Source: a virus. From it: a DNA stretch of 58,108 bases. Positions 1-58,108 of the stretch are shown in pieces. Within the stretch, counting starts at the first letter, position 1; every line of letters starts with the position of its first letter. Position numbers and translations under genes: made by a program. The stretch spans positions 1 through 58,108 of IMG/VR virus record IMGVR_UViG_3300014961_000001. The stretch is one strand, 5' to 3'. The notes under the pieces were generated by a model. The model made no database searches and was not told the DNA's origin. It was given only the letters and a program-made list of their open reading frames with translations.

Positions 1-77
1 ACCTTTAGGCACTCAATTCGATTTTATTCTTCTGATATATTTTGCCAGTCAATAAAAGTGTAGATATTACATAAGTA
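1..77. repeat. Terminal overlap copy 1 (identical to 58032-58108)
   Basis: Direct comparison of the two window ends shows 77/77 identity. Confidence 0.95.
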
Positions 78-260
78 GCTGTTAATTATTAAATTGAATA
101 ATTTTTCAGTTTTTATGGCCAGCTTTGGCCAAAGTAATAAAATGCCAAAAAACGTGACTATCTAAATATTATTTTTAGCTAAAATCATTGCGTGTACGTG
201 CATGAAAATGTTTTTTCTGGGTAATGGTGCTGCTTCATAAAAAATACGATGGGGTAATTT

Positions 261-842
261 ATGAAAAAATCAGGCAAAGCTGCATATATTTCTGAAAGTG
301 ATTTGCAACTCACACTTAAAAGCCTAAAGGGTAAAAACTCAGTAAGAAACCAAGCTGTGTTACTGGCTTCTCATTTTATGGGTTTGCGTGCCAAGGAAAT
401 GGCCTCACTTAAAATGGGTGATGTGTACGATTTTAGAAATCACATACTCAGGGATACGATCCGGCTTTTAGCTGCATACACCAAGGGTAATAAATACCGT
501 GAAGTTTTTCTGCTGGACACAACGGCCAGAAATATCATGCTTGAATATATCCTTTCAAGGGAGGATTCAGGGCCGGAAGCACCGTTATTTTTATCGCAAA
601 AATTACAACCTTTTACAGCCAATACCATGCAAAGAATGATTGGAAATCTTTACAAAAGATCTGGTATAAATGGAACTTCGCACAGTGGAAGGCGCTCATT
701 TGCTACTCGATTAATTAGGCATAATGTGGATATTTATTCTATTCAACAACTTATGGGTCATTCAAGCATTACAACAACTCAGGAATACTTTGCATCTGAT
801 CCAAATTTATTAAAAGAGAAAGTATTTAAGTTAAGTCAATGA
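261..842 (+). CDS. Tyrosine recombinase, catalytic domain only (193 aa); candidate plasmid multimer-resolution or site-specific recombinase
   Basis: Catalytic motifs in order: GLRAKE (Arg I), TKGNKYR (Lys hairpin), HSGRRSFATRL (H-x-x-R) and GHSSITTTQEY (His plus Tyr nucleophile). There is no room for an N-terminal core- or arm-binding domain. Confidence 0.75.
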   Translation: MKKSGKAAYISESDLQLTLKSLKGKNSVRNQAVLLASHFMGLRAKEMASLKMGDVYDFRNHILRDTIRLLAAYTKGNKYREVFLLDTTARNIMLEYILSREDSGPEAPLFLSQKLQPFTANTMQRMIGNLYKRSGINGTSHSGRRSFATRLIRHNVDIYSIQQLMGHSSITTTQEYFASDPNLLKEKVFKLSQ

Positions 843-860
843 GTTACATGGGACTAAATA

Positions 861-890
861 ATATATATGTATTATATAATACATATATAT
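861..890. repeat. 30-bp perfect palindrome atatatatgtattat|ataatacatatatat
   Basis: Read directly. The reverse complement of 861-875 equals 876-890. It lies 19 bp after the recombinase stop and upstream of parA. Confidence 0.9.
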
Positions 891-981
891 AACCATACAT
901 ATTGATAGATACATAACTATAAATATGTATATCTATGAGTATTAATATATTTATGGCTGGTTGTATTTATATCTGACTGTA

Positions 982-1010
982 TTGATAGCTGTATATCTGG
1001 TAGGTATAAT
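982..1010 (+). promoter_or_regulatory. Sigma70-type par promoter TTGATA-17-TATAAT with embedded repeats (candidate operator or centromere region, 895-1010)
   Basis: The -35 ttgata is at 982-987 and the -10 tataat at 1005-1010, with a 17-nt spacer. The motif tgtatatct occurs at 926 and 991 (variant tgtatttatatct at 962). The motif attgatag occurs at 901 and 981. Confidence 0.55.
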
Positions 1011-1050
1011 GCATATACGGCAATATTCACACACACATGGAAATACATAA

Positions 1051-1713
1051 ATGATTACTCTTATTGCGAATACAAAAGGTGGTGTCGGAAAAACATCATT
1101 GGCTACATCAATCCTTGCAGCTCTAGCAAAGGATAAAGGCGTTGTTGGTGTGGATCTGGATTCAGTGAATAAAGCGGCTTCGGCTGAATGGAGTAAAAAC
1201 CGTACTGAGATAGATGGTAAGTTTTACTTTTTATCTGGTGATGTACGTGACCAGATTACCAAGATTGCATCTGATTATGATGAAGTAGTGGTTGACGCTG
1301 GTGGCTTCGATAACACTGAATACCGCCAAGCAATCAGCGTTGCCGATGTAATCTTGATTCCCTTGTTGGTGGGTTCTACTTCAAATATTGAAGGTTTGCG
1401 AAAAGTAGCAGAAACAATCGAACAAATGCGTCCAGATAATCTACCTAAAGTGTACGGTGTTGTTACCAAAGCACCGCACCACACATCATCACCAGAACTT
1501 GACCGGGCAATTACTGAAATTATTAACGATCCATTAGTTAAGCCTTGTCCAACTGTTATTGGTGATCGTGTCTGGTACACAAGAGCTTTCGATGAAGGTA
1601 TCGGTCTACTGGACCTAAAGCCAATTAAGCGCAATGAAACGAAATATATTGAAATTGCTCAAAATGAGTTCTTAACTTTGTTTAACTTTATTTATGGTGA
1701 AAATAATGACTGA
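1051..1713 (+). CDS. parA: ParA partition ATPase (type Ib, 220 aa)
   Basis: Deviant Walker A motif NTKGGVGKTS near the N-terminus, VVVDAGG Walker B-like motif, small size without an N-terminal HTH. Confidence 0.85.
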   Translation: MITLIANTKGGVGKTSLATSILAALAKDKGVVGVDLDSVNKAASAEWSKNRTEIDGKFYFLSGDVRDQITKIASDYDEVVVDAGGFDNTEYRQAISVADVILIPLLVGSTSNIEGLRKVAETIEQMRPDNLPKVYGVVTKAPHHTSSPELDRAITEIINDPLVKPCPTVIGDRVWYTRAFDEGIGLLDLKPIKRNETKYIEIAQNEFLTLFNFIYGENND

Positions 1714-2077
1714 TATTCCAGCGAACCCACGCCGGGCGCAAGCTACCGAAGCACGCAAACCTGCCCAAGCTGAAAAAAGCCCGGAAGAAGTTATTAACGC
1801 TGCACCTTTGCAAACGATTCAAGTTGAACAAACAAATCCGATTGAAGCTGTAAAACCTTGGCGTGCTGGGACCAGCATGTCTGAGGATGAATTAATGGTT
1901 GTCACTGAAAAGGGGTCTTACAATATCCCTATGGAATTGGTGCTGCGCCTGGACTATCTCGTTGGTACAAAGAAATCACGTGGTTTAGGTCGCAAAACCA
2001 ATAAAACGGCGCTATTGATTGAAGCCTTGGATGAATACACCAAGCGCGAACTTAAAAAGCAAGGTCATAGCGTTTAA
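1694..2077 (+). CDS. Small partition adaptor or centromere-binding protein candidate (ParG/ParB-like, about 123-127 aa)
   Basis: It overlaps the parA stop. An alternative ATG at 1706 gives an ATGACTGA overlap with a GGTGA Shine-Dalgarno. The call rests on position and size only, with no recognised motif. Confidence 0.5.
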   Translation: MVKIMTDIPANPRRAQATEARKPAQAEKSPEEVINAAPLQTIQVEQTNPIEAVKPWRAGTSMSEDELMVVTEKGSYNIPMELVLRLDYLVGTKKSRGLGRKTNKTALLIEALDEYTKRELKKQGHSV

Positions 2078-2087
2078 TTTATGAATC

Positions 2088-2116
2088 AAAAAAGCCAGCT
2101 TAATGCTGGCTTTTTA
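2088..2116. terminator. Bidirectional intrinsic terminator
   Basis: Stem agccagc/gctggct with loop ttaat, an A-run upstream and a T-run downstream. It separates the convergent par operon and the 2100-2399 gene. Confidence 0.7.
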
Positions 2117-2399
2117 GTTTTATGCGGTCTGTTTTTTTTGGTTTTAATCCTTGGTAGAAGATCATGCCAAAGATAATAGATATACCTACGCTACCAAAAA
2201 TCTGCTGTGCCAGATCCTCGCCTGGTTGAATCGCCACTTTGATTAAGGTAAAAATAAGCACACACATAGCGAACCAAGCAATAGATATTGCCTGTTTCTT
2301 ATTTACCGACCAATCTGCCACTTCTGGTTTTGAACTCGCAAAGCCTTTGGCTACAAAGTACGATATAACCGCCAGAATAACCGAAATAATAAGCCCCAT
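2100..2399 (-). CDS. Small integral membrane protein (99 aa, about 3 TM segments)
   Basis: Hydrophobic segments LIISVILAVISYFVA, ISIAWFAMCVLIFTLI and VGISIIFGMIFY. It is flanked by terminators on both sides. Confidence 0.55.
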   Translation of the reverse strand: MGLIISVILAVISYFVAKGFASSKPEVADWSVNKKQAISIAWFAMCVLIFTLIKVAIQPGEDLAQQIFGSVGISIIFGMIFYQGLKPKKTDRIKLKSQH

Positions 2400-2444
2400 A
2401 ATTTCATCCTGTTTTTATGATAAAAATTTACCAATCATCATACC

Positions 2445-2477
2445 CAAAAAAACCAGCATTTAAGCTGGCTTTTTTTG
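2445..2477. terminator. Bidirectional hairpin terminator (weak)
   Basis: A 5-bp stem ccagc/gctgg flanked by an A-run and a T-run. Confidence 0.4.
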
Positions 2478-2484
2478 ACTAAAA

Positions 2485-2778
2485 TCAGGCTAATTTAGGA
2501 AAAAGAACCTTAAAGTCATTATATGTGGACTTGATCCGGTCAATAAAGCTGGATAACCCCAAATGCCAACGATCCCAATCCTCATTTTCTCCCAGGATAA
2601 TCTCTTTCATTTTAGCCATGACAGCTTTCTTTTTATCTGCACCGGATAAGCCGCCTTCAATCTGCATGGAATCCATAAAATTAACGGTCTGCTGGTAGAA
2701 CTGACGGCCATGCTGAATAGCATCCAAAATACTACCAACTGCTTGTGCAATGGTGACGGCGATAAGAACTTTAGACAT
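2485..2778 (-). CDS. Hypothetical 97-aa protein with hydrophobic N-terminus
   Basis: ORF with N-terminal VLIAVTIAQAVGSIL. It is a stand-alone transcription unit. No family was recognised with confidence. Confidence 0.5.
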   Translation of the reverse strand: MSKVLIAVTIAQAVGSILDAIQHGRQFYQQTVNFMDSMQIEGGLSGADKKKAVMAKMKEIILGENEDWDRWHLGLSSFIDRIKSTYNDFKVLFPKLA

Positions 2779-2855
2779 AGTTGTACCTTTAAGAAAATAT
2801 AAGAATATTGATAAATAATTATAAGTTATTTTTGCCTAAGTATAATAAATAGACA

Positions 2856-2885
2856 TAAAAAAATCGTCTATCTGAGGAATAGACG
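2856..2885 (-). terminator. Intrinsic terminator downstream of the tRNA
   Basis: On the minus strand: cgtctat-tcctcag-atagacg followed by attttttt. Confidence 0.6.
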
Positions 2886-2906
2886 GCGGAAAAAAGTGAT
2901 CGGTTG

Positions 2907-2979
2907 TGCGCCAGACTGGACTCGAACCAGTGACAAACAGCTTAGAAGGCTGTTGCTCTATCCACTGAGCTACTGACGC
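2907..2979 (-). tRNA. tRNA-Arg (anticodon UCU)
   Basis: The minus strand reads GCGTCAGTAGCTCAGTGGATAGAGCAACAGCCTTCTAAGCTGTTTGTCACTGGTTCGAGTCCAGTCTGGCGCA. Acceptor stem is GCGTCAG/CTGGCGC, the T-arm is ACTGG-TTCGAGT-CCAGT, and the anticodon loop CTTCTAA gives TCT. CCA is not encoded. Confidence 0.85.
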
Positions 2980-3221
2980 AAAAAGAGTCTGTTAGACGTA
3001 TAGGCCGCTTAACAAACTTAAACCTGAAATACCCTGAGATATTCCAAGAGGGGTCGAATGAGTATATTTAAAAATATAAGTGGATAAAAGTTAATTTAAC
3101 AAATTAAATAAATATTTAGATATTAATTAAAAAATTATTGATATTTATATTTTATCAGTTATATTTTAAGGTTCTTCGCCAAGAAGTTCGTTTAGACTGC
3201 CATATTTAAGCGTAAATCTTG

Positions 3222-3253
3222 AAAAAAAGCGCCCATTCGTGGGCGCTTTTTTA
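3222..3253 (-). terminator. Intrinsic terminator ending the late operon
   Basis: Stem agcgccc/gggcgct with loop attcgt, A-run and T-run on either side, directly after the stop of the 3709-aa gene. Confidence 0.8.
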
Positions 3254-6200
3254 TTACTGGTCTAAATACGGATTGTATTCACTCATCCACTCTAGCCCTT
3301 TCACTGTTTTACGCTTCTCTTGCCATGACTGGTTAGACTTTTTGAAGTTTGTTTCAGCTAGTTTCTGATTGAACTTGACCGGATAACGTGGGTTGCTCTT
3401 GTTATACTCGCGGATCTCCTGCTTAACGGTGCGAACCTGAGTACGATCCCCGGATTCAAGCGCATTAACGTAGCGCTCTTTCCATCGTGCATTAACATAA
3501 GTTTGCGCCGATTTATCCTTCATTTCATAGCCACGTACACGACCTTCTTTGGCAATGCTGGCTGGTTGTGCATCCAGAATCTTGATAACACCTTCCCACG
3601 GCGTAACATCATTGGTTTTAACGCCAGTTTTCATGTTGCGATAATCGCCGGTGGTTGCAGCAATAGCACCTTGCCCCACGCTTGTAATCGCTTTCGGCAA
3701 TAATTGCACGCCAGATTGCCCATACGCACCAACCTGAGCCAGTGCGACTGATTCCTTCACTTTTTCAAGTAATCCACCAATAGGTCCTGCAATCTGTGAA
3801 ATCTCGGAAGATTTCATATAATCACTGGTGGTTGGGCTGAAATATGCAGTCGCTGGAATTAAGTCACCCATACCCATACGGCCCTTAACGTCAATCAATG
3901 GGTTTAGGTTCACGATACCATCCATTAGAGCCGTATTTACTGCGCTACCCATCGTCTGCCCAAGTGCATCATGCAAAGCGATTTGGATCTCGCGCTCTGT
4001 ATTAACCGGTTTACCGACTAATCCACCGGCAGTTTCGATACCGTCAAGAATATCGCGTACAAATGGTAAGCCTGTCGTACCAGAAAGGGCCATTAAGATT
4101 CCCAGCATGGTTAGAACAGATCTGGATACACCAAAACCAACTAAGGCGGCCATTTTCTTTTTAAACTCGTCATCTTCGCCGCCATACAAGCCGGATTTTT
4201 GCATTCGTACCATTTGCTCAATGTAGGCAATCATAAATTGCTTATACATCATCAGGACGCTGCCGACATTGCCACGTGATACACGCGGACGGTTGCCCTT
4301 GTTATAGATTCCTTGTGTTTCCTGAATAGTTCTGACTGCAAAATCATAGGCATCTTTAAAGCCTAATTGCTCTAATTTGGTTTGGCCTAGACTTTCGGCC
4401 ACGTCCAAAGCTGCAAATAGTGAGGTACGGCGGTTGACTGTTTCCGATGCTTGAGCAAACAAGCCAGACGCATGACTGACCAATTGCCACGTACTTGCAC
4501 CAAGGCCAGACTTACCACGCTCTAAACCTTGCATCATCCATGTGTTTTGTGGGTCCAAGTGGCCTTCTTTTCTGGCACGTTCATAATGGGCCTTATATTT
4601 AGAGTCCATTGCATCCGTACCTTTAGCCCATGTAGTAATCGCCTTACCCATAGCTTTAAAGATTGTGTTGTGGTCTTTGCTGTACTGCATCAGATAAGGA
4701 AGTGTTTGTAGTAGTGGCTGTGTTAAGTTCACCACGCCAAACATGGCTGAAAAGCCCATATACCAGACAAACGCGAAGTTTTTAACGGCGGCTAGTTCTT
4801 CCTGGGTATCCAATGAGTAATCACGTAACCGGATAGCGTCCTCTTGAAAGGCCGGATCTTCGATATTGGTAATTGATTCATCAATGGCCGGGTTATAGCT
4901 CTGGTTTGCTGAATAACGCGCATTCGACATAACAAACGATGCTAGAACACGTTTTACATCGGTATCAAAACCATCAATACCCTGGCGCTTCAATAGGCGT
5001 TTAAGTGCATGGTTATTCTGGACAGCGTACTTGATATAGGCTGTTTCAGCGTCACCAATTGGTAAACCGGATTCTTTAGCAAATAGCGCCACCGTTTCAG
5101 GACTTACACCCTGGAACAGTTTGTATTGTAGCTCGTTAATCTGGCCTTTCTCTAGGACCGTACCTGGTGGCAGGTTGCCTTTTTTCTCCTGATCTCTAAA
5201 GTAAATATTGCGCTCAGATTCACTTTCAAAGTGCTGGCGATAAGATACTTCGCCTGTGGTCGGGTTCCAGATCCTCACAAAATACTTGCCAAAGCGCATA
5301 AGCGGAACGTAACCCTGATCCTTTAGGTCGTTCGCCTTCTTAAATACCCGGTCTACAGCTTCGATTGCGGCCTGTCGTGCTTCGGATTTCTCTGGCTTGC
5401 CCTTGGTTAAGGTATCAATCCGTTTCAGGATCTCGTTATAGTGGTCGGTAATGTCCAGGTCTTGCCCTGCTAGCTCTAACACTTCCTCATTGGTTCCGCC
5501 TAGGTGTTTATAGATATTAGAGAAGGTTGTATTCGCAAATGTATCTAATGACGTGTCAATCGCGTCACGGATCTCGTTATATAGGCCAATTTGATCATCA
5601 TCAAAGCCTAGTTGTTTCAGCTCCTTAACTGTGTGGCGTTCTGAATTGTCGAGCAATGTATTTTCAAACATTAAATCGCCAATTTTCTTCAAGTCTTTAT
5701 CTACTTTAGCCTTGTCAATTTTACCTCCCGATAGTGTGTGGCCCATTGTGCGACCTACTCGCTTAACTTCCTTCCAGTAGTCGCCACCTTCCTCTAACTG
5801 GGTCAAGATAGACGGCGCAACGTCCATTGATTTTGAACTTGCAAAAGTAACATGATTGATTTTCCCCTGGACTAGATCAAAAGTCTTTTTAAACTGGCCG
5901 GTTTCATCCCTCAACGACTTATGCAGCATGGTTTGGAATAGATTAAGTGTTCTATTGCTTAGGGTTTTTGAAGCTTCTGCACCGCGCAAGGACAATTGAC
6001 CAAATGCGGTTGACGCTGCTTTGTCTAAAAGCTCGCGCTGTTTAGATCGGCTCATATTTTGCGGATTGGCGGTACTGCTTCGACTATAACGGCGTTCGCC
6101 TTTTGGTGGTGTTGGCGGCGTTCCCTTAGAAATAGTTTTAATCATGCGTTCAGCAAGGGCAACCATGTCGTTAGAGTTAAGTTTTAGGTTTAATCCTAGC

Positions 6201-9200
6201 TTATCTACCGCCCACGCCTTAACTGCGCTTAAAACGCGGCTTATAAGCTTCTGTGCTGGCCCTTGGTTTTGCTGGTTTCTTGCTGCTACTGTGATTAAGT
6301 ATGGTAAATATTCATCAGCTTGTACCTGTGCATCAGATTCACGCTCTGCTAATCGCTTGGCTTCGATTGCATCAGGGTTTCCAGACTTCACCAGACGATT
6401 AAATTCTGACATTAAATTATCGTACGCACTGGCTTTAAGTACACCCTGCATTCCAACGTGGCCGCCAAGCTCATGTAAGAACACTGGTACGATATTTTCT
6501 GCTGTGATTGCATCAGCAATGAGTGTTACCCGGCCATTTTCCGCGAAGCCTTCCACTCCCTGCTCGGTATGAGTAGGCACAATGCTTAAAATGCCTTTTT
6601 GCTCAAGTTGCTGAATAGTATCCTCACCAAATCGGTTTACAAGCTCTGTGCGGATCTGATTCGGGGTTGAACCACTGGTGTTTTCTTTCACGTGCGCTGG
6701 TACTTGATTTAGATCCTCACTACGGCTAAATCGTTTACCGCTGCTGTCTGCCTTGTTGATTTTGATGATTCTAGCCTTAACGCCTGTAGTCACTGGCAAA
6801 CTAGGGTCGTTAAAGGTTCCAGCATCCAACGGCGTGATTTCTGCACCAACTTGATCTAACCAGTCCTGAAATTCTTTAGCTGCTTTATCTTTGCCAAAAA
6901 ATACACCTTCACCGGCAATTGCGACCATCACACCATCATCAGCCAGTAAATCAAAGGCATGATAAATATGGGCTGCATCACGTCTATCACTAAATGGGGG
7001 GTTCATAATGATGCGGTCATAATTAATCCCATTCATTTTGACCAGCTCAAGCTCATCACGGTCAAAGTAGGTGATCATCTGGCCGTCATCTTCACGCATT
7101 AGGCGTACTCGATTGCTTCCAAGGCTACCTGATCCACGCATAACGCCCTGATATTTTCCATCAGCGGTTTTAAACACATCCCCATAGTTCGGCGCTCTGT
7201 TTTTTGGATCAAACATTAAGAAGTCATTACCAACAACGCTATAACCTTTTAGCTTTAATAGATCTTGACGTTTGCCTGATAGCTCAATCACATCCGGTTT
7301 AATGCCGTGGTCCTTTAATACATCTGCAATATGCCCCATACCGGCAGAAGGCTCTAAAACCTTCATATCACTATCCAGATCCGCCATTTCAATCATCTGT
7401 TCAACGACATTTCTAGGGGTTGGGAAAAAGTCTAAGCCGTCATTGCTGCGGCCAATCATAGAGCGTTCCATCTCCTTGATTGGGTCATTGGCCTTTTCTT
7501 TACTTCTCAGGCTCAAATATTCACGCATTGCGGCCCGGAATGTTGCAGGGTCATGAATACCTAGTTTCTCCATGCGTGAAACAGAATCGTGCATAGATTC
7601 AATTAGCCAGTTCATGTAATAGCTTGGATTTTTGCGCTTGTATTGCCTCAGGGCATTGTAAAGCTCACTCCCAAATTCATTCGTCAAGGTCATTTGCTTG
7701 TCTGAATTGGTCGGCTTCCAAGATCCATTTTCCATTGCGGTTTCATAAGATGAAATAACGGCGTATTCACCATTTTTAATCTTGAATACCTCAAAACTGT
7801 CCTTTCCAGCTCTCTTGTTACTTGCCTTGACCAGTGTTTCAGCCTGTTTAATATTGGTCTTAAATACTGCTGGTGAGCCGTCAGACTTGCGTGCTAATTG
7901 CCCTACATAATTTTCGGTGCCAAATTCATTCGTTTCATTCAACCAGCGTGCATAAGCATTGTGGTAGCGGATACCGATTGTTTTTTCCAGTTTTTCGGCC
8001 AGACGTGGATTAGCTGCCTTTAAATCGCTACGGATATTATTAAAGCTGTCAGTCCAGGTCTTATATTGTGGGAACTCTGCATAAGCAATTGTGGTTGCGG
8101 TAATCTCACGCTCTTTCGCATTGGTTTCTCGTTGCTGGTCATAAGATGCACGCTGCAAAAGAGATTCCAAGTGACTTAATTGTGTCATTGCCCCAAGTCG
8201 GGATAAGTATTTAACCGATCCGTTTTCGATACCGTCTGCAATTCGATTAAGTGTTTCACCCAAGAAAATGGCACTATTTGCCCGTTCCTCTGCTCTAGCT
8301 GCATCACCGGCACGTTTTGCTGTGTTGGTTTTACGGTCACGGTTAATGTTCTGCTCACCCCGATCTATGACGGCTTGAGCCTTTTCACGCAATTTATCAG
8401 CCTGACGTTTTGCATCAGTTTCAATCACCTCAACTTCTGCCTGTGGATCAACTGCAATGGCTTCGGGTTCTGGATCGGTTGACTTGGCTTCGTGGTCCCC
8501 AGTGACTAAGTTTAGAAACTCATTGGCCGTTGCTTCATTGTCAAAAATAAAGCCTGGTACTGCACCGCCGCCCTTGTAGCTCGAATAATATCCGCCTAAA
8601 CCTTTAGCTTGACTGCGATAATCATTAAACGCATCACCATCCACACGGCCATTTAGGGTCACGGTCCAAATGTCCGTCCCTTTTTTGGTATGTTTCCCGG
8701 CAAATAAGGTTGCTTCTGTGGTTGATTCAACGGCGTGACTTGGGTTGCTGGCTTCTCGATAAGCTTTATTTCGTTCGATTTCCTGCATCCGCTGCTCGTT
8801 GTATGCGTCAGACTTCAACTCGTCATACAATGCTTGTTGCGGAATGGTTAAGCTTCGGTAAAAGTCTTTAAAGTCCTTGAAATCACCATTTGCATAGATC
8901 CGCTTGAAGTCATCCATTGTCTTAGGGTCATTCATTCCGGCTTCTGCTGCTTCCAGATCCTTTTCTCTCTGGATCTTAGCCTGACGCTGTTCCTCTAAAT
9001 ACTTGTTCAGATCCTCTTGAGTTGCAGCTTCAATTTTGTCGCGCACAATTTCAGGCATGGTGCGCTTATCACCATAGGAGATAGTCACCACTCCACCGCT
9101 GGCAAAATCCATAGCTCTAAAGGTGTTAGATACCCACTTGTTTACAAGCTCATCCTTTTTGTGGGATTTATACATAGCCGTATAATAGGGGTGCATCTTA

Positions 9201-12200
9201 TCAAGTAGCTGCTGTTTGGTCTGACTAGAAAACTCTGAAACTAAACTCTCCTGGTTATCCATTAAAGCCTTGTACGCTGCTTTTAATTCATCCAGTGTTA
9301 GGCTTTCGTCACCATCGTCTAAACGCTCTGTGACTGCATCAAACTGTTTTCGTACTGCTTCATAGTCACTGGCTTGAGTTTCTTCTACTGGTGGTGCTGG
9401 CTGCTCCGGTTCTATTTTTGCAGAATCAACTTTATAAAGGTTTGGATTCTTTGCCTTTTCAATCGCCAAAATATTAGGATTAAAAGAAAATTGGCCGCCG
9501 CTTTCAGACTGTAGGGTTATTTTAGCCTTCGCTGCTGTGACGATGGTGTATGGCTCATTTGGCAAGGCATAGTCAAATACTTCGCTAAATGTAATCGTAT
9601 CACCCACCTTTAAAACATCATTACTTTGATTTTTTGGCTTTGATTTTCCTTCGTCAGTAATCCAAACAGGTACACCCATGTGACGGCGCACACCGTCCGT
9701 TATGCCTTTGTAGTCTTTACCAATCGCCTTCCATTCTTCCATTGTCATGTGTTCTGCGCTGTCTGGATGAGTAATCCATTCATTGCTTGCGCGTTTTTTA
9801 TTGGCCTTAGCTTCTGCGTCTGCCTTAATTTTGGCCTCCACTTTGGCCTGTTCTGCTGCGTCTTTTTCTGCTTGAGCCTGTGCTTCGGCTTCTGCATCTG
9901 CCTGTTTCTGCTTTGGAGTTCTGGCGGCCAAAACTTTTAATTTTGCATAGCCTTTCAATCGTTCCAGTTCTGCATCAAATTTGGCAGTAGCTTTATCCAA
10001 AGCAGATCCACGCTGATCAGCTTGCTTAGAATTGAAGTTATTGCGTCCAGCTCTCGCCGAACTCACTGTTGCACTGGCTGCATTTAACAACGGCGGTAAT
10101 GCTTCATTAATGTAGCTTTCCTTAACCCAGTTTATAGCGTCATCAAGTGCGGTTTGCTGGGCTTCTGTGGTTGCCAGTGCTTGAGCATCATCAGTTTCAG
10201 CCTGAATAAACTTATCAAATGATTCTTTGAAGGATCTAGCTGTATTGCCAGGCGAAAGGTGTGCATGGCCGTATGCTTCTTTTACTTTATCAATAGGGAA
10301 TGCTAACGGATCTTTAGCCTTCTCCTGGTTTTGCTCTGGCTGTATTGGTGCTGCTTGTGGTTCCTGTGCTTTCAGTGCTTCCTGGGTTTGGCGCAATACA
10401 AAACTTGACGGTGCAAGCTGTACAACCTCATGACTGTTTTCCAAGCCCTGATTTTTTAGTGTCGTGGTTGCTGCTGACTTGTTGGCAAAAGGTTGATTGT
10501 CAGATTTACGTCCAATATCGCCAGATTTCATACCTTCCGGTGCATCATTTTCCTGAATGCCGTTTTCGCTTGTTTTTTGATCATTTACAGTTTTGGCTTC
10601 TGGGTTGATACCCACCCACTCACCACTTGGTTTTTTAACCCCGATAACGCTTACGCTACCATCGTTATTTTTACGGACATTGTAGTTAGGGTTTGATTGT
10701 GCCGATTTAATGGAATCGGGTTTTGAGAACTTAACTTCTTCCCCTTTCTCGATCTTTCCAGCGACTTGCTGAATGGCTGCATCACTTACACCTGACGCAA
10801 TATCAGAAAAACCTTTAGCGATTTGATCTGCTAGGCTTAGTTGTTCTTTCGGTGCTTCTTTTCCTTTTGAACGTGGATTCACTGACTCAATAGCATTTGA
10901 ATCAATAACTACATATTCAGTACGTCCTCGCGGATCTTTACCAACAACTACGCCATAGCCTTGTGAAGTAAGTTCATTAATGTAGTTTTCAGATAAACGA
11001 GTAACATCACCTGACTTGTTTAATACTTTGGTGTTTGGCTTGATCTTTACGTCATATAGGGTAGGTGTTCCGCCCATCATTCCAGCATAGCCTTCCGCTT
11101 GGTTTGCATCTGCCTCACTTGTTCCGTAAAAGCCGCCATAAACTCGGCCTTTTTTACCTTGTTTTTGACCATCAGCACGAATAATCTGAATATTCTCTGC
11201 TTTTAGTTCGCTGTTTCCAGAACCATGAACAATGGTTGTTCCTTTTTCCAGAACTTCGGTTGTACCGTCTGTACGCTCTGGTTGTGCTAATGGCTCTTTT
11301 GACTTACTGCCATTAATCGCCTTCACAATTTCAGTGGCTTCTTTTAAAACATCTTCCCGCGAACGGCCACTATCAATTTCATCATTGATCAATCGTGGTT
11401 TTATTGAAGGGTTGTTTAAGTGAGCGTCACGGAACTTATCCGCAAAACTCAAATTACCAGACGGCGCTGGTTGTTCGGTTTTTGTTTCTGTGTTTTCTGG
11501 TGCTTGGCCATGCCACACGCCATTATCATCACGTACACCAATAACATCAACACTTCCGTCTTCGTTATCTGCAACGTGATAATTTGGATTCTTTTTAGCT
11601 GCTTCGATTGAAGCTGTCTTGAAATACTGAACACGCTTACCCTGTGCAAGTTTTCCTGCTACTTCTCCAATTGCGGCACTAGCAAAAGCATTCCCAAGCG
11701 TGCTGAAAATTCCTGTAATTTGCTCTGCGTTACTTAACTCTCGGTCTTGAAATTCTTGTTTTGGTGCTGTTGGTGGATTGGTAATAGGCGTTCCGATAGG
11801 TGGAACGGCGTTAAGCATGTCATCGAAAGCCTGATCGCTTTCAGGGTCATCAGCCTGTGTTATTGATTTAGGCTGGACAATAATTTGACCTTCACCCTTT
11901 TTAATAATCTCATGGCTATCTTTTAATCCGTTTGTTTTTACGAAATCACTTGCTCTCACATAATTTGTGAAAGTTTTAGGTTTATTGTGGTCTGGCTGTT
12001 TTGTTGGTGTTGGCTGTACTGGTTGTTGTGCTTCCTCTGGATCTAATAAATCAGGCACATTCTCAGGATTTAAGCTATCAACACTGACCATCCCTTCTGA
12101 AAAATTGGATAAATTAGGATCTGCCGGTGTTGGCTGTACAATATTTTTAGGCTTGTAACCAAAGTCGTTTAGGTTCGGATCATCTGGAATGATGCCTTGT

Positions 12201-14383
12201 TTTTTGAAAACAACAATCGTCCCATCTTCTGCAATTTCAATGTCATGTGAATCAGTCAAGCCATTAATACGCACATAATCATTGGCTTTGGCTGCATTAT
12301 GGAACTCTTTAGGCTCGTTAAAATCCTCCTGAAACGGCGATGGTTGATTAGGGTCAATTGGTTCAAAGGTGTTCGGATCTAACTCAGCCGGATTGCTAAA
12401 CAGTCCTCTATCTTGTGGGTGAATCTGCTGCTTAACATGATTATTCACAATACTGGATACAGACGGCTTTTTCGGTGCTTTGGTTTGAGAATAGCGCGTA
12501 ATCGACTGAATAAGCTCTTGCGCCTGGTCTGTGTCGATATTACCCAGTGAAACGGCGTTCATTACCACGTTATGCGCTGCTGCCACATCACCTGTCATTG
12601 TGAGGGTAAATACATCGGCTCGAATAGGGTCTGTCTGAATCGCCTGTGCTTCTTCTGGCGTGATAAACCCATTACTTATGCTATCCATCACCAGATTGGT
12701 GGTGTTTGCCATGCCCTGATTAAATGGGGCTGCTGGTGTTGGTTGTGGCTGTGCTGCTGCCTGTGGTGCTGGTTGCGGTTGTGATGTTGGTTGTGGTTGG
12801 GCTGCTGGTCCCTGTTGTGCGGCTTGTTGCTGCTGTGGTTGGTATTGTGCGGCGAAACGCTGGACAAAATACGGCGTATCAATACCGTACTGGTCATAAG
12901 CTGCTTTAACTTTTGTTGCTTCTGCACCAATATTATTCAGGTTGTCTTGTGCGCTTTGGAGTGCTGCTGGATCGTTAAGCTGCATGGCATCTGCCAGCTC
13001 TTTACGTGCTGCGGCTTCTTCCTGGCGTAACGTGTTAGTCTGGTTGCGTAATTGCTTTGCCGCTTCCTTGGCTTGGCTTGTAGGTGATCCACCAGTAGCA
13101 GACTGCATACCGCCGCCCATGATACCGCCGACCAAACCTTCTTCTAAAATGGTCTTGCCGACCTTGCCATAATCAACCGGTGTACCGCCAATATTGGCCG
13201 ATGCAGCTTGAGCGCCATACTCACCAATACCACCCTGTAAACCTTCCTCTAGGGCCTGTTTACCCACCATTTTGGCCGCTGCTTTGTTGGCTGCAAGACT
13301 TACATCTGGAACCAATTTAGCCATGCCGGTACGTGGGACCTGCTGCAATTCACGCCTAACCAAAGTTGAATCTACACCGCCGCCGAACAGCTTTTTACCT
13401 ATTTGGCTGGTAGGTGCATTTTTCAGGATACCAGATCCAAGGACTGCACCGGACGGCGCAATAAATTCGATTGCAGTCATGGCTGCACCGTATTTATTCG
13501 CGGCCTGTTCTGAAAGTGTATCTAAGGTTTCGGCATGGGCTTGTTGACGTGCCTGATTAATGCTTATGCCGTTGTTTAATTTTTCTTGGAAATTTTGCTC
13601 AAATAAGGGATTACCTTGCAGCTTTTCCCAGGTTGGAAAATCTCGCTCTAAATTGGCTGTGGCATTACGGCGTACTTCGCCATAGTTCTGGGTAAGCCCT
13701 GTGGCTACACCGGCACCAAGACCTAAATAGGGTGCTACTTTTTTAAGTGCTGGAATCTTCCCAGCGGTAGCCACCACGCCTTTAGCCGCGCCAAATGGTG
13801 CAATCATGGCTGGTACGGATTGAATTGCACCAGTAGATAGCTGCGATACCTTTCCATGCTTGCCGGCTTGTAGTTCATTCTGGAAGGTGGAAGCGCTACC
13901 TTCGTATTCTTTTCTAAGGTTTTTACCGTAATTTGCAAGTTTTGCTGAAATAGAATCCCGTTCATTTTCACCAATATCGCGCACAAAGCCAGCTGCACTT
14001 TCAATTGTGCTACCTACGCCCTGTCCAAACAGGTTCCCAATAGTTTCACCAGTAGACACAATGGCTTCTTTGATGATCGGAAAATTACTGCCAGTCTTTA
14101 CGGCTTCTTGATTGGCCTTGTCTGCTCGTTTGTCCTTGGCAAAGCTGCGGCTACTCTGTCCGGCTTTCGGCAATAGTCCAGCACTCTGCATGACCTTATC
14201 AGTCTGTGAGTACCATTTTTCACGTGCCTGAACAATCGCGGTGTCATTTGCACCACGTTTAGTTAGTTCAGGAATCACTTTGTCTTTGAATAGACGTTCA
14301 CGCTGACTGATTAATTGACTTGCATCTGCGCCTTCTGCCGCTGCCTTTGCTGCTAAATTGCTAAAGTGCTGGTTAATATTCAC
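3254..14383 (-). CDS. Giant polyvalent internal virion or ejection protein (3709 aa): N6-adenine DNA methyltransferase, HExxH zincin motif, possible ART-like segment, repeated small modules, C-terminal membrane-spanning region
   Basis: GTG start with a TAAGAGG Shine-Dalgarno. Methyltransferase motif I VLEPSAGMGHI (7331-7360) and motif IV IIMNPPF (6991-7012). HELGGH is at 6452-6481. Hydrophobic segment FAFVWYMGFSAMFGVVNL lies in the C-terminal third. The gene sits next to a lytic-transglycosylase virion protein. Confidence 0.75.
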   Translation of the reverse strand: MNINQHFSNLAAKAAAEGADASQLISQRERLFKDKVIPELTKRGANDTAIVQAREKWYSQTDKVMQSAGLLPKAGQSSRSFAKDKRADKANQEAVKTGSNFPIIKEAIVSTGETIGNLFGQGVGSTIESAAGFVRDIGENERDSISAKLANYGKNLRKEYEGSASTFQNELQAGKHGKVSQLSTGAIQSVPAMIAPFGAAKGVVATAGKIPALKKVAPYLGLGAGVATGLTQNYGEVRRNATANLERDFPTWEKLQGNPLFEQNFQEKLNNGISINQARQQAHAETLDTLSEQAANKYGAAMTAIEFIAPSGAVLGSGILKNAPTSQIGKKLFGGGVDSTLVRRELQQVPRTGMAKLVPDVSLAANKAAAKMVGKQALEEGLQGGIGEYGAQAASANIGGTPVDYGKVGKTILEEGLVGGIMGGGMQSATGGSPTSQAKEAAKQLRNQTNTLRQEEAAARKELADAMQLNDPAALQSAQDNLNNIGAEATKVKAAYDQYGIDTPYFVQRFAAQYQPQQQQAAQQGPAAQPQPTSQPQPAPQAAAQPQPTPAAPFNQGMANTTNLVMDSISNGFITPEEAQAIQTDPIRADVFTLTMTGDVAAAHNVVMNAVSLGNIDTDQAQELIQSITRYSQTKAPKKPSVSSIVNNHVKQQIHPQDRGLFSNPAELDPNTFEPIDPNQPSPFQEDFNEPKEFHNAAKANDYVRINGLTDSHDIEIAEDGTIVVFKKQGIIPDDPNLNDFGYKPKNIVQPTPADPNLSNFSEGMVSVDSLNPENVPDLLDPEEAQQPVQPTPTKQPDHNKPKTFTNYVRASDFVKTNGLKDSHEIIKKGEGQIIVQPKSITQADDPESDQAFDDMLNAVPPIGTPITNPPTAPKQEFQDRELSNAEQITGIFSTLGNAFASAAIGEVAGKLAQGKRVQYFKTASIEAAKKNPNYHVADNEDGSVDVIGVRDDNGVWHGQAPENTETKTEQPAPSGNLSFADKFRDAHLNNPSIKPRLINDEIDSGRSREDVLKEATEIVKAINGSKSKEPLAQPERTDGTTEVLEKGTTIVHGSGNSELKAENIQIIRADGQKQGKKGRVYGGFYGTSEADANQAEGYAGMMGGTPTLYDVKIKPNTKVLNKSGDVTRLSENYINELTSQGYGVVVGKDPRGRTEYVVIDSNAIESVNPRSKGKEAPKEQLSLADQIAKGFSDIASGVSDAAIQQVAGKIEKGEEVKFSKPDSIKSAQSNPNYNVRKNNDGSVSVIGVKKPSGEWVGINPEAKTVNDQKTSENGIQENDAPEGMKSGDIGRKSDNQPFANKSAATTTLKNQGLENSHEVVQLAPSSFVLRQTQEALKAQEPQAAPIQPEQNQEKAKDPLAFPIDKVKEAYGHAHLSPGNTARSFKESFDKFIQAETDDAQALATTEAQQTALDDAINWVKESYINEALPPLLNAASATVSSARAGRNNFNSKQADQRGSALDKATAKFDAELERLKGYAKLKVLAARTPKQKQADAEAEAQAQAEKDAAEQAKVEAKIKADAEAKANKKRASNEWITHPDSAEHMTMEEWKAIGKDYKGITDGVRRHMGVPVWITDEGKSKPKNQSNDVLKVGDTITFSEVFDYALPNEPYTIVTAAKAKITLQSESGGQFSFNPNILAIEKAKNPNLYKVDSAKIEPEQPAPPVEETQASDYEAVRKQFDAVTERLDDGDESLTLDELKAAYKALMDNQESLVSEFSSQTKQQLLDKMHPYYTAMYKSHKKDELVNKWVSNTFRAMDFASGGVVTISYGDKRTMPEIVRDKIEAATQEDLNKYLEEQRQAKIQREKDLEAAEAGMNDPKTMDDFKRIYANGDFKDFKDFYRSLTIPQQALYDELKSDAYNEQRMQEIERNKAYREASNPSHAVESTTEATLFAGKHTKKGTDIWTVTLNGRVDGDAFNDYRSQAKGLGGYYSSYKGGGAVPGFIFDNEATANEFLNLVTGDHEAKSTDPEPEAIAVDPQAEVEVIETDAKRQADKLREKAQAVIDRGEQNINRDRKTNTAKRAGDAARAEERANSAIFLGETLNRIADGIENGSVKYLSRLGAMTQLSHLESLLQRASYDQQRETNAKEREITATTIAYAEFPQYKTWTDSFNNIRSDLKAANPRLAEKLEKTIGIRYHNAYARWLNETNEFGTENYVGQLARKSDGSPAVFKTNIKQAETLVKASNKRAGKDSFEVFKIKNGEYAVISSYETAMENGSWKPTNSDKQMTLTNEFGSELYNALRQYKRKNPSYYMNWLIESMHDSVSRMEKLGIHDPATFRAAMREYLSLRSKEKANDPIKEMERSMIGRSNDGLDFFPTPRNVVEQMIEMADLDSDMKVLEPSAGMGHIADVLKDHGIKPDVIELSGKRQDLLKLKGYSVVGNDFLMFDPKNRAPNYGDVFKTADGKYQGVMRGSGSLGSNRVRLMREDDGQMITYFDRDELELVKMNGINYDRIIMNPPFSDRRDAAHIYHAFDLLADDGVMVAIAGEGVFFGKDKAAKEFQDWLDQVGAEITPLDAGTFNDPSLPVTTGVKARIIKINKADSSGKRFSRSEDLNQVPAHVKENTSGSTPNQIRTELVNRFGEDTIQQLEQKGILSIVPTHTEQGVEGFAENGRVTLIADAITAENIVPVFLHELGGHVGMQGVLKASAYDNLMSEFNRLVKSGNPDAIEAKRLAERESDAQVQADEYLPYLITVAARNQQNQGPAQKLISRVLSAVKAWAVDKLGLNLKLNSNDMVALAERMIKTISKGTPPTPPKGERRYSRSSTANPQNMSRSKQRELLDKAASTAFGQLSLRGAEASKTLSNRTLNLFQTMLHKSLRDETGQFKKTFDLVQGKINHVTFASSKSMDVAPSILTQLEEGGDYWKEVKRVGRTMGHTLSGGKIDKAKVDKDLKKIGDLMFENTLLDNSERHTVKELKQLGFDDDQIGLYNEIRDAIDTSLDTFANTTFSNIYKHLGGTNEEVLELAGQDLDITDHYNEILKRIDTLTKGKPEKSEARQAAIEAVDRVFKKANDLKDQGYVPLMRFGKYFVRIWNPTTGEVSYRQHFESESERNIYFRDQEKKGNLPPGTVLEKGQINELQYKLFQGVSPETVALFAKESGLPIGDAETAYIKYAVQNNHALKRLLKRQGIDGFDTDVKRVLASFVMSNARYSANQSYNPAIDESITNIEDPAFQEDAIRLRDYSLDTQEELAAVKNFAFVWYMGFSAMFGVVNLTQPLLQTLPYLMQYSKDHNTIFKAMGKAITTWAKGTDAMDSKYKAHYERARKEGHLDPQNTWMMQGLERGKSGLGASTWQLVSHASGLFAQASETVNRRTSLFAALDVAESLGQTKLEQLGFKDAYDFAVRTIQETQGIYNKGNRPRVSRGNVGSVLMMYKQFMIAYIEQMVRMQKSGLYGGEDDEFKKKMAALVGFGVSRSVLTMLGILMALSGTTGLPFVRDILDGIETAGGLVGKPVNTEREIQIALHDALGQTMGSAVNTALMDGIVNLNPLIDVKGRMGMGDLIPATAYFSPTTSDYMKSSEISQIAGPIGGLLEKVKESVALAQVGAYGQSGVQLLPKAITSVGQGAIAATTGDYRNMKTGVKTNDVTPWEGVIKILDAQPASIAKEGRVRGYEMKDKSAQTYVNARWKERYVNALESGDRTQVRTVKQEIREYNKSNPRYPVKFNQKLAETNFKKSNQSWQEKRKTVKGLEWMSEYNPYLDQ
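6889..7432 (-). other. N6-adenine DNA methyltransferase domain within the giant protein
   Basis: DFFPTPRN, VLEPSAGMG (SAM-binding motif I), then NPPF (motif IV). The order I then IV fits gamma-type amino-methyltransferases. Confidence 0.75.
10890..11250 (-). other. Possible H-Y-E ADP-ribosyltransferase-like segment within the giant protein
   Basis: IVHGSG (His at about residue 1053), GGFYGTS about 30 aa later, and RTEYVVID about 103 aa after the His. This resembles the PARP or diphtheria-toxin HGS, Y, E-Y-hydrophobic layout. Judged by eye only. Confidence 0.3.
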
Positions 14384-14489
14384 AGTAAAACCTCTTAGTT
14401 AATCGGATTTACTGTCTGTTGCGGTTGCCAAAAACGGCAAAAATTAAGTGCTGATTATTGTTTTGTGAGTATATTTCAAAAGCTAAGGT

Positions 14490-16679
14490 TTAGCTTTTGT
14501 TTTGTAGTAATTTTAGCTTTAATGCTTTCGCTGCTTCCGTGGTAGATCCGCCATAGAAAGGCACTGTGCCTTGCTTAGGTAGCGGCATGAGCTGTTTAGA
14601 TTCATTTGTTTTTTGGGTTTTAGCCTTCTGTTTGGCTGCGCGTTCTGCATATACACGTTTATTGACTTCATCGGCTTGCGCTCGTTTACGTGCTGCTCGT
14701 TCCTCCATGTTTTTATCCATTTGGCTCTTGGGTTTTGCTGCTACTGGTGCTGCTTTGGCCGTGGTTTTAGGTGGCTCAAAACGTGAGGCAGCTTTGATTG
14801 CAGCATCGCCTTTCATCGGATTACGCATAGGTATAAATGCACCGCCAGATTTAGCGGCTGGCTTGGCTTGTGTCTGTTTTTGCACACTCCCCACGTTAAT
14901 CTCACCAAAGACGTTATCAATCTCACCGCTGCTTAGATTGCTTTGCTCTGCTGGTTTGGCGGCTTTCTGTCCTTGTCTGCCATGTGAGATCCAGTTACCA
15001 GCTTCAATCTTGTTTGTGGCTCCAACCAGTTCAGCGGCCTTCTGGTGTGTATATTCCTTTTTCTGCGCTGGTGTCATCATCTGCCCAGCTTCGGTTGAAT
15101 TAATTGCAGCACCCACCAGGGTAAGGATATTTTGATAAGCTGCTGCCCTCTCCTTACTGGTGTTACTGTTGGCAAACTTGGAAATATGTGTTTGTGTCCC
15201 TGCAAGGCCGCCAATAATGGCCGCATTTGCTCCCTTATCCAGTCCCAATTCTGTAGCCATTGCCGTGGCAGTATTCTTGATTGCTGCGGTAGACTGTGCG
15301 CTTATGCCTTGTATGTAGCTATTTTTGGCATTGACTGTCTGTTGTGCATTGTTTTGGTTGACCTGATCCACGGTGATATTGGTTGGCTGTCCACCAGCAC
15401 CCAGATAACCCAAAGCCTGATTGTATTTAACGATATGGCCGTACACTTGCTGACGTGCTTCTGGTTTTAAATTTAAGTGATCGAACCATGTGCCTTGCTG
15501 CCCTGCGCCCTCCCACCGTCTTAGCGCTGCATCAATAGCTGTTTCACCAGCGTTGTAGGCTGCGGCAATCAGGGTTGTATCGCCACCGTATTTTTTGTCC
15601 AGATAATCAATAAAGGCCGCACCAGTTTGAATATTGGCTTGAACATCAGTTAATGGATTTCCTTGAATATTGAATTTTTTAACAAAACTCTGGGCTGTTG
15701 GTCCATGAATCTGCATTAACCCATAACTTGAGCCGCTAAAAGCATTCGGTTTTCCTGCGGATTCAATCCCCATCATTGCCACGGTTTTGTTATACAGATC
15801 CGGTTGATTGCTCAAAAAACTCAGCATTGGTGCATTCTGCTGGGCAAAACCGATTGCACCTTGTACCCCAGATACCACGGCGGCGCTGGCCTTGCCTGAC
15901 CCTGAGTCGGTTCCACCTTTACCTGACAAGGTTGCCCGGTAATTCTGACCTTCTTGACCCAGCTCTGCGCGATAGTTCGCACCGCCCTGGCGGATATTTT
16001 CAAGACTTAGGGTGTTATTGTGCTTATAACCTTCCAGACCAATAGAGTTATTGTACTTGTTATTTTCTTTATTTACGTCATAACCATACTGCAACCCCAT
16101 TTTGCGTTCTTCCCAGCTATATTCCTGCTGCTTTAAAGCGGATTTTGCAGCATTGTCTACGCCAGTTTCATAGTTTTTAACTGGCTCAAGCTGCTGGTAG
16201 GTCGCTGAAACAAAGTCATCAATATTGACGTTCTCCCTGGCTGCTCGTACCAATGCACCGGTGTTTCGGTCTACAATGTTAATGTTGACTGTACCATCTG
16301 CATTTTTCACATAAGACAAGGCTTGGTTTGGATCAAAATTTGGATTGCCCACGTTGTCCTTGTTGGCAAATTCAACGTATGTGGATGCTGCCCGGTCAAT
16401 ATCACCGGTTGTTTTGAAATTCTGGTACATACCCAAGCGATCACTCAAAAGCTGCTTGCGGTTGGCTTCTGCTTGCTCTCTTGCGCTTGACTGCAAGGTG
16501 AAATCATTTTGCTTTACTGTCTGGCCATGTAATTCGGCTTGTTGCTTGTCCTGTACTGCTTGGCGACCACGTGTGTAGTCGCGTTCCTCTTTCTCTTTGG
16601 TTTCCGCTTTAAATTGATTTAAACCGGTGACAGCACCCACACCGGCTGCTGCTGCTACATTACCCCAATCAATAGACAT
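14490..16679 (-). CDS. Internal virion protein with soluble lytic transglycosylase (SLT) domain (729 aa)
   Basis: MMGIESAGKPNAFSGSSYGLMQI and AAYNAGE motifs (about 15480-15790), an N-terminal Gly/Ala hydrophobic segment and a Lys/Ala-rich C-terminus. Confidence 0.8.
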   Translation of the reverse strand: MSIDWGNVAAAAGVGAVTGLNQFKAETKEKEERDYTRGRQAVQDKQQAELHGQTVKQNDFTLQSSAREQAEANRKQLLSDRLGMYQNFKTTGDIDRAASTYVEFANKDNVGNPNFDPNQALSYVKNADGTVNINIVDRNTGALVRAARENVNIDDFVSATYQQLEPVKNYETGVDNAAKSALKQQEYSWEERKMGLQYGYDVNKENNKYNNSIGLEGYKHNNTLSLENIRQGGANYRAELGQEGQNYRATLSGKGGTDSGSGKASAAVVSGVQGAIGFAQQNAPMLSFLSNQPDLYNKTVAMMGIESAGKPNAFSGSSYGLMQIHGPTAQSFVKKFNIQGNPLTDVQANIQTGAAFIDYLDKKYGGDTTLIAAAYNAGETAIDAALRRWEGAGQQGTWFDHLNLKPEARQQVYGHIVKYNQALGYLGAGGQPTNITVDQVNQNNAQQTVNAKNSYIQGISAQSTAAIKNTATAMATELGLDKGANAAIIGGLAGTQTHISKFANSNTSKERAAAYQNILTLVGAAINSTEAGQMMTPAQKKEYTHQKAAELVGATNKIEAGNWISHGRQGQKAAKPAEQSNLSSGEIDNVFGEINVGSVQKQTQAKPAAKSGGAFIPMRNPMKGDAAIKAASRFEPPKTTAKAAPVAAKPKSQMDKNMEERAARKRAQADEVNKRVYAERAAKQKAKTQKTNESKQLMPLPKQGTVPFYGGSTTEAAKALKLKLLQNKS

Positions 16680-16688
16680 AATTTCACC

Positions 16689-17480
16689 TTATCCTAAAAA
16701 TGAGTCGTTGTTTGTGGTCTTGGGTCTAACGCTGGCGATATTGTCATACATCACGCCGCTTCCGACTTCTGTGCCATTGACCTTCATGCCTTTTGTGGCT
16801 GTATCAATGGTTGATAGTGGGACCGTTTCAGTCTTTCCACCCCATAGGTTTTTAATAGCATCTTGATTACCAAGTAATCCCTGGGTGATAGATGAAATAC
16901 CACCAGCAATGGCCTGATTTGCCATATTGCTCTGACTGACTGCGCTATTTGCGTATGAATTGGACAGGTTCGACATAGAGTTGTCTACGCTTGCCGCTGC
17001 ACCGTTTAGCATGGCGTTACCCTGTTGATACACTCCATAGCGTCTATTCCAGGTTGCATCATTTGCGAACTGGCGTTCGTTGTTTCGTGCATTGGTCACA
17101 TTACCAGCGGTAGCAACGGCCTGATTTAAGGCCAATTGACGATTACTGGATTCAGCGCGGCCACTATTCGGATTGATCCCTAGTCGCTGGTTTTGGTTAT
17201 CTAGAGCCTGTTTTGCATTGTCAAATGCTGTGGCTGTATCCGCATTAGCTTCACTGGTTACTCCACCTAGATCCGCCTGTACGCCTTTTTCAGCATCACT
17301 GACAACCATATCAATCAGGCCGCCGTACTGCTGGTTATAATCGTTATAACGCTGCTTGTTAAAATTCAGCGTATCACGCGCAATTCTATTGGCCTCTTTT
17401 TGTGCTTTTTTTGCGCTATTGTTTCCTATCAGCCCACCAATAGCACTAACTGCACCAATACCAACGGCAACCCAAGTCAT
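16689..17480 (-). CDS. Internal virion protein candidate (263 aa, N-terminal TM, Asn/Gln/Ala-rich)
   Basis: The N-terminus WVAVGIGAVSAIGGLIG is hydrophobic. There is an ATGA overlap with the upstream gene. Placement is between virion genes. Confidence 0.5.
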   Translation of the reverse strand: MTWVAVGIGAVSAIGGLIGNNSAKKAQKEANRIARDTLNFNKQRYNDYNQQYGGLIDMVVSDAEKGVQADLGGVTSEANADTATAFDNAKQALDNQNQRLGINPNSGRAESSNRQLALNQAVATAGNVTNARNNERQFANDATWNRRYGVYQQGNAMLNGAAASVDNSMSNLSNSYANSAVSQSNMANQAIAGGISSITQGLLGNQDAIKNLWGGKTETVPLSTIDTATKGMKVNGTEVGSGVMYDNIASVRPKTTNNDSFLG

Positions 17481-17938
17481 ACCGCACCTCTATTAAGTTG
17501 ATTTCTAAATTTTTGAACTTCGCAATCAGCAACAATTAAATCTTCTTCAATCACTGATAAATCCGTTGTTTCTGTGTGGTGGACTGTTTGGAAAATAAAA
17601 TCCTCAAGTGCAACAAAAATTCTTTTTGCCCCCGCCTTGGCTTCAAACGTGTAGGGTGCTGAAACCTCAAAAGACCCATGTTCCGTGTAAATCAAGGCTG
17701 AACCATGTTGAACGATACAAATATGGTCGTATTTATGGGTTTTGCCAACGATAATTGACCCGCACGGCGCGAACATTTCCCGAACATAGGTTTTATGGCC
17801 AAAGAAGTGCCTTACCGGGGGAGCTATATGCTGTACGGAAGGAAGTTTTACAAGTACATCTTGTAGCTCATGTACTCGTTTGATGAACTCATCACCTGTT
17901 ACGCTTAAATGCGTGTTGACTTGCTCTAAATCATTCAT
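17477..17938 (-). CDS. Hypothetical virion-module protein (153 aa, possible cupin-like beta-barrel)
   Basis: ORF with a good RBS (acacaggtg). The pattern HFFGHKTYVREMFAPCGSIIVGKTHKYDH is reminiscent of cupin metal sites. The functional guess is weak. Confidence 0.45.
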   Translation of the reverse strand: MNDLEQVNTHLSVTGDEFIKRVHELQDVLVKLPSVQHIAPPVRHFFGHKTYVREMFAPCGSIIVGKTHKYDHICIVQHGSALIYTEHGSFEVSAPYTFEAKAGAKRIFVALEDFIFQTVHHTETTDLSVIEEDLIVADCEVQKFRNQLNRGAV

Positions 17939-17992
17939 AAATACACCTGTGTAGATTAGGTGCTTGTTGCGGTTGCCAAGTACGGCAGAAAG

Positions 17993-18145
17993 TTAAGGCG
18001 CTTTATTATTAATATTTTCTTTGGTGCATTGTAGTTCATTGTTTAAAGCTTGTGGTGAGCTTTTACACAATTCAAGTGGTTCGGGTTTTGTGAAGATGCA
18101 ACCAGCTAAAGCCAGTGCAAAAAGCATGACTGATAAAGTTTTCAT
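17993..18145 (-). CDS. Small lipoprotein (50 aa), absent from the ORF track
   Basis: The minus strand reads MKTLSVMLFALALAGCIFTKPEPLELCKSSPQALNNELQCTKENINNKAP. The signal peptide has a LAGC lipobox. It fills the 17939-18169 gap. Confidence 0.6.
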   Translation of the reverse strand: MKTLSVMLFALALAGCIFTKPEPLELCKSSPQALNNELQCTKENINNKAP

Positions 18146-18169
18146 AAAGACCTTTAATTTAGATTGAAA

Positions 18170-18958
18170 TTAATCGCGTAGGTTGGGAACGTAGAACACC
18201 ATTACGCTTAGCATTGGGTCGTAAACACTATCAATGACATTGCCGTATGAGTAAGGCATCCATCTTGATAGGTCTAAATATAGCTTGTTGTCGGTTACAC
18301 GTATCCTTGCACTAAAAACACGATGCCCCATTCGGTAAAAATTACCACGCCACTCAGCAAGTGTTACCCTTGGATTGTTCAATATGTATAAGCAAAGCTT
18401 AGAATAGTCCAAACCCAAGCCTGATAAGTCTTTGAGTAAAATTGAGTGGCTACCGACACTGGTTACATTTAGCTTAACGTGATAGGACGCAATGTGATGA
18501 ACATAGCCAAGCACAGCATCAAAATGTACTCTGTTATCCTTAAAAATGGCCATTCCGTTCTTTGTTAGGCTTCTATCGGGGGCTGTTAGCCCAAGATGCA
18601 TAAATTGGCCAGAAACAGGAATGTTTTTATTACTATCGATATTTAAAGTCCAATCTCCACTCTGCTCCTGCTTTGACCATATGTTTAGATATGGTTGATT
18701 TTCTATGTCTGCAAAAACCCTGAACGCTGAAATATTTACATTATTCACATAATACTTATGCCCCCTAACCATGCTTAAAGGGACAGTAGTTTTAGTGGTA
18801 AACTGGGCTTGGCCATAAAAAGCTCTTGAAGTACCTACTGAATTAGCACTGAATGATGAGACTGAAAATGGAATAACTCTAGTGACCTGCATTGCTCGAA
18901 CACTATCACCAAGTAAAAGCGTTCCCCCTTTGTTTCTTATTTGAAAATTGCTACTCAT
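18170..18958 (-). CDS. Hypothetical tail-associated protein (262 aa)
   Basis: ORF in the tail or fibre cluster. It overlaps the upstream gene by 8 nt. Confidence 0.5.
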   Translation of the reverse strand: MSSNFQIRNKGGTLLLGDSVRAMQVTRVIPFSVSSFSANSVGTSRAFYGQAQFTTKTTVPLSMVRGHKYYVNNVNISAFRVFADIENQPYLNIWSKQEQSGDWTLNIDSNKNIPVSGQFMHLGLTAPDRSLTKNGMAIFKDNRVHFDAVLGYVHHIASYHVKLNVTSVGSHSILLKDLSGLGLDYSKLCLYILNNPRVTLAEWRGNFYRMGHRVFSARIRVTDNKLYLDLSRWMPYSYGNVIDSVYDPMLSVMVFYVPNLRD

Positions 18959-19304
18959 TAACTTCCCCTATAATGATTTCACAGCTTGAAATAAGTGGTT
19001 CTCCACCACCCCTCCAGTACAAGTATCCTTCTTGTCGGTAATAGGCACGTTCTGCTGAAAAAACATATCTATTTGATTCCACGGTTACTTGTGTGTAAAA
19101 AGACCACCCTCTAGCAATGATAATAAAAAATGGATTTTTATACATTCGCTGAGGAACGAATGGCAGTGATATGGAATTTGCTGTAGAAGTGAGTTTTTCA
19201 GGCGGAAAAACATAGGTCTCGACAATATGAGACATGGGTAGGGTTGGGTGAATGATCGCGCCATCCACAACCTCTGAAGTTACTTTTAGATTTACATTTG
19301 ACAT
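18951..19304 (-). CDS. Hypothetical tail-associated protein (117 aa)
   Basis: The ORF abuts the fibre gene stop. Confidence 0.5.
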   Translation of the reverse strand: MSNVNLKVTSEVVDGAIIHPTLPMSHIVETYVFPPEKLTSTANSISLPFVPQRMYKNPFFIIIARGWSFYTQVTVESNRYVFSAERAYYRQEGYLYWRGGGEPLISSCEIIIGEVNE

Positions 19305-22300
19305 TTATTGAATCTCAATTGGATCTTCATCCCACTCACCAATATAAATAATGGGGGTTTCATCGCTATCAAAAAAAGTGAGTAAATTCCCCTTAAATTC
19401 AAGTCTTGCACCAGTATCGGCGGTTCTAAGGTGGCCAATTTTTGCAGTAATTGCACCCAAATTATCAAATTGACCATCTACCGCTTCCACAATATTAGCC
19501 TTCATGCGGTCTGCGGCAATATCGCCAGATGTAATCTTGTCTGCGGAAAGGTTGCCAACATGGGCATTGGCAATACTACCGTCTTTAATGACGGCGGTAT
19601 TAATGATCGTTCGCCCATCACTGTCAATTACAAACGGTACGGCGACCTGGCCATCTGGACTAACCACACTAAAGCGATTAGTTAGAACGATGAAGTCTGA
19701 TTCTGCTCCCGTGGTGCCTAGACTCACCCCGGATACCCTGCCACCGGCTTGAACTTTTATTTTCCATTCAGCATTGATCCCATCAACGGCGGTCTTGGTT
19801 TCCTGAATAGACGATGTATGGCCGTCTACTGTTGTTTGTACAGTTTCAATTGTTTCGGACAAAGCACTATCTGCACTTGCTCTGGTTGTTGCTTCTTGTT
19901 GTATTGCTGCTGAAATATCATCACCAAACTTCGTCTGTAGTGTGGTTATTTGCTGTGCAAGCGCATCATCTTTACTAATTCTGGCTTGTGATTCGGTTTG
20001 AATTGCAGATGTGGCTGCGGTAGCCTTTTCGTCAGTGCTGCTTATTTCGGCTTGGAGTGTGGTGACTTGCTCTGCCATAGCGCTATTTTGATCGGTTCTT
20101 ACCCTTGATTCCTCTTGAATGGCGGCAGTTATATCATTATTTACCTTTGCTGAAAGTGTGGTGACTTGCTCGGCAAGTGATTCGTCCCCCAAAGCTCTTA
20201 CTCTGGATTCTTCCTGTATAGACGCGGCTATGTCATTGTTCACTTTTGCAGATAGTGTTGTGACCTGCTCTGCTAGAGATTCATCTGCGGCAGTTCTTAC
20301 TCTTGATTCTTCTTTGATTGCAGCATCAATATCATTGTTTACCTTCGCTGAAAGGGTTGTAACCTGTTCAGCAAGTGCTGAATTTTCAGTAACCCTTACG
20401 CTTGATTCTTCTAGGATTAAAGCGCGTACCTGCTTCTTCTCACTATCAAATTCAGCAATTAAACCGTCTGTGCGTTGGGATTGTATTAGATCTCCTTCGA
20501 TACGTGCGCTCTGTTCGGTCCAAGCACCAGCCAGTTTTGATTGATCGCCGGCAAGGTTATCATCCCCGGCCATCTCAGGATTCACTTGAGCAAATACACC
20601 GTCCAGTTTTGTGGATAACGCACCTGTTTCGGTGGCTCTAGTTTCTGCCTCTTCGGTGATTAAGCCTCTAATCTCCGTGTCATTTGTTGCGTACTCAGCA
20701 ACAAATGTATCAATACGTCCAGATAAAGCACCTGTTTCATCCGCCCTGGTATTTGACTCTGTGGTAATTAACCCTCTAATCGCAGTGTCTTTTAAGGTGA
20801 AATCAGAAATAACCGTGTCAATGCGGCTGGCTAAAACACCTGTTTCATCAGCTCTCGTTTGAGATTCGGTTGAGATTAGTCCTCTGACGGCAGTATCTTT
20901 TAATGCAAATTCAGATGCTATATTGTCAATACGGCCAGACAACGCCCCTGTTTCTGTAGCTCTGGTATTTGACTCTGTGGTGATCAACCCCCTAACTGCT
21001 GTGTCCTTCAATGTAAAGTCTGAAATCACACTATCGATTCGACCAGCTAAAGCACCGTTTTCATCAGCTCTGGTTTGAGATTCGGTTGTGATCAGCCCCC
21101 TAACCGCTACATCCTTTAAATTCAGATCAGAAATAACGGTATCAATACGTCCAGATAAGGCACCAGTTTCATCAGCTCTGGTTTGAGATTCGGTTGTGAT
21201 CAACCCTCTAACAGCTGTATCGTTTATGGCGAAATCTGAAATCACACTATCAATGCGTCCTGCCAGTGATTCGGTTTCAGTGGATCTAGCATTGGTTTCG
21301 GTCAGTACGGCTGCTGAAATATCCTTTCCGACCTGAGTGTAAAGCTGGGTGATTCTATTGGCTGTGGCTTCGTTCTCGGTGGCCCTGGTCTGAGATTCAT
21401 TTGTAATTAAGCCTCTAACCGTAGTGTCCTTTAATTGAACCTCTGCAACTAGATCATTAATCTGTTTTGTTGTTGCTTCATTCTGGCTGGATCTTACTGT
21501 TGCTTCATTGGTAATTAAGCCCCGGATAGCCGTGTCGCTTGTTGCAAAGTCGGTGATTACACTATCAATGCGTTCAGCTGTAGCTTCGTCTGCTGTCGTT
21601 CTGGCTTCTTGTTCGGCCTGAATTAAGGCTCTTATATCACTATCACTATTTTTCAAACTTGCTGATACGGACGCAATCTCTGTTGCTAGTGCTTCATTCT
21701 CGCTGGCTCTAGTGGTTTGCTCCTGAGTAATCAGCGCTTTGGTTTGGGTGTCATTAATTTCAATCACAGACTGGACGGTATCAATACGCTGTGATAATGC
21801 CATATCTCCTTCGATACGTGCGCTCTGTTCGGTCCACACGCCAGCCAGTTTTGATTGATCGCCAGCAAGGTTATCATCCCCGGCCATCTCGGGGTTCACT
21901 TGAGCAAATACACCGTCCAGTTTTGTGGATAATGCACCTGTTTCGGTGGCTCTGGTTTCAGCTTCTTCGGTGATTAGTGCTGTTAAATTTTGATTATTTG
22001 TGTTTACGGTTGCAGATAATGTACTTATATCGCCAGCAAGTGCTTCATCTTGAGTTGTTCTTGCGGTTTGTTCCGCATAGATTGCAGCTGAAATATCATC
22101 ACTGACCTTGGCTGATAGCCCTGTGATCTGTTGGGTTAGTGCTTCATTCTCTGTCGCTCGTGCCTGTTGCTCCGCTGTAATCAGGCTCTTAACTTCGGAA
22201 TCATTTAAGGCAACCACGGCGCTAAGTGCTTCTGTTTTTTCGGCATTGGTTTGATCTGCGGTGACTCTGGCTGTTTGTTCTGCCTGAATTGCAGCTTCAT

Positions 22301-25199
22301 TCTCCCCAACGGATGCAGACATTAAGTTTATCTGCTGCGTAAGTGCATTATCCCGTTCAGTTCTGGCAGTTTGCTCTTGAGTAATAGCGGCTGCATTACT
22401 CTCCGTTCTGGCCTCAAGTAAACTGGCTCTCTCTGCTAAAACCCGATTGGCTTCGGCTGAAACACTTGACGAATCTAAAATCAATCCTTTGTAGATCTGA
22501 TCGTTATTAGTTACGGTTGCAGACAGTGATGCAATAGCATTGGCGTTAGCCCTGTCTGCTGTAGCTCTAGCTTGCTGTTCTTCTGATAAGGCAGAATATG
22601 ATGCAGACGGCGAAGGTCTGCCAATTGCCACCCAATCAATAAAGAAGTAGTTATCAGGATCTTGGCTACTTAAAAACTTAATCTTGATTTGGTTGATGTC
22701 ACCCATCCAAGCAATATCGGCTTGAACTAGACTGATATTACTCATATCCCATGCTGGTTCTGGAATGATGTGGCTTTTGCTAAAGTTCTCACCATAAAGC
22801 AATACACCATCCCAGACAGGTTCCCCGACCTTCTTAATCCTGGTTCTGAAATACGGATAGGTTGATCCACTTACACCTTCCAGCACTGGACTGATTAAAA
22901 AATTCTCTGCTGTGCTATCTGCTGCACGTATATAGCCATTCTCAACAATGGGTACACCTGTTTGGCTGGTCCAGCCCTCTACACCTTCATCAAAAAACCA
23001 GATTTCTTTTGTATCAAATTGCTCACCCACGCCAGCACTAATAAAAGTCATCTCTCTGGATAGGGATTCAATCTGGCTGGTTCTGACTTCCTGCTCCTCC
23101 GTAATTAGTCCAAACAAGTCATTGCTTTTACTGGTTAGTGTTTCAATCTGTCCTGCAATCGCTCCGTCTGCTGTTGTTCTGGCAATCTGCTCTGCTGTGA
23201 TTGCAGCTTCATTGGCATTAGATTTGACGACCAGTGTGTCTATACGCTGAGATAATGCACCATCCTCTGTTGCTCTTGTATTGGCCTCTGCGGTGATTAA
23301 TGCACGTGTGTCTGTGTTGTTCTTGGTTATTGTGGCAGACATGGTTGTGAGCTGGTTGGTGGTTGCTTCGTCTGCGGTAACTCTAGCCTGTTGCTCTTGG
23401 GTGATCAGTGCCTTGGTTGCGCTGTCATTTGACTTAATTTCAGCAATAACCGTGTCAACACGTTGTGACAGGACAATATCCCCTTCGATACGTGCATCCG
23501 CTTCGGTCCATACTCCAGCGGCCTTATCGCTACCAGCAAGGCTATCGTCACCTGCCATGCTTGGGTTTACTTGTGCAAAAACTCCATCCAATTTAGTGGA
23601 AATGGCTTCGGTTTCTGTGGCTCTTGCTTGGGATTCGGATGTGATCAGTGCTTTGACATTGGTATCATTTGTACTGACGGTGGCTGATAGTGCATTTATA
23701 TCATTTGCTAGCGCTGTTGTTGCTGTGGATCTGGCCTGCTGCTCAGCTGTGATTAATGCTTTAACATTGGTGTCATTGGTTGATACTGTTGCAGCCAATA
23801 GCCCTACTGTTTCAGTTGTAGCTTCATCTGCTGTAATTCTTGCTTGTGTTTCATCGAAAATTAAACCACGTAGCGTTGTATCGTTGGCCGCTACTGTACC
23901 GGTGACAATCCCAATCTGCTGGATAAGCTTTTCATCTTCGGATTGTCTGACAACCTGTTCCGCATAGACAGCCTGGTCTATTGCTTCTGCTCTGGCTTGT
24001 GCTTCTGCCAGTATTTCATCCTGTCTAATTGTTGCTTCATTCTGGATTGCTGCTGCCCTTGCGGTTTGCTCTGCGGCCAGCGCAAGACTAGACACTAAGG
24101 CTGATTCTGCAATTTGCTGCTGTCTGGCTGTTGCTTCTGCCTGTATTTGGGTATTTCTAGCTGCTGCTTCTGCACCCACTCGTGTTGTAATACTTAACTC
24201 AACACGCTCAACTTCCGTGGTTCGTGCCAAGGCTTCGGCAGTAATGTCTAGTTGTCGTTGCTCTCGTTCTGTCTGCAACTTTTGATTGAAAGCAAGTGTG
24301 GTGTCTGAAATAGCTTTTGCCCTATCTGCAACCTCGCTTGCAATTGACTGTGTTAATGATGAGATAGCATCAGATCTAATCGCTGCTTCATTTGCGATAG
24401 CTGTGGCTCTTGCATTAGCCTCGTTTGCAAGCGCAACTGCTCTTGCTGTGGCTTCTGCTGCAATATCTCTTACCCTTGCAGCTGATTCACTGGCAATAGC
24501 TTCAGCTCTTGCTGCTGCTTCATTAGAAATAGCAGAGGCTCTGGCTAAAGCCTCTGCCGCAATAGCCTTGGCATTGAGTTCAATTCTGGCAATTTCCGTT
24601 TTAAGGGACTGGGTAAACTGAGATGCGTTAATTTTGTCTGTAAGCTGCTCTAACAGGTACGCAATGTCGATACTGGTTTCAGCATACACAGACGGCGCAA
24701 GTTGACCTTCTACGCCGTACTTGCTGATAGTTCTTACCCAGTAATATGCTTTGATGCCATTACCAACATAATCTGTATAAACATCCCCTAGAGTAGATCC
24801 AATCTGAACTGCTAACCCAAAATCATTTGTTTCAGATCTGTAGACAGCATTATGCCCAAAGACTTGGCTGGCTGGAGTTTCAAAGGATAGAGTTACAGAA
24901 CTGTATGCACCACTGGCTACAAGGTTTAATACCATATCTGGTACAGTTGGGCTGTACTCCGGGTCTTTTGGTATCAGTGATTCCAGATTGCCGTTATTAA
25001 ATTTAACCAGGCCAATATCAACCAAGTCGCTTTTTGTGACTGATTTTTTAATAGCGGTCTGAACGGCAGAATCAATACTCTTGATCCATGTCTGTAGTGT
25101 TGCATCCTCTACCGCTGGAATAGCGGCTGTGGTTGTCTTGGTTTTTTTTAAAACCTGGGAAAGCTGCCGGTTATTCCTAATCTTGTTTAAAAGGCTCAT
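19305..25199 (-). CDS. Long coiled-coil tail fibre or host-specificity protein (1964 aa) with tandem repeats
   Basis: The N-terminal FN3-like YYWVRTISKYGVEG and the C-terminal segment AEWKIKVQAGGRVSGVSLG...FIVLTNRFSV resemble J-type host-specificity ends. The centre holds dozens of heptad-like N-D-T-x-(K/R)-x-L-I-T-x-E-x-x-x-R repeats. Confidence 0.7.
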   Translation of the reverse strand: MSLLNKIRNNRQLSQVLKKTKTTTAAIPAVEDATLQTWIKSIDSAVQTAIKKSVTKSDLVDIGLVKFNNGNLESLIPKDPEYSPTVPDMVLNLVASGAYSSVTLSFETPASQVFGHNAVYRSETNDFGLAVQIGSTLGDVYTDYVGNGIKAYYWVRTISKYGVEGQLAPSVYAETSIDIAYLLEQLTDKINASQFTQSLKTEIARIELNAKAIAAEALARASAISNEAAARAEAIASESAARVRDIAAEATARAVALANEANARATAIANEAAIRSDAISSLTQSIASEVADRAKAISDTTLAFNQKLQTEREQRQLDITAEALARTTEVERVELSITTRVGAEAAARNTQIQAEATARQQQIAESALVSSLALAAEQTARAAAIQNEATIRQDEILAEAQARAEAIDQAVYAEQVVRQSEDEKLIQQIGIVTGTVAANDTTLRGLIFDETQARITADEATTETVGLLAATVSTNDTNVKALITAEQQARSTATTALANDINALSATVSTNDTNVKALITSESQARATETEAISTKLDGVFAQVNPSMAGDDSLAGSDKAAGVWTEADARIEGDIVLSQRVDTVIAEIKSNDSATKALITQEQQARVTADEATTNQLTTMSATITKNNTDTRALITAEANTRATEDGALSQRIDTLVVKSNANEAAITAEQIARTTADGAIAGQIETLTSKSNDLFGLITEEQEVRTSQIESLSREMTFISAGVGEQFDTKEIWFFDEGVEGWTSQTGVPIVENGYIRAADSTAENFLISPVLEGVSGSTYPYFRTRIKKVGEPVWDGVLLYGENFSKSHIIPEPAWDMSNISLVQADIAWMGDINQIKIKFLSSQDPDNYFFIDWVAIGRPSPSASYSALSEEQQARATADRANANAIASLSATVTNNDQIYKGLILDSSSVSAEANRVLAERASLLEARTESNAAAITQEQTARTERDNALTQQINLMSASVGENEAAIQAEQTARVTADQTNAEKTEALSAVVALNDSEVKSLITAEQQARATENEALTQQITGLSAKVSDDISAAIYAEQTARTTQDEALAGDISTLSATVNTNNQNLTALITEEAETRATETGALSTKLDGVFAQVNPEMAGDDNLAGDQSKLAGVWTEQSARIEGDMALSQRIDTVQSVIEINDTQTKALITQEQTTRASENEALATEIASVSASLKNSDSDIRALIQAEQEARTTADEATAERIDSVITDFATSDTAIRGLITNEATVRSSQNEATTKQINDLVAEVQLKDTTVRGLITNESQTRATENEATANRITQLYTQVGKDISAAVLTETNARSTETESLAGRIDSVISDFAINDTAVRGLITTESQTRADETGALSGRIDTVISDLNLKDVAVRGLITTESQTRADENGALAGRIDSVISDFTLKDTAVRGLITTESNTRATETGALSGRIDNIASEFALKDTAVRGLISTESQTRADETGVLASRIDTVISDFTLKDTAIRGLITTESNTRADETGALSGRIDTFVAEYATNDTEIRGLITEEAETRATETGALSTKLDGVFAQVNPEMAGDDNLAGDQSKLAGAWTEQSARIEGDLIQSQRTDGLIAEFDSEKKQVRALILEESSVRVTENSALAEQVTTLSAKVNNDIDAAIKEESRVRTAADESLAEQVTTLSAKVNNDIAASIQEESRVRALGDESLAEQVTTLSAKVNNDITAAIQEESRVRTDQNSAMAEQVTTLQAEISSTDEKATAATSAIQTESQARISKDDALAQQITTLQTKFGDDISAAIQQEATTRASADSALSETIETVQTTVDGHTSSIQETKTAVDGINAEWKIKVQAGGRVSGVSLGTTGAESDFIVLTNRFSVVSPDGQVAVPFVIDSDGRTIINTAVIKDGSIANAHVGNLSADKITSGDIAADRMKANIVEAVDGQFDNLGAITAKIGHLRTADTGARLEFKGNLLTFFDSDETPIIYIGEWDEDPIEIQ
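20640..21290 (-). repeat. About six tandem 105-bp (35-aa) repeats inside the fibre gene
   Basis: The protein repeat ETGALSGRIDTVISDFxLKDTAVRGLITTESQTRAD is iterated. The DNA periodicity is visible in lines 20641-21300. Confidence 0.8.
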
Positions 25200-26869
25200 T
25201 TACTTAACTCCAGCATAGAATTAGCAAGCACAACTTCTCTTACCTGTGATGTAGCTGCGATCTCGAATTGCCAGTCATATCGATGTGAATGGTTTGGAAG
25301 TCTAAAAGGTTTGCGGTCTGTGAGTTTTCGTGTGTAAAGCAGTGCGCCGTCTGCATATATCTTTAAAGTGATATTGCTGTAGTCATCCGCAATGACTTTA
25401 CAGGCCAACATTCTTGTGCCGTCACTCCCTACATCAAATAGCTTGCTGCGCCATGTGTATGGCTTCTTAATGTCTGCTGTGTCATCAAATCGATAAACGG
25501 TCAAGTCATCAGCAAGGAAAAACAATTGCTCTGTTTGGTGGTGTCGGGTGACTGATTTAAACCATATATCCAGCTCAACTAATCCGAAGTCCACTTGTAA
25601 TGGATCGAATAAGAATGCCCCTTTCTTTACACCATTGTTATAGAAAAACAGGTATTTTCCCCGGTGTTCAACGGCGTGAATACTCGCTGGATTTAATGCA
25701 GCCCAGGTATCCTTATCAAAGAATGAATCACTGACAAGTTTTGCTGTTGATCCATAAGCCATGACGATACCGTTAGGGCTGGCATAGCATACACACTTCG
25801 CCATGCTGACCAGTGAACGCTTGGAAACACAAGCTTCATTGATTGGAAGTTCGTTGATTGTGGTAGATGCTGGATCTATCCCTGAGATGAGATACGGCGT
25901 ACCTGTGGTTGCACACAAGATATAGTTTTCATAGTGGCCCATTGCAACAATGTCATATTGCATGGTTAGCTCGTAATCACGCGGCCATGCGTATGGGTGA
26001 TATGGCTGGGAGAAACACGCTATCTTTCCAGTAAAGGCATAATTTACGCCGTTTGGTGTGACATTAATTCCCTGCATACCTGTTCTGGGTTCATCCCATG
26101 TAAGGGTGGGTAGTGGATCACTGGTGTTTACGTCATTACCATCTAGTTTGTCTACAAACTGCGCTTCTGCTGCCACAACCTGCCCTACAAAATAGAGGTC
26201 CGCATTCCCGCTTGAGTCTGTTATGGATCTATATATTCTTTTGTGCTTGATTAGCCTGCCCTGTGATGCTGTGGTGTCGATAATTAGATTGGTAATTGTT
26301 GCTGTGCTTTTGTCGTGCGGCATGAATACCGCGGCGCTAGCTGGGCTTGGTGCTGATTCCTCGCCAGTTTCAGATACATAGGTATACACATAGATCCGGG
26401 CTTCATCCGATAGTTCTTCGAGTTCTTCTTCTGTGTATGTGGTCGTGTGACTGCTCACCATTGGGCCTTGTGTTGGTGCTGGAATGCCTACTCGATACCA
26501 TGTTTGTGGGTTGTGATTGATCCCATTAGTTAAATTTGGGGTGTACGAGTAAAGTAAGTGGCCGTTATCGCGGCTATCACCCGACCAATAGACACGGCGG
26601 TATTGATCATCTGCAATTGGTGAATAACAAATATCGACATAATCTTTAAACTGAAAAAACCCTTCTTTTTCTGGAAACTTATAAAAGGCGATGGATTTTG
26701 TTTCAGATCCAATCTCATTTAATTTTTGCTTGATGGGTAGTGCGTAAAAGGGGCGCAATACGCCACTGGTTACATCAACATTCAGGGCCTTCTCTGCTGC
26801 GGTATCTTTTAGTTTGGTCTTATGGATACGTGGGAATGAACCTAAAAAATTGGATACTTTAATTTGCAT
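25196..26869 (-). CDS. Tail structural protein (557 aa), function unassigned
   Basis: Large ORF between the DGR cassette and the fibre gene, with a 4-nt overlap with the fibre gene. Confidence 0.55.
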   Translation of the reverse strand: MQIKVSNFLGSFPRIHKTKLKDTAAEKALNVDVTSGVLRPFYALPIKQKLNEIGSETKSIAFYKFPEKEGFFQFKDYVDICYSPIADDQYRRVYWSGDSRDNGHLLYSYTPNLTNGINHNPQTWYRVGIPAPTQGPMVSSHTTTYTEEELEELSDEARIYVYTYVSETGEESAPSPASAAVFMPHDKSTATITNLIIDTTASQGRLIKHKRIYRSITDSSGNADLYFVGQVVAAEAQFVDKLDGNDVNTSDPLPTLTWDEPRTGMQGINVTPNGVNYAFTGKIACFSQPYHPYAWPRDYELTMQYDIVAMGHYENYILCATTGTPYLISGIDPASTTINELPINEACVSKRSLVSMAKCVCYASPNGIVMAYGSTAKLVSDSFFDKDTWAALNPASIHAVEHRGKYLFFYNNGVKKGAFLFDPLQVDFGLVELDIWFKSVTRHHQTEQLFFLADDLTVYRFDDTADIKKPYTWRSKLFDVGSDGTRMLACKVIADDYSNITLKIYADGALLYTRKLTDRKPFRLPNHSHRYDWQFEIAATSQVREVVLANSMLELSK

Positions 26870-26888
26870 AACTGCACCTGTGTTGATA

Positions 26889-26916
26889 ATAAAAAAAGGC
26901 GCTGGTTAGAGCGCCT
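26889..26916 (-). terminator. Intrinsic terminator closing the DGR cassette
   Basis: Minus strand: aggcgct-ctaacc-agcgcct followed by tttttttatt. Confidence 0.75.
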
Positions 26917-26931
26917 TTAATTTGGTGGTGT

Positions 26932-27375
26932 TTAGAGTGTTAGTGCTTGCGACCAAATCTCATCAATTTGAGATGAAGATAACCCCATCAGCGCTGCCAT
27001 TACGAAAAGACTGCTATTATTTCGCTCAAACACCGTAGCATCCTGCCATTCGATTTGAATAATTTGACGCTGCATATCATCTTCGATTTGATTAATAAGC
27101 GCTTCAATATCAGCAAGAGCAAAGCCATTCATGACAAGTGCTAATCGGAATTGACGGCGTGTTAGTGGTTTTAATGGCGGTTTTTCGTAGGTGACTGCCC
27201 ACACGTAATCAGGGTTGAATTGCGATAGTGCGTTTAGGATCTTTCCCTTGTCGCAATTGAGGTCTTTGATTAGATCCACAACACCATCCATATTGGGTGT
27301 AATTGTGCATCCATCTTGTGTGACTTCTAGCTGGTGAATCTCTGCGCCGTTTCGGTTTGATACAAGCTTAAGCAT
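26932..27375 (-). CDS. Hypothetical 147-aa protein translationally coupled to the DGR RT
   Basis: Its ATG overlaps the RT stop (TAATG). No family was recognised. It could be a fibre chaperone or a DGR accessory protein. Confidence 0.55.
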   Translation of the reverse strand: MLKLVSNRNGAEIHQLEVTQDGCTITPNMDGVVDLIKDLNCDKGKILNALSQFNPDYVWAVTYEKPPLKPLTRRQFRLALVMNGFALADIEALINQIEDDMQRQIIQIEWQDATVFERNNSSLFVMAALMGLSSSQIDEIWSQALTL

Positions 27376-28463
27376 TAGGTTAAATCCTCTATTTTGGGTA
27401 ATAAAACAGTAGTGGTTGTGTTCTTGTCCTCTTGTCTAACAAAAACAGCCTTGTTGAGTATTGATTTTCGCAAGCCTAGACTGTCTGCGTGAGAAGCATG
27501 TGCAAGCCAAGAGTTAATGGATGCCTGGATGCGCTTTGCCTCAATCCTGCCCTCGTTGTACTGTTTCTTCATAAACCTTATTTTTCGGTAAATTCTAGAA
27601 ATTGAGCTTTTTCTTACACGTCGATGAGTGGGCCACATTTGATAGCCAAGGAAATCCAATGCTCGTCCGTTCTTGACGGACACTGGAAATATTTGTGTTT
27701 TTGCATTGGTTTGGAGCTTTAGCTTCTCAAATAGGAATCGCTCTACATCAATGCGTAAATGACGCAAGTGATCCTTGTTGTGATGAAAGATACAGAAGTC
27801 ATCCATATATCTCAGATAGTGCTTCTCACATAGTCGGTATTTGACATACTCATCCAGCTCATGCAGATATATGTTTGCAAATAGCTGTGATGTTAGGTTG
27901 CCGATAGGTATTCCAACACCGCCACCGGATGATTCTATGATGTCGTCAATCAGGGTAAGGAGTTGTTTGCATGATATTTTCTTTCTGATCAGGCTTTTCA
28001 TGATCTCATGATCAATACTGTAGAAGAATTTGGATATATCTGCCTTGAATGCGTATAAAACGCCATGGTTTCTTAGTACCTTTTGCATCATGCGTTGTGC
28101 TTGATCTGCGCCAACATGCGTACCTTTATTAACTCGGCAAGCATAGCTGTCGTCAATAAATCGTTTTTCCCAGATGGGTTCAATAACCAGCAAAATAGCG
28201 TGCTGTACGACCCTATCCCGAAATGGAAGTGCTGCAACATCGCGCTCTTTAGGTTCGTATACTTTGAAAATTCGATACTCACCTGTCTTGTACGTTCCCC
28301 AGATCAATTCGTTCTGTAATTGAATCAGGTTTTCTTCCAGATTTAATTCAAACTTTAAGACTTCACGCCGATCACGCTTGCCGCGCCGGGCCTTCAAATA
28401 TGCGTTATACAAATTTTCAAAGTCGTAAATCTGACTAAACAGATTGTTGTATGTAATTGCCAT
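27375..28463 (-). CDS. DGR-type reverse transcriptase (362 aa)
   Basis: RT motifs FRDRVVQHA, FKADISKFFYSIDH, IPIGNLTSQLFANIYL (the IGxxxSQ signature of DGR RTs) and RYMDDFCIF (YxDD). TR lies immediately upstream. Confidence 0.9.
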   Translation of the reverse strand: MAITYNNLFSQIYDFENLYNAYLKARRGKRDRREVLKFELNLEENLIQLQNELIWGTYKTGEYRIFKVYEPKERDVAALPFRDRVVQHAILLVIEPIWEKRFIDDSYACRVNKGTHVGADQAQRMMQKVLRNHGVLYAFKADISKFFYSIDHEIMKSLIRKKISCKQLLTLIDDIIESSGGGVGIPIGNLTSQLFANIYLHELDEYVKYRLCEKHYLRYMDDFCIFHHNKDHLRHLRIDVERFLFEKLKLQTNAKTQIFPVSVKNGRALDFLGYQMWPTHRRVRKSSISRIYRKIRFMKKQYNEGRIEAKRIQASINSWLAHASHADSLGLRKSILNKAVFVRQEDKNTTTTVLLPKIEDLT

Positions 28464-28619
28464 GTATATCTCAAAATAAAAGCGGCATAAGTTTTCGCAA
28501 ATTGCTACTCAGCTATGCCGCCTGTTTAGTTTTTTAGATTTTCATCTAAGGAGTGTGCATCCTTTTAAAGTGTTCTGTCCTAATCCCCATTAGGGATTAA
28601 GCTTCTGACACGCTCTAAG

Positions 28620-28731
28620 AGCTGGACGCGCCCCGATATTCGTATTCGTGTTCGAACGAGCGTTATTCAAGTTCAAGGCGAACACGCCAGCATTGGCTGC
28701 GTTGTTCCAACTGCCGCCACGGATGGGAAGG
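28620..28731 (-). repeat. DGR template repeat (TR)
   Basis: A 112-bp match to VR at constant offset +564. In frame it encodes an AAC/AAT-rich stretch: LPIRGGSWNNAANAGVFALNLNNARSNTNTNIGARPA. Confidence 0.9.
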
Positions 28732-28754
28732 GACCGTCGTTGTAACGCACACCC

Positions 28755-29099
28755 CTATTTGCCTACGGCAAATACTTTGATCCAGCCGCCTACCATGCGG
28801 CCAATCTCATTGTTCAGTCTGGACCAGTGTTCATACTTCTTAAAATCAAGATAGCCTAATTCTTTTGAAATTCGAACCTGAGCGCGTAATAGGTCTAGCT
28901 CTGCGTCTAACTCTTGTAGTGTGGTTTTTTTGTGGTAGCGCTTATTACAAACAACAATCAACCTCAATATCCCCCACATGACCTGCCTCATTTCTGCTGC
29001 AAGCACATGCTTTTCAAATTTTGGAAATTGACGTAATGCGATATAGCCATAGGCAATCATTTCTTCGCATTTTTGTCTGATTAATAAATCACTAGACAC
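28755..29099 (-). CDS. avd: Accessory variability determinant (Avd), 114 aa
   Basis: Small basic helical protein between the target gene and TR. The C-terminal EIGRMVGGWIK resembles Bordetella phage Avd EVGRILGSWI. GTG start. Confidence 0.8.
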   Translation of the reverse strand: MSSDLLIRQKCEEMIAYGYIALRQFPKFEKHVLAAEMRQVMWGILRLIVVCNKRYHKKTTLQELDAELDLLRAQVRISKELGYLDFKKYEHWSRLNNEIGRMVGGWIKVFAVGK

Positions 29100-29128
29100 A
29101 ATAAATCTCTACAAAACAAAATTAAGAA

Positions 29129-29146
29129 CGTGCGCTATCGCGCACG
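29129..29146 (-). promoter_or_regulatory. GC-rich hairpin or cruciform downstream of VR (7-bp stem, 4-nt loop)
   Basis: cgtgcgc-tatc-gcgcacg, 23 nt past the target-gene stop codon. The position is analogous to the homing-enhancing hairpin of BPP-1-type DGRs. Confidence 0.6.
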
Positions 29147-29168
29147 CATACAGATAACACAAGACAGA

Positions 29169-30554
29169 TTACAGATTAACGAAAGCTGGACGCGCCCCGA
29201 GATACGTACCCGAGCTCGAACGAGCGTTACTCAAGTACAAGGCGAACACGCCAGCACCGGCTGCGCTGTTCCAACCGCCGCCACGGATGGGAAGGCGCTC
29301 ATCAGTCATTGCTTTGAAGAAGTAATCACCGTTATATGAAGCGGTATTTTCAGTATGCGGATATAAACACAATGCTTTCAGTCGAGCTAAAGCTGCCGCA
29401 GTCACAGGCTTGGTTGTTGACAGGTTTCGGATACCGCCAAAATTAGACCCATTAATTGTGTAGTCTGCTGTGCCGCCATCAGCATACTTGATTGTGCCTG
29501 CCGTGGTTCCGCTGCCGTCCGGTGTGACCAGGTTGCCAGTTTCACCATTAATCGCTTTCCATTCAGTAGAAGCCGCACCAAGATCAATCGCTAGTTTTGA
29601 CGCATTATTGTCTGCAATAACCTGGATTTCACCGTTAAAAATACGCATTCCAGAATTCCATTCCCATACATTACCGGATAAATCAGCAATGCCGTTTTCT
29701 TTACCGTTGTGTCGCCACTCAACTGGGCTAGATCCAGTTAATGTGCGTGCTGACCCAGATGTATCACCCGGATTTAAGCCGTCCGCCCTGCGACCGATCA
29801 GCAATGGATTTTCTGAGCTTCGGCCATAGTATGTATTACCCATTGGCTGTTTATTATCTTTGTAGCATTGCAAGGCCACGGCGCTCCATTCAGCATTTGT
29901 GATCAAGTGATGACCATTGCCACACGCTCGTGCTGCTGCAAGAAAGTTTGTGTAGTTGGTGCTGTGCGTTGGTTCTACGTTTGGCAGACTGAGCAACTCA
30001 CCATTAACGATTCGACCCTGGTATGTCCCAATGAAGATTTCAGGCTTTTCCACACCGTCCACAATAAATGCCGGGTGTGTACCACTTAATGAAGCATCAA
30101 TCGTACTCATATCGTACTTTTGAATGATGTTCATGTAGGTGGGCTGGCCTTTAGCCGTGTATAAAACTGTCTGCAATCCACCGCTTGCTACCTCTACCGA
30201 TTGACGCAATGAGTCTTTGATCAGGATTGTTAATCCATTGGATGAGTTGGCAATTGCTGCCGCTTGTAGGGTACTGACTGGTTTATCGGTGTCAGATGTG
30301 TTGTTTACACTACCTAATCCAAGGTTTGATCGTGCCGTAGCTGCTGTGGTGGCACCCGTACCACCATTCGCAACAGGCAGGCCGGAAGCTGGCAAGACAG
30401 CGCCTTCTGCCCCACTATTCGCGCTATTTAAGACAGCACCCATTGCCTTATAGAGTTCAGTAAAGTTTGCATCCCACTTGGTGTTTGCGGATCTGTTTGT
30501 GTCACCGCCAACGCCCGAAGGAGCTATACCTGGTTTGAAGCTTTGTCTAGCCAT
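29169..30554 (-). CDS. DGR target protein: tail-fibre or receptor-binding protein with C-terminal C-type-lectin/FGE-sulfatase-like variable domain (461 aa from ATG 30554)
   Basis: N-terminal fibre motifs GGTGATTAATARSNLGLG and NTSDTDKPVS. C-terminal GNVWEWNSG and RGGGWNSAAGAGVFALYLSNARSSSGTYLGARPAF, ending 5 codons before the stop. The track start at 30581 is a TTG inside the terminator T-tract. Confidence 0.85.
   Translation of the reverse strand: MARQSFKPGIAPSGVGGDTNRSANTKWDANFTELYKAMGAVLNSANSGAEGAVLPASGLPVANGGTGATTAATARSNLGLGSVNNTSDTDKPVSTLQAAAIANSSNGLTILIKDSLRQSVEVASGGLQTVLYTAKGQPTYMNIIQKYDMSTIDASLSGTHPAFIVDGVEKPEIFIGTYQGRIVNGELLSLPNVEPTHSTNYTNFLAAARACGNGHHLITNAEWSAVALQCYKDNKQPMGNTYYGRSSENPLLIGRRADGLNPGDTSGSARTLTGSSPVEWRHNGKENGIADLSGNVWEWNSGMRIFNGEIQVIADNNASKLAIDLGAASTEWKAINGETGNLVTPDGSGTTAGTIKYADGGTADYTINGSNFGGIRNLSTTKPVTAAALARLKALCLYPHTENTASYNGDYFFKAMTDERLPIRGGGWNSAAGAGVFALYLSNARSSSGTYLGARPAFVNL
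29184..29295 (-). repeat. DGR variable repeat (VR)
   Basis: It differs from TR at 12 positions, all TR adenines on the coding strand. Its 3' end carries the GC-rich GGGGCGCGTCCAGC shared with TR (IMH-like), after which the two sequences diverge. Confidence 0.9.
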
Positions 30555-30565
30555 TTCTTTATCCC

Positions 30566-30591
30566 AAAAAAAAGCAGCCAATTAAGGCCGC
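30566..30591 (-). terminator. Intrinsic terminator or attenuator just upstream of the DGR target gene
   Basis: Minus strand: gcggcc-ttaatt-ggctgc (one G-U pair) followed by eight T residues. Confidence 0.6.
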
Positions 30592-30611
30592 TTATGTTGA
30601 TTCGTTACTGG

Positions 30612-31184
30612 TTAAATATACTGGGGACGTACACGCCCTGTTGCTTTTGAAAGGTTTAAGCCCTCATCACGCTGACGTTTTGCTTTGATAATTCCCTGCT
30701 CATACATTTGCATGTGAGCGCCGGCGGCGTTTGGTTGCGACCACTCCCTAAATGGTTGCATTTGTAGATAACCTACAGCTCCAGAAACTAAGTAATCCGC
30801 AAAATACTCTGCGATATAATCTGGAAATTCATTACTTTGGCTACTTGGCATTAATGATATGAGTGGCTTGATCTGCTTAGACGGCGTTTTATCATTAAAA
30901 TTAAGTAGGTTTGGGTATCCTAAATAGTAATCCGTAGATACTTGATAACGGCCTTTACGACCATCAATACCCCAGATATGAATCGCCACACTCTGCTCCG
31001 GGATCTGCATTGCATAACTGAGTGTGTCTATTTCGCCTTGAATCTCAGGAACATCATGTACCCAGCTTTTAGTTTCTTGGCAAAAATCACGAACGATATG
31101 ACGCAATGCGTCCATGATTGCCTGTTCCGGACATGGCGAAACATGAATCGCCACACGTGAACTTAAATCCTCATGCTTCGCCAT
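30612..31184 (-). CDS. Virion structural protein (190 aa), head-tail or tail candidate
   Basis: ORF in the structural operon. No motif was recognised. Confidence 0.5.
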   Translation of the reverse strand: MAKHEDLSSRVAIHVSPCPEQAIMDALRHIVRDFCQETKSWVHDVPEIQGEIDTLSYAMQIPEQSVAIHIWGIDGRKGRYQVSTDYYLGYPNLLNFNDKTPSKQIKPLISLMPSSQSNEFPDYIAEYFADYLVSGAVGYLQMQPFREWSQPNAAGAHMQMYEQGIIKAKRQRDEGLNLSKATGRVRPQYI

Positions 31185-31188
31185 TCAA

Positions 31189-31851
31189 TTATCCTCCCAC
31201 ACCGGTTGCGCGGTTGGTTTCTGTGATTGGTGCTGCAAATCGATCAACGGCTGGCTTGGCACCCAATAGCGACATACCAGTATTGTAATGCTGCATACCT
31301 TGGCCTTGGCCGCCTTCACCTGATAGTAGTTTGTACAAGATAAATTCTTGTAGTGGCTGCATATAAACCGTATCCACCGGCAACATTTCATCAAGTGTAA
31401 GGATTTGTGCTGGCTGTGATGAGTATTCAATATCCAGCTTTACCCCGGCATTTACTGGTGGGTAGACATAAAACCATTTAGGACTACGTTCATCGAACAT
31501 ATATTCCTTGGCGGTGTCTGTTGGTGGCTGTGAGTGCCAGTCCGGTGCAATAGAATCCAGATCCGAAATGTTTACCAGTCGGACGGCGCGACCCATTGCG
31601 CCATCAACTTTCAGGTTTCGGACTACCTTCAATAGTCTTAGGCCGTCTGCTGGTAGCTCTTGGCGTGTGCCTTGCTCACAGACAAATTCAAAAGTTTTCG
31701 CCGTTGCATCTGGACGTACCAGTGAAAGCATGGACAAGGCTTGATTCAGTGCTGAAATAAGCAATGGATCTGACCAGGTGATTTTCTCAATATCGTTTAA
31801 CTGTGTTGCCCTTACGCCGTCAATTAAGACTTGGCATGTGATCTGCGACAT
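31189..31851 (-). CDS. Virion structural protein (220 aa), connector or adaptor candidate
   Basis: ORF in the structural operon, tightly packed with its neighbours. Confidence 0.5.
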   Translation of the reverse strand: MSQITCQVLIDGVRATQLNDIEKITWSDPLLISALNQALSMLSLVRPDATAKTFEFVCEQGTRQELPADGLRLLKVVRNLKVDGAMGRAVRLVNISDLDSIAPDWHSQPPTDTAKEYMFDERSPKWFYVYPPVNAGVKLDIEYSSQPAQILTLDEMLPVDTVYMQPLQEFILYKLLSGEGGQGQGMQHYNTGMSLLGAKPAVDRFAAPITETNRATGVGG

Positions 31852-31863
31852 AGATTATCCCTC

Positions 31864-32442
31864 TTATGCGCTTTCGCTTGCTGCAAGCTCGGCTTTGATA
31901 CACTCAACAAGGATCATGCGAACAATCTCTACAGCCGTTGTAGTGCTGTAATCAAATTCAAGACCATACTGTGTGGTTGCCATGTCTGCTAAGTTTTGTT
32001 TTTGTGTGACTTTGATTTTTAGGATCGTTTCAGCAAATTGTCCTAACCAGTCATTACTTACATCATCAGGATTAACCGATAGCAGGTCGTAAAAGTTATT
32101 ACGCGAATCGTAGTCATCATCTTCCGATGGTTTGCTTAAGCTATAAACTGGCTGATATTCACCATCAGGATCAAATTCACGATAGCACTCACTAATGCTA
32201 AGGAATCGACCATAGTGATCATCATCTGAAACATTGCAGACGTGTGGTGATTCTGGATCTGTGGCATCTATTGGGCGAAAGTGATACTTGACCTTCTTTT
32301 TGTTGTGGAAGCCAAATTCAACAATAGTTCCACCCTCTCGCTTCAACATACATTCAACGATGTCGTCTGCTGTAAGGTCTAGTGGGTTTCTTACGATTGA
32401 AGATCCGGCCAAGGTTGGTGTTGATTGCGCTGCTTTAGTCAT
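31864..32442 (-). CDS. Virion-module protein (192 aa)
   Basis: ORF following the decoration-like gene. Confidence 0.5.
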   Translation of the reverse strand: MTKAAQSTPTLAGSSIVRNPLDLTADDIVECMLKREGGTIVEFGFHNKKKVKYHFRPIDATDPESPHVCNVSDDDHYGRFLSISECYREFDPDGEYQPVYSLSKPSEDDDYDSRNNFYDLLSVNPDDVSNDWLGQFAETILKIKVTQKQNLADMATTQYGLEFDYSTTTAVEIVRMILVECIKAELAASESA

Positions 32443-32509
32443 GATAGTTATCCCAAATCAATTATAAAAATGTATTGAGGTGTAGGGGTTTCCCCCTACA
32501 TTCGATTGA

Positions 32510-32962
32510 TTAGTACGCTACTTGGCGGTAGCGATAGCTCACAGTTACACCAACTTCTTTGCCAGCTATAACAGATCCGCCAGCCGTAACTTCTGCCACC
32601 AGATACGAGTTTTTATTACTTCCCTTGAGGCGCACCGCATCCTTGGTTAGTGGTGCTGCGATTGCGCCACCAGCGGTAGCAAGGCTAACACCAGAAGAAA
32701 GGACAAGCTTTGCATCACCAGCCCCTAACCCTTCCGCCTGTACTAGGTTTACAGAAAGGCCAGTGATGCCGTCTGAGTCTGCTGTGATACCTTGCACCGT
32801 GTAACCGGCAGGAAGTACACCAAGTACAAATTTATCGCCAATAGCGATGGTTGCTGCAACAGGAAAAACAACGGCGCAACGATGCGACATCACCATGCCG
32901 CCATGTGAGTTTGTTGGTAGGTTGCTTAAACCTTCATGTGAATCTGAATTAAATTGAGCCAT
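32510..32962 (-). CDS. Head decoration or cement protein candidate (150 aa, beta-rich)
   Basis: It lies immediately downstream of the capsid gene. The Gly/Ala/Val-rich beta-type sequence resembles DUF2190-like proteins, judged from memory. Confidence 0.5.
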   Translation of the reverse strand: MAQFNSDSHEGLSNLPTNSHGGMVMSHRCAVVFPVAATIAIGDKFVLGVLPAGYTVQGITADSDGITGLSVNLVQAEGLGAGDAKLVLSSGVSLATAGGAIAAPLTKDAVRLKGSNKNSYLVAEVTAGGSVIAGKEVGVTVSYRYRQVAY

Positions 32963-32984
32963 GCTTGACTACTCCAAAAATGAA

Positions 32985-33025
32985 TATGAAAAAGCCAACT
33001 ATTCGGAAATCCCAAATAGTTGGCT
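32985..33025 (-). terminator. Intrinsic terminator after the major capsid gene
   Basis: An 11-bp stem agccaactatt/aatagttggct followed on the minus strand by tttttcat. Confidence 0.7.
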
Positions 33026-33031
33026 TGCGGC

Positions 33032-34180
33032 TTATGCCGGTTTAGTTGCTGCTGTATCCACGGCGTAAGAGTTCACGTCTTGGTCGTTGAAGCGTGGGCG
33101 TTTGGCATTAAACATCATACGGCCAGAAATAGCCTGTTTGTTGTCATCCACGTCTGTCTTTTTCTCAGTCCAGTCTGCGCGAAGGTTCGCGCTTGACGCA
33201 TTACCGAATGCCATAACAAGCGCTTGGCGACCAAGGAAGTTTGCACGTGCTGTTTCTACGTTACCAGCTGCGCCGTATGTATTATCAAGTACAACGTGCT
33301 TGTGCTTTTTGAAGTGTACGCCACGGTAATTACCTAAGTTTTGCTTGAAGATTGGAGATTTCAAGCCTTCTGCACCAGCCGCCGCCTTCTGAATATCTAA
33401 CCAGCCAGAAGTACCGGTATCGGAACGCAAATCATGCTCTTGGTATGGGTGTAAAAGCATGATGTAGGCATCTTCACCATTTTTGTCTAGCGGCGTTAAG
33501 CGTACTTTACGATCAGCGTCACCGCCTTCGGTAGTGGCTTTAACGATCAGCTTATCAATCAAGCCAAGTGTCATCTTGTCTTGCGCCGTCATGGATGCTT
33601 TAGATACCGCTGCACCAGCATAAACAGTATGGTCTGCATCATAGTCTTCAAACGTGTGCGTATCTTTGATCGCATAGTCCACATTCTTAGCCAAAACAAA
33701 CGGGTTGGTACCACGTTTACCGGCCAAGTTTGTGAAGCAGGTCTGGTCGACCAGCTGAGCGAACCATTCAGTAAGTTTCTGGCGTGCAACGGCGCGTTGG
33801 TCGTTTACGGTACGCTTGTTGGTCATACGTCCACCAACGTCTACACCCTTACGCACCTGGTTAATGGTGATTTCGTCTTGGTAAGCATCAAGCGATTCCA
33901 AGTTACCTTCAAGGTTGTCATCACCAAAAGTTGCACGACCTGTTAGCTGCATGTAAATATCGAAAGATACAGTGTCGCCTTCTGACTTGGTTAAGTCATT
34001 CATCACCACGATTGGCGCATTCGCCATTTCAGCACCCTTATCGGTACGGTGTGCTGATTCGATCAAGTTCTTCATTACCCAAGATTTTTCAATCGTGGAG
34101 TTGAACATTGCGCCGCCAAAATGCTTCTTAGCAAGTGGTGAACCGAACGGAATGTTGTTTGCTTTTACTGCTGCACCCAT
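33032..34180 (-). CDS. Major capsid protein (382 aa)
   Basis: It sits between the scaffold and decoration genes, has a typical size, and is followed by a strong terminator, as is common for highly expressed capsid genes. Confidence 0.65.
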   Translation of the reverse strand: MGAAVKANNIPFGSPLAKKHFGGAMFNSTIEKSWVMKNLIESAHRTDKGAEMANAPIVVMNDLTKSEGDTVSFDIYMQLTGRATFGDDNLEGNLESLDAYQDEITINQVRKGVDVGGRMTNKRTVNDQRAVARQKLTEWFAQLVDQTCFTNLAGKRGTNPFVLAKNVDYAIKDTHTFEDYDADHTVYAGAAVSKASMTAQDKMTLGLIDKLIVKATTEGGDADRKVRLTPLDKNGEDAYIMLLHPYQEHDLRSDTGTSGWLDIQKAAAGAEGLKSPIFKQNLGNYRGVHFKKHKHVVLDNTYGAAGNVETARANFLGRQALVMAFGNASSANLRADWTEKKTDVDDNKQAISGRMMFNAKRPRFNDQDVNSYAVDTAATKPA

Positions 34181-34216
34181 GGTGGTTGCTCCTGATTATG
34201 AAAAGTTAAAAATGGT

Positions 34217-35194
34217 TTAGCCGAAGAAATAGGCATCATTTTGTTCTGGCGTTAATTTGGATAGGGCTTGCTCGTATGCAACGCCGGATAGCTTGCGGAT
34301 ATATGCGAACGGATCATCTGCCGGCATTTCCTGAGCATTCATCTGTGACAATGACGCTGGAATATCGGCTTTTTGTGTTGGTTTAGGTGGCTTAGCCTTG
34401 GTCGCTTGTGGTGCGTACTCGGTTTTGCTGAGTTCTGGCACACGGAAGGACAATTGATTGCGTACTGACTGCAATACTTGCTGATTACTCAGTCCTTCAA
34501 ACACACCAGACTGACCCATTGATTGAAGCAAGGCATCAAACTGTTCTGCTACGTGCTGGTTATTCGCAATAACAGCGTTTGCTGGATCTTCTAGGAATCC
34601 AACAAGCTCATTACGCCATGCGTTACGGCGTGTTTCCTGATAAGCATGTGTCTGATTGTTGGCTTCATTTTCTAGTGCTTCATGAGCCTGCTCGACTTTA
34701 TCTAGCACCTTCTCATGACGGCGCAATTCACGTTCAAGCTCAAATGAAAGCGTCTTATATCGACCTTCACCAATTTCGCCGTCATCGTATTTTTCACCAA
34801 GCTCTTTGATCTTGTTTATCGTGTCGTCAATGTTGCCCTGGGCTTCTTGTACGCGCTGTGTGCTTTCTTCCAGCTGCTCATCGAAGTCTGGGGCTGGCTC
34901 CGGTTCAATTTCCAGCTCCGGTGTAGGCTCTGGATCTGGCTCCGGTTCTGGTTCAGGCTTTGGAGTTGGTTCCGGTTCGGGCTGTTTTTTTGTATCTGGC
35001 TCTAGTAGATCGTCAATCAAATCGTCATCGATATCCAAATCTTCACCAGGAACAATAACGGTTTCTTCTTCTGCTGGAGCCGGTGTCAATTCATCTGAAT
35101 CATCATTAAGCTCATTCAGTTTCGCCAGCTCTGCCAGTTCTTCTTCTGAATATTCAAATTCATTTAATGTATCGTCATCATTTACGTCTGACAT
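34217..35194 (-). CDS. Scaffolding protein (325 aa, highly acidic, PEPEP repeats, coiled coil)
   Basis: Its position between portal and capsid, its extreme Asp/Glu content and its helical C-terminal half. Confidence 0.65.
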   Translation of the reverse strand: MSDVNDDDTLNEFEYSEEELAELAKLNELNDDSDELTPAPAEEETVIVPGEDLDIDDDLIDDLLEPDTKKQPEPEPTPKPEPEPEPDPEPTPELEIEPEPAPDFDEQLEESTQRVQEAQGNIDDTINKIKELGEKYDDGEIGEGRYKTLSFELERELRRHEKVLDKVEQAHEALENEANNQTHAYQETRRNAWRNELVGFLEDPANAVIANNQHVAEQFDALLQSMGQSGVFEGLSNQQVLQSVRNQLSFRVPELSKTEYAPQATKAKPPKPTQKADIPASLSQMNAQEMPADDPFAYIRKLSGVAYEQALSKLTPEQNDAYFFG

Positions 35195-35220
35195 TGGGTT
35201 GCTCCATTTTGTTTAGGCAA

Positions 35221-35245
35221 TAAAAAAGCACCCGGTTGGGTGCTT
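35221..35245 (-). terminator. Intrinsic terminator after the portal gene
   Basis: Minus strand: agcaccc-aacc-gggtgct followed by ttttttatt. Confidence 0.7.
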
Positions 35246-35262
35246 GTTAGATTTCTAATTTT

Positions 35263-37563
35263 TTAAACTGGCTGCGGCGGTTGCTGCATTGGTTCATCAA
35301 TCGGCTGTTCTGGCTGCTGCTGTTGCATTTGCATCTGTTCCTGTTCCTGTTCTTGCTGCTGCATCATTTGGGCCTGTTGCTGTTCCATTTGTTGCTGTTC
35401 CATCATGGCTTGCTGTTCCTCCGGTGAAGGTCCTTGCCGTTGTTCTTGCTCTGGGACCAGATTCAATAGTGAATCAATTTCCTCAAGCAACTGATCAACA
35501 ACTGGTAGCGCGCCGTGGCTTTGAACCGCAATGGTTCCAGCTTCAATACCTGACTTGAGTGAATTAATCTTCTCAAATAGGGTTCGTACCTTCTGGAACT
35601 CGCCGTCAAGTACCGTCTTGGCTGCTCTGGCTTCAAGTTCTGCAATCTTGGCTGCACGTTCCTTCATTTCAAGCTCTAGTGCTGCTTGCTGCTGTTGCTG
35701 TTGCTGTTGCTTGGCCTGATTTTCTTGCTGCTCACGCTGCTGGCGTTCTTCTTCCGTTTCATTGGACGGCGGCAAGCCGGATGCTTTACGCAAACCTTCA
35801 ATTAAGCGGTCTTTGTCTGGTAGATCCTGTAACTCAATAGCTGCGGTCAACATGGAAACGGCCAATTCAGGGTTTCCGGTATGTTGTGCAATAGCACCGG
35901 CCGAACTGAGCATCTGCTCTGATAGTGCCTGGCGCATCGTGGTTCTGTAGTCACGTTCAGCAACCACAAAGTCCGACTGTGTTTTGGTAATGTCGGTTTC
36001 TGGTTCTGATTCATCATTGATTCGTGCAAACTCGACCTTATCCTTTAGGTTGTCTGCCGTAATACGGAACTGGAAAGGCTTATCCATGAATTGCTCAATC
36101 AGGCTAAGAATCAGCTCACCTTCAAGCTTTCGTCCAAGGCTATGCATATCCGTTAAAACTGTAGAGATTACCGTGCCTTGTTCCTGTCTGGCCTGAATTG
36201 CAATGCCTGAAGTGGCATTGGTATCCATCCCTCGGTTTTCCCCAGTAACACCGCTAATCTGACGAATATAAGCTGAGTTCTGTTCACCAACATTAAGCTG
36301 CTGGTTGGCTCGGTCTGAACCTTCCTGAATCTCTAGCTTTAAACCTTGCTTATATTCAACGATAGCGTCCCAGCGTGCTACTTCTTCGGCTAAGGCGGTT
36401 TTATCCTCGACTGCACCCTGCTCCATCACGACACGTACACTTGAAAGCATGTGTAATGCCTTGTTGCGGCGTATGTTTAAATCGGATTGTGGATCTTTGA
36501 TAGAGCGAATAACGCCGTATGGTGTGCCTTCCCGGTCTTTTAAATACGCATAACGGCGCACAAATGGGAAACGGTTGTGCTTGTAGGGTGATTTCTGGCG
36601 ATATAGCACTGTGTCATCGGTGTACATAGCACAGTACATTTGCTGACGTGTCACTTCTGCGACATTAAAACCATAGTGTGCAATTAGGACGGCGTGATCT
36701 TCGCTCTTTTCATCATAAGGTTGATTGTTGAATGAACCCTCACCACGTAGCAGCTTGACCTTTTCAGTCTGCTTGTACCACATTTCATAGACTTTAACGC
36801 CGTCCCTGTCCCCAGCGCTTTGCATAAAGTTCATGGTGCCGGATCTTAAATGGCGTTCACTGTCCGATGGGTCTACACCGTTTAAACCCTCATCCAATAA
36901 GTCTTGTTCTAAGACTTCCATATCTCCACTGAGGTTGATCAGCTCGGATTCTTTGTCTGGGAAATGTTTAATCAAGGATTGAAGGTCAATAATTTTGACA
37001 CGCCAGATATATTGCATATCTGTCATATCGCGTCTGCGGCTTTTGGAATCAGCAATCATATAGCGCCAGTGTTCATGCTGGATTGTAATTTGATGGTCGC
37101 CGTCCTGATTGGGTAGGTACTCTACCGCAATCCAACCTTCTCCGCCCTTGGTCATATCGCTATATGCTTCGGAACGATGCCACCTAGCGTTATTAATATC
37201 GTCAATGTACTTGGCCAGCTTAGACTTATGAATGCTTGCCTTAGAATCATCCTCGGTACGTGGCAGGATAGCCCAGTCTGTACGGATACGGCGTTCGCCA
37301 CCAAGCAACCAATCCACTGTCGGTTTGATTTCGTTAAACACACGTGGGGTTTGGTTACGGCGTTCGTATTCGGCCAGTTCTTCTTCGGTATGCTGATCAC
37401 CGTCATAGAAAGCCACATCATTGGCGCGTTTCGTGCGTGAATCGGACTGAATATCTAGCTCACGCTGATATAAACCATGCGCCCACGCTAAAAACTGACC
37501 ATCTTCACTATCTATGAAGTCCTGATCAAGCTCACCTGATCGTTCTGAATCTAAAATTGCCAT
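35263..37563 (-). CDS. Portal protein (766 aa) with Gln-rich low-complexity C-terminus
   Basis: Its size and its position after the large terminase (with one small ORF between them). The C-terminal poly-Q and QQxEQ tracts are low-complexity. Confidence 0.7.
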   Translation of the reverse strand: MAILDSERSGELDQDFIDSEDGQFLAWAHGLYQRELDIQSDSRTKRANDVAFYDGDQHTEEELAEYERRNQTPRVFNEIKPTVDWLLGGERRIRTDWAILPRTEDDSKASIHKSKLAKYIDDINNARWHRSEAYSDMTKGGEGWIAVEYLPNQDGDHQITIQHEHWRYMIADSKSRRRDMTDMQYIWRVKIIDLQSLIKHFPDKESELINLSGDMEVLEQDLLDEGLNGVDPSDSERHLRSGTMNFMQSAGDRDGVKVYEMWYKQTEKVKLLRGEGSFNNQPYDEKSEDHAVLIAHYGFNVAEVTRQQMYCAMYTDDTVLYRQKSPYKHNRFPFVRRYAYLKDREGTPYGVIRSIKDPQSDLNIRRNKALHMLSSVRVVMEQGAVEDKTALAEEVARWDAIVEYKQGLKLEIQEGSDRANQQLNVGEQNSAYIRQISGVTGENRGMDTNATSGIAIQARQEQGTVISTVLTDMHSLGRKLEGELILSLIEQFMDKPFQFRITADNLKDKVEFARINDESEPETDITKTQSDFVVAERDYRTTMRQALSEQMLSSAGAIAQHTGNPELAVSMLTAAIELQDLPDKDRLIEGLRKASGLPPSNETEEERQQREQQENQAKQQQQQQQQAALELEMKERAAKIAELEARAAKTVLDGEFQKVRTLFEKINSLKSGIEAGTIAVQSHGALPVVDQLLEEIDSLLNLVPEQEQRQGPSPEEQQAMMEQQQMEQQQAQMMQQQEQEQEQMQMQQQQPEQPIDEPMQQPPQPV

Positions 37564-37992
37564 TTATCGAGCATCCAAAATAACTTTATCGTTCACTCTG
37601 ATTAATGCTTGTGACTGCTCAAGTATCTTTTGCTCCTTCTTCCAAAGTCGCATCTGATCCTCTGGTGGGTGCAATACAAGTTCGTCTGTGTGGTCAAGCA
37701 ATAGATCGGCCATGCGGTGCAAATTGTCTTTATCGGCAGATCCAAAAAGTTTAACTGTTGCGTCATGTGCCATTTGAATCAGCTCTTTCGTATCCAATAC
37801 GGCGTGCATGTTTTGTCTAAGGATGATGTGCATTCGACCTATCCCAAAGGAACGGCGCATGATAAGCAAGGCTGCATCATCGACTGGTTCCTTGCCATGC
37901 TCACGAATAACCACGTTCACGACTGCTGCGCGTACACCGAACTTATCTCTAACATTGAGTTCTTTTAAAATGCCGTATTCGATATTTATCAC
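37564..37992 (-). CDS. Hypothetical protein (142 aa) between terminase and portal
   Basis: ORF abutting both neighbours. Confidence 0.5.
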   Translation of the reverse strand: MINIEYGILKELNVRDKFGVRAAVVNVVIREHGKEPVDDAALLIMRRSFGIGRMHIILRQNMHAVLDTKELIQMAHDATVKLFGSADKDNLHRMADLLLDHTDELVLHPPEDQMRLWKKEQKILEQSQALIRVNDKVILDAR

Positions 37993-39512
37993 AGCCTGTT
38001 GCTCCGTCTGTTATCTCGTTTATTTCTCACCGGTTCAGTGATTGCAAATCTCAGCATCATCACGCCGTAACGCATGGCATCAATAAAGTCGTCATTGATC
38101 TTGACAATCTTTCCGTCCTTACGGTGATAGATACGTTTTTCGTCAAGTAGGCGATGACACGTTTTGAATATCTTGAATTTGCCTTTTTTCATGTACTGCA
38201 AAATCAAGCTGATTGACGCTTCAACTGAGTTTGATCCGTCTGGCAATGTGGCTTTCTCATGCAGCATGTTCAGCTTGGTTGCTAAATACTGCTCTTTGAT
38301 TGGCTCACCACCACCTTTCTCAGTGTTCACGCCGTCATGCGGCCATGCGACTGGTGCAAAGTCACACAATGCTCGGATATTTGGCGCATGTTCCACCGGT
38401 GTCTTGCGTGAAGCACCATATTCAGCCACGGCGTAAATCGTATCTGTATCCCGATCCCAAGCAAGGTTGACTGCTGCCGTTGGGTGATCCCATCCGAAGT
38501 CCATGCCAGTAATGCGCGGCCAATGCTTAGGAATATCGAACGGATCAACCATAATGTCCTCATCTGGGACAGGGTAGATCGAACCGGAACCACTGATCGG
38601 TACACCTTTAGAACGTGCATCATGTTCGTGTATTGGGAACTCAGCCAGTAATTCTTTCTTGGTTTTCTCGCTTAAATGGGGTGCATCATCCCATCCAGCC
38701 TGAACCATGATCGTTGCGCCGTTCTTAGCCTTCTCCATGAAGTCCAGAATCATGGCCGTTAAGCCTTCCAACGGCGTAAACGTGATTAAAACGATACCGT
38801 CTGTTGTTGCGGTACGTGTTAAACACTCTGTGTATACGTCTTGTGGCGGTTCCTCATCCAGATGGATAAGGTGCTGCGCTGTACCCTCAAACGATCCACG
38901 GCCCTGTTGGTATGATTTAAGGCCTAGCTTTGACCATCCGCCGTCCTTATGACGGATCAGGATCGTATCTGCTAGATCCTGTACACCTTGCCGCCAGGTA
39001 ATCTTCCCGATTAAGTGTTTCGGGATTAAGCCTGTACCATCGAAGGTCTTTTTACCTTTCTCATAGGTCACGTTACCCAGCAATTCAAGCTGGATAATGT
39101 CACGTGTGGTTTCGTTGGTCTTACCAGCTACCCATGCCCGGATCGGCTCATTAAATACCTTGCCTTCCCACCACTCAGGATAAAGGCCAGATAAGTGGTA
39201 AACATCCTCGGTACATCCGGTAATTGTTTTACCTACCCGGTTGCCGGCCATGAATAAGCGCGAACGTACCGTTGCACCAGCCTTAAAGAAGGCCATGTGC
39301 TTGTGATACAACTCGCGCCGTAATGGTCCCTCATCCGGGAAAAATTGAAACAGCTTGCTATTGGCTCTGGTTTCCAGCTCTTTTAAGAGATTCTTTAACT
39401 TCTTCTTTTGCTCCCTGGTCATTTCTGCCAGTAGCTTATATCTCGAATCCGCCGATAAGCTCTTGAATTTCTTTATCCAGCTCTGTGTCTGTGAGCTTAT
39501 CGTCTGCATCAT
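37989..39512 (-). CDS. terL: Terminase large subunit (up to 507 aa; an alternative ATG at 39422 avoids the 77-nt overlap)
   Basis: ATPase Walker A-like MAGNRVGKT, Walker B LIHLDEEP, and a C-terminal nuclease region with acidic residues. Confidence 0.85.
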   Translation of the reverse strand: MMQTISSQTQSWIKKFKSLSADSRYKLLAEMTREQKKKLKNLLKELETRANSKLFQFFPDEGPLRRELYHKHMAFFKAGATVRSRLFMAGNRVGKTITGCTEDVYHLSGLYPEWWEGKVFNEPIRAWVAGKTNETTRDIIQLELLGNVTYEKGKKTFDGTGLIPKHLIGKITWRQGVQDLADTILIRHKDGGWSKLGLKSYQQGRGSFEGTAQHLIHLDEEPPQDVYTECLTRTATTDGIVLITFTPLEGLTAMILDFMEKAKNGATIMVQAGWDDAPHLSEKTKKELLAEFPIHEHDARSKGVPISGSGSIYPVPDEDIMVDPFDIPKHWPRITGMDFGWDHPTAAVNLAWDRDTDTIYAVAEYGASRKTPVEHAPNIRALCDFAPVAWPHDGVNTEKGGGEPIKEQYLATKLNMLHEKATLPDGSNSVEASISLILQYMKKGKFKIFKTCHRLLDEKRIYHRKDGKIVKINDDFIDAMRYGVMMLRFAITEPVRNKRDNRRSNRL

Positions 39513-40140
39513 CAGTCTTATTACCTGTTACTTCAATGATCTTGATCTCTGCCTTGATTTTCTTCGAGCTAAGGATCTGCTGCTCAAGTCGTGCAATGAG
39601 TGAAGTTAATCGAACAAACTCACCCTGAAAGTCACGCCGTTGAAAGGTTCTCTTGCGCTCAAAAATGTCTGATTCCTTGGCTGGATCTCCTTCATCGAAT
39701 AAGTGTTCTTCATCGCCGTCTGGGTCGTATTCCTCCCCGGCTTGTCTGGCTGATCTGACTAGCATTTTGAGAAAGTCTTTTTTCTTCTTATCCTTCTCTT
39801 TTTCTTCCTCGGTTTGGACAATGGTTTTTTCTTCAACCTTATCCAAATACGGCGTATCACCAGCCTTCTGCTGTTCCTGTAACAGCCTGAATAGCTGCAA
39901 TCGAGCGATAGCTAGTTCATTCTCGACTGAGCCTTGCATCTCCTGTGCTGCATCCATCTCCGCATTTGAAAATAATTTGGAGTAGATGCCATGCTTTAGG
40001 GCATTCTGGCTGCCCTTTGGTGGTCCTTTGGATGCACCGCCGTGTAATCGACATTTGCCAGTACCAAGATGATCAGTCCCCTGACCTGCCTGATACTGAC
40101 ATTTGCCGCCGCTTTTGGTTTTCGCACCGCATTTTTTCAT
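39436..40140 (-). CDS. terS: Putative terminase small subunit (234 aa)
   Basis: It lies immediately upstream of terL. The N-terminal Cys-rich, basic motif CGAKTKSGGKC...GKCRLHGGASKGPPKGSQNALKHGIYS is seen in small-terminase-like phage proteins. The C-terminus is an acidic coiled coil. Confidence 0.5.
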   Translation of the reverse strand: MKKCGAKTKSGGKCQYQAGQGTDHLGTGKCRLHGGASKGPPKGSQNALKHGIYSKLFSNAEMDAAQEMQGSVENELAIARLQLFRLLQEQQKAGDTPYLDKVEEKTIVQTEEEKEKDKKKKDFLKMLVRSARQAGEEYDPDGDEEHLFDEGDPAKESDIFERKRTFQRRDFQGEFVRLTSLIARLEQQILSSKKIKAEIKIIEVTGNKTDDADDKLTDTELDKEIQELIGGFEI

Positions 40141-40187
40141 CTGTTGTGCTACTCACCACTGTAAAAAAGACCGCAACAAACAGTTAA

Positions 40188-40201
40188 TGAGCAATTGCTC
40201 A
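40188..40201. repeat. 14-bp perfect palindrome tgagcaattgctca upstream of terS
   Basis: Read directly. It lies in the 75-bp gap between the endolysin stop and the terS start. Confidence 0.85.
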
Positions 40202-40215
40202 CGGTCAAACTAGAC

Positions 40216-40743
40216 TCAAGCTTCATTCGTACTGACTTGGCCGTTGCTATTCAGCAAAGGTAGGTCGTAACGTGAAGCCCAAGGTAAATCCTGAGTACCG
40301 CACCAGCGATAAGCCAGTACACGATCCACGGCGAACGGTTTGATATTGACTGCATCAGATTGATTGCCACCCAATACCATGATGTTTCCCTTCTGATCCT
40401 TGCCGACTACGATGCCTACGTGACCACCACCACTACGGTTAAAGACAACGATGCAGCCATAAGCAGGTTTATTTAGCGCCGTGCCTACGTTCGCCCAGTC
40501 TTTTGCTCGATAGAACGTCTTAGGGATATGGTGATCTAATCCAGCTCTAGCCATGCAATACGCCGTGAATGCACCACACCAAGCCGTTTCATCATCTCTA
40601 ATCCAAGTCTTTTGCTTAGTGGCCTGAAATGACAGCTCCCACATAGCAACAATCACTGGGTTATGCTTAGCGCCTTTAACCTCAAGTGTTCCAATCTTCA
40701 AGCGACCAATGCCGACCCATTTAAGTTCTGATTGTTTAGTCAT
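40216..40743 (-). CDS. Endolysin, NlpC/P60-CHAP-like peptidoglycan hydrolase (TIGR02594-like, 175 aa from ATG 40743)
   Basis: WCGAFTAYCMARAGL (catalytic Cys context) and GGGHVGIVVG. The ATG at 40743 overlaps the upstream stop (ATGACTAA). The longer track start is unlikely. Confidence 0.7.
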   Translation of the reverse strand: MTKQSELKWVGIGRLKIGTLEVKGAKHNPVIVAMWELSFQATKQKTWIRDDETAWCGAFTAYCMARAGLDHHIPKTFYRAKDWANVGTALNKPAYGCIVVFNRSGGGHVGIVVGKDQKGNIMVLGGNQSDAVNIKPFAVDRVLAYRWCGTQDLPWASRYDLPLLNSNGQVSTNEA

Positions 40744-40993
40744 TAGCAGCTCCAATGTATTTGTGATGATTCCTGTAAAAGCCGTATGTAAAACAACAAG
40801 CGGCAATAACCACGGCGACCCACGCATAAGGGGCAGAAAAAATGCCCATTAGCGAAGCTATGAGCATTGATGTAATTCCGTTATAGGTAGAGAAACACCG
40901 CTTGATTGGGATCATGAGTAGAAGGCCCATAATCAGACCCACCACAATCCATGTAATTTGTAAATTACTCATGTCCTTTTCCTCCGTCTGCAC
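40736..40993 (-). CDS. Holin or lysis membrane protein candidate (85 aa, 2-3 TM)
   Basis: Hydrophobic segments ITWIVVGLIMGLLLMIPI and MLIASLMGIFSAPYAWVAVVIAACCF, directly upstream of the endolysin. Confidence 0.55.
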   Translation of the reverse strand: MQTEEKDMSNLQITWIVVGLIMGLLLMIPIKRCFSTYNGITSMLIASLMGIFSAPYAWVAVVIAACCFTYGFYRNHHKYIGAAND

Positions 40994-41414
40994 CCATCCA
41001 CTTGGTGATAAACGTTCTTAAGCTACGCATTGCCACAGGTAGCAGGTCAAATACCAAAGCTTTAAGGCTTGGCACGACTGCCGGGGCCACAAACGACACG
41101 CCACCGACCCAAGCTGCATGTACCAGGCTTAATTCCTTCTCGTAAAAAACGATATAAACAAGCGCGGTAATGCTGCCAAAGACTGAATAAACAATCTTCG
41201 CTATAGGCTTGGTTGGGGGTACGCCGTCTGGATCTGGCGTTACTGCGGATGCCAAACAACCTAAGACCATCATTACTCCGCAAAGAATGATGATTAGCTC
41301 GTTTGGATATTGGCTAACTGCTGTGTGATATACACCTTCTGCATGTGCCTTCTTAACAAAAGAAAGCACCGGAAGGCTTAACCAGACGGCTAGCCGGGTA
41401 AATAAACCGAACAT
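40965..41414 (-). CDS. Holin or lysis membrane protein candidate (149 aa, about 4 TM)
   Basis: Four hydrophobic segments. It is the first gene of the lysis cluster. Confidence 0.5.
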   Translation of the reverse strand: MFGLFTRLAVWLSLPVLSFVKKAHAEGVYHTAVSQYPNELIIILCGVMMVLGCLASAVTPDPDGVPPTKPIAKIVYSVFGSITALVYIVFYEKELSLVHAAWVGGVSFVAPAVVPSLKALVFDLLPVAMRSLRTFITKWMGADGGKGHE

Positions 41415-41466
41415 TGTTGAGTACCGATTGCTATAAAAACTGTTATGTTCGGCTCGGTTGGTATTC

Positions 41467-41931
41467 TTAAACGGCGTTAGCGATACGATCTTTTAAGATC
41501 TGGTTGTACTGACGCATGTGGAACTGCTGACGTGTCATAAAGATCCATTGTTCATCTGTGATGAAATCAGGCTTGCGTTCAGCATCCAGGGTTTTATTCA
41601 AAGCATCTAATTTAATCTGAAGCTCTGCTTGTTCCAGCTTCACACGATCCAACCAGGTAGACGGCGCTGCTTTGTAGTTCTGCTGGAATACTTCATCTGA
41701 ACATGGGTAGAAGTCAGTGTCGTTCTGCATAATGATCCAGTCACCGCGATTAGCCTCAACCTGACCATGTACGCCGTTCAGGTAAATGCTTTCTTCGCCT
41801 AAACTCGCTTCAAGGCTTCCACCGACAAAATCAGCAATCTTGTCCTGTGCTTCATCCATTGAGATGTTCACATCATCCCACTGGTATTGAATAGCGGTAA
41901 TTTCAATCGGGTTTTTAACGTATTTATTCAT
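41467..41931 (-). CDS. Hypothetical early protein (154 aa)
   Basis: ORF with a small N-terminal beta-domain (RGDWIIMQNDTDFYPCSDEVF) and a C-terminal coiled coil. Confidence 0.5.
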   Translation of the reverse strand: MNKYVKNPIEITAIQYQWDDVNISMDEAQDKIADFVGGSLEASLGEESIYLNGVHGQVEANRGDWIIMQNDTDFYPCSDEVFQQNYKAAPSTWLDRVKLEQAELQIKLDALNKTLDAERKPDFITDEQWIFMTRQQFHMRQYNQILKDRIANAV

Positions 41932-42431
41932 TCTGTAATCATCCAGTCCGATGCAAATAAGTCACCAGCGGAAGGAATCCACCCCATGATGATCATGCCC
42001 TGTGCATTTTTGAGTGTGATACACGGCGCAACTTTGGCAGATCCACCGTTCTGACGTGCAAATTCTGCGTTATGTGGCGACCAGAAGTTACCAGCTGCAA
42101 CGTCCTTGGTTTCAGGGCATGAGATAGAAAGCCACTGATCCGCGCCGTTCCAGCCCTTACGTGTAATCTTGTCACCCTGCTTAAGCAGCTCTAATGCTTT
42201 GCTGAATGAGAAATACGGCGATACCCCTTTAATCCAGCCATGTTTAAGGCCGTGCCGTACCGCTACATCAAAAGCATTATCCTCTGCAATCAATGGATTA
42301 AAGTGAGTGCCGATTGCAACGGCGTTGTCTTTAAGCACCAGTGATACTCGGTATTCCTGTTCGCGGTCATAAAATTTAGATACCATATCTTTGATGTGCG
42401 CTCTGATCTGGCGCTTTAGTTCAATACTCAT
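41928..42431 (-). CDS. DUF2829 (Tad2-type) domain protein with about 70-aa N-terminal extension (167 aa)
   Basis: The C-terminal half FSFSKALELLKQGDKITRKGWNGADQWLSI...ITLKNAQGMIIMGWIPSAGDLFASDWMI matches the DUF2829 pattern (ALExLKxGxKxxRKGWNG ... DLLAxDW), recalled from memory. Confidence 0.65.
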   Translation of the reverse strand: MSIELKRQIRAHIKDMVSKFYDREQEYRVSLVLKDNAVAIGTHFNPLIAEDNAFDVAVRHGLKHGWIKGVSPYFSFSKALELLKQGDKITRKGWNGADQWLSISCPETKDVAAGNFWSPHNAEFARQNGGSAKVAPCITLKNAQGMIIMGWIPSAGDLFASDWMITE

Positions 42432-43084
42432 TCATTGTCACCAGTGCTACGGCTTTGTAGCGGTGTGTACTGATCAAGGCTTGCTTTTTGATGTTCTTCT
42501 AGTACAGCTAATCGACAATTATTGGCTTCTAATTCGAGTCGCTCATATTCCGTCATCATTCGAGAATCTAAGCTGTGAAGGCGTGTAATGTCTGCCGATG
42601 TATGTCCATCCCACTCAGGCGCACGATCCAGCTCTGCAACATTGAATGAATCCCAGAACTCCATCTTGTAGTGATAAGTGAAAGAGCCTTCTGGTGTATT
42701 GATCCCGACAATAAAGTAATTCGGGTACATGGTCCCATCATCATGAAGCTTGGATTTCCATGCGTGAGATTTATTCTGGTGGCATATCACCTTGAACAAT
42801 TCCATTCTATGCGCGTACAGCTCTTGAAAAGTGTGATAACCGTCCGTTAATTGGCTCGGATTCACAATATTTGGCGCACCAATGGCAGAACGGACAAAGC
42901 AGTCCTTCGCTTCAAGCATCTTTCGTAACGCCGTGGACTTCTCTGGTCCATCAGGCAATTGCTCATTAAGTAGCTGTGCGGTATGTGCTATGACCATGCT
43001 CACGTTTTTCAACGGCGCTGGTAAATGTGCGTATGCAAAATACTGCATGATTGGATTTTCTTTATTGACTTGATCGGTAGGCAT
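42428..43084 (-). CDS. WDGH-motif phage protein with a separate helical N-terminal domain (218 aa)
   Basis: DGYHTFQELYAHR ... APEWDGHTS core. The N-terminal roughly 70 aa (FAYAHLP...LRKMLEAKDCFVRS) looks like an independent small helical phage domain. Confidence 0.5.
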   Translation of the reverse strand: MPTDQVNKENPIMQYFAYAHLPAPLKNVSMVIAHTAQLLNEQLPDGPEKSTALRKMLEAKDCFVRSAIGAPNIVNPSQLTDGYHTFQELYAHRMELFKVICHQNKSHAWKSKLHDDGTMYPNYFIVGINTPEGSFTYHYKMEFWDSFNVAELDRAPEWDGHTSADITRLHSLDSRMMTEYERLELEANNCRLAVLEEHQKASLDQYTPLQSRSTGDNE

Positions 43085-43110
43085 AGTTTCGACCTGTAAT
43101 TATTTGAAAT

Positions 43111-43140
43111 AAAAAAACCCGACTAATGGGAGCCGGGTTT
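43111..43140 (-). terminator. Intrinsic terminator (minus strand)
   Basis: aaacccg/cgggttt stem followed on the minus strand by seven T residues. Confidence 0.7.
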
Positions 43141-43357
43141 CCTGTTGAATGGTTCTTTTTGCGCTGAAAAATTCAACTAAACTAAACGCCTTAAGAGCAA
43201 TTACTGACTAACGCCGTTAAGAATGTCCAGAATAGATTGGAATATATATAAACGGCATTTGAAAATCAAGTGTGTTTTTTATACTCGTTTATATTTACTT
43301 ATAAGTTTTCAATCATATTTATTTGAAAATTTGATTGATTAATATTAGTATTCTCTT

Positions 43358-43451
43358 GTCTTGAGATTGCTCTCGGTAGTTGAATTATTCACTACACTCC
43401 TATTATCGCAAAGAAAACCCCTTTACCCATTTCGGCAAAGGGGTTTTTTTT
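43358..43451 (+). ncRNA. Candidate small RNA of about 94 nt (promoter TTGAAA-17-TAGTAT to a strong terminator), antisense-complementary to the repressor RBS
   Basis: The -35 is at 43323-43328 and the -10 at 43346-43351. The terminator stem 43418-43443 is followed by eight T residues. There is no ATG or ORF in between. Bases 43395-43410, cactcctattatcgca, are the exact reverse complement of 49734-49749. Confidence 0.45.
43418..43451. terminator. Strong bidirectional intrinsic terminator
   Basis: cccctttacc/ggcaaagggg stem (one mismatch) with T8 on the plus strand and ttttctt on the minus strand. It ends both the 158-aa gene and the candidate sRNA. Confidence 0.8.
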
Positions 43452-43467
43452 GCCCAAAAATTATGAT

Positions 43468-43944
43468 TTAAGTTTTAATTTTGTAGACTTCTTGTGAAAT
43501 TGTTTCCATTTGTCTCTCTATCTGGTTTAGGCGATATACTAAAGACTGTAGCTCCGCCGTCTGGCTAAATTGAGAAGAATTAGAGTTTTCTATTTTATAA
43601 CCGTTACTTATAAAAACTTTTAGTCTTGTATATTTCTCATTATAAATACCTAGCAAATTAGTATGATTTAATCGAAGCCGGTGCATATCTGAATTGATCA
43701 TCCTAAAATAATCGTCTGAGCCATGCACAAAAAGTATTGGTAAGCTCATAAACGATAAACCGTTCATACATAAAGCTATATCCTTATTCATTTCATGATC
43801 ATGAAGCAATTCATGCACAAATTTAAGGTGAAATTGCGGTGACATTTCAATTGCTGCTACCTCAAAAGGGCTATTTAGCATCGTATCTGATATTTTTTTG
43901 ATCAATTGCGGCATAACTTTGTAAATCCCAAAACTTATATTCAT
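43468..43944 (-). CDS. Hypothetical 158-aa protein in an AT-rich, terminator-bracketed moron-like unit
   Basis: ORF with its own upstream AT-rich region and downstream terminator. No family was recognised. Confidence 0.55.
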   Translation of the reverse strand: MNISFGIYKVMPQLIKKISDTMLNSPFEVAAIEMSPQFHLKFVHELLHDHEMNKDIALCMNGLSFMSLPILFVHGSDDYFRMINSDMHRLRLNHTNLLGIYNEKYTRLKVFISNGYKIENSNSSQFSQTAELQSLVYRLNQIERQMETISQEVYKIKT

Positions 43945-44101
43945 TTATATTTTGCATGTTATATCGTGCTAAAAAATTATGCTTGACAATTTGCATCATG
44001 GGGTTAATTCCTAAAAAGTAGGATTAACCCTGATTTAACCGGGTGGATATTGGTTAAATTATTGTTTTTAAATAAAAAATCACGGCGTTAATTAAAATCA
44101 T

Positions 44102-44124
44102 TAAAAAAGGCCCGATGTGGGCCT
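44102..44124 (-). terminator. Intrinsic terminator after the 29-aa peptide ORF
   Basis: Minus strand: aggccc-acatc-gggcct followed by tttttt. Confidence 0.7.
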
Positions 44125-44148
44125 ATTTTGATGGTTGGTTTTGGCAGA

Positions 44149-44238
44149 TTATGCCAATCCAGTTGAATGTAAATAGAAAGCCAGAAATATGCCGCTGACT
44201 GAACCTAGTGTAATAAAAACCGCTAAACTTTTGTCCAT
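44149..44238 (-). CDS. Small hydrophobic peptide (29 aa), absent from the ORF track
   Basis: MDKSLAVFITLGSVSGIFLAFYLHSTGLA forms a single TM-length hydrophobic stretch and is followed directly by a terminator. The RBS is weak. Confidence 0.4.
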   Translation of the reverse strand: MDKSLAVFITLGSVSGIFLAFYLHSTGLA

Positions 44239-44285
44239 TTCTCTAAATGCCGTATTTGATGATTAAATGATCATATATGATTTTT

Positions 44286-44837
44286 TCATTCTTTTGGCTC
44301 ATGATCGCCATGGAATCCCTTGTTCTCATACTTATCATGATTGCACTTAAAGCAATGCAGTCGATTAAAGCCTTCTTTGTCACTGACAATTGATTGCCAA
44401 GGCTCACCACAATTGCATGTTCCATGCAGCATTGCTGCCAGCGACTTGCTTTTCCATTCCTTTAGTTCCTTTTTAAGGTCTGCAATCTGATCCTGTTGCT
44501 CGTGCATCTTGCCCAGGTATCGCTGATTTTTGATATTAAGCTCATCAATAATCTCTTGCTTCTTATCCAATAACGTAAAACTTGGTGGTTTGCCTACTGG
44601 TGGCTTCATAAGGCTGCCGCCGTTGTCTGTATACCCCACACTTAATAACTGGGCCTTTAAGACATCAATTTTATCGAGCATTTCGGACTGGGCTTTGGTG
44701 TCGTATGCCACAAGTGCCGTAAGGCCGTCTATCTTCACCTGCTGTTGGTCCCAAGCTGCTTGCCATGCCATAGCAGCGTTATATTGAATACCCTTGCCAG
44801 CTTTCCATTTGCCGAAGGCTTCTTTTGACTCATTCAT
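44286..44837 (-). CDS. Hypothetical early protein (183 aa), coiled coil plus C-terminal Cys/His cluster
   Basis: ORF. The C-terminus CNCGEPW...CFKCNHD suggests a zinc ribbon. Confidence 0.5.
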   Translation of the reverse strand: MNESKEAFGKWKAGKGIQYNAAMAWQAAWDQQQVKIDGLTALVAYDTKAQSEMLDKIDVLKAQLLSVGYTDNGGSLMKPPVGKPPSFTLLDKKQEIIDELNIKNQRYLGKMHEQQDQIADLKKELKEWKSKSLAAMLHGTCNCGEPWQSIVSDKEGFNRLHCFKCNHDKYENKGFHGDHEPKE

Positions 44838-45009
44838 TATAGTGTTCCTGTGGTTTATCTAACCTTGAATCCCTTAATTCTTCAGCATTTGGCACATTGG
44901 CAGTGGTGCATGGTGTAGATATACCCATCGGATACGGTGTGGCGCACCAACTTAAATGGCGGTTGCCATTGGTGTGAACATAGCCCAAGGATCTTGAGGA
45001 TAAAATCAA

Positions 45010-45174
45010 TCACTTCATATTCCCCAGTATGCGTATATCTCTCTCACATACATTTCGCATAGCGTTTACCAGCTCAAGCAATGCAGTACCCGATTTATCT
45101 GGAACAATTTGTTCGGACAGCTCTAATAAATACTCTAAATCGTCTTTTACTATCTGGATCTGGTCCTTAGTCAT
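45010..45174 (-). CDS. Hypothetical 54-aa protein, absent from the ORF track
   Basis: ATGA stop-start overlap with the upstream gene. Sequence: MTKDQIQIVKDDLEYLLELSEQIVPDKSGTALLELVNAMRNVCERDIRILGNMK. Confidence 0.45.
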   Translation of the reverse strand: MTKDQIQIVKDDLEYLLELSEQIVPDKSGTALLELVNAMRNVCERDIRILGNMK

Positions 45175-45485
45175 TGGCTGGCTCCTTTTAAACTTGGCAA
45201 CTCATCTACGAATTCCATAACACACTCAGTATTCCCACCCGCATAGCTAAAATGATCTTTAGTTAATTCACCCTCACCATCTCTTTTTGAAGCTTCAAGC
45301 AAATCGCGTTTTGTACCTTCTGTGAATTCAATAAACCACTCACTTTCACATTCTGCATTACCACGGATCCATTCAATCTTAATAAATGGAATACCTTTTT
45401 TATTTAGAGCGGATTTAATTTTTCTTGTGCTCATCCCTTTTACTCCTGTGCTTCGACCATGGCTTGATAAATGTGCTTGATACAT
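45171..45485 (-). CDS. Hypothetical early protein (104 aa)
   Basis: ORF in the leftward early operon. Confidence 0.5.
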   Translation of the reverse strand: MYQAHLSSHGRSTGVKGMSTRKIKSALNKKGIPFIKIEWIRGNAECESEWFIEFTEGTKRDLLEASKRDGEGELTKDHFSYAGGNTECVMEFVDELPSLKGASQ

Positions 45486-45808
45486 TCATCGTTACTTAAA
45501 CCCATTTCATAAGCCCCGATTAGTGTTTCGTGTCCTATCTTTAGCATTTCAGCTGTCGGCTCTTTCGGCACCAAAACAAAACCTTCCGGCACCGCTTGGG
45601 CTTTGGCTTGAGCCAGCGCTTCACCCTGATTCAAAAGCATCTCATCAAGGGTATTTACCTGAGCTTTCATTTGCTCGATCTTGCTAAACATGCGCTCAAC
45701 AATTTCAGTAAATGTGCAGCCTTCCATATTGTGATCTGCACCAAATTTACAGAGCTTGTGAATCGTTTTTAAGCCTTCGATTTCTATCTTTTCTGGATTT
45801 TCCATCAC
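45440..45808 (-). CDS. Hypothetical early protein (122 aa), Ead/Ea22-like C-terminus
   Basis: The VPEGFVLVPKEPTAEMLKIG motif is typical of Ead/Ea22-type phage proteins, recalled from memory. Confidence 0.45.
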   Translation of the reverse strand: MMENPEKIEIEGLKTIHKLCKFGADHNMEGCTFTEIVERMFSKIEQMKAQVNTLDEMLLNQGEALAQAKAQAVPEGFVLVPKEPTAEMLKIGHETLIGAYEMGLSNDECIKHIYQAMVEAQE

Positions 45809-46023
45809 GCCACCTCATATCTATGCGCTACGTCATAACAACGCTGAATCTGCGGTTTAAACCGTTCCTTGTAGCAAGCCTTGCAGTTGGCATCTAAACA
45901 AGGCGAACCATCTTTTTTCTTGCGACCAGTGCCAAAGAAAAATTGCTTTGTTGCAGGGTAGTAGTCACCGCAGGTAATGCACTGCTTTTCAGTACCAAGC
46001 TCTGTTTCGATGTACTTAGCCAT
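45805..46023 (-). CDS. Small zinc-ribbon protein (72 aa from ATG 46023)
   Basis: CITCGDYY ... CKACY cysteine pairs. The ATG overlaps the upstream stop (ATGA). Confidence 0.5.
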   Translation of the reverse strand: MAKYIETELGTEKQCITCGDYYPATKQFFFGTGRKKKDGSPCLDANCKACYKERFKPQIQRCYDVAHRYEVA

Positions 46024-46190
46024 CACGCCACCTTTACCAAATTAACCTGACGATGCACTTCTATAAATTTAGACATCATCGAATTGTCCGGATCATTCAC
46101 AAAAGATTTGCCGTATTTGAGCCGCTGTAGGCTGAACAATTTGAATCGTTCAATTTCGGCAATCAAGGCTTCTTTATTCTGAGTGTTCAT
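46023..46190 (-). CDS. Hypothetical 55-aa protein, absent from the ORF track
   Basis: MNTQNKEALIAEIERFKLFSLQRLKYGKSFVNDPDNSMMSKFIEVHRQVNLVKVA. It fills the 46027-46173 gap and has overlapping stop and start codons at both ends. Confidence 0.45.
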   Translation of the reverse strand: MNTQNKEALIAEIERFKLFSLQRLKYGKSFVNDPDNSMMSKFIEVHRQVNLVKVA

Positions 46191-46473
46191 ATGATTCCTG
46201 TAATGCTGGTATATCTATTAATTCAACGGCGTAGCCTATCCCTTTATAGAAATTAGCTACACGCGACCAGTGGTATTCATTCGCGCTTTCCCAACGTAAT
46301 GGCCGTCCGTTGTTGTGGTTGGTGTAGGTTAGGCAGAAATATCTGTCCTCTTTATTTCCCTTCTTGTAATAATTGCGAAGCTCACCGTTTAGAATGAAGG
46401 CAACTTCTGCGCCGATCTTCTGACCGAAGCGAATAGTCTTGCCTAGATCATAGGTCATCAAATAAGCTCTCAT
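46174..46473 (-). CDS. Hypothetical early protein (99 aa)
   Basis: ORF in the early operon. Confidence 0.5.
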   Translation of the reverse strand: MRAYLMTYDLGKTIRFGQKIGAEVAFILNGELRNYYKKGNKEDRYFCLTYTNHNNGRPLRWESANEYHWSRVANFYKGIGYAVELIDIPALQESYEHSE

Positions 46474-47053
46474 TTTCTTCGCGTCTGTACTGAATCGCGT
46501 GTCTTTTTACCTTCTGTAGTGCGCTTTCTAGGTCTATTTGGATTTGTGCTAGGGTAGACGTTAAAAGCTGATCATAGTGTCCGCAAGATTGGTGATACCA
46601 CTTACGGTCCAAGTCTTTACGCAATGGGAATCCATACTTCACTTTTTCAGCCCAGGTCTGTGCTGGTGCTGCCCTCCCGGTTCCATTACACACGGTACAC
46701 TTCACGCCTGATATTTTCCCTAGTGCCTGGCATGACTTGCACTTTCCTCTTGGATGAAAGTGAGCATTTAAAACAGCCTTGGTTACACCATAAGCAAAGT
46801 CTAAAGACTCTACTTTTTTTGATTTAAATTTACGCTGGCGCATTTCCTGCAATACCAGTGATTTAAAATAATGATGCAGTAATTCCATGTTGTAAGCACG
46901 GCGCTGTTCAATCATTGCGTATATGTACCAGCTATGTTGATCCGGCAATGAGGCCAGTACGCCACATAGATCTGTCACATCAAGCAACGGCGCATTGCCG
47001 CTGCTTTTGAATGAAGCTGTCTTAGCATTTAGCCTTGCAAACTGCTCTAACAC
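46448..47053 (-). CDS. Zinc-finger regulatory protein, possibly a Q-type antiterminator (201 aa)
   Basis: The CKSCQALGKISGVKCTVCNGTGR double CxxC motif resembles the phage 82-type Q family. The late operon contains several internal intrinsic terminators. However, the gene is not adjacent to the late genes. Confidence 0.35.
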   Translation of the reverse strand: MLEQFARLNAKTASFKSSGNAPLLDVTDLCGVLASLPDQHSWYIYAMIEQRRAYNMELLHHYFKSLVLQEMRQRKFKSKKVESLDFAYGVTKAVLNAHFHPRGKCKSCQALGKISGVKCTVCNGTGRAAPAQTWAEKVKYGFPLRKDLDRKWYHQSCGHYDQLLTSTLAQIQIDLESALQKVKRHAIQYRREENESLFDDL

Positions 47054-47614
47054 TTAATTAACTCCGTACGCTGGTCTATGCTTCTGTGCTTCCATGATTG
47101 CGTCAGGTACGCTGCTATCTATCTCAATGGGTTCTGGAACCAATCCGCTATCTTTACGCGCATTAAAAGCCACAATAAACATTTCAATCATGTGTAGTGC
47201 TGCGCCTTGGTTTACTTGTTCTGTGGTGAATGCCAGACGTGAAAAGCCAAGGATCTGAGCCATGTTGTACTTTTCTAGGTCTGCTGAATAACCCTTATGT
47301 GTTGTGTGTCGGCTTTTTCCCTTGGTTCCGCCTTCTACTTCGACCAGTAAGTGATATTCAGGCAGGTAGAAATCCGCCCGGTGCTTTGTCATTGGGTTGA
47401 ATTGAAACTCACGCTTAAATTTAATTTGGTTTACCTGTAGGTGGCGTGCAAGCGTTTCTTCCCCAATACTTCCTAATTGAGATAGTTTTGCTCTTAGTGT
47501 GGTATTTGATTTCTTAACCAACTTCTTCGCTTCTGTTGCGGTCATACGTGTCATTTTGATATTCCTATGTGTTGTGTGTGGTGGATCAGCTTGCCGACTG
47601 ATTAACGCGCTCAC
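47054..47614 (-). CDS. PD-(D/E)xK endonuclease, Vsr/DUF559-like (186 aa; an alternative start at 47554 is likely)
   Basis: RADFYLPEYHLLVEVEGG...H...D..KYN pattern. Confidence 0.45.
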   Translation of the reverse strand: MSALISRQADPPHTTHRNIKMTRMTATEAKKLVKKSNTTLRAKLSQLGSIGEETLARHLQVNQIKFKREFQFNPMTKHRADFYLPEYHLLVEVEGGTKGKSRHTTHKGYSADLEKYNMAQILGFSRLAFTTEQVNQGAALHMIEMFIVAFNARKDSGLVPEPIEIDSSVPDAIMEAQKHRPAYGVN

Positions 47615-48167
47615 GAAACGCTAAGTAGTTTTTTAAGAAAGTGCGTATGTCATCTGCACGCTCTTGGTTTTCTTGTCTGCCGATCTTGCAAAGCAAGCAA
47701 TACTTTTGATAATGGTAGTGATCTCGCCCCTCTCCATTCTTCGGTGTTCCTATGGATGTTCGGTACATAGCAGTCCCGTGCTGGGGACAATCCATAACCA
47801 TGTATAACTTGCCCTCATTAAAAGCACGTCTGGTTGTAGCCCCTTTGGTTGGTAAATTTAAATCCGGGTCTAAGACTTCGAGCAAAATATCCTGCCCTAG
47901 ATAATCTACTTTCGAAAAAACACGTTTAGGCTTGTTTGTATCTCGATTTATAGCTGCATCAGCATCAGGCTTTTTAATTAAAAACGCTCTTAAGTCCTGA
48001 TTATCCACGTTCTTGCAAAATACCTTTTCCATGCGCTTAACCAGCGCTGTCTTTTCGTTCTGTAGTAATGCCAGATATGATGTATTTGCAGCATAACGAC
48101 TTACATCATTTCCTGTTGCTATGCGGTATTCCTGCACCATTTTAAAAAAGCCCATGCGACTAATCAT
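47586..48167 (-). CDS. Hypothetical early protein (193 aa)
   Basis: ORF. Cys/His residues CPQHG...YCLLCK may bind zinc. Confidence 0.5.
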   Translation of the reverse strand: MISRMGFFKMVQEYRIATGNDVSRYAANTSYLALLQNEKTALVKRMEKVFCKNVDNQDLRAFLIKKPDADAAINRDTNKPKRVFSKVDYLGQDILLEVLDPDLNLPTKGATTRRAFNEGKLYMVMDCPQHGTAMYRTSIGTPKNGEGRDHYHYQKYCLLCKIGRQENQERADDIRTFLKNYLAFRERVNQSAS

Positions 48168-48853
48168 GCTGCTAACCCATTTTCTGCAAGCAGCTTGGCG
48201 CGTTTCTCTTTCATACGCTTAAAGATGCCTTCACAAATCTGGGACCTGAACTCTGTTTCACAACTCAACGTAGCTTTTGAATCAAAGACTTCATAATCAT
48301 GGCTATACTGCTCGTCCAGGTGCGCCGCCCATTCCTCTGTAAGCCCTCTCCATTGGGTTTTAATACCACCTTGGCGCTTATGGTAGAACTTGCCGTACTT
48401 CAGGCCAGACATAAAAACGGCGAAAGGAATTGGCTGATCTTTAAAATGCTCACGGTACGGCTTCACGGGGACCACGACACTATGATCATCAACCAATCTG
48501 GCCTTACATGTAATTTCAATCTTGAAGTTTTGCGGCTCCGGGATCAGGTTTTCACGCAATGCAATGATTAGATCCCCTTTGTACGCTCCTTGTAGTACGT
48601 GTAACGGCATCTTACCTCTGTTGTTTTCATCAATCCCATTGAAGGCGCAATACAGGTTTAATGTGGTTTCTGCGTCTTTTAGGTCCCACTTCATATCCAA
48701 ATGATATTTTTTAGGCTGTGGTAGTGATGAAAGATGCTTGGCCATACCGTCAAAGCCGACCAGTGCTGCATATTCAGGTGAGTTGTGAACAAAGCCGACA
48801 TTTTTAGGCTTGTATGCCTTTTTACGGTTTTTAGGTTTTTGCTTAATAGCCAC
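48164..48853 (-). CDS. Hypothetical early protein (229 aa)
   Basis: ORF with a 4-nt overlap with the downstream gene. Confidence 0.5.
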   Translation of the reverse strand: MAIKQKPKNRKKAYKPKNVGFVHNSPEYAALVGFDGMAKHLSSLPQPKKYHLDMKWDLKDAETTLNLYCAFNGIDENNRGKMPLHVLQGAYKGDLIIALRENLIPEPQNFKIEITCKARLVDDHSVVVPVKPYREHFKDQPIPFAVFMSGLKYGKFYHKRQGGIKTQWRGLTEEWAAHLDEQYSHDYEVFDSKATLSCETEFRSQICEGIFKRMKEKRAKLLAENGLAA

Positions 48854-49317
48854 TAGAGATATTCCTCGTATTGTCTATATGTCCACTTCAACAACCATGC
48901 AGCTTGAATGCGCTGCAACGGCGTTAACCATTGGTTGTTGGTGACAATGCCGTTTTGATTTAAAAGATTTATGCCGCCCTGGTGTTTGATGTGCTGAATT
49001 GAGATTTCGTCAATTCCTGACGGCACAAGCTCACTTGCACAACCCATACAGGGTGCATAAGTGACAACTGCCTGTGAATCTGGGAACCATTCATCGCAAA
49101 TTACAGTTTCAGCATGAATAACGTGCGGATCATGAATACCAGCAACACATTGGCAAGGCTTATCGTCTGCATGTTGGTTTACACCTACGGCCAAAATGGT
49201 TTTATCTCTAAATACAACAAAACCCACCTGACGCTTTTTGCAGTTACTACGCTTTGCGACCCTTTCAGCAATCAGCATTGCGATATGCTTCATTTCAATC
49301 ATTGAATGACCACTCAC
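48853..49317 (-). CDS. dCMP/cytidine deaminase family protein (154 aa)
   Basis: Zinc-binding motifs HAETVIC and PCMGCASEL. Confidence 0.75.
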   Translation of the reverse strand: MSGHSMIEMKHIAMLIAERVAKRSNCKKRQVGFVVFRDKTILAVGVNQHADDKPCQCVAGIHDPHVIHAETVICDEWFPDSQAVVTYAPCMGCASELVPSGIDEISIQHIKHQGGINLLNQNGIVTNNQWLTPLQRIQAAWLLKWTYRQYEEYL

Positions 49318-49618
49318 GCGAACGGAAATAGATCCAAAGCGTTTCTATTTCCTCATCACTGGCACAGCTAACTGTTCGCTGAATTGCTTTTAGGCGTGCT
49401 GTAGATATGCCGGTGTTTTTTGAGTGAAAAGGGTGATGCACAGAAAAGAAAAGGTGTGTTTTGATCAGCTTTTCCTTGCTTTTGCGCTTTTCCTCAGACG
49501 GGACTTCCTTAATCTTGCCGCCAGCCTTTAAAAACTTCTCTAAGTCAGTTTCTAGGCTTTCACGAAATATTTGCTTTTTTGCTGGGATGGTAATCATGAA
49601 TAAGGGTTCACACTTCAT
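49295..49618 (-). CDS. First gene of the leftward early operon (107 aa from ATG 49618), possible Cro-like or regulatory role
   Basis: It is divergent from the repressor gene. The codon at 49622-49624 is TGT on my reading, so the track start looks unsupported. No clear Shine-Dalgarno or HTH was seen. Confidence 0.45.
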   Translation of the reverse strand: MKCEPLFMITIPAKKQIFRESLETDLEKFLKAGGKIKEVPSEEKRKSKEKLIKTHLFFSVHHPFHSKNTGISTARLKAIQRTVSCASDEEIETLWIYFRSREWSFND

Positions 49619-49628
49619 AAACAAAAAT

Positions 49629-49648
49629 GTGGCATAAGGTTATGCCAC
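49629..49648. promoter_or_regulatory. Inverted repeat gtggcataa-gg-ttatgccac in the immunity switch region (operator or leader hairpin)
   Basis: Arms of 9 bp. On the minus strand it is followed by atttttgtttt and then the early-gene ATG. Confidence 0.5.
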
Positions 49649-49698
49649 CAGCTTAGAATATTACTATATTTATACTTTATCAATAATAATATTTATAT

Positions 49699-49727
49699 TT
49701 GTGAATACATAAGCCCTATCTATAAAA
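49699..49727 (+). promoter_or_regulatory. Candidate repressor promoter TTGTGA-16-TATAAA
   Basis: The -35 is at 49699-49704 and the -10 at 49721-49726. The predicted start near 49733-49736 would give a roughly 22-nt leader. Confidence 0.35.
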
Positions 49728-49756
49728 TAGAGCTGCGATAATAGGAGTGACCATTA

Positions 49757-50482
49757 ATGATTGATAGATCCATGCGCGAAGCCGTAAAGCAGAGCGAAGC
49801 AGAGAAACTAAGAGAACTTTACGAACTGAAAAAAAGCGCGGACAAGCAAAAGGGTCTAACTTTCACTCAAAGAACCATTGCGGATCTAGGTGATTGGACG
49901 CAGCCAAACGTGTCTAGCTACTTGAAGGGTGTTGTAGAATTGAAAGAAGAATCAGCTTTGATTTTTTCTAAAGCCTTAGAAGTTCCTGTTTCCGCTTTCT
50001 CCCCACGGTTAGCTGAAAAAATCTCACAGCGCGAAATGCTGGCACGTAATCCATTGTTGAGTAAAGTCACTGTGTCTTATGTACCTAAGCTAAATGCGGA
50101 AGTCCTAAACAAGATTAGACATAATCTAAGAGATCAGAGCTTTATAATGCCCAATTCTTCCGAAACGACCCCTATTTGCAAAGAATTATCCCAAACCGCA
50201 TTCTCTTTTGAGCTGGAGGACAACTCCTTAGAGAAATACGCACCAGGCACAATCTTTGTTGTAGACCCAATGGTCGAGCCTTCACCTACCGACCTAGTGT
50301 TTGTTGGGAATAAAAATAAAGATAGCGATTTTCATGTCCGTGAATATTGCGTGAAAGATGTTTCAGAAGACGGCGTAGAGTCTTATGAATTAAAGGCAAG
50401 CAACCCAGCCTACCCAACACTAAAAGAAAACTATGAAGTGCTGGGTGTGGTGGTCGCTGCTGTGAACATGCTTAAACCATAA
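49757..50482 (+). CDS. CI-like repressor (241 aa): N-terminal HTH and C-terminal S24/LexA-like domain
   Basis: AGGAG Shine-Dalgarno. HTH segment FTQRTIADLGDWTQPNVSSYLKG. The C-terminal DNSLEKYAPGTIFVVD ... YELKASNP resembles the Ser/Lys dyad context. It is divergent from the early operon. Confidence 0.7.
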   Translation: MIDRSMREAVKQSEAEKLRELYELKKSADKQKGLTFTQRTIADLGDWTQPNVSSYLKGVVELKEESALIFSKALEVPVSAFSPRLAEKISQREMLARNPLLSKVTVSYVPKLNAEVLNKIRHNLRDQSFIMPNSSETTPICKELSQTAFSFELEDNSLEKYAPGTIFVVDPMVEPSPTDLVFVGNKNKDSDFHVREYCVKDVSEDGVESYELKASNPAYPTLKENYEVLGVVVAAVNMLKP

Positions 50483-50510
50483 AAATAAATAAACACACCC
50501 CAAATATCAG

Positions 50511-50537
50511 GCCCGACTCTTAAAGTCGGGCTTTTTA
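50511..50537 (+). terminator. Intrinsic terminator after the repressor gene
   Basis: gcccgact-cttaa-agtcgggc followed by ttttt. Confidence 0.8.
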
Positions 50538-50795
50538 TTGGCTTAATAAAAGTTATTTAAAAATATTTTTATTTTTATTTATGTTTTTTACATAAGCCAT
50601 ATCAGAATAAATTCTAAATACCAACATAATTATAAATAAATATAAGAAAACTGTTGCATTTTATAAACGTATTTATATATTATTGGGAGGTAATAAAAAA
50701 GCCAGTGCCACACATAGCAACACTGACTTAGTTTGAACGGTTGGCCGGCAAGCCTTCACGTTCTGTTTGATCCACACACATAGGATACAAAACTC

Positions 50796-50972
50796 ATGAA
50801 GTATATCACTTTCCGCAATGTGATTGCATATCTCGTTTCTATGGTCATCTCGACCATTGCCATGCTTGGCCTTCTTCGCGTCCACGATTATGAACAAGAA
50901 CACCATGAACAATATGTTCATGCGGTAGCTCATGCTGCTGATCGTTCTGGCTCTAAATTCGATAAACAATAA
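50796..50972 (+). CDS. Small membrane-anchored protein (58 aa), absent from the ORF track
   Basis: MKYITFRNVIAYLVSMVISTIAMLGLLRVHDYEQEHHEQYVHAVAHAADRSGSKFDKQ. It is co-directional with, and 15 nt upstream of, the Sak4-like gene. Confidence 0.4.
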   Translation: MKYITFRNVIAYLVSMVISTIAMLGLLRVHDYEQEHHEQYVHAVAHAADRSGSKFDKQ

Positions 50973-50986
50973 GAAGGGGAAGCATC

Positions 50987-51925
50987 ATGGCTCTATCTGT
51001 AATTAAACCAACTGAATCTATCCAGATCAATGCGATCAAGCTGTATGTCTACGGCGATCCTTCAATTGGTAAAACATCCCTAGCAATGACTTGCCCCAAT
51101 GCCCTTCTTATTGACGCTGATATTGGTGTATATCGCGCCGGATCTTTGCGCCGTTCAGACGTACAACTGGCTGAATACTGGCATCAAGTAAGTTCACTGG
51201 AAGAAGCTGATCTGGTTCCGTATGACACCATCATTATTGATACGGTTGGTCGCTTGCTCGATGTAATTAAAAACCATGTTGCAAGTAACCAGTACAACGT
51301 GAAGTCTGACGGCGGCCTAAAACAAAATGCTTTTGGTATCGCTAACAACCTTTTCGGCGGTTTTGTGAATCGCATGATTGGCTACGGCAAGAATGTCGTA
51401 TTTCTGGCCCATGCTGTTGAGGACAAAGACGGTGATGAAGTTATTAAGCGTCCAGATCTAGGCGGTAAAAACCGTCAGGAAGTTTATCGCCTATCTGACT
51501 GTATGGCTTACTTCTGCATTGAAAAGGGCAAAAACGGTAAAAACAGAAAGGTTCTTAAATTTGGCAAGGATGAAGCGCTACACACTAAAGATTGTGCGAA
51601 CCTTGGAACAATCGAAGTTCCAGATATAACCAATCAGCCGACCTATCTAGGCGATTTGATTACCCATATCAAGGAACATTTAAACACGCTCACACCTGAG
51701 CAAAAGCTATATGCAGAACGAGAGCAAGCATGGATTCACTGGCAAACGATTTGCAATGACGCGAAGTATGCCAGCGACTTTAACAACCTTATGGAAGAAC
51801 TCGCTCTACAGGTTGAGCATCCTCAATATCAAAATATGTGGCGTGGTATGAAACATTGCGCGTCACAACTAAACATCATCTACGACCCAGATAACAAACG
51901 CTGGAAAGAAACGGACGCTGCATAA
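50987..51925 (+). CDS. Sak4-like / AAA_24 RecA-fold ATPase (312 aa), recombination accessory
   Basis: Walker A YGDPSIGKTSLA, Walker B TIIIDTVG, and the typical phage pairing with an exonuclease. Confidence 0.7.
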   Translation: MALSVIKPTESIQINAIKLYVYGDPSIGKTSLAMTCPNALLIDADIGVYRAGSLRRSDVQLAEYWHQVSSLEEADLVPYDTIIIDTVGRLLDVIKNHVASNQYNVKSDGGLKQNAFGIANNLFGGFVNRMIGYGKNVVFLAHAVEDKDGDEVIKRPDLGGKNRQEVYRLSDCMAYFCIEKGKNGKNRKVLKFGKDEALHTKDCANLGTIEVPDITNQPTYLGDLITHIKEHLNTLTPEQKLYAEREQAWIHWQTICNDAKYASDFNNLMEELALQVEHPQYQNMWRGMKHCASQLNIIYDPDNKRWKETDAA

Positions 51926-52620
51926 TGAACACTCAAGCCATTATTTTAGACACGGAAACAAGCAGTCTTAACGGTCTGCCAATTCAAATCGCTTACCTTC
52001 CTTGCTCTTTTGAGCAGGGAGGGTTTGCCCTGGACAAGTCTGCTTTGTTTGATGAGTTGTTCAGTGTGGACCAGCCGATTGACTACGGCGCTATGGCGGT
52101 ACACCACATCATTGAAGCGGATCTGATCGGCAAGCCTTCATATAAAACCTTTAAAATGCCAAGCGATACGGTTTATATCATCGGTCATAAGGTTGATTAC
52201 GACCTGGAGGCATTAAAGCGTTGCGGTATTGATATAGAACGGTATAAGCCAATTTGCACGCTTGCCCTAGCGCGTATGGTATTCCTGGATGCACCAAATC
52301 ATACGATTAGCACTTTGTCTTACATGCTATCCAGCGATCAAAACAAAACACGTGGGTATTTAAAAAACGCACATAACGCTAAAGCAGATATTTTGCTCAC
52401 CAGCTTTATCCTGAAGCACATCATTCATGCGCTAAAAATTCAAAGCCTGGAAGAACTCTACCAAGCATCTGAGAAGGCGATTATTCCTACTTTCATGTCG
52501 TTTGGAAAATACAAAGGCACGGCGCTGGTAAATCTGCCTTCTGATTATGTTCGCTGGCTACTTAATCAGGACAACTTAGACAAAAATTTGCGTAAAGCAC
52601 TCATGAATCGCAAGGGGTAA
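51925..52620 (+). CDS. DnaQ-like 3'-5' exonuclease with C-terminal DUF3820-like tail (231 aa)
   Basis: Exo I IILDTETS, Exo II GHKVDYD, Exo III HNAKADI. The C-terminus is KYKGTALVNLPSDYVRWLL. Confidence 0.75.
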   Translation: MNTQAIILDTETSSLNGLPIQIAYLPCSFEQGGFALDKSALFDELFSVDQPIDYGAMAVHHIIEADLIGKPSYKTFKMPSDTVYIIGHKVDYDLEALKRCGIDIERYKPICTLALARMVFLDAPNHTISTLSYMLSSDQNKTRGYLKNAHNAKADILLTSFILKHIIHALKIQSLEELYQASEKAIIPTFMSFGKYKGTALVNLPSDYVRWLLNQDNLDKNLRKALMNRKG

Positions 52621-52624
52621 TCAC

Positions 52625-52822
52625 ATGCAGCAATCTTATATTTTCATCTATGAAGCAAAAGTACATTCAAACGGCACAATCAAGGGCCGTGTTGAAGCAA
52701 CCAGTAGTTATGACGCACAGCAAAAAGTTACACGCAATAACCTACTGGTTAAATCAGTAACCGCTAAGGTCCATAAAAACCAGACTTTGGCCCGTAAAGA
52801 AAAATTTGAGGTTCTACAATGA
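52625..52822 (+). CDS. Hypothetical protein (65 aa)
   Basis: ORF in the rightward operon. Confidence 0.45.
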   Translation: MQQSYIFIYEAKVHSNGTIKGRVEATSSYDAQQKVTRNNLLVKSVTAKVHKNQTLARKEKFEVLQ

Positions 52823-53106
52823 AGGGCAATCTAAAGCCACGGACTATGGCGGATCTAACCAAGGCTAAAAAGGACCTAATTAAGCGACGTTCCAACAATC
52901 CATTGCTGGATGCAGCCATTAATGCCCAGCTTGAGCGTGTAGAGCAACAAATAGCGTCCAGGGTGAACCGTTCTGACCAAAACTATTTCCGCACCTTCTA
53001 CAAGCAAGCCAAGGAGGATTTACCGGAAGATGTTTTCAATAAACTCGAAGGCGTGGCAAGTACCCGACAACACTTCCACCAATCCAGCCATACGCGAAGC
53101 AATTAG
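52819..53106 (+). CDS. Hypothetical protein (95 aa)
   Basis: ORF with a 4-nt overlap with the upstream gene. Confidence 0.45.
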   Translation: MKGNLKPRTMADLTKAKKDLIKRRSNNPLLDAAINAQLERVEQQIASRVNRSDQNYFRTFYKQAKEDLPEDVFNKLEGVASTRQHFHQSSHTRSN

Positions 53107-53272
53107 CCACTTTCAATATGTGTATCTGGTCATCAAAAAGGTCCATGAAACTGATTTTTCAGCTTCTTGGATCGACAACAAATATGTTTATTCAGATCCC
53201 AGCGTTCAGAAAGCCTGGGATATATACAAAAACGGCATGTTAGCCATAAGGCAATTAAGTCGATCCAATTAA
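53030..53272 (+). CDS. Hypothetical protein (80 aa), overlapping the previous ORF by 77 nt in the +1 frame
   Basis: ORF. Its start is uncertain. Confidence 0.35.
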   Translation: MFSINSKAWQVPDNTSTNPAIREAISHFQYVYLVIKKVHETDFSASWIDNKYVYSDPSVQKAWDIYKNGMLAIRQLSRSN

Positions 53273-53315
53273 CCCCAGCCATTGTGCTGGGTTTTTATGT
53301 GTAAGAGTTTCAAGC

Positions 53316-53723
53316 ATGAATCAGTACGATCAGCACCGTCTAAAAATTAATGAAAATCCATACCGAACTATCTGCCATTCCCTTGGCGGCATCCACAAGG
53401 TTATCCAGATCCTTGAAATACTCACGCCACGTACCGAGTTTTTCGCAATTAGTGCTAACAGGGATGATGATTTAAAGCCGCACCACATCAAGCAATATTG
53501 CTTTACTAAGGGAAATATTAAAATGCTTACGCCTTATTCTCGCGTTTGGTGCTGGTTACACGATAAATCAGAATTATGTTGCCTGGGTGTATATCAGGTT
53601 AATGATTTCCTAGACGGCCTAGAAGACGCAATTAACCACGGCGTATTTGTTCCTGAATATATCTATTTTCAAACAATGGATAGGATTAATGATTTAAGAG
53701 CCAATAAAAAACCCGGTATTTAA
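53316..53723 (+). CDS. Hypothetical protein (135 aa)
   Basis: ORF that ends inside the bidirectional terminator at 53705-53734. Confidence 0.5.
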   Translation: MNQYDQHRLKINENPYRTICHSLGGIHKVIQILEILTPRTEFFAISANRDDDLKPHHIKQYCFTKGNIKMLTPYSRVWCWLHDKSELCCLGVYQVNDFLDGLEDAINHGVFVPEYIYFQTMDRINDLRANKKPGI

Positions 53724-53734
53724 CCGGGTTTTTC
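53705..53734. terminator. Bidirectional intrinsic terminator between convergent genes
   Basis: aacccgg-tatttaa-ccgggtt with an A-run and a T-run flanking it. Confidence 0.8.
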
Positions 53735-53748
53735 TTTACCAATCCATT

Positions 53749-55077
53749 CTATGTAGCCAGAACATTTATACCGTTATCAAGCATCACTCTTACCGGCTTC
53801 ACGTTTTCAGCCATTGCCACCTCAAGTATCTGATCTCTAGTGAGCTTACCACCCTTGGCTACATACTTGGCATACAAAGAATCGGGTAGTTTGAACGGTT
53901 TTTGCGTGGTTTCTTCACTCTCATTGCTCTCAACACCAGAATCGGTAGGCGTATTTTCGCCTGTACTACCCACTACTGGCGTTTTATTAAATTTATTGGG
54001 TGTGAACCCTGCTAACTTTAAAACGTCCAAATACGGCGCAAATAGACGCTTTCTGAAATCACCAGCAATACGTTCTGCCAATACTTCGGTTTTTTGCCCT
54101 GCAATAACCAATTTACCCAGCTCAGAATATCCAGGCTCACCCTTTGAAGCATTCACAGCCAGGCTAGATGAGAACATTTTAATTTGCTCATCTGTCATTT
54201 GATGGACTACAAATTTATCCTCCTTCCTTGTCTTGGTCGCTGGTGTCACATTGATTGTTTCATTGTCGTATCTGTCGTATTCAAATGAAAAAGACATAAT
54301 TTTCCCAGAGCGTCCTTTTTTTGCTACGGCCTTTAACCCTATAAACCCTGTGTGCTTACTGATCTGTGCCACGGATATATTGATTACACGCTTTTTAAAA
54401 TCACTCATTACCGTGTATTCATCAGCCTTAAGTCCATATAACGTGCGGATTTCATCCACCGTAAATGTTGGCTGAAAGTTTGCCCTGCGCCACTTCATTA
54501 AAACTTTATAAAGTCTTATTGCATATTTGCTTTTCAGCCTACCCACCTCGTTTATGTCCAGTAGGGTATATGCTGTTTTAATATTGTATATGTGCGGTAT
54601 AACTGCTGGGGCGAACATCAAAGTAACTTCGCTTTTCCCTTCTTTGGCTAGCTGAAATTCCGCACTTTCCTTGGGCAGCTCAACATCATCAAAGTCGCTA
54701 AACTCATCATACTCCGAAGCAGATGCTTCAATGCTTGTTGAGTGCAACCATCGGCTTCTCATTAGCTTTTTGGTTCCATCTTCACGATCAATAAAGTAGG
54801 TAAATGACCTTTTGTAAATTGTATTTTTTGCTTCACACAACGTATAAAACGCCAATTGACGTGAAAGGCCATATTCTTTAGCAAACTGATCCGCTGTCAG
54901 AATGATTTCTGTTTTTTCATCAAAAGGGATGCCGCGCTCACCCATTTGATTTACAAGCTTACTTGCCAGTAGGATGATTTTTTGTTCACTTGCTTCCATT
55001 CTATACAGTGAGTCAATAAGCGGATTCCCTTGCTTAACAAGGTTCAAATGCTCTATTTCATCAAGAGATAACGTCAT
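53749..55077 (-). CDS. rep: Plasmid replication initiator (Rep_3/RepB-like winged-helix initiator, 442 aa)
   Basis: It lies adjacent to iterons. The N-terminus NLVKQGNPLIDSLYRMEASEQKIILLASKLV and the internal YAIRLYKVLMKWR are typical of iteron-binding initiators. Confidence 0.75.
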   Translation of the reverse strand: MTLSLDEIEHLNLVKQGNPLIDSLYRMEASEQKIILLASKLVNQMGERGIPFDEKTEIILTADQFAKEYGLSRQLAFYTLCEAKNTIYKRSFTYFIDREDGTKKLMRSRWLHSTSIEASASEYDEFSDFDDVELPKESAEFQLAKEGKSEVTLMFAPAVIPHIYNIKTAYTLLDINEVGRLKSKYAIRLYKVLMKWRRANFQPTFTVDEIRTLYGLKADEYTVMSDFKKRVINISVAQISKHTGFIGLKAVAKKGRSGKIMSFSFEYDRYDNETINVTPATKTRKEDKFVVHQMTDEQIKMFSSSLAVNASKGEPGYSELGKLVIAGQKTEVLAERIAGDFRKRLFAPYLDVLKLAGFTPNKFNKTPVVGSTGENTPTDSGVESNESEETTQKPFKLPDSLYAKYVAKGGKLTRDQILEVAMAENVKPVRVMLDNGINVLAT

Positions 55078-55155
55078 TTTTTCTTCCCCATATTTATGAA
55101 GGGAATAATATGTCCTTTTTTAGATATGGTCAAACTATTTTAACGACCTTATCTA

Positions 55156-55290
55156 GTCAAAGAATTGTCCCTATGGAAATACCCTGTCAAAGAATTGTCC
55201 TTAACCAGTCAAAGAATTGTCCCTACCCTGTCAAAGAATTGTCCCTACCCTGTCAAAGAATTGTCCTTAACCGGTCAAAGAATTGTCCCT
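55156..55290. repeat. Origin iterons: six copies of gtcaaagaattgtcc(c/t)t
   Basis: The copies start at 55156, 55186, 55208, 55230, 55252 and 55274. The last five lie on an exact 22-bp register. A degenerate seventh copy (15/17) is at 55552-55568. An AT-rich region at 55380-55720 follows. Confidence 0.9.
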
Positions 55291-55661
55291 ATCACCCCCA
55301 TTGAAAGCCCGTCATATCAATACTCTCAGACCTCTGAAAAGAAGAAAGGTTTTAGAAAGATATTAGAAAGAAGAAAGGAACCAGTTTTTTTATTATAAAT
55401 TTGAATTTTTGAATGTTTATGGACTATTTTTAAACCATTTTCATTGAGATTAATAATTAATCTATCTATAAAAGTGATAAGTGATTTCAGCTTAGGCAAA
55501 TAATATTTATTTATTATAAAACAAATATTTATATTCATTTATATTTTTTCTGTCAAATAAGTGTCCCTATCTAAAGCTACAAGCCTTGCATTGTTTGGAT
55601 ATACAGGTTTAATTAAAAATATAAGCAATTTTTATAATTACTAAGTTTATTTATATTTATC

Positions 55662-55690
55662 TTGAAAACAGTTATGGACTAAATTATATT
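55662..55690 (+). promoter_or_regulatory. Candidate promoter TTGAAA-17-TATATT for the 55.8-57.9 kb operon
   Basis: The -35 is at 55662-55667 and the -10 at 55685-55690. Confidence 0.4.
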
Positions 55691-55826
55691 GTGTCCTTAA
55701 TTGGCTTATATCCATCAAAGTGACGGCAATCACTTCAAAACCACACATAAACGGATCTATCTATATGATGAGCTTTGTTAAGAAGAAATCTAAAATCACC
55801 ATTAATGGCAAAGAGGGTCAATCCTC

Positions 55827-56252
55827 ATGATTACCAATGTTATTAAACCTAAAAAGCCTATGGACGGTTCACGCTGGGAATTGGTCAATCTTGATCAGGA
55901 TCAATTCGGCAATGATCGGTATTACTATGTTCACCCGGAAGGGTTTGTTGCTATTTCTGCTCTGGAAGTGGCAGACGGTATTATTCGCCGGGAATATATA
56001 CCGCAATATCATCTATCAATTTCCAAAGACAAAAAACGCCGCTGCTCAAGCCAAGATGCTCAGTTCATCCTCAAGCAATTTGGATTAAGTGATGCTTTAG
56101 AAGATAACCACGTTCACTCTGGGTTCGTGCGTAATTTCTGGCAACCAGTAGACGAAAATAAAATAAGCATGGAATGTGCTTGTGTGGATTCCGAACCAGC
56201 AATTAAAGAGGATAAGGGCGACTTTATCTGGCGACCAGCACACCAGGATTAA
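55827..56252 (+). CDS. Hypothetical protein (141 aa)
   Basis: ORF, first substantial gene after the origin. Confidence 0.5.
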   Translation: MITNVIKPKKPMDGSRWELVNLDQDQFGNDRYYYVHPEGFVAISALEVADGIIRREYIPQYHLSISKDKKRRCSSQDAQFILKQFGLSDALEDNHVHSGFVRNFWQPVDENKISMECACVDSEPAIKEDKGDFIWRPAHQD

Positions 56253-56260
56253 ATAAAATT

Positions 56261-56515
56261 ATGGTCGATCTAAAAAAAGAACTTCAAGATTTTATAGCTC
56301 AATGTCACCCGGCTGTATTTGAGCGTATTGAATATATGGAAAGTCGAAATCTATTTTTTCCAAAAAGTGAATACTGGGAATCAATGTTGGTTCGCAGTGT
56401 TTGTAATGAAATAGATTTTGGCTGGAAGATGTGGCAGATCCGAGCTGGTATTGCACACACAGAAGTAAACAACGAATACATTTTAATCCCTAAAGGCGGA
56501 AGTCACATACTATGA
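56261..56515 (+). CDS. Hypothetical protein (84 aa)
   Basis: ORF. Confidence 0.5.
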   Translation: MVDLKKELQDFIAQCHPAVFERIEYMESRNLFFPKSEYWESMLVRSVCNEIDFGWKMWQIRAGIAHTEVNNEYILIPKGGSHIL

Positions 56516-57000
56516 ACATTAATCAAATTAAACCAATCCGCCAGCTACCAGAACTCGAAGATCATCAAGAATGGGTTTGTGAGCATGGCTGTGATCATAT
56601 TGAGCCTAAATTATACCGACACGTCTATTCTGAATCATGGGACCGTGAAGGCATAAAGCTTCATGAACTAGCTGAACACTATTACACATGCCAAGATAAT
56701 CATTTACTGGCTGTTATGGATAACAAGAAATATGATTACGTTACCCTACCCGATGAAGCGTACCAGGAACGTCTAGTGCCAGAAGGTTTGACCTTACCAT
56801 ATATCGAAAAACTGATTGCCGAGTTACAGTCAGAAAAAACAAGAATCATCAATAATATGGATTCCGAAACTCAGAAATTATTTAAATTTTCCAAAATCAG
56901 TTTTGAATTAACCTTTAAAAGTGGTGAAGTTTTAGGTGTGGATGAACATTGCCTAAATGAAATTAGAGCGCAATTGCTAGAAAGCGAGATAAAGCCATGA
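56512..57000 (+). CDS. Hypothetical protein (162 aa)
   Basis: ORF with a 4-nt overlap with the upstream gene. Confidence 0.5.
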   Translation: MNINQIKPIRQLPELEDHQEWVCEHGCDHIEPKLYRHVYSESWDREGIKLHELAEHYYTCQDNHLLAVMDNKKYDYVTLPDEAYQERLVPEGLTLPYIEKLIAELQSEKTRIINNMDSETQKLFKFSKISFELTFKSGEVLGVDEHCLNEIRAQLLESEIKP

Positions 57001-57079
57001 ATGGCCGTATTGTGCCAAAACGGATGTTTGAAGCCCTGAATAATTATTTTAAATCACTAATCATCAGAGAATCATAACT

Positions 57080-57364
57080 ATGGAAACTATCCTTGAAACA
57101 GATTGCGTGGAAGTGGTGGATTTGAAAAAGAAGCTCAATAGTCTTTTTGAACACATTGAGCAGCAAAAATTGCCAAACATGCGTCAGGCTGATTGGGCTG
57201 AAAAATCAATTAATCAATTTCTCAAAACAAAAGACGAATCTCACTTGAATCGTGCAATTATCCACCTAAAAGTCATTAAAGGTGAAATTAGCACACGAGA
57301 TCAGATTAATTATGTGATGTACGGTATAGAGATTCCCAAACTAACAAACACTCAGGACTTATAA
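57080..57364 (+). CDS. Hypothetical protein (94 aa)
   Basis: ORF. Confidence 0.5.
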   Translation: METILETDCVEVVDLKKKLNSLFEHIEQQKLPNMRQADWAEKSINQFLKTKDESHLNRAIIHLKVIKGEISTRDQINYVMYGIEIPKLTNTQDL

Positions 57365-57366
57365 CA

Positions 57367-57486
57367 ATGGCTAGACGTTTCGGACGCAATCAAAAACGCG
57401 CTATGCGTAATCAATTTAACGAACAGATTACTAAACAACGTGATCAATATAATGAATTGAAAGCAATTACAGCCTGTAAAAAATAA
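57367..57486 (+). CDS. Small basic protein (39 aa), absent from the ORF track
   Basis: MARRFGRNQKRAMRNQFNEQITKQRDQYNELKAITACKK. It starts 3 nt after the upstream stop. Confidence 0.35.
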   Translation: MARRFGRNQKRAMRNQFNEQITKQRDQYNELKAITACKK

Positions 57487-57511
57487 AACTATTGAAAGAC
57501 TTACTTATACG

Positions 57512-57919
57512 GTGGATCGCACCGCTGACATTCTGGGTGAACACTTCGCCAGCCTTCCGGTAAAAACAAAGGAAGTTGAAGAAATACGTGAGCGTTATGA
57601 ATACCCAAAAAGACAAACATCACGTTTTTGTTTTGGTGATAGCAGTGCAGCCATGAACTTTGTTCAACATGCACTGTGCTATATCGACACGTATCAGGCA
57701 GATGCAAAAATAGATGAACTATCCGGTGCTATGCACATGCGCTATAAATCTATTTCTGGCAATGTCGCCTATGGCGTATCAGAAGAAGCCTGGCGTAGAC
57801 TTCCGGAAAAATTACTGGTGACAAAGTTTGTTGATGAGATTTCATTGGATATGGCTGTACATCTGGTGCGTGAACGTAAGAAAGCACTAGCCAACACATA
57901 TCACCTGGCAAGAAATTAA
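57512..57919 (+). CDS. Hypothetical protein (135 aa, GTG start)
   Basis: ORF followed by a UUCG-loop terminator. Confidence 0.5.
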   Translation: MDRTADILGEHFASLPVKTKEVEEIRERYEYPKRQTSRFCFGDSSAAMNFVQHALCYIDTYQADAKIDELSGAMHMRYKSISGNVAYGVSEEAWRRLPEKLLVTKFVDEISLDMAVHLVRERKKALANTYHLARN

Positions 57920-57931
57920 ATAAAAAATAGC

Positions 57932-57955
57932 TACCGCTTCGGCGGTACTTATTTT
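57932..57955 (+). terminator. Intrinsic terminator (taccgc-ttcg-gcggta followed by cttatttt)
   Basis: Read directly. Confidence 0.7.
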
Positions 57956-57965
57956 GCCTATAAAA

Positions 57966-57993
57966 ATGCCCTAAAATACATATTTTAGGGCAT
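57966..57993. repeat. 28-bp inverted repeat atgccctaaaata-ca-tattttagggcat (13-2-13, or 10-8-10)
   Basis: Read directly. On the circle it lies about 300 bp upstream of the recombinase gene. Confidence 0.9.
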
Positions 57994-58031
57994 TATTGAT
58001 TTTACAGGATAAAGAGCAACAACTTTTACCG

Positions 58032-58108
58032 ACCTTTAGGCACTCAATTCGATTTTATTCTTCTGATATATTTTGCCAGTCAATAAAAGTGTAGATATTA
58101 CATAAGTA
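58032..58108. repeat. Terminal overlap copy 2 (identical to 1-77)
   Basis: Direct comparison. Confidence 0.95.

Follow-up and report, generated by a model that had tools for sequence, protein, structure and literature searches.

The minus strand of positions 26932-30554 of the window (the whole 58,108-nucleotide stretch of viral DNA that was analysed) very probably carries an intact diversity-generating retroelement (DGR) of the BPP-1/VHML type, predicted to act on a C-type-lectin (CLec) target gene of a probably plasmid-maintained, podovirus-like Acinetobacter phage. Its anatomy can be read directly from the DNA. A repeat search returned one direct repeat of 112 nt with a spacing of 564 and 89% identity, the TR/VR pair (TR, 28620-28731, minus strand, 25 adenines; VR, 29184-29295, minus strand, codons 421-457 of the target); no third copy was found in the window. 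The pair aligns without gaps, and exact comparison gave 12 mismatches, every one of them a T on the plus strand and so an A in TR as read on its coding (minus) strand (plus-strand positions 28637, 28640, 28645, 28646, 28649, 28651, 28666, 28673, 28693, 28694, 28702 and 28712). The mismatches affect 12 of the 25 adenines of TR and 0 of the 87 other positions, confirming the coordinates, offset and counts of an earlier note on this DNA, and the hypergeometric probability that 12 random mismatches would all fall on A is 1.2e-9. Eight of the changes from TR to VR are A>G, three A>T and one A>C. In translation TR reads LPIRGGSWNNAANAGVFALNLNNARSNTNTNIGARPA and VR reads LPIRGGGWNSAAGAGVFALYLSNARSSSGTYLGARPA, as previously given; VR ends four codons (FVNL) before the target stop codon, not five as had been counted. 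TR contains nine AAY codons, none of its adenine codons can be converted to a stop codon by mutation, and its theoretical repertoire is about 3.9e13 peptides.

The order target, avd, TR, spacer, RT is that of the prototype BPP-1 (mtd-avd-TR-brt), as had been recognized, and the family assignments follow directly from database matches. The accessory variability determinant gene (avd, 28755-29099, minus strand, 114 aa) matches NCBIfam NF033474 (DivGenRetAVD) with 123.2 bits against a curated equivalog cut-off of 80, Pfam bAvd with 118.8 bits, and phrog_3206 ('Avd protein of DGR'). Between TR and the reverse transcriptase (RT) gene lies a structured spacer RNA of 142 nt (28480-28621, minus strand) that scores 77.4 bits against Rfam RT-14 (RF02921; gathering score 48.1) and, more weakly, also matches Phage_DGR (RF03022, 27.8 bits), a profile unlike that of BPP-1; compensatory changes affect 12 of its 39 predicted pairs among ten loci. 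In position it is equivalent to the Sp RNA of BPP-1, which carries the cDNA priming site (bioRxiv 10.1101/2023.10.23.563531). The RT (27375-28463, minus strand, 362 aa) has the motifs IGNLTSQ (of the form [I/V/L]GxxxSQ) and YMDD and conserves R74 and the motif isoleucine, the equivalents of bRT R74 and I181, which promote adenine mutagenesis (PMC7826257). It matches phrog_1423 with E 2.4e-148, and its best PDB match is 8ub7, the Brt of BPP-1 (E 1e-65, 225 bits, 40% identity), whereas group II and 'retron-type' RTs reach about 75 bits. Placement of the RT in the DGR clade, with Brt rather than with group II or retron RTs, is supported by these sequence comparisons.

It is scarcely credible that the repeats arose by plain duplication or gene conversion, with random differences and, beside them, an RT of unrelated kind (retron, group II or defence). 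The top NCBIfam model for the RT is indeed a group II RT/maturase, but its 145.9 bits are far below the 300-bit cut-off, and the NCBIfam retron and Drt models likewise fall far under theirs; Brt scores three times as high as any group II RT, the motif is IGxxxSQ and not QGxxxSP, and avd and a DGR spacer RNA lie between the repeats and between TR and RT, respectively. The restriction of all 12 mismatches to adenines, the match to Brt and the recurrence of the same pattern in 11 further loci refute such an origin, and the description of the element as a complete DGR stands.

Adenine-specific variation is also directly visible among relatives. In 12 loci with RTs 78-100% identical, TR is near-constant and the 12 VRs are all different, 139 of 144 TR/VR mismatches being at TR adenines; TR is near-identical in seven relatives, whose VRs are all distinct. 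Among 120 homologues the mean entropy of the 14 non-synonymous adenine codons was 2.71 bits and that of the remaining VR codons 0.28 (Mann-Whitney p=2e-7), and among about 160 homologues variability is limited to those 14 codons. Inside clusters of 90% identity, each of the 14 adenine-codon positions is variable (five to six residue types among about 15 members), and the remaining 340 positions average about 1.1 residue types. This natural variation shows a DGR family that, as judged from its sequences, is active, and the search for VR alleles in related replicons that the earlier note had proposed thus found VR hypervariable at the TR-adenine positions.

The family may have been active once, or be so now, with the copy in the window silent and its 12 adenine mismatches recording past events. 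Sequence alone gives no measure of current activity, TR has drifted in this lineage (an AGT in the window's TR is AAT in seven relatives), and a VR identical to the window's occurs in a separate record, HRM29176.1, possibly from the same sample or assembly. Silence is nevertheless very unlikely: the orfs are intact, YMDD, IGNLTSQ and R74 are conserved, and Avd, the spacer RNA, the GC-rich repeat end and the hairpin described below are intact and match those of active-looking relatives. Since relatives with 99% identical RTs each carry their own VR, any inactivation would have been very recent.

Both repeats end in the same GC-rich 15 nt, GGGGCGCGTCCAGCT (28620-28634 in TR and 29184-29198 in VR, minus strand), an IMH-like end at which TR/VR homology stops exactly; in one relative (L020) both copies have been altered in concert to GGGTCCCG. 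The IMH and IMH* of BPP-1 have a further 21 bp in common, with a few mismatches, whereas direct comparison of TR and VR past the 15 nt found no recognizable similarity and no BPP-1-like IMH/IMH* pair; the analogy with IMH and IMH* drawn earlier holds for the common end and the divergence after it, but not for this extension. About 36 nt downstream of VR is a hairpin/cruciform element (29128-29147, minus strand) with a GC-rich stem of 7-8 bp and a 4-nt loop, GATA, that fits GRNA. Its DNA fold has an energy of -10.2 kcal/mol (z -2.95, equalled by 0 of 200 shuffles), and it is kept in 12 loci, with a compensatory change in L020 (GCGC/GCGC to GCGT/ACGC). It matches the published DGR hairpin element, which has a 7-10 bp GC stem and a GRNA loop 4-34 bp from VR (PMC3240598); that of BPP-1 is within the 24 bp immediately downstream of VR. 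The hairpin also scores as terminator-like, and the T-rich tract after it suggests that it may double as the terminator of target transcription.

The biochemical steps that we infer by analogy with BPP-1 would begin with an RT-Avd complex binding RNA that spans TR and the 142-nt structured spacer. The cDNA would be primed within the spacer and copy TR, with C, G and U copied faithfully and random nucleotides inserted opposite adenines; the GC-rich end common to both repeats and the GRNA-loop hairpin would then direct it to the 3′ end of the target gene, where it would replace VR. As a predicted result, 14 codons for residues on the ligand-binding face of the CLec domain, including nine AAY codons, would be rewritten, with a repertoire of about 4e13 peptides and stop codons impossible. 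Both the window and BPP-1 have Avd, A-only mismatches, a hairpin downstream of VR, a TR-to-RT spacer of similar length (156 nt vs 144 nt in BPP-1), and VR in the extreme C-terminal part of a CLec-fold protein assigned to the tail. The window differs in its TR length (112 nt vs 134), an extra linked gene (orf147), a host phage that is probably a plasmid-prophage and not an integrating phage, and a target whose CLec fold is of the FGE-sulfatase/TaqVP subtype, in place of Mtd, which gave no match to the target in a PDB sequence search.

The target (variable protein) gene (29169-30554, minus strand, 461 aa) starts at ATG 30554; a TTG start at 30581 is disfavoured by a terminator-like hairpin at 30572-30593. 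Its product consists of a backbone-specific, tail-fibre-like N-terminal adapter (residues 1-107) and a CLec/FGE-sulfatase-type body (residues ~108-461). The closest solved relative is TaqVP of Thermus aquaticus (PDB 5VF4, E 5.5e-82), itself a genuine CLec-fold target of a DGR (10.1101/432187), with 51% identity over 254 aa of the CLec body and 50% over a C-terminal segment of 66 aa that includes VR and has the pattern ...RLPIRGG.W....AG..ALYL.N.R......GARPAFV. TaqVP is chromosomal and non-phage and lacks the adapter, the window target having 107 extra N-terminal residues. Further matches are to Pfam FGE-sulfatase (24.4 bits, cut-off 23.3) and phrog_2889, and at the N-terminus to tail-fibre PHROGs and a segment of the solved 'putative tail fiber' chain 7z47; the GNVWEWNSG motif is present, as are the two RT motifs listed with it in the earlier note. 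A lectin-type target with a CLec fold, as had been proposed, is supported by these sequence matches. The AlphaFold model of the target has a pLDDT of 31, so the variable residues are assigned to one face solely by homology to TaqVP.

The most likely role for the target is that of an accessory tail fibre or receptor-binding protein in a temperate, podovirus-like phage of Acinetobacter. The tail-fibre role agrees with the earlier view and with the position of the gene in the virion module and the weak N-terminal matches, from which we infer it. It is unlikely that the target is instead some other lectin, either virion-associated or expressed by the lysogen (a surface or superinfection-related protein, for instance), and that host range is not diversified. 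Many DGRs on chromosomes act on proteins other than phage fibres, the sister plasmids that have no DGR presumably remain viable as phages while lacking the target, and the backbone encodes its own very large candidate main fibre (1964 aa, vs 3049 aa in pTG31986). Nevertheless, the gene lies among virion structural genes both in the window, after the p190 virion protein, and in L017, between gpM-like and gpL-like minor tail proteins; the N-terminal ~107 aa with their tail-fibre matches are exchanged along with the phage backbone, as expected of a virion-attachment adapter; and homologous CLec targets are annotated beside tail genes in VP58.5 and VHML.

From its gene content and relatives, the phage probably persists as a circular plasmid with Rep3, iterons and ParA, as the earlier note had proposed. 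A Rep3-family plasmid replication initiator (53749-55077, minus strand; Pfam Rep3_N 73 bits, Rep3_C 41.5 bits), 39% identical to RepB of pTG31986, has just upstream of it iterons consisting of five to six 22-bp tandem repeats with the core GTCAAAGAATTGTCCCTA (55156-55297). A ParA-type partition ATPase (1051-1713, plus strand; Pfam CbiA, AAA_31, MipZ; phrog_164 ParA-like) and a small orf overlapping its end (1694-2077, plus strand), possibly a ParB/centromere-binding partner, are 57% and 44% identical to collinear genes of pTG31986. The assembly ends overlap by 77 bp, giving a circular element of ~58 kb, and of 48 orfs, 33 have collinear counterparts in the circular plasmid pTG31986. The backbone is Bcep22/PEp14-like with an N4-gp56-type capsid; this capsid and the terminase are 71% and 80% identical to those of pTG31986 (NZ_CP039342), one of the AB-like phage-plasmids, which is also collinear for the portal, giant PLxRFG protein, Rep, ParA, short recombinase and CI-like repressor.

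It is improbable that the element is an ordinary temperate phage, integrating or circularly permuted, with circularity due to terminal redundancy and rep/par used only in lytic replication. A 77-bp overlap can also arise from circularly permuted virion DNA, the closest records for the exact element are metagenomic, and a tyrosine recombinase (261-842, plus strand; Pfam Phage_integrase 95 bits) makes integration formally possible. However, this recombinase, 63% identical to a 195-aa 'site-specific integrase' of pTG31986, is, at only 193 aa, too short for the usual phage integrase and could resolve multimers instead; Rep3 with adjacent 22-bp iterons and ParA is a classic low-copy plasmid maintenance set; five collinear relatives were deposited as circular ~55-kb A. 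baumannii plasmids; and 'AB-like' phage-plasmids are a recognized A. baumannii group (bioRxiv 10.1101/2022.06.24.497495).

The replicon context was overstated as the notable point of the element, for complete DGRs of the same architecture are already found on the Vibrio phage VP58.5, described as a linear plasmid prophage (Zabala 2009, as cited in PMC10612081), and on p0908, a circular Vibrio plasmid with phage genes; the two are precedents for a phage-plasmid DGR, which is not new in kind. VP58.5, VHML and p0908 have the order target-avd-TR-RT, their RTs are 51-52% (VP58.5, p0908) and 44% (VHML) identical to that of the window, and the targets of VP58.5 and VHML are 34% identical to its CLec body. 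The TR/VR pairs of VP58.5 and p0908 are 116-117 nt long, with 12 of 12 and 11 of 12 mismatches, respectively, at TR adenines. The backbones of these three are of myovirus type or telomere-phage from Vibrionaceae, in contrast to the podovirus-like Rep3/iteron circular replicon of Acinetobacter. As an example the element is new and well supported, but the system to which it belongs is well known and not novel in kind.

The cassette (CLec body, avd, TR, spacer, RT and orf147) is a portable module. In pTG31986, which has no DGR, homologues of the 557-aa and 190-aa genes are adjacent, and in the window the ~3.7 kb cassette lies between them; sister A. baumannii plasmids of ~55 kb are likewise syntenic without the cassette, and a PLSDB search with the RT gave no Acinetobacter plasmid at E<=1e-40. 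The cassette also occurs inside lambda-like siphovirus tail operons. The start of orf147 (26932-27375, minus strand) overlaps the RT stop by 1 nt, and the DNA homology of the module stops exactly at the orf147 stop codon. The earlier interval of 27375-30554 took in the rest of the cassette but omitted this gene, which in close relatives is always present together with the cassette (immediately following the RT in L003, L011-L017, L019, L020 and L025) and was not found in pTG31986 or, as a homologue, after the RTs of the VP58.5/VHML DGRs and p0908. The only full-length match of orf147 is phrog_14311, and its C-terminal domain is also found in phages without a DGR.

A repeat search of the window found one direct repeat of 112 nt (28620-28731 and 29184-29295, minus strand; spacing 564, 89% identity) and no third copy. 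The copy upstream of the reverse transcriptase (RT) gene is the template repeat (TR); the other, the variable repeat (VR), covers codons 421-457 of a 461-codon target gene (29169-30554, minus strand), at the C-terminal end of the protein. No second VR or remote target was found in the window. In an exact comparison, TR and VR have 12 mismatches, which fall on 12 of the 25 TR adenines and on none of the 87 other positions; the TR base at all 12 is T on the plus strand, i.e., A on the minus (coding) strand, and 12 random mismatches would all land on A with p = 1.2e-9. Eight of the substitutions from TR to VR are A to G, three are A to T and one is A to C. The earlier note had listed the repeat coordinates, the offset of 564 and the 12 mismatch positions, all of which were exact to the base upon alignment; its translations of both repeats and the motifs GNVWEWNSG, IGNLTSQ and YMDD were likewise found in the window, and the distance from VR to the target stop had to be corrected from five codons to four. 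The element is a canonical diversity-generating retroelement (DGR) of the type known from Bordetella phage BPP-1 and the Vibrio DGR carrier VHML, having every defining feature that can be examined in silico, and very probably it is intact and its family active.

TR contains nine AAY codons and five codons in which a single adenine alters the amino acid. No stop codon is reachable from any adenine codon of TR, and the theoretical repertoire is ~3.9e13 peptides. The TR codon for target residue 427 (window 28712) is AGT in the window versus AAT in seven close relatives, which reduces the possible residues at this position from 15 to 4.

VR alleles in related elements, which the earlier note had proposed to search for, were found to vary, and the variation is concentrated at TR-adenine positions. 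For comparison, eleven loci were taken from IMG/VR, their RTs being 78-99% identical to that of the window. Seven of the eleven have one common TR with a single-base difference from the window's TR, and VR is different in every locus. When the window was pooled with the eleven, 139 of 144 TR/VR mismatches were at TR adenines. In each of two loci (L013 and L018), one isolated T to G difference falls on a TR base other than adenine, probably an ordinary point mutation, and the remaining non-adenine differences belong to the frayed 5′ edge of the most diverged relative, L020. For the target, 815 homologues were found at E≤1e-20, several of them from Acinetobacter haemolyticus and A. johnsonii. 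In the best 120 of the 815, ten AAY/AGT codon positions have 12-15 residue types each within a nearly invariant framework, and entropy averages 2.71 bits over the 14 non-synonymous adenine codons versus 0.28 bits over the remaining VR codons (Mann-Whitney p=2e-7). Within three clusters at 90% identity, 14 of 14 adenine-codon positions vary, with 5-6 residue types among ~15 members, and the other 340 target positions average ~1.1 residue types. As read from sequences, such variation, in which VRs differ on TRs and backbones that are nearly the same, is a signature of ongoing mutagenic retrohoming in the family and not proof of it for this copy. RT relatives in genome contigs were all distant (≤41% identity) and in unrelated MAGs, and therefore uninformative for VR comparison; searches of phages and plasmids with the cassette DNA gave only short or distant matches.

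TR and VR have in common the GC-rich end GGGGCGCGTCCAGCT, directly after which homology ceases; no distinct mismatch pattern like the IMH/IMH* pair of repeat ends in BPP-1 is visible between them. In L020 (segments 9178-9400 and 9738-9849), the GC-rich ends of TR and VR are both GGGTCCCG, as opposed to GGGGCGCG. About 36 nt past VR is a hairpin (29128-29147, minus strand; DNA fold z -2.95) with a GC-rich stem of 7-8 bp and a GATA loop. It is kept in all 12 loci (the window and its relatives), and in L020 a compensatory change of the stem (GCGT/ACGC) accompanies the same GATA loop. The published target-recognition hairpin of DGRs has a GC stem of 7-10 bp and a GRNA loop 4-34 bp from VR (PMC3240598); the window's hairpin resembles it in stem and loop but is located just beyond that range. 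Thus the cis-acting elements of a DGR, an IMH-type GC-rich VR end and a GC-stem/GRNA-loop hairpin downstream, are both present. Because the hairpin is followed by a T-rich tract, it may double as a terminator.

Between VR and TR is avd (28755-29099, minus strand), the product of which scores 123.2 bits against the NCBI curated equivalog NF033474 (DivGenRetAVD; cut-off 80) and 118.8 bits against Pfam bAvd. Of the two DGR accessory proteins that may adjoin TR, Avd and HRDC, the element has the former.

The RNA between the 3′ end of TR and the RT start is structured. Rfam family RT-14 matches exactly there (28480-28621, minus strand, beginning at the TR 3′ end) with 77.4 bits against a gathering threshold of 48.1, the Phage_DGR model gives a second, weak match, and 12 of 39 predicted pairs have compensatory changes in 10 related loci. 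In BPP-1, a 140-nt spacer just downstream of TR provides the cDNA priming site (bioRxiv 10.1101/2023.10.23.563531); its position is the same and its size similar, the gap from TR to RT being 144 nt in BPP-1 and 156 nt in the window. RT-14 is here the TR-RT spacer RNA of a DGR, an assignment that is new in detail and gives a role to an Rfam motif hitherto named only "RT-14"; a literature search found no paper linking that name with diversity-generating retroelements.

The RT (27375-28463, minus strand) has as its best solved relative chain 8ub7 (E 1e-65, 225 bits), the identity of which was checked to be Brt, the RT of BPP-1. Its IGNLTSQ motif conforms to the DGR RT signature [I/V/L]GxxxSQ (PMC7826257) and it has YMDD, which together with the proximity to Brt would place it in the DGR clade. 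Aligned to Brt, the window RT has kept R74 and the Ile of IPIGxLTSQ; these positions correspond to R74 and I181 of bRT, which were shown experimentally to promote adenine mutagenesis (PMC7826257). A group II intron RT is suggested by the top NCBIfam match, group_II_RT_mat, but this reading was dropped because the score (145.9) is under the cut-off (300) and the motif is wrong. A retron RT (retron_St85, 54.6 bits versus a cut-off of 235) and a defence RT (Drt2-5 models, all far below cut-offs) were also considered and rejected. Group II and "retron-type" RTs reach ~75 bits or less against the window RT, compared with the 225 bits of Brt, and Rfam detects no group II intron or retron RNA anywhere in the window.

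The target protein is related to TaqVP, the DGR variable protein of Thermus aquaticus with a C-type-lectin (CLec) fold (PDB 5VF4; 10.1101/432187): residues 109-366 and 391-459 are 51% and 50% identical to it (E 5.5e-82), and the C-terminal segment of TaqVP aligns with the VR segment. The target is slightly over the cut-off of Pfam FGE-sulfatase. An AlphaFold2 model from a 34-sequence alignment (mean pLDDT 31, pTM 0.16) was discarded, and the sequence match to TaqVP was used in its place. This likeness, the location of VR near the C-terminus and the AAY codons of TR together describe a DGR target of the CLec kind. In its N-terminal ~107 residues the protein has matches to tail-fibre PHROGs and to part of a solved chain named "putative tail fiber", and the target is likely to be a receptor-binding fibre, a claim made with less confidence than that of an intact DGR. 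Terminator-like hairpins bracket the cassette (30572-30593 and 26895-26918, both minus strand). The first separates the p190 gene from the target start, a position that favours the ATG at 30554 over the upstream TTG at 30581 as the start codon.

The cassette interval reported in the earlier note leaves out a linked gene, orf147 (26932-27375, minus strand), the start of which overlaps the RT stop by 1 nt. This gene follows the RT in every close relative, even on a different phage backbone. It has no Pfam match even at E≤10, its PHROG matches are to uncharacterised families only (phrog_14311), and its homologues number at least 120, all at least 80% identical among the matches listed. Its C-terminal domain (68-147) occurs in Flavobacterium, Sinorhizobium, Curvibacter and Acinetobacter phages without a DGR, which leaves a core role in the DGR unsupported.

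The limits of the cassette are indicated by two kinds of comparison. The collinear A. baumannii phage-plasmid pTG31986 (NZ_CP039342) lacks orf147, RT, avd and target, and there the counterparts of the 557-aa and 190-aa genes that flank the cassette stand side by side. L017 carries the same cassette (RT 87% identical) in the tail operon of a lambda-like siphovirus, between gpM-like and gpL-like genes, after the tape-measure gene and before K-, I- and J-like genes. DNA homology of the window to L013, L017 and L019 extends from about 30230, which is target codon ~108 at LTILIKDSLRQSV, to exactly 26932, which is the orf147 stop codon. From these limits, the mobile unit consists of the CLec body, avd, TR, spacer, RT and orf147, and the first ~107 aa of the target are backbone-specific. 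A single DGR cassette, its recombination junction falling within the target gene, thus occurs in both podovirus-like and siphovirus-like phages, and module boundaries common across virion types are new in detail. It is a tentative and rather doubtful proposition that this 3.3-kb unit, from target codon ~108 to the orf147 stop, is a self-contained, horizontally exchangeable "plug-in" module for receptor diversification with orf147 as an obligate partner. Such a module may enter unrelated virions (podovirus-like phage-plasmid and lambda-like siphoviruses) by swapping only the ~107-aa N-terminal adapter, and orf147, translationally coupled to RT, may be a previously unrecognised obligate partner, acting as a fibre assembly or attachment factor or as a retrohoming accessory. 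The module detail is useful for host-range engineering of Acinetobacter phages and for understanding the spread of DGR modules; the understanding of how DGRs work is unchanged by this element.

The two ends of the replicon have an exact direct overlap of 77 bp (1-77 and 58032-58108), so the assembly closes into a circle of 58,031 bp, which is compatible with either a plasmid or the circularly permuted genome of a phage. For plasmid replication and partition, the replicon has a Rep3 initiator (Rep3_N, Rep3_C) preceded directly by five to six 22-bp iterons, and a ParA-type ATPase with a small overlapping ORF downstream. A CI/LexA-like repressor is encoded, as is a 193-aa tyrosine recombinase, conserved in pTG31986, that could be a multimer resolvase. 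The phage genes are a full set for virion, packaging and lysis-type functions (capsid, portal, terminase, adaptor, virion proteins and CHAP), and the structural module among them is complete and podovirus-like, with an N4-gp56-type capsid, a P22-type portal, an SU10-type adaptor and a giant 3709-aa protein. The capsid is 71% identical to those of five circular A. baumannii plasmids of ~55 kb, compared with ~40% for Bcep22/PEp14-type phages, and 33 of 48 window ORFs are collinear in pTG31986, including Rep, ParA and the recombinase. "AB-like" phage-plasmids are a recognised A. baumannii group (bioRxiv 10.1101/2022.06.24.497495). The VR of the window recurs unchanged in a protein from an A. johnsonii MAG (NCBI, 56.8-kb contig), and a contig from a wastewater metagenome carries an identical target. 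The circular assembly, the Rep3, iterons and ParA, the collinear circular plasmids and the AB-like group together give the phage-plasmid reading good inferential support; on these sequence grounds the replicon would be kept as a plasmid outside the chromosome in lysogens, a claim of lower confidence again than the receptor-binding role of the target. A further tentative and rather doubtful proposition is that, if plasmid carriage is multicopy, several VR alleles could coexist in one lysogen.

The carriage of a DGR by a plasmid-prophage, which the earlier note had singled out as the notable point, is supported in this way but has direct precedents. VP58.5, described as a characterised linear plasmid prophage (Zabala 2009, as cited in PMC10612081), has the order target-avd-TR-RT like the window, and all 12 of its 12 mismatches fall on TR adenines; the circular phage-like Vibrio plasmid p0908 has a DGR with 11 of 12. 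No Acinetobacter plasmid in PLSDB matches the RT at E≤1e-40, and literature searches for DGR with phage-plasmid or with Acinetobacter yielded nothing on this element, only incidental co-mentions. What is new in detail is that the AB-like phage-plasmid lineage of Acinetobacter carries a DGR; a documented, apparently active DGR is thereby added to this lineage and to the phages of a clinically important genus.

Several other features of the replicon may be mentioned. A tRNA-Arg gene (anticodon TCT; 2906-2979, minus strand) adjoins the partition region. The 3709-aa ORF (3254-14383, minus strand) is a homologue of the PLxRFG-domain giant protein of pTG31986. A 1964-aa ORF (19305-25199, minus strand) is alanine- and threonine-rich and full of tandem repeats of 99, 108 and 216 nt; since only a 183-aa segment is matched in its 3049-aa pTG31986 counterpart, it is probably a swapped main fibre. 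Adjoining the gene of a Sak4-like annealing protein is 51925-52620 (plus strand), the product of which resembles an exonuclease (phrog_192, DNA polymerase exonuclease subunit) and at its C-terminus matches Pfam QSregVF_b, "putative quorum-sensing-regulated virulence factor".

Follow-up and report, generated by a model that had tools for sequence, protein, structure and literature searches.

Organisation of the locus

The window, by which we mean the whole stretch of 58,108 nt analysed here, is a replicon of ~58 kb in which phage and plasmid genes are mixed, i.e. an Acinetobacter phage-plasmid. Genes of plasmid type encode a Rep3 initiator (53749-55077, minus strand), ParA (1051-1713) and a tyrosine recombinase (261-842). 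The phage side is represented by a long block of large minus-strand open reading frames (ORFs; 3254-40827), by a reverse transcriptase and by a lysin-like protein with a CHAP domain; a terminase and a DGR also count among the phage-type genes of the phage-plasmid. Terminase and a P22-type portal are found within the same large-ORF block of syntenic relatives, the nearest of which are entire 57-58 kb contigs from Acinetobacter lwoffii.

The late operon starts at 43084 and the early operon runs from 49624 down to 43468, both on the minus strand, and the intergenic region of 383 bp that separates them (43085-43467) holds the small RNA (sRNA) unit with which this study is concerned. At its other end the early operon is separated by a divergent control region of 132 bp from a plus-strand gene (49757-50482) for a CI-type repressor of 241 amino acids, with a helix-turn-helix (HTH) and an S24-like C-terminal domain. 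The assignment draws on a match to PHROG 4 ('transcriptional repressor'; E = 2e-14), on weak matches to Pfam HTH_3 and Peptidase_S24, and on tblastn alignments to annotated CI-like repressors (26% identity, covering 92-94% of the length).

The sRNA gene is thus convergent with the early operon, with which it has a terminator in common, and lies directly upstream of a conserved unit of late promoter, leader and terminator. Phage and plasmid collections, searched for both close and distant DNA matches to positions 42800-44000, returned none, nor did tblastn searches of phages with the 158-aa protein encoded at 43468-43944. When this protein was considered as a possible Q-like antiterminator, its AlphaFold model (pLDDT 77) gave generic helical-hairpin matches alone (E > 0.2) in Foldseek searches of the PDB and BFVD.

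A conserved, predicted non-coding transcription unit

A promoter scan of the plus strand identified the promoter named in the original prediction, with a -35 element TTGAAA (43323-43328), a spacer of 17 nt and a -10 element TAGTAT (43346-43351; 43323-43351 overall). With the G located 7 nt after the -10 element taken as +1, the predicted transcript comprises 94 nt (43358-43451). Its minimum-free-energy fold (-28.4 kcal/mol, z = -4.5) contains 5' stem-loops at 43362-43375 and 43376-43395, followed by a single-stranded segment, CACUCCUAUUAUCGCA (43395-43410), that includes the anti-Shine-Dalgarno motif CUCCU and is referred to here as the seed, and by a Rho-independent terminator (43418-43451). 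The seed, situated between the 5' hairpin domain and the terminator, has a mean unpaired probability of 0.87. Folding bore out the terminator as it had been described (stem 43418-43443, T8 at 43444-43451), which a simple terminator scan did not pick up. This terminator is bidirectional: on the minus strand it lies 3' of the stop codon of ORF 43468-43944, has a T-rich tail of its own and also ends the early operon. The U7-8 tail at the 3' end of the sRNA and the A-rich tract before its terminator are not diagnostic of Hfq binding, since the bidirectional nature of the terminator also accounts for the A tract.

According to the ORF list no ATG-initiated ORF begins within the unit, as had been claimed; a 39-aa ATG ORF (43223-43342) overlaps its left edge and a 36-aa TTG ORF (43361-43471) spans the sRNA, neither being conserved in the homologues described below. 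A second promoter that had been proposed further upstream (TTGAAA-15-TATACT, ~43260-43286) is present as letters but did not hold up as a promoter, having a spacer of 15 nt, being missed by the scan and being unconserved, with TTTAGA in the closest relatives; this sequence overlaps the -35 element of a conserved minus-strand promoter. Two minus-strand readings of the seed region were considered and rejected. A promoter TTGCGA-16-AATAAT (43411-43384) is not conserved in relatives L001 or L011, and a small ORF that would use the 16-mer as its Shine-Dalgarno sequence (AGGAG, then GTG and a frame of 15 codons) has lost both Shine-Dalgarno sequence and frame in L001 and L007. Searches of positions 43000-43550 against Rfam 15 found nothing at gathering threshold or at E values up to 10, the best sub-threshold matches scoring 21-24 bits against cut-offs of 50-90.

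Relatives were gathered from A. lwoffii genomes, IMG/VR, ENA metagenome assemblies and Logan assemblies, using the 158-aa protein and the repressor as handles, and yielded 19 distinct sRNA homologues from Acinetobacter phage-plasmids; A. lwoffii sequences NZ_JAMXXC010000017 and NZ_JBMPZJ010000009 are among those with the element. The loci are syntenic, with Rep3 present wherever the retrieved stretch extends into the plasmid part, and identities to the window range from 41 to 92% for the 158-aa protein and from 48 to 100% for the repressor. A covariance model (R1), built from 13 sequences to which the distant relatives L019-L024 did not contribute, scored 89.7 bits at the window sRNA and gave exactly one strong match per related genome, L019-L024 included, placed in every case between the final early gene and the late operon, on the strand of the repressor. 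Further scans were less productive: searching IMG/VR with a 14-mer of the seed gave at least 120 chance matches, among which, in the 80 loci listed, R1 scored the known contig alone, and metagenome scans with a repressor profile or a 19-mer of the late leader found no further relatives.

A promoter of the form TTGAnn-17-TAnnAT is present in all 19 homologues, with invariant bases at the first and second T of the -35 element and at T1, A2, A5 and T6 of the -10 element. Identity in the spacer is only 51% and in the flanks ~40% (38-51% across the upstream 15 nt, discriminator and spacer), and such invariant key bases amid diverged spacers are the pattern expected of a working sigma-70 promoter. 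Predicted RNA lengths fall between 80 and 97 nt, and a G start at the seventh base after the -10 element is kept in 15/19. Every homologue has a 5' hairpin, although its sequence differs, the first hairpin of L002 being an inverted version of that in the window, and the alignment fold contains compensatory pairs in this region. A terminator hairpin with U tail is likewise found in every case, nine terminator pairs showing compensatory changes, and the seed is accessible throughout (unpaired probability 0.84-1.00 across the 19). Across the 19 homologues there is no conserved ORF, and several lack any ORF of more than 6 codons.

Architecture, conservation, non-coding nature and seed accessibility are in this way established by computation. 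The retention of promoter, +1, length, 5' hairpin, seed and terminator in 19 homologues argues for the independently transcribed, non-coding RNA of ~94 nt that had been predicted, and by its putative transcription unit, its lack of coding capacity and its conserved single-stranded seed the RNA would belong to the trans-encoded base-pairing sRNAs. Alignment of the homologues identified no conserved operator at the core promoter of the sRNA. Both regulatory regions share a recurrent AT-rich motif, ATTTATAT, which adjoins the -35 element of the late promoter and not the sRNA promoter.

Predicted pairing of the seed with the repressor leader

As had been claimed, the sequence CACTCCTATTATCGCA at 43395-43410 on the plus strand is the exact reverse complement of positions 49734-49749, and no third match exists in the window even when three mismatches are allowed. 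The match is exactly 16 nt long, the flanking bases being unpaired. Its target, UGCGAUAAUAGGAGUG, extends on the plus strand of the repressor 5' untranslated region (UTR) from about +1 to just past the Shine-Dalgarno sequence AGGAG (49743-49747), which lies 9 nt before the ATG at 49757. The repressor promoter invoked in the original prediction could also be read from the sequence (PRM-like; TTGTGA-16-TATAAA, 49699-49726, plus strand); the promoter scan additionally lists an overlapping TTGTGA-18-TAAAAT, and relatives keep the form TTGTnn-16-TATAAR. The predicted +1 at ~49732-49735 would place the target at the very 5' end of the repressor mRNA, and a start one to three bases before the GCGA with which the target begins would leave a 5' UTR of only ~25 nt, nearly all of which, AGGAG included, the sRNA would cover. 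Both genes are on the plus strand, as stated originally, and lie 6.3 kb apart.

The predicted duplex of sRNA and target in the window (-28.4 kcal/mol) outranks every other non-self site when both strands of the entire window are considered. When the full sRNA is cofolded with the 5'-terminal 70 nt of the mRNA, the seed duplex persists and the net gain is -22.9 kcal/mol; the 5' region of the repressor mRNA shows no significant intrinsic structure (z = 0.29).

The probability of such a match arising by chance had been put at well below 0.01, an estimate that is about right for a pre-specified segment of 94 nt but not for a match that was picked from the whole window. The window contains five distinct inverted exact matches of at least 16 nt (16-18 nt), where a first-order Markov model predicts 0.5, and one or more would arise by chance with a probability of 0.39; the 16-mer alone is therefore weak evidence. 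These figures, and the fact that the early operon needs a terminator in any case, are what might be said for there being no functional RNA here at all, only a fortuitous inverted match beside a bidirectional terminator and a late promoter. We find this scarcely credible, as complementarity, promoter and architecture are kept, with compensatory changes, down to 48% repressor identity, in loci that are not near-identical copies of one element (the 158-aa protein being 41-92% identical).

Complementarity of the seed to the repressor leader was found in 15/15 genomes that hold both elements. The pairing starts in each at the conserved GCGA beside the predicted +1 and runs into the Shine-Dalgarno sequence. 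It is perfect over 16 bp in the window, L002 and L003 and over 14 bp in L019; it reaches 21 bp in L001 (two G.U pairs) and L004 (one G.U), 20 nt with one mismatch in L011, and 13 bp with one U.G in L021. Interrupted helices are predicted in L007 (14 bp and 6 bp across a bulge), L020 (10 bp and 4 bp flanking one mismatch) and L022 (11 bp and 5 bp flanking one mismatch), and in L024 a perfect helix of 11 bp extends no further than the first G of the Shine-Dalgarno sequence. Weaker pairing is predicted for L010 (-21.0 kcal/mol), L013 (-17.8 kcal/mol, two G.A mismatches) and L023 (a 2x3 internal loop), and in these three the translation initiation region (TIR) of the repressor is not the top predicted target of the sRNA. 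The duplex covers the Shine-Dalgarno sequence in 14/15 genomes and extends to the start codon in several. Cognate energies range from -17.8 to -31.3 kcal/mol in nine genomes and from -17.8 to -32.7 kcal/mol in 12 representative pairs. When both strands of 16-58 kb per locus were scanned, the repressor TIR was the best non-self site in 11 of the 15 genomes and near-tied in a twelfth.

For the covariation analysis 12 distinct leader/seed pairs were concatenated and aligned without gaps, giving an intermolecular helix of 20 pairs. Paired cells amount to 86.3%, compared with 76.5% in shuffles (0/500 reaching the observed value), and the covariation score is 0.291, compared with 0.131 in shuffles (0/500) and at most 0.123 with the register slid. 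Compensatory changes on both sides occur at 10 of the 20 intermolecular pairs; covariation falls mostly outside the Shine-Dalgarno sequence, at duplex positions 6-10 and 15-19. Cognate duplexes average -26.0 kcal/mol and non-cognate ones -20.0 kcal/mol, and none of 20000 partner permutations reached the cognate mean. The non-cognate mean remains this favourable because a GCGAAGA/UCUUCGC core and the Shine-Dalgarno/anti-Shine-Dalgarno pairing are shared, and specificity between seed and leader is accordingly not strict. Matched changes of target and seed are evident as GAUAAUAGG/CCUAUUAUC in the clade of the window, GAAGAUAGG/CCUAUCUUC in the main group, GAAGAAAGG/CCUUUCUUC in L019, GAAAAUAGG/.UAUUUUC in L020, GCGAGAA/UUCUCGC in L021, and both GAUUGG/CCAAUC and GGUAG/CUACC in L022. 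As the genomes are related, the shuffle controls overstate significance; by count there are about seven independent compensatory events. The complementarity nevertheless co-evolves, and the covariation of seed and leader in 15 genomes lends strong support to the core of the original prediction, that an RNA from the same strand would pair with the repressor 5' UTR and its Shine-Dalgarno sequence.

The two sites should likewise change in concert if the 16-mers were DNA binding sites of one protein, their identity reflecting the specificity of that protein; the GCGA core is invariant, and the occurrence of ATTTATAT in both regulatory regions demonstrates that shared DNA signals exist. The element is, however, not palindromic, and its paired length varies from 11 to 21 nt without fixed borders (e.g. 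21 bp in L001 and 20 nt with one mismatch in L011). One copy always occupies the unpaired stretch from hairpin to terminator behind a conserved promoter, and the other spans +1 to the Shine-Dalgarno sequence of an mRNA. Within the 14-bp core, moreover, all seven discrepancies of transition type are G.U and none A.C, as expected for plus-strand RNA:mRNA pairing and not for a shared DNA site; it is this orientation that is informative, the fraction of wobbles (7, against 10 mismatches) being only suggestive. We accordingly regard a common DNA site as highly improbable.

It could also be that the sRNA is real but has its main task elsewhere, in cis-antisense action or transcriptional interference on early-operon read-through, or on host mRNAs, with repressor pairing secondary. 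Convergence with the early operon (43468-49624, minus strand) and the terminator in common mean that the sRNA would find full complementarity in any read-through transcript, self-antisense being by far the strongest duplex; the gene sits directly upstream of the conserved late promoter/leader/terminator unit; and a CUCCU seed could in principle pair with many Shine-Dalgarno sequences. Against this, covariation lies largely outside the Shine-Dalgarno sequence (positions 6-10 and 15-19) and tracks the repressor leader specifically, the window holds no other match to the seed even at three mismatches, and a purely cis role would need neither a single-stranded seed nor a match 6.3 kb away. We consider a main role of this kind improbable.

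Proposed role and comparison with known phage RNAs

We consider it likely, with a probability of roughly three in four, that 43323-43451 is the gene for a trans-encoded regulatory sRNA of ~94 nt that occludes the ribosome-binding site (RBS) of the repressor. The sRNA would be made from its own promoter of sigma-70 type, ended at the Rho-independent terminator, and folded into a 5' hairpin domain, a single-stranded seed of ~16-20 nt and a terminator hairpin. The seed would pair with the 5'-terminal 16-20 nt of the CI-type repressor mRNA, transcribed 6.3 kb away, and the resulting duplex, running from the mRNA 5' end to the Shine-Dalgarno sequence (in several relatives to the start codon), would block 30S binding and lower repressor synthesis, possibly with mRNA decay following translational repression. 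Less repressor synthesis would make the sRNA a negative, pro-lytic or dose-limiting input to the lysis-lysogeny switch, and the co-evolution of seed and leader points to control of that switch at the RNA level. From sequence comparison we infer both transcription of the sRNA and repression, as opposed to activation or stabilisation, as the outcome of pairing; the anti-immunity role that had been proposed would follow from the latter.

The opposite sign of regulation deserves consideration, since the duplex begins at or beside the predicted +1 of the mRNA and might protect its 5' end from decay, or act as a buffer, and a promoter lacking a conserved operator may be on in lysogens, where such an sRNA would support immunity. 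Coverage of the Shine-Dalgarno sequence in 14/15 genomes, reaching the start codon in several, argues otherwise, SD occlusion by sRNAs being a well-established repressive mechanism. The leader, furthermore, has no inhibitory structure of its own to be opened, which makes occlusion of the RBS the simplest outcome, and we hold positive action to be very doubtful.

With no conserved operator identified at its core promoter, the sRNA may serve as a constitutive dose limiter, an arrangement that would suit a plasmid prophage of variable copy number. Alternatively its control may be indirect, e.g. through convergent read-through of the early operon, the only transcript that could be antisense to the sRNA and one that would be perfectly so. 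A constitutive promoter would put the sRNA in lysogens, where it would oppose the repressor that maintains them.

The original prediction likened the RNA to P1 c4 and P22 sar, a comparison that stands as an analogy of logic but not as membership, because the defining features of these RNAs are not found here. The c4 RNA of P1/P7 (immI; ~77 nt) similarly derives from a phage-plasmid and acts in immunity control through short complementarity at a ribosome-binding region. The heteroimmunity of P1 and P7 at immI rests on matched changes of RNA and target, which the co-varying seed/leader pairs described here resemble. The target of c4 is, however, the icd-ant (antirepressor) operon, so that c4 supports immunity, and c4 is co-transcribed with that operon, processed, and pairs through two loop segments, whereas the window sRNA has its own predicted promoter and terminator, one linear seed and the repressor mRNA as putative target. 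No plus-strand gene lies downstream of the sRNA, the complementary site being in the repressor leader, and we found no sequence or Rfam relationship between the two RNAs. The CI RNA of P4 and the CA RNA of N15 are comparable as small RNAs of a satellite phage and a phage-plasmid that replace or supplement protein regulators of immunity. These RNAs prematurely terminate transcription of a lytic or antirepressor operon and are themselves the immunity factor, whereas the window sRNA is proposed to oppose a protein repressor at translation initiation.

The sar RNA of P22 covers the ant RBS and lambda OOP lowers CII, favouring lysis (PMC12197685). Both are small phage RNAs that reduce synthesis of a switch protein by pairing, and the direction of OOP is that proposed here; they are, however, cis-encoded on the opposite strand and fully complementary to ant and cII, whereas the window sRNA is encoded 6.3 kb from its target, on the same strand with no gene opposite, and would pair over 11-21 nt with the CI message. 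Closer in construction are the trans-encoded phage sRNAs of Hfq type, lambda PreS/LPR1, VpdS of VP882 and DicF, which have their own promoter, 5' structure, a U-tailed Rho-independent terminator and a single-stranded seed that pairs with an RBS or its vicinity, although they are without sequence similarity to the window sRNA. VpdS also comes from a phage-plasmid, but the described targets of these RNAs are host or other phage genes (dnaN, ftsZ, host sRNAs) and not a master repressor (PMC12197685). Known regulatory RNAs of the lysis-lysogeny decision act on antirepressors, cII, Q or lytic transcripts (2025 review, PMC12197685), and in the literature searched we found no published trans-encoded sRNA with a conserved target at the translation start of a CI-type master repressor; that search being incomplete, the lack of a precedent is absence of evidence and not proof of novelty.

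If confirmed, the sRNA would extend the textbook switch by a post-transcriptional brake that limits synthesis of the repressor, in a little-studied family, the Rep3 phage-plasmids of Acinetobacter, whose members turn up repeatedly among A. lwoffii genomes and in several assemblies of metagenomes and sequencing runs. Being short, well defined and supplied with natural compensatory variants, the system is directly testable by reporter fusions, and the sRNA could become a programmable handle on prophage induction.

More tentatively, and we think it rather unlikely, the sRNA/leader pair may be a module that determines the specificity of the switch. In one version sRNA and CI would form a double-negative (toggle) or copy-number-buffering circuit, in which the dose of RNA would scale with plasmid copy number and hold the repressor near its induction threshold. 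In another the sRNA would serve as an anti-immunity weapon between elements, an incoming relative stopping translation of the resident's repressor and residents escaping through matched changes of seed and leader. The GAUAAU leader of the window clade is the least well paired by the sRNAs of other lineages (-11 to -21 kcal/mol), whilst the clade's own sRNA has compensated for it (-28.4 kcal/mol), which is the pattern expected from such diversification.

A late control unit back-to-back with the sRNA promoter

The promoter of the sRNA, the predicted RNA of about 94 nt whose seed is complementary to the repressor leader, lies back-to-back with a late control unit on the minus strand (43099-43269), a region that was compared in 17 loci and is strongly conserved. 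Its promoter (TTGATT-17-TATATT, 43269..43241) is followed in the window by a leader of approximately 124 nt that contains a hairpin, GTTGAAT...ATTCAAC, with a loop, CAGCGCAAAAA, that is retained in nearly all relatives, and the unit closes with a strong terminator (stem 43137..43118, T7 43117..43111) that ends 27 nt ahead of the first late gene (start 43084). This arrangement looks like a lambda PR'-tR'-type unit requiring antitermination. Upstream of the unit, the 158-aa protein gave no fold match in a structure search. Immediately past the late terminator, the late operon opens with three genes (41467-43084, minus strand) whose products are a WDGH-domain protein, a Tad2-like (anti-Thoeris) protein and a crAss001_48/'Sequestin'-type protein; together they probably constitute an anti-defence cluster.

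A recurrent AT-rich motif and the early promoter

An AT-rich motif, ATTTATAT(T), is repeated in the window at 43270-43320, 49660-49700, 50560-50680 and 55500-55660, and is also present in the related loci (L001-L024). Most relatives carry two to four phased copies, with a period of about 10-11 bp, just upstream of the late-promoter -35, at a conserved position (-81) relative to the sRNA +1. Two copies separated by about 23 bp occur in the immunity region, one inside the early-promoter spacer, the other abutting the -35 of the repressor promoter. The motif may represent an UP-element, a bent-DNA feature or a regulator site.

A perfect 20-bp palindrome, GTGGCATAAGGTTATGCCAC, stands at 49629-49648, just past the early leftward promoter predicted at 49683..49655 (TTGATA-17-TATTCT). 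It is nearly invariant even among relatives whose repressors share only 61-76% identity, and it may serve as an operator or form a 5' hairpin in the early transcript. The early operon begins, in the 'cro position', with a gene (49295-49624, minus strand) that has no HTH match; its product falls just short of the cut-off for PF20661, the SutA RNA-polymerase-binding domain (E = 8e-7, 28.7 bits, cut-off 29.3), and this match recurs in several relatives.

Other inverted matches, repeats and a retroelement

Besides the pair formed by the sRNA seed and the repressor leader, four further exact inverted matches of 16-18 nt were found. One (2088-2103 / 2460-2475) is the same terminator hairpin, AAAAAAGCCAGCTTAATGCTGGCTTT, occurring twice, on either side of a 99-aa ORF; the remaining three (34615-34632 / 38063-38080, 8726 / 39629 and 46857 / 57043), including the 18-mer GCCATGCGTTACGGCGTG, fall within coding regions and could be due to chance. 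Within a 1964-aa ORF (19305-25199, minus strand), degenerate repeats of 108 nt (36 aa) and of 99 nt form long arrays, which suggest a repetitive fibre or tape-measure-like protein.

The window also contains a complete diversity-generating retroelement (27375-30581, minus strand). Its reverse transcriptase gene (27375-28463, Pfam RVT_1) is accompanied by the Rfam RT-14 RNA (28480-28621, 77 bits) and by a template repeat of 112 nt (28620-28731), while the variable repeat (29184-29295) forms part of a 470-aa ORF (29169-30581), at its 3' end. All 13 differences between the two repeats are at adenines of the template copy.
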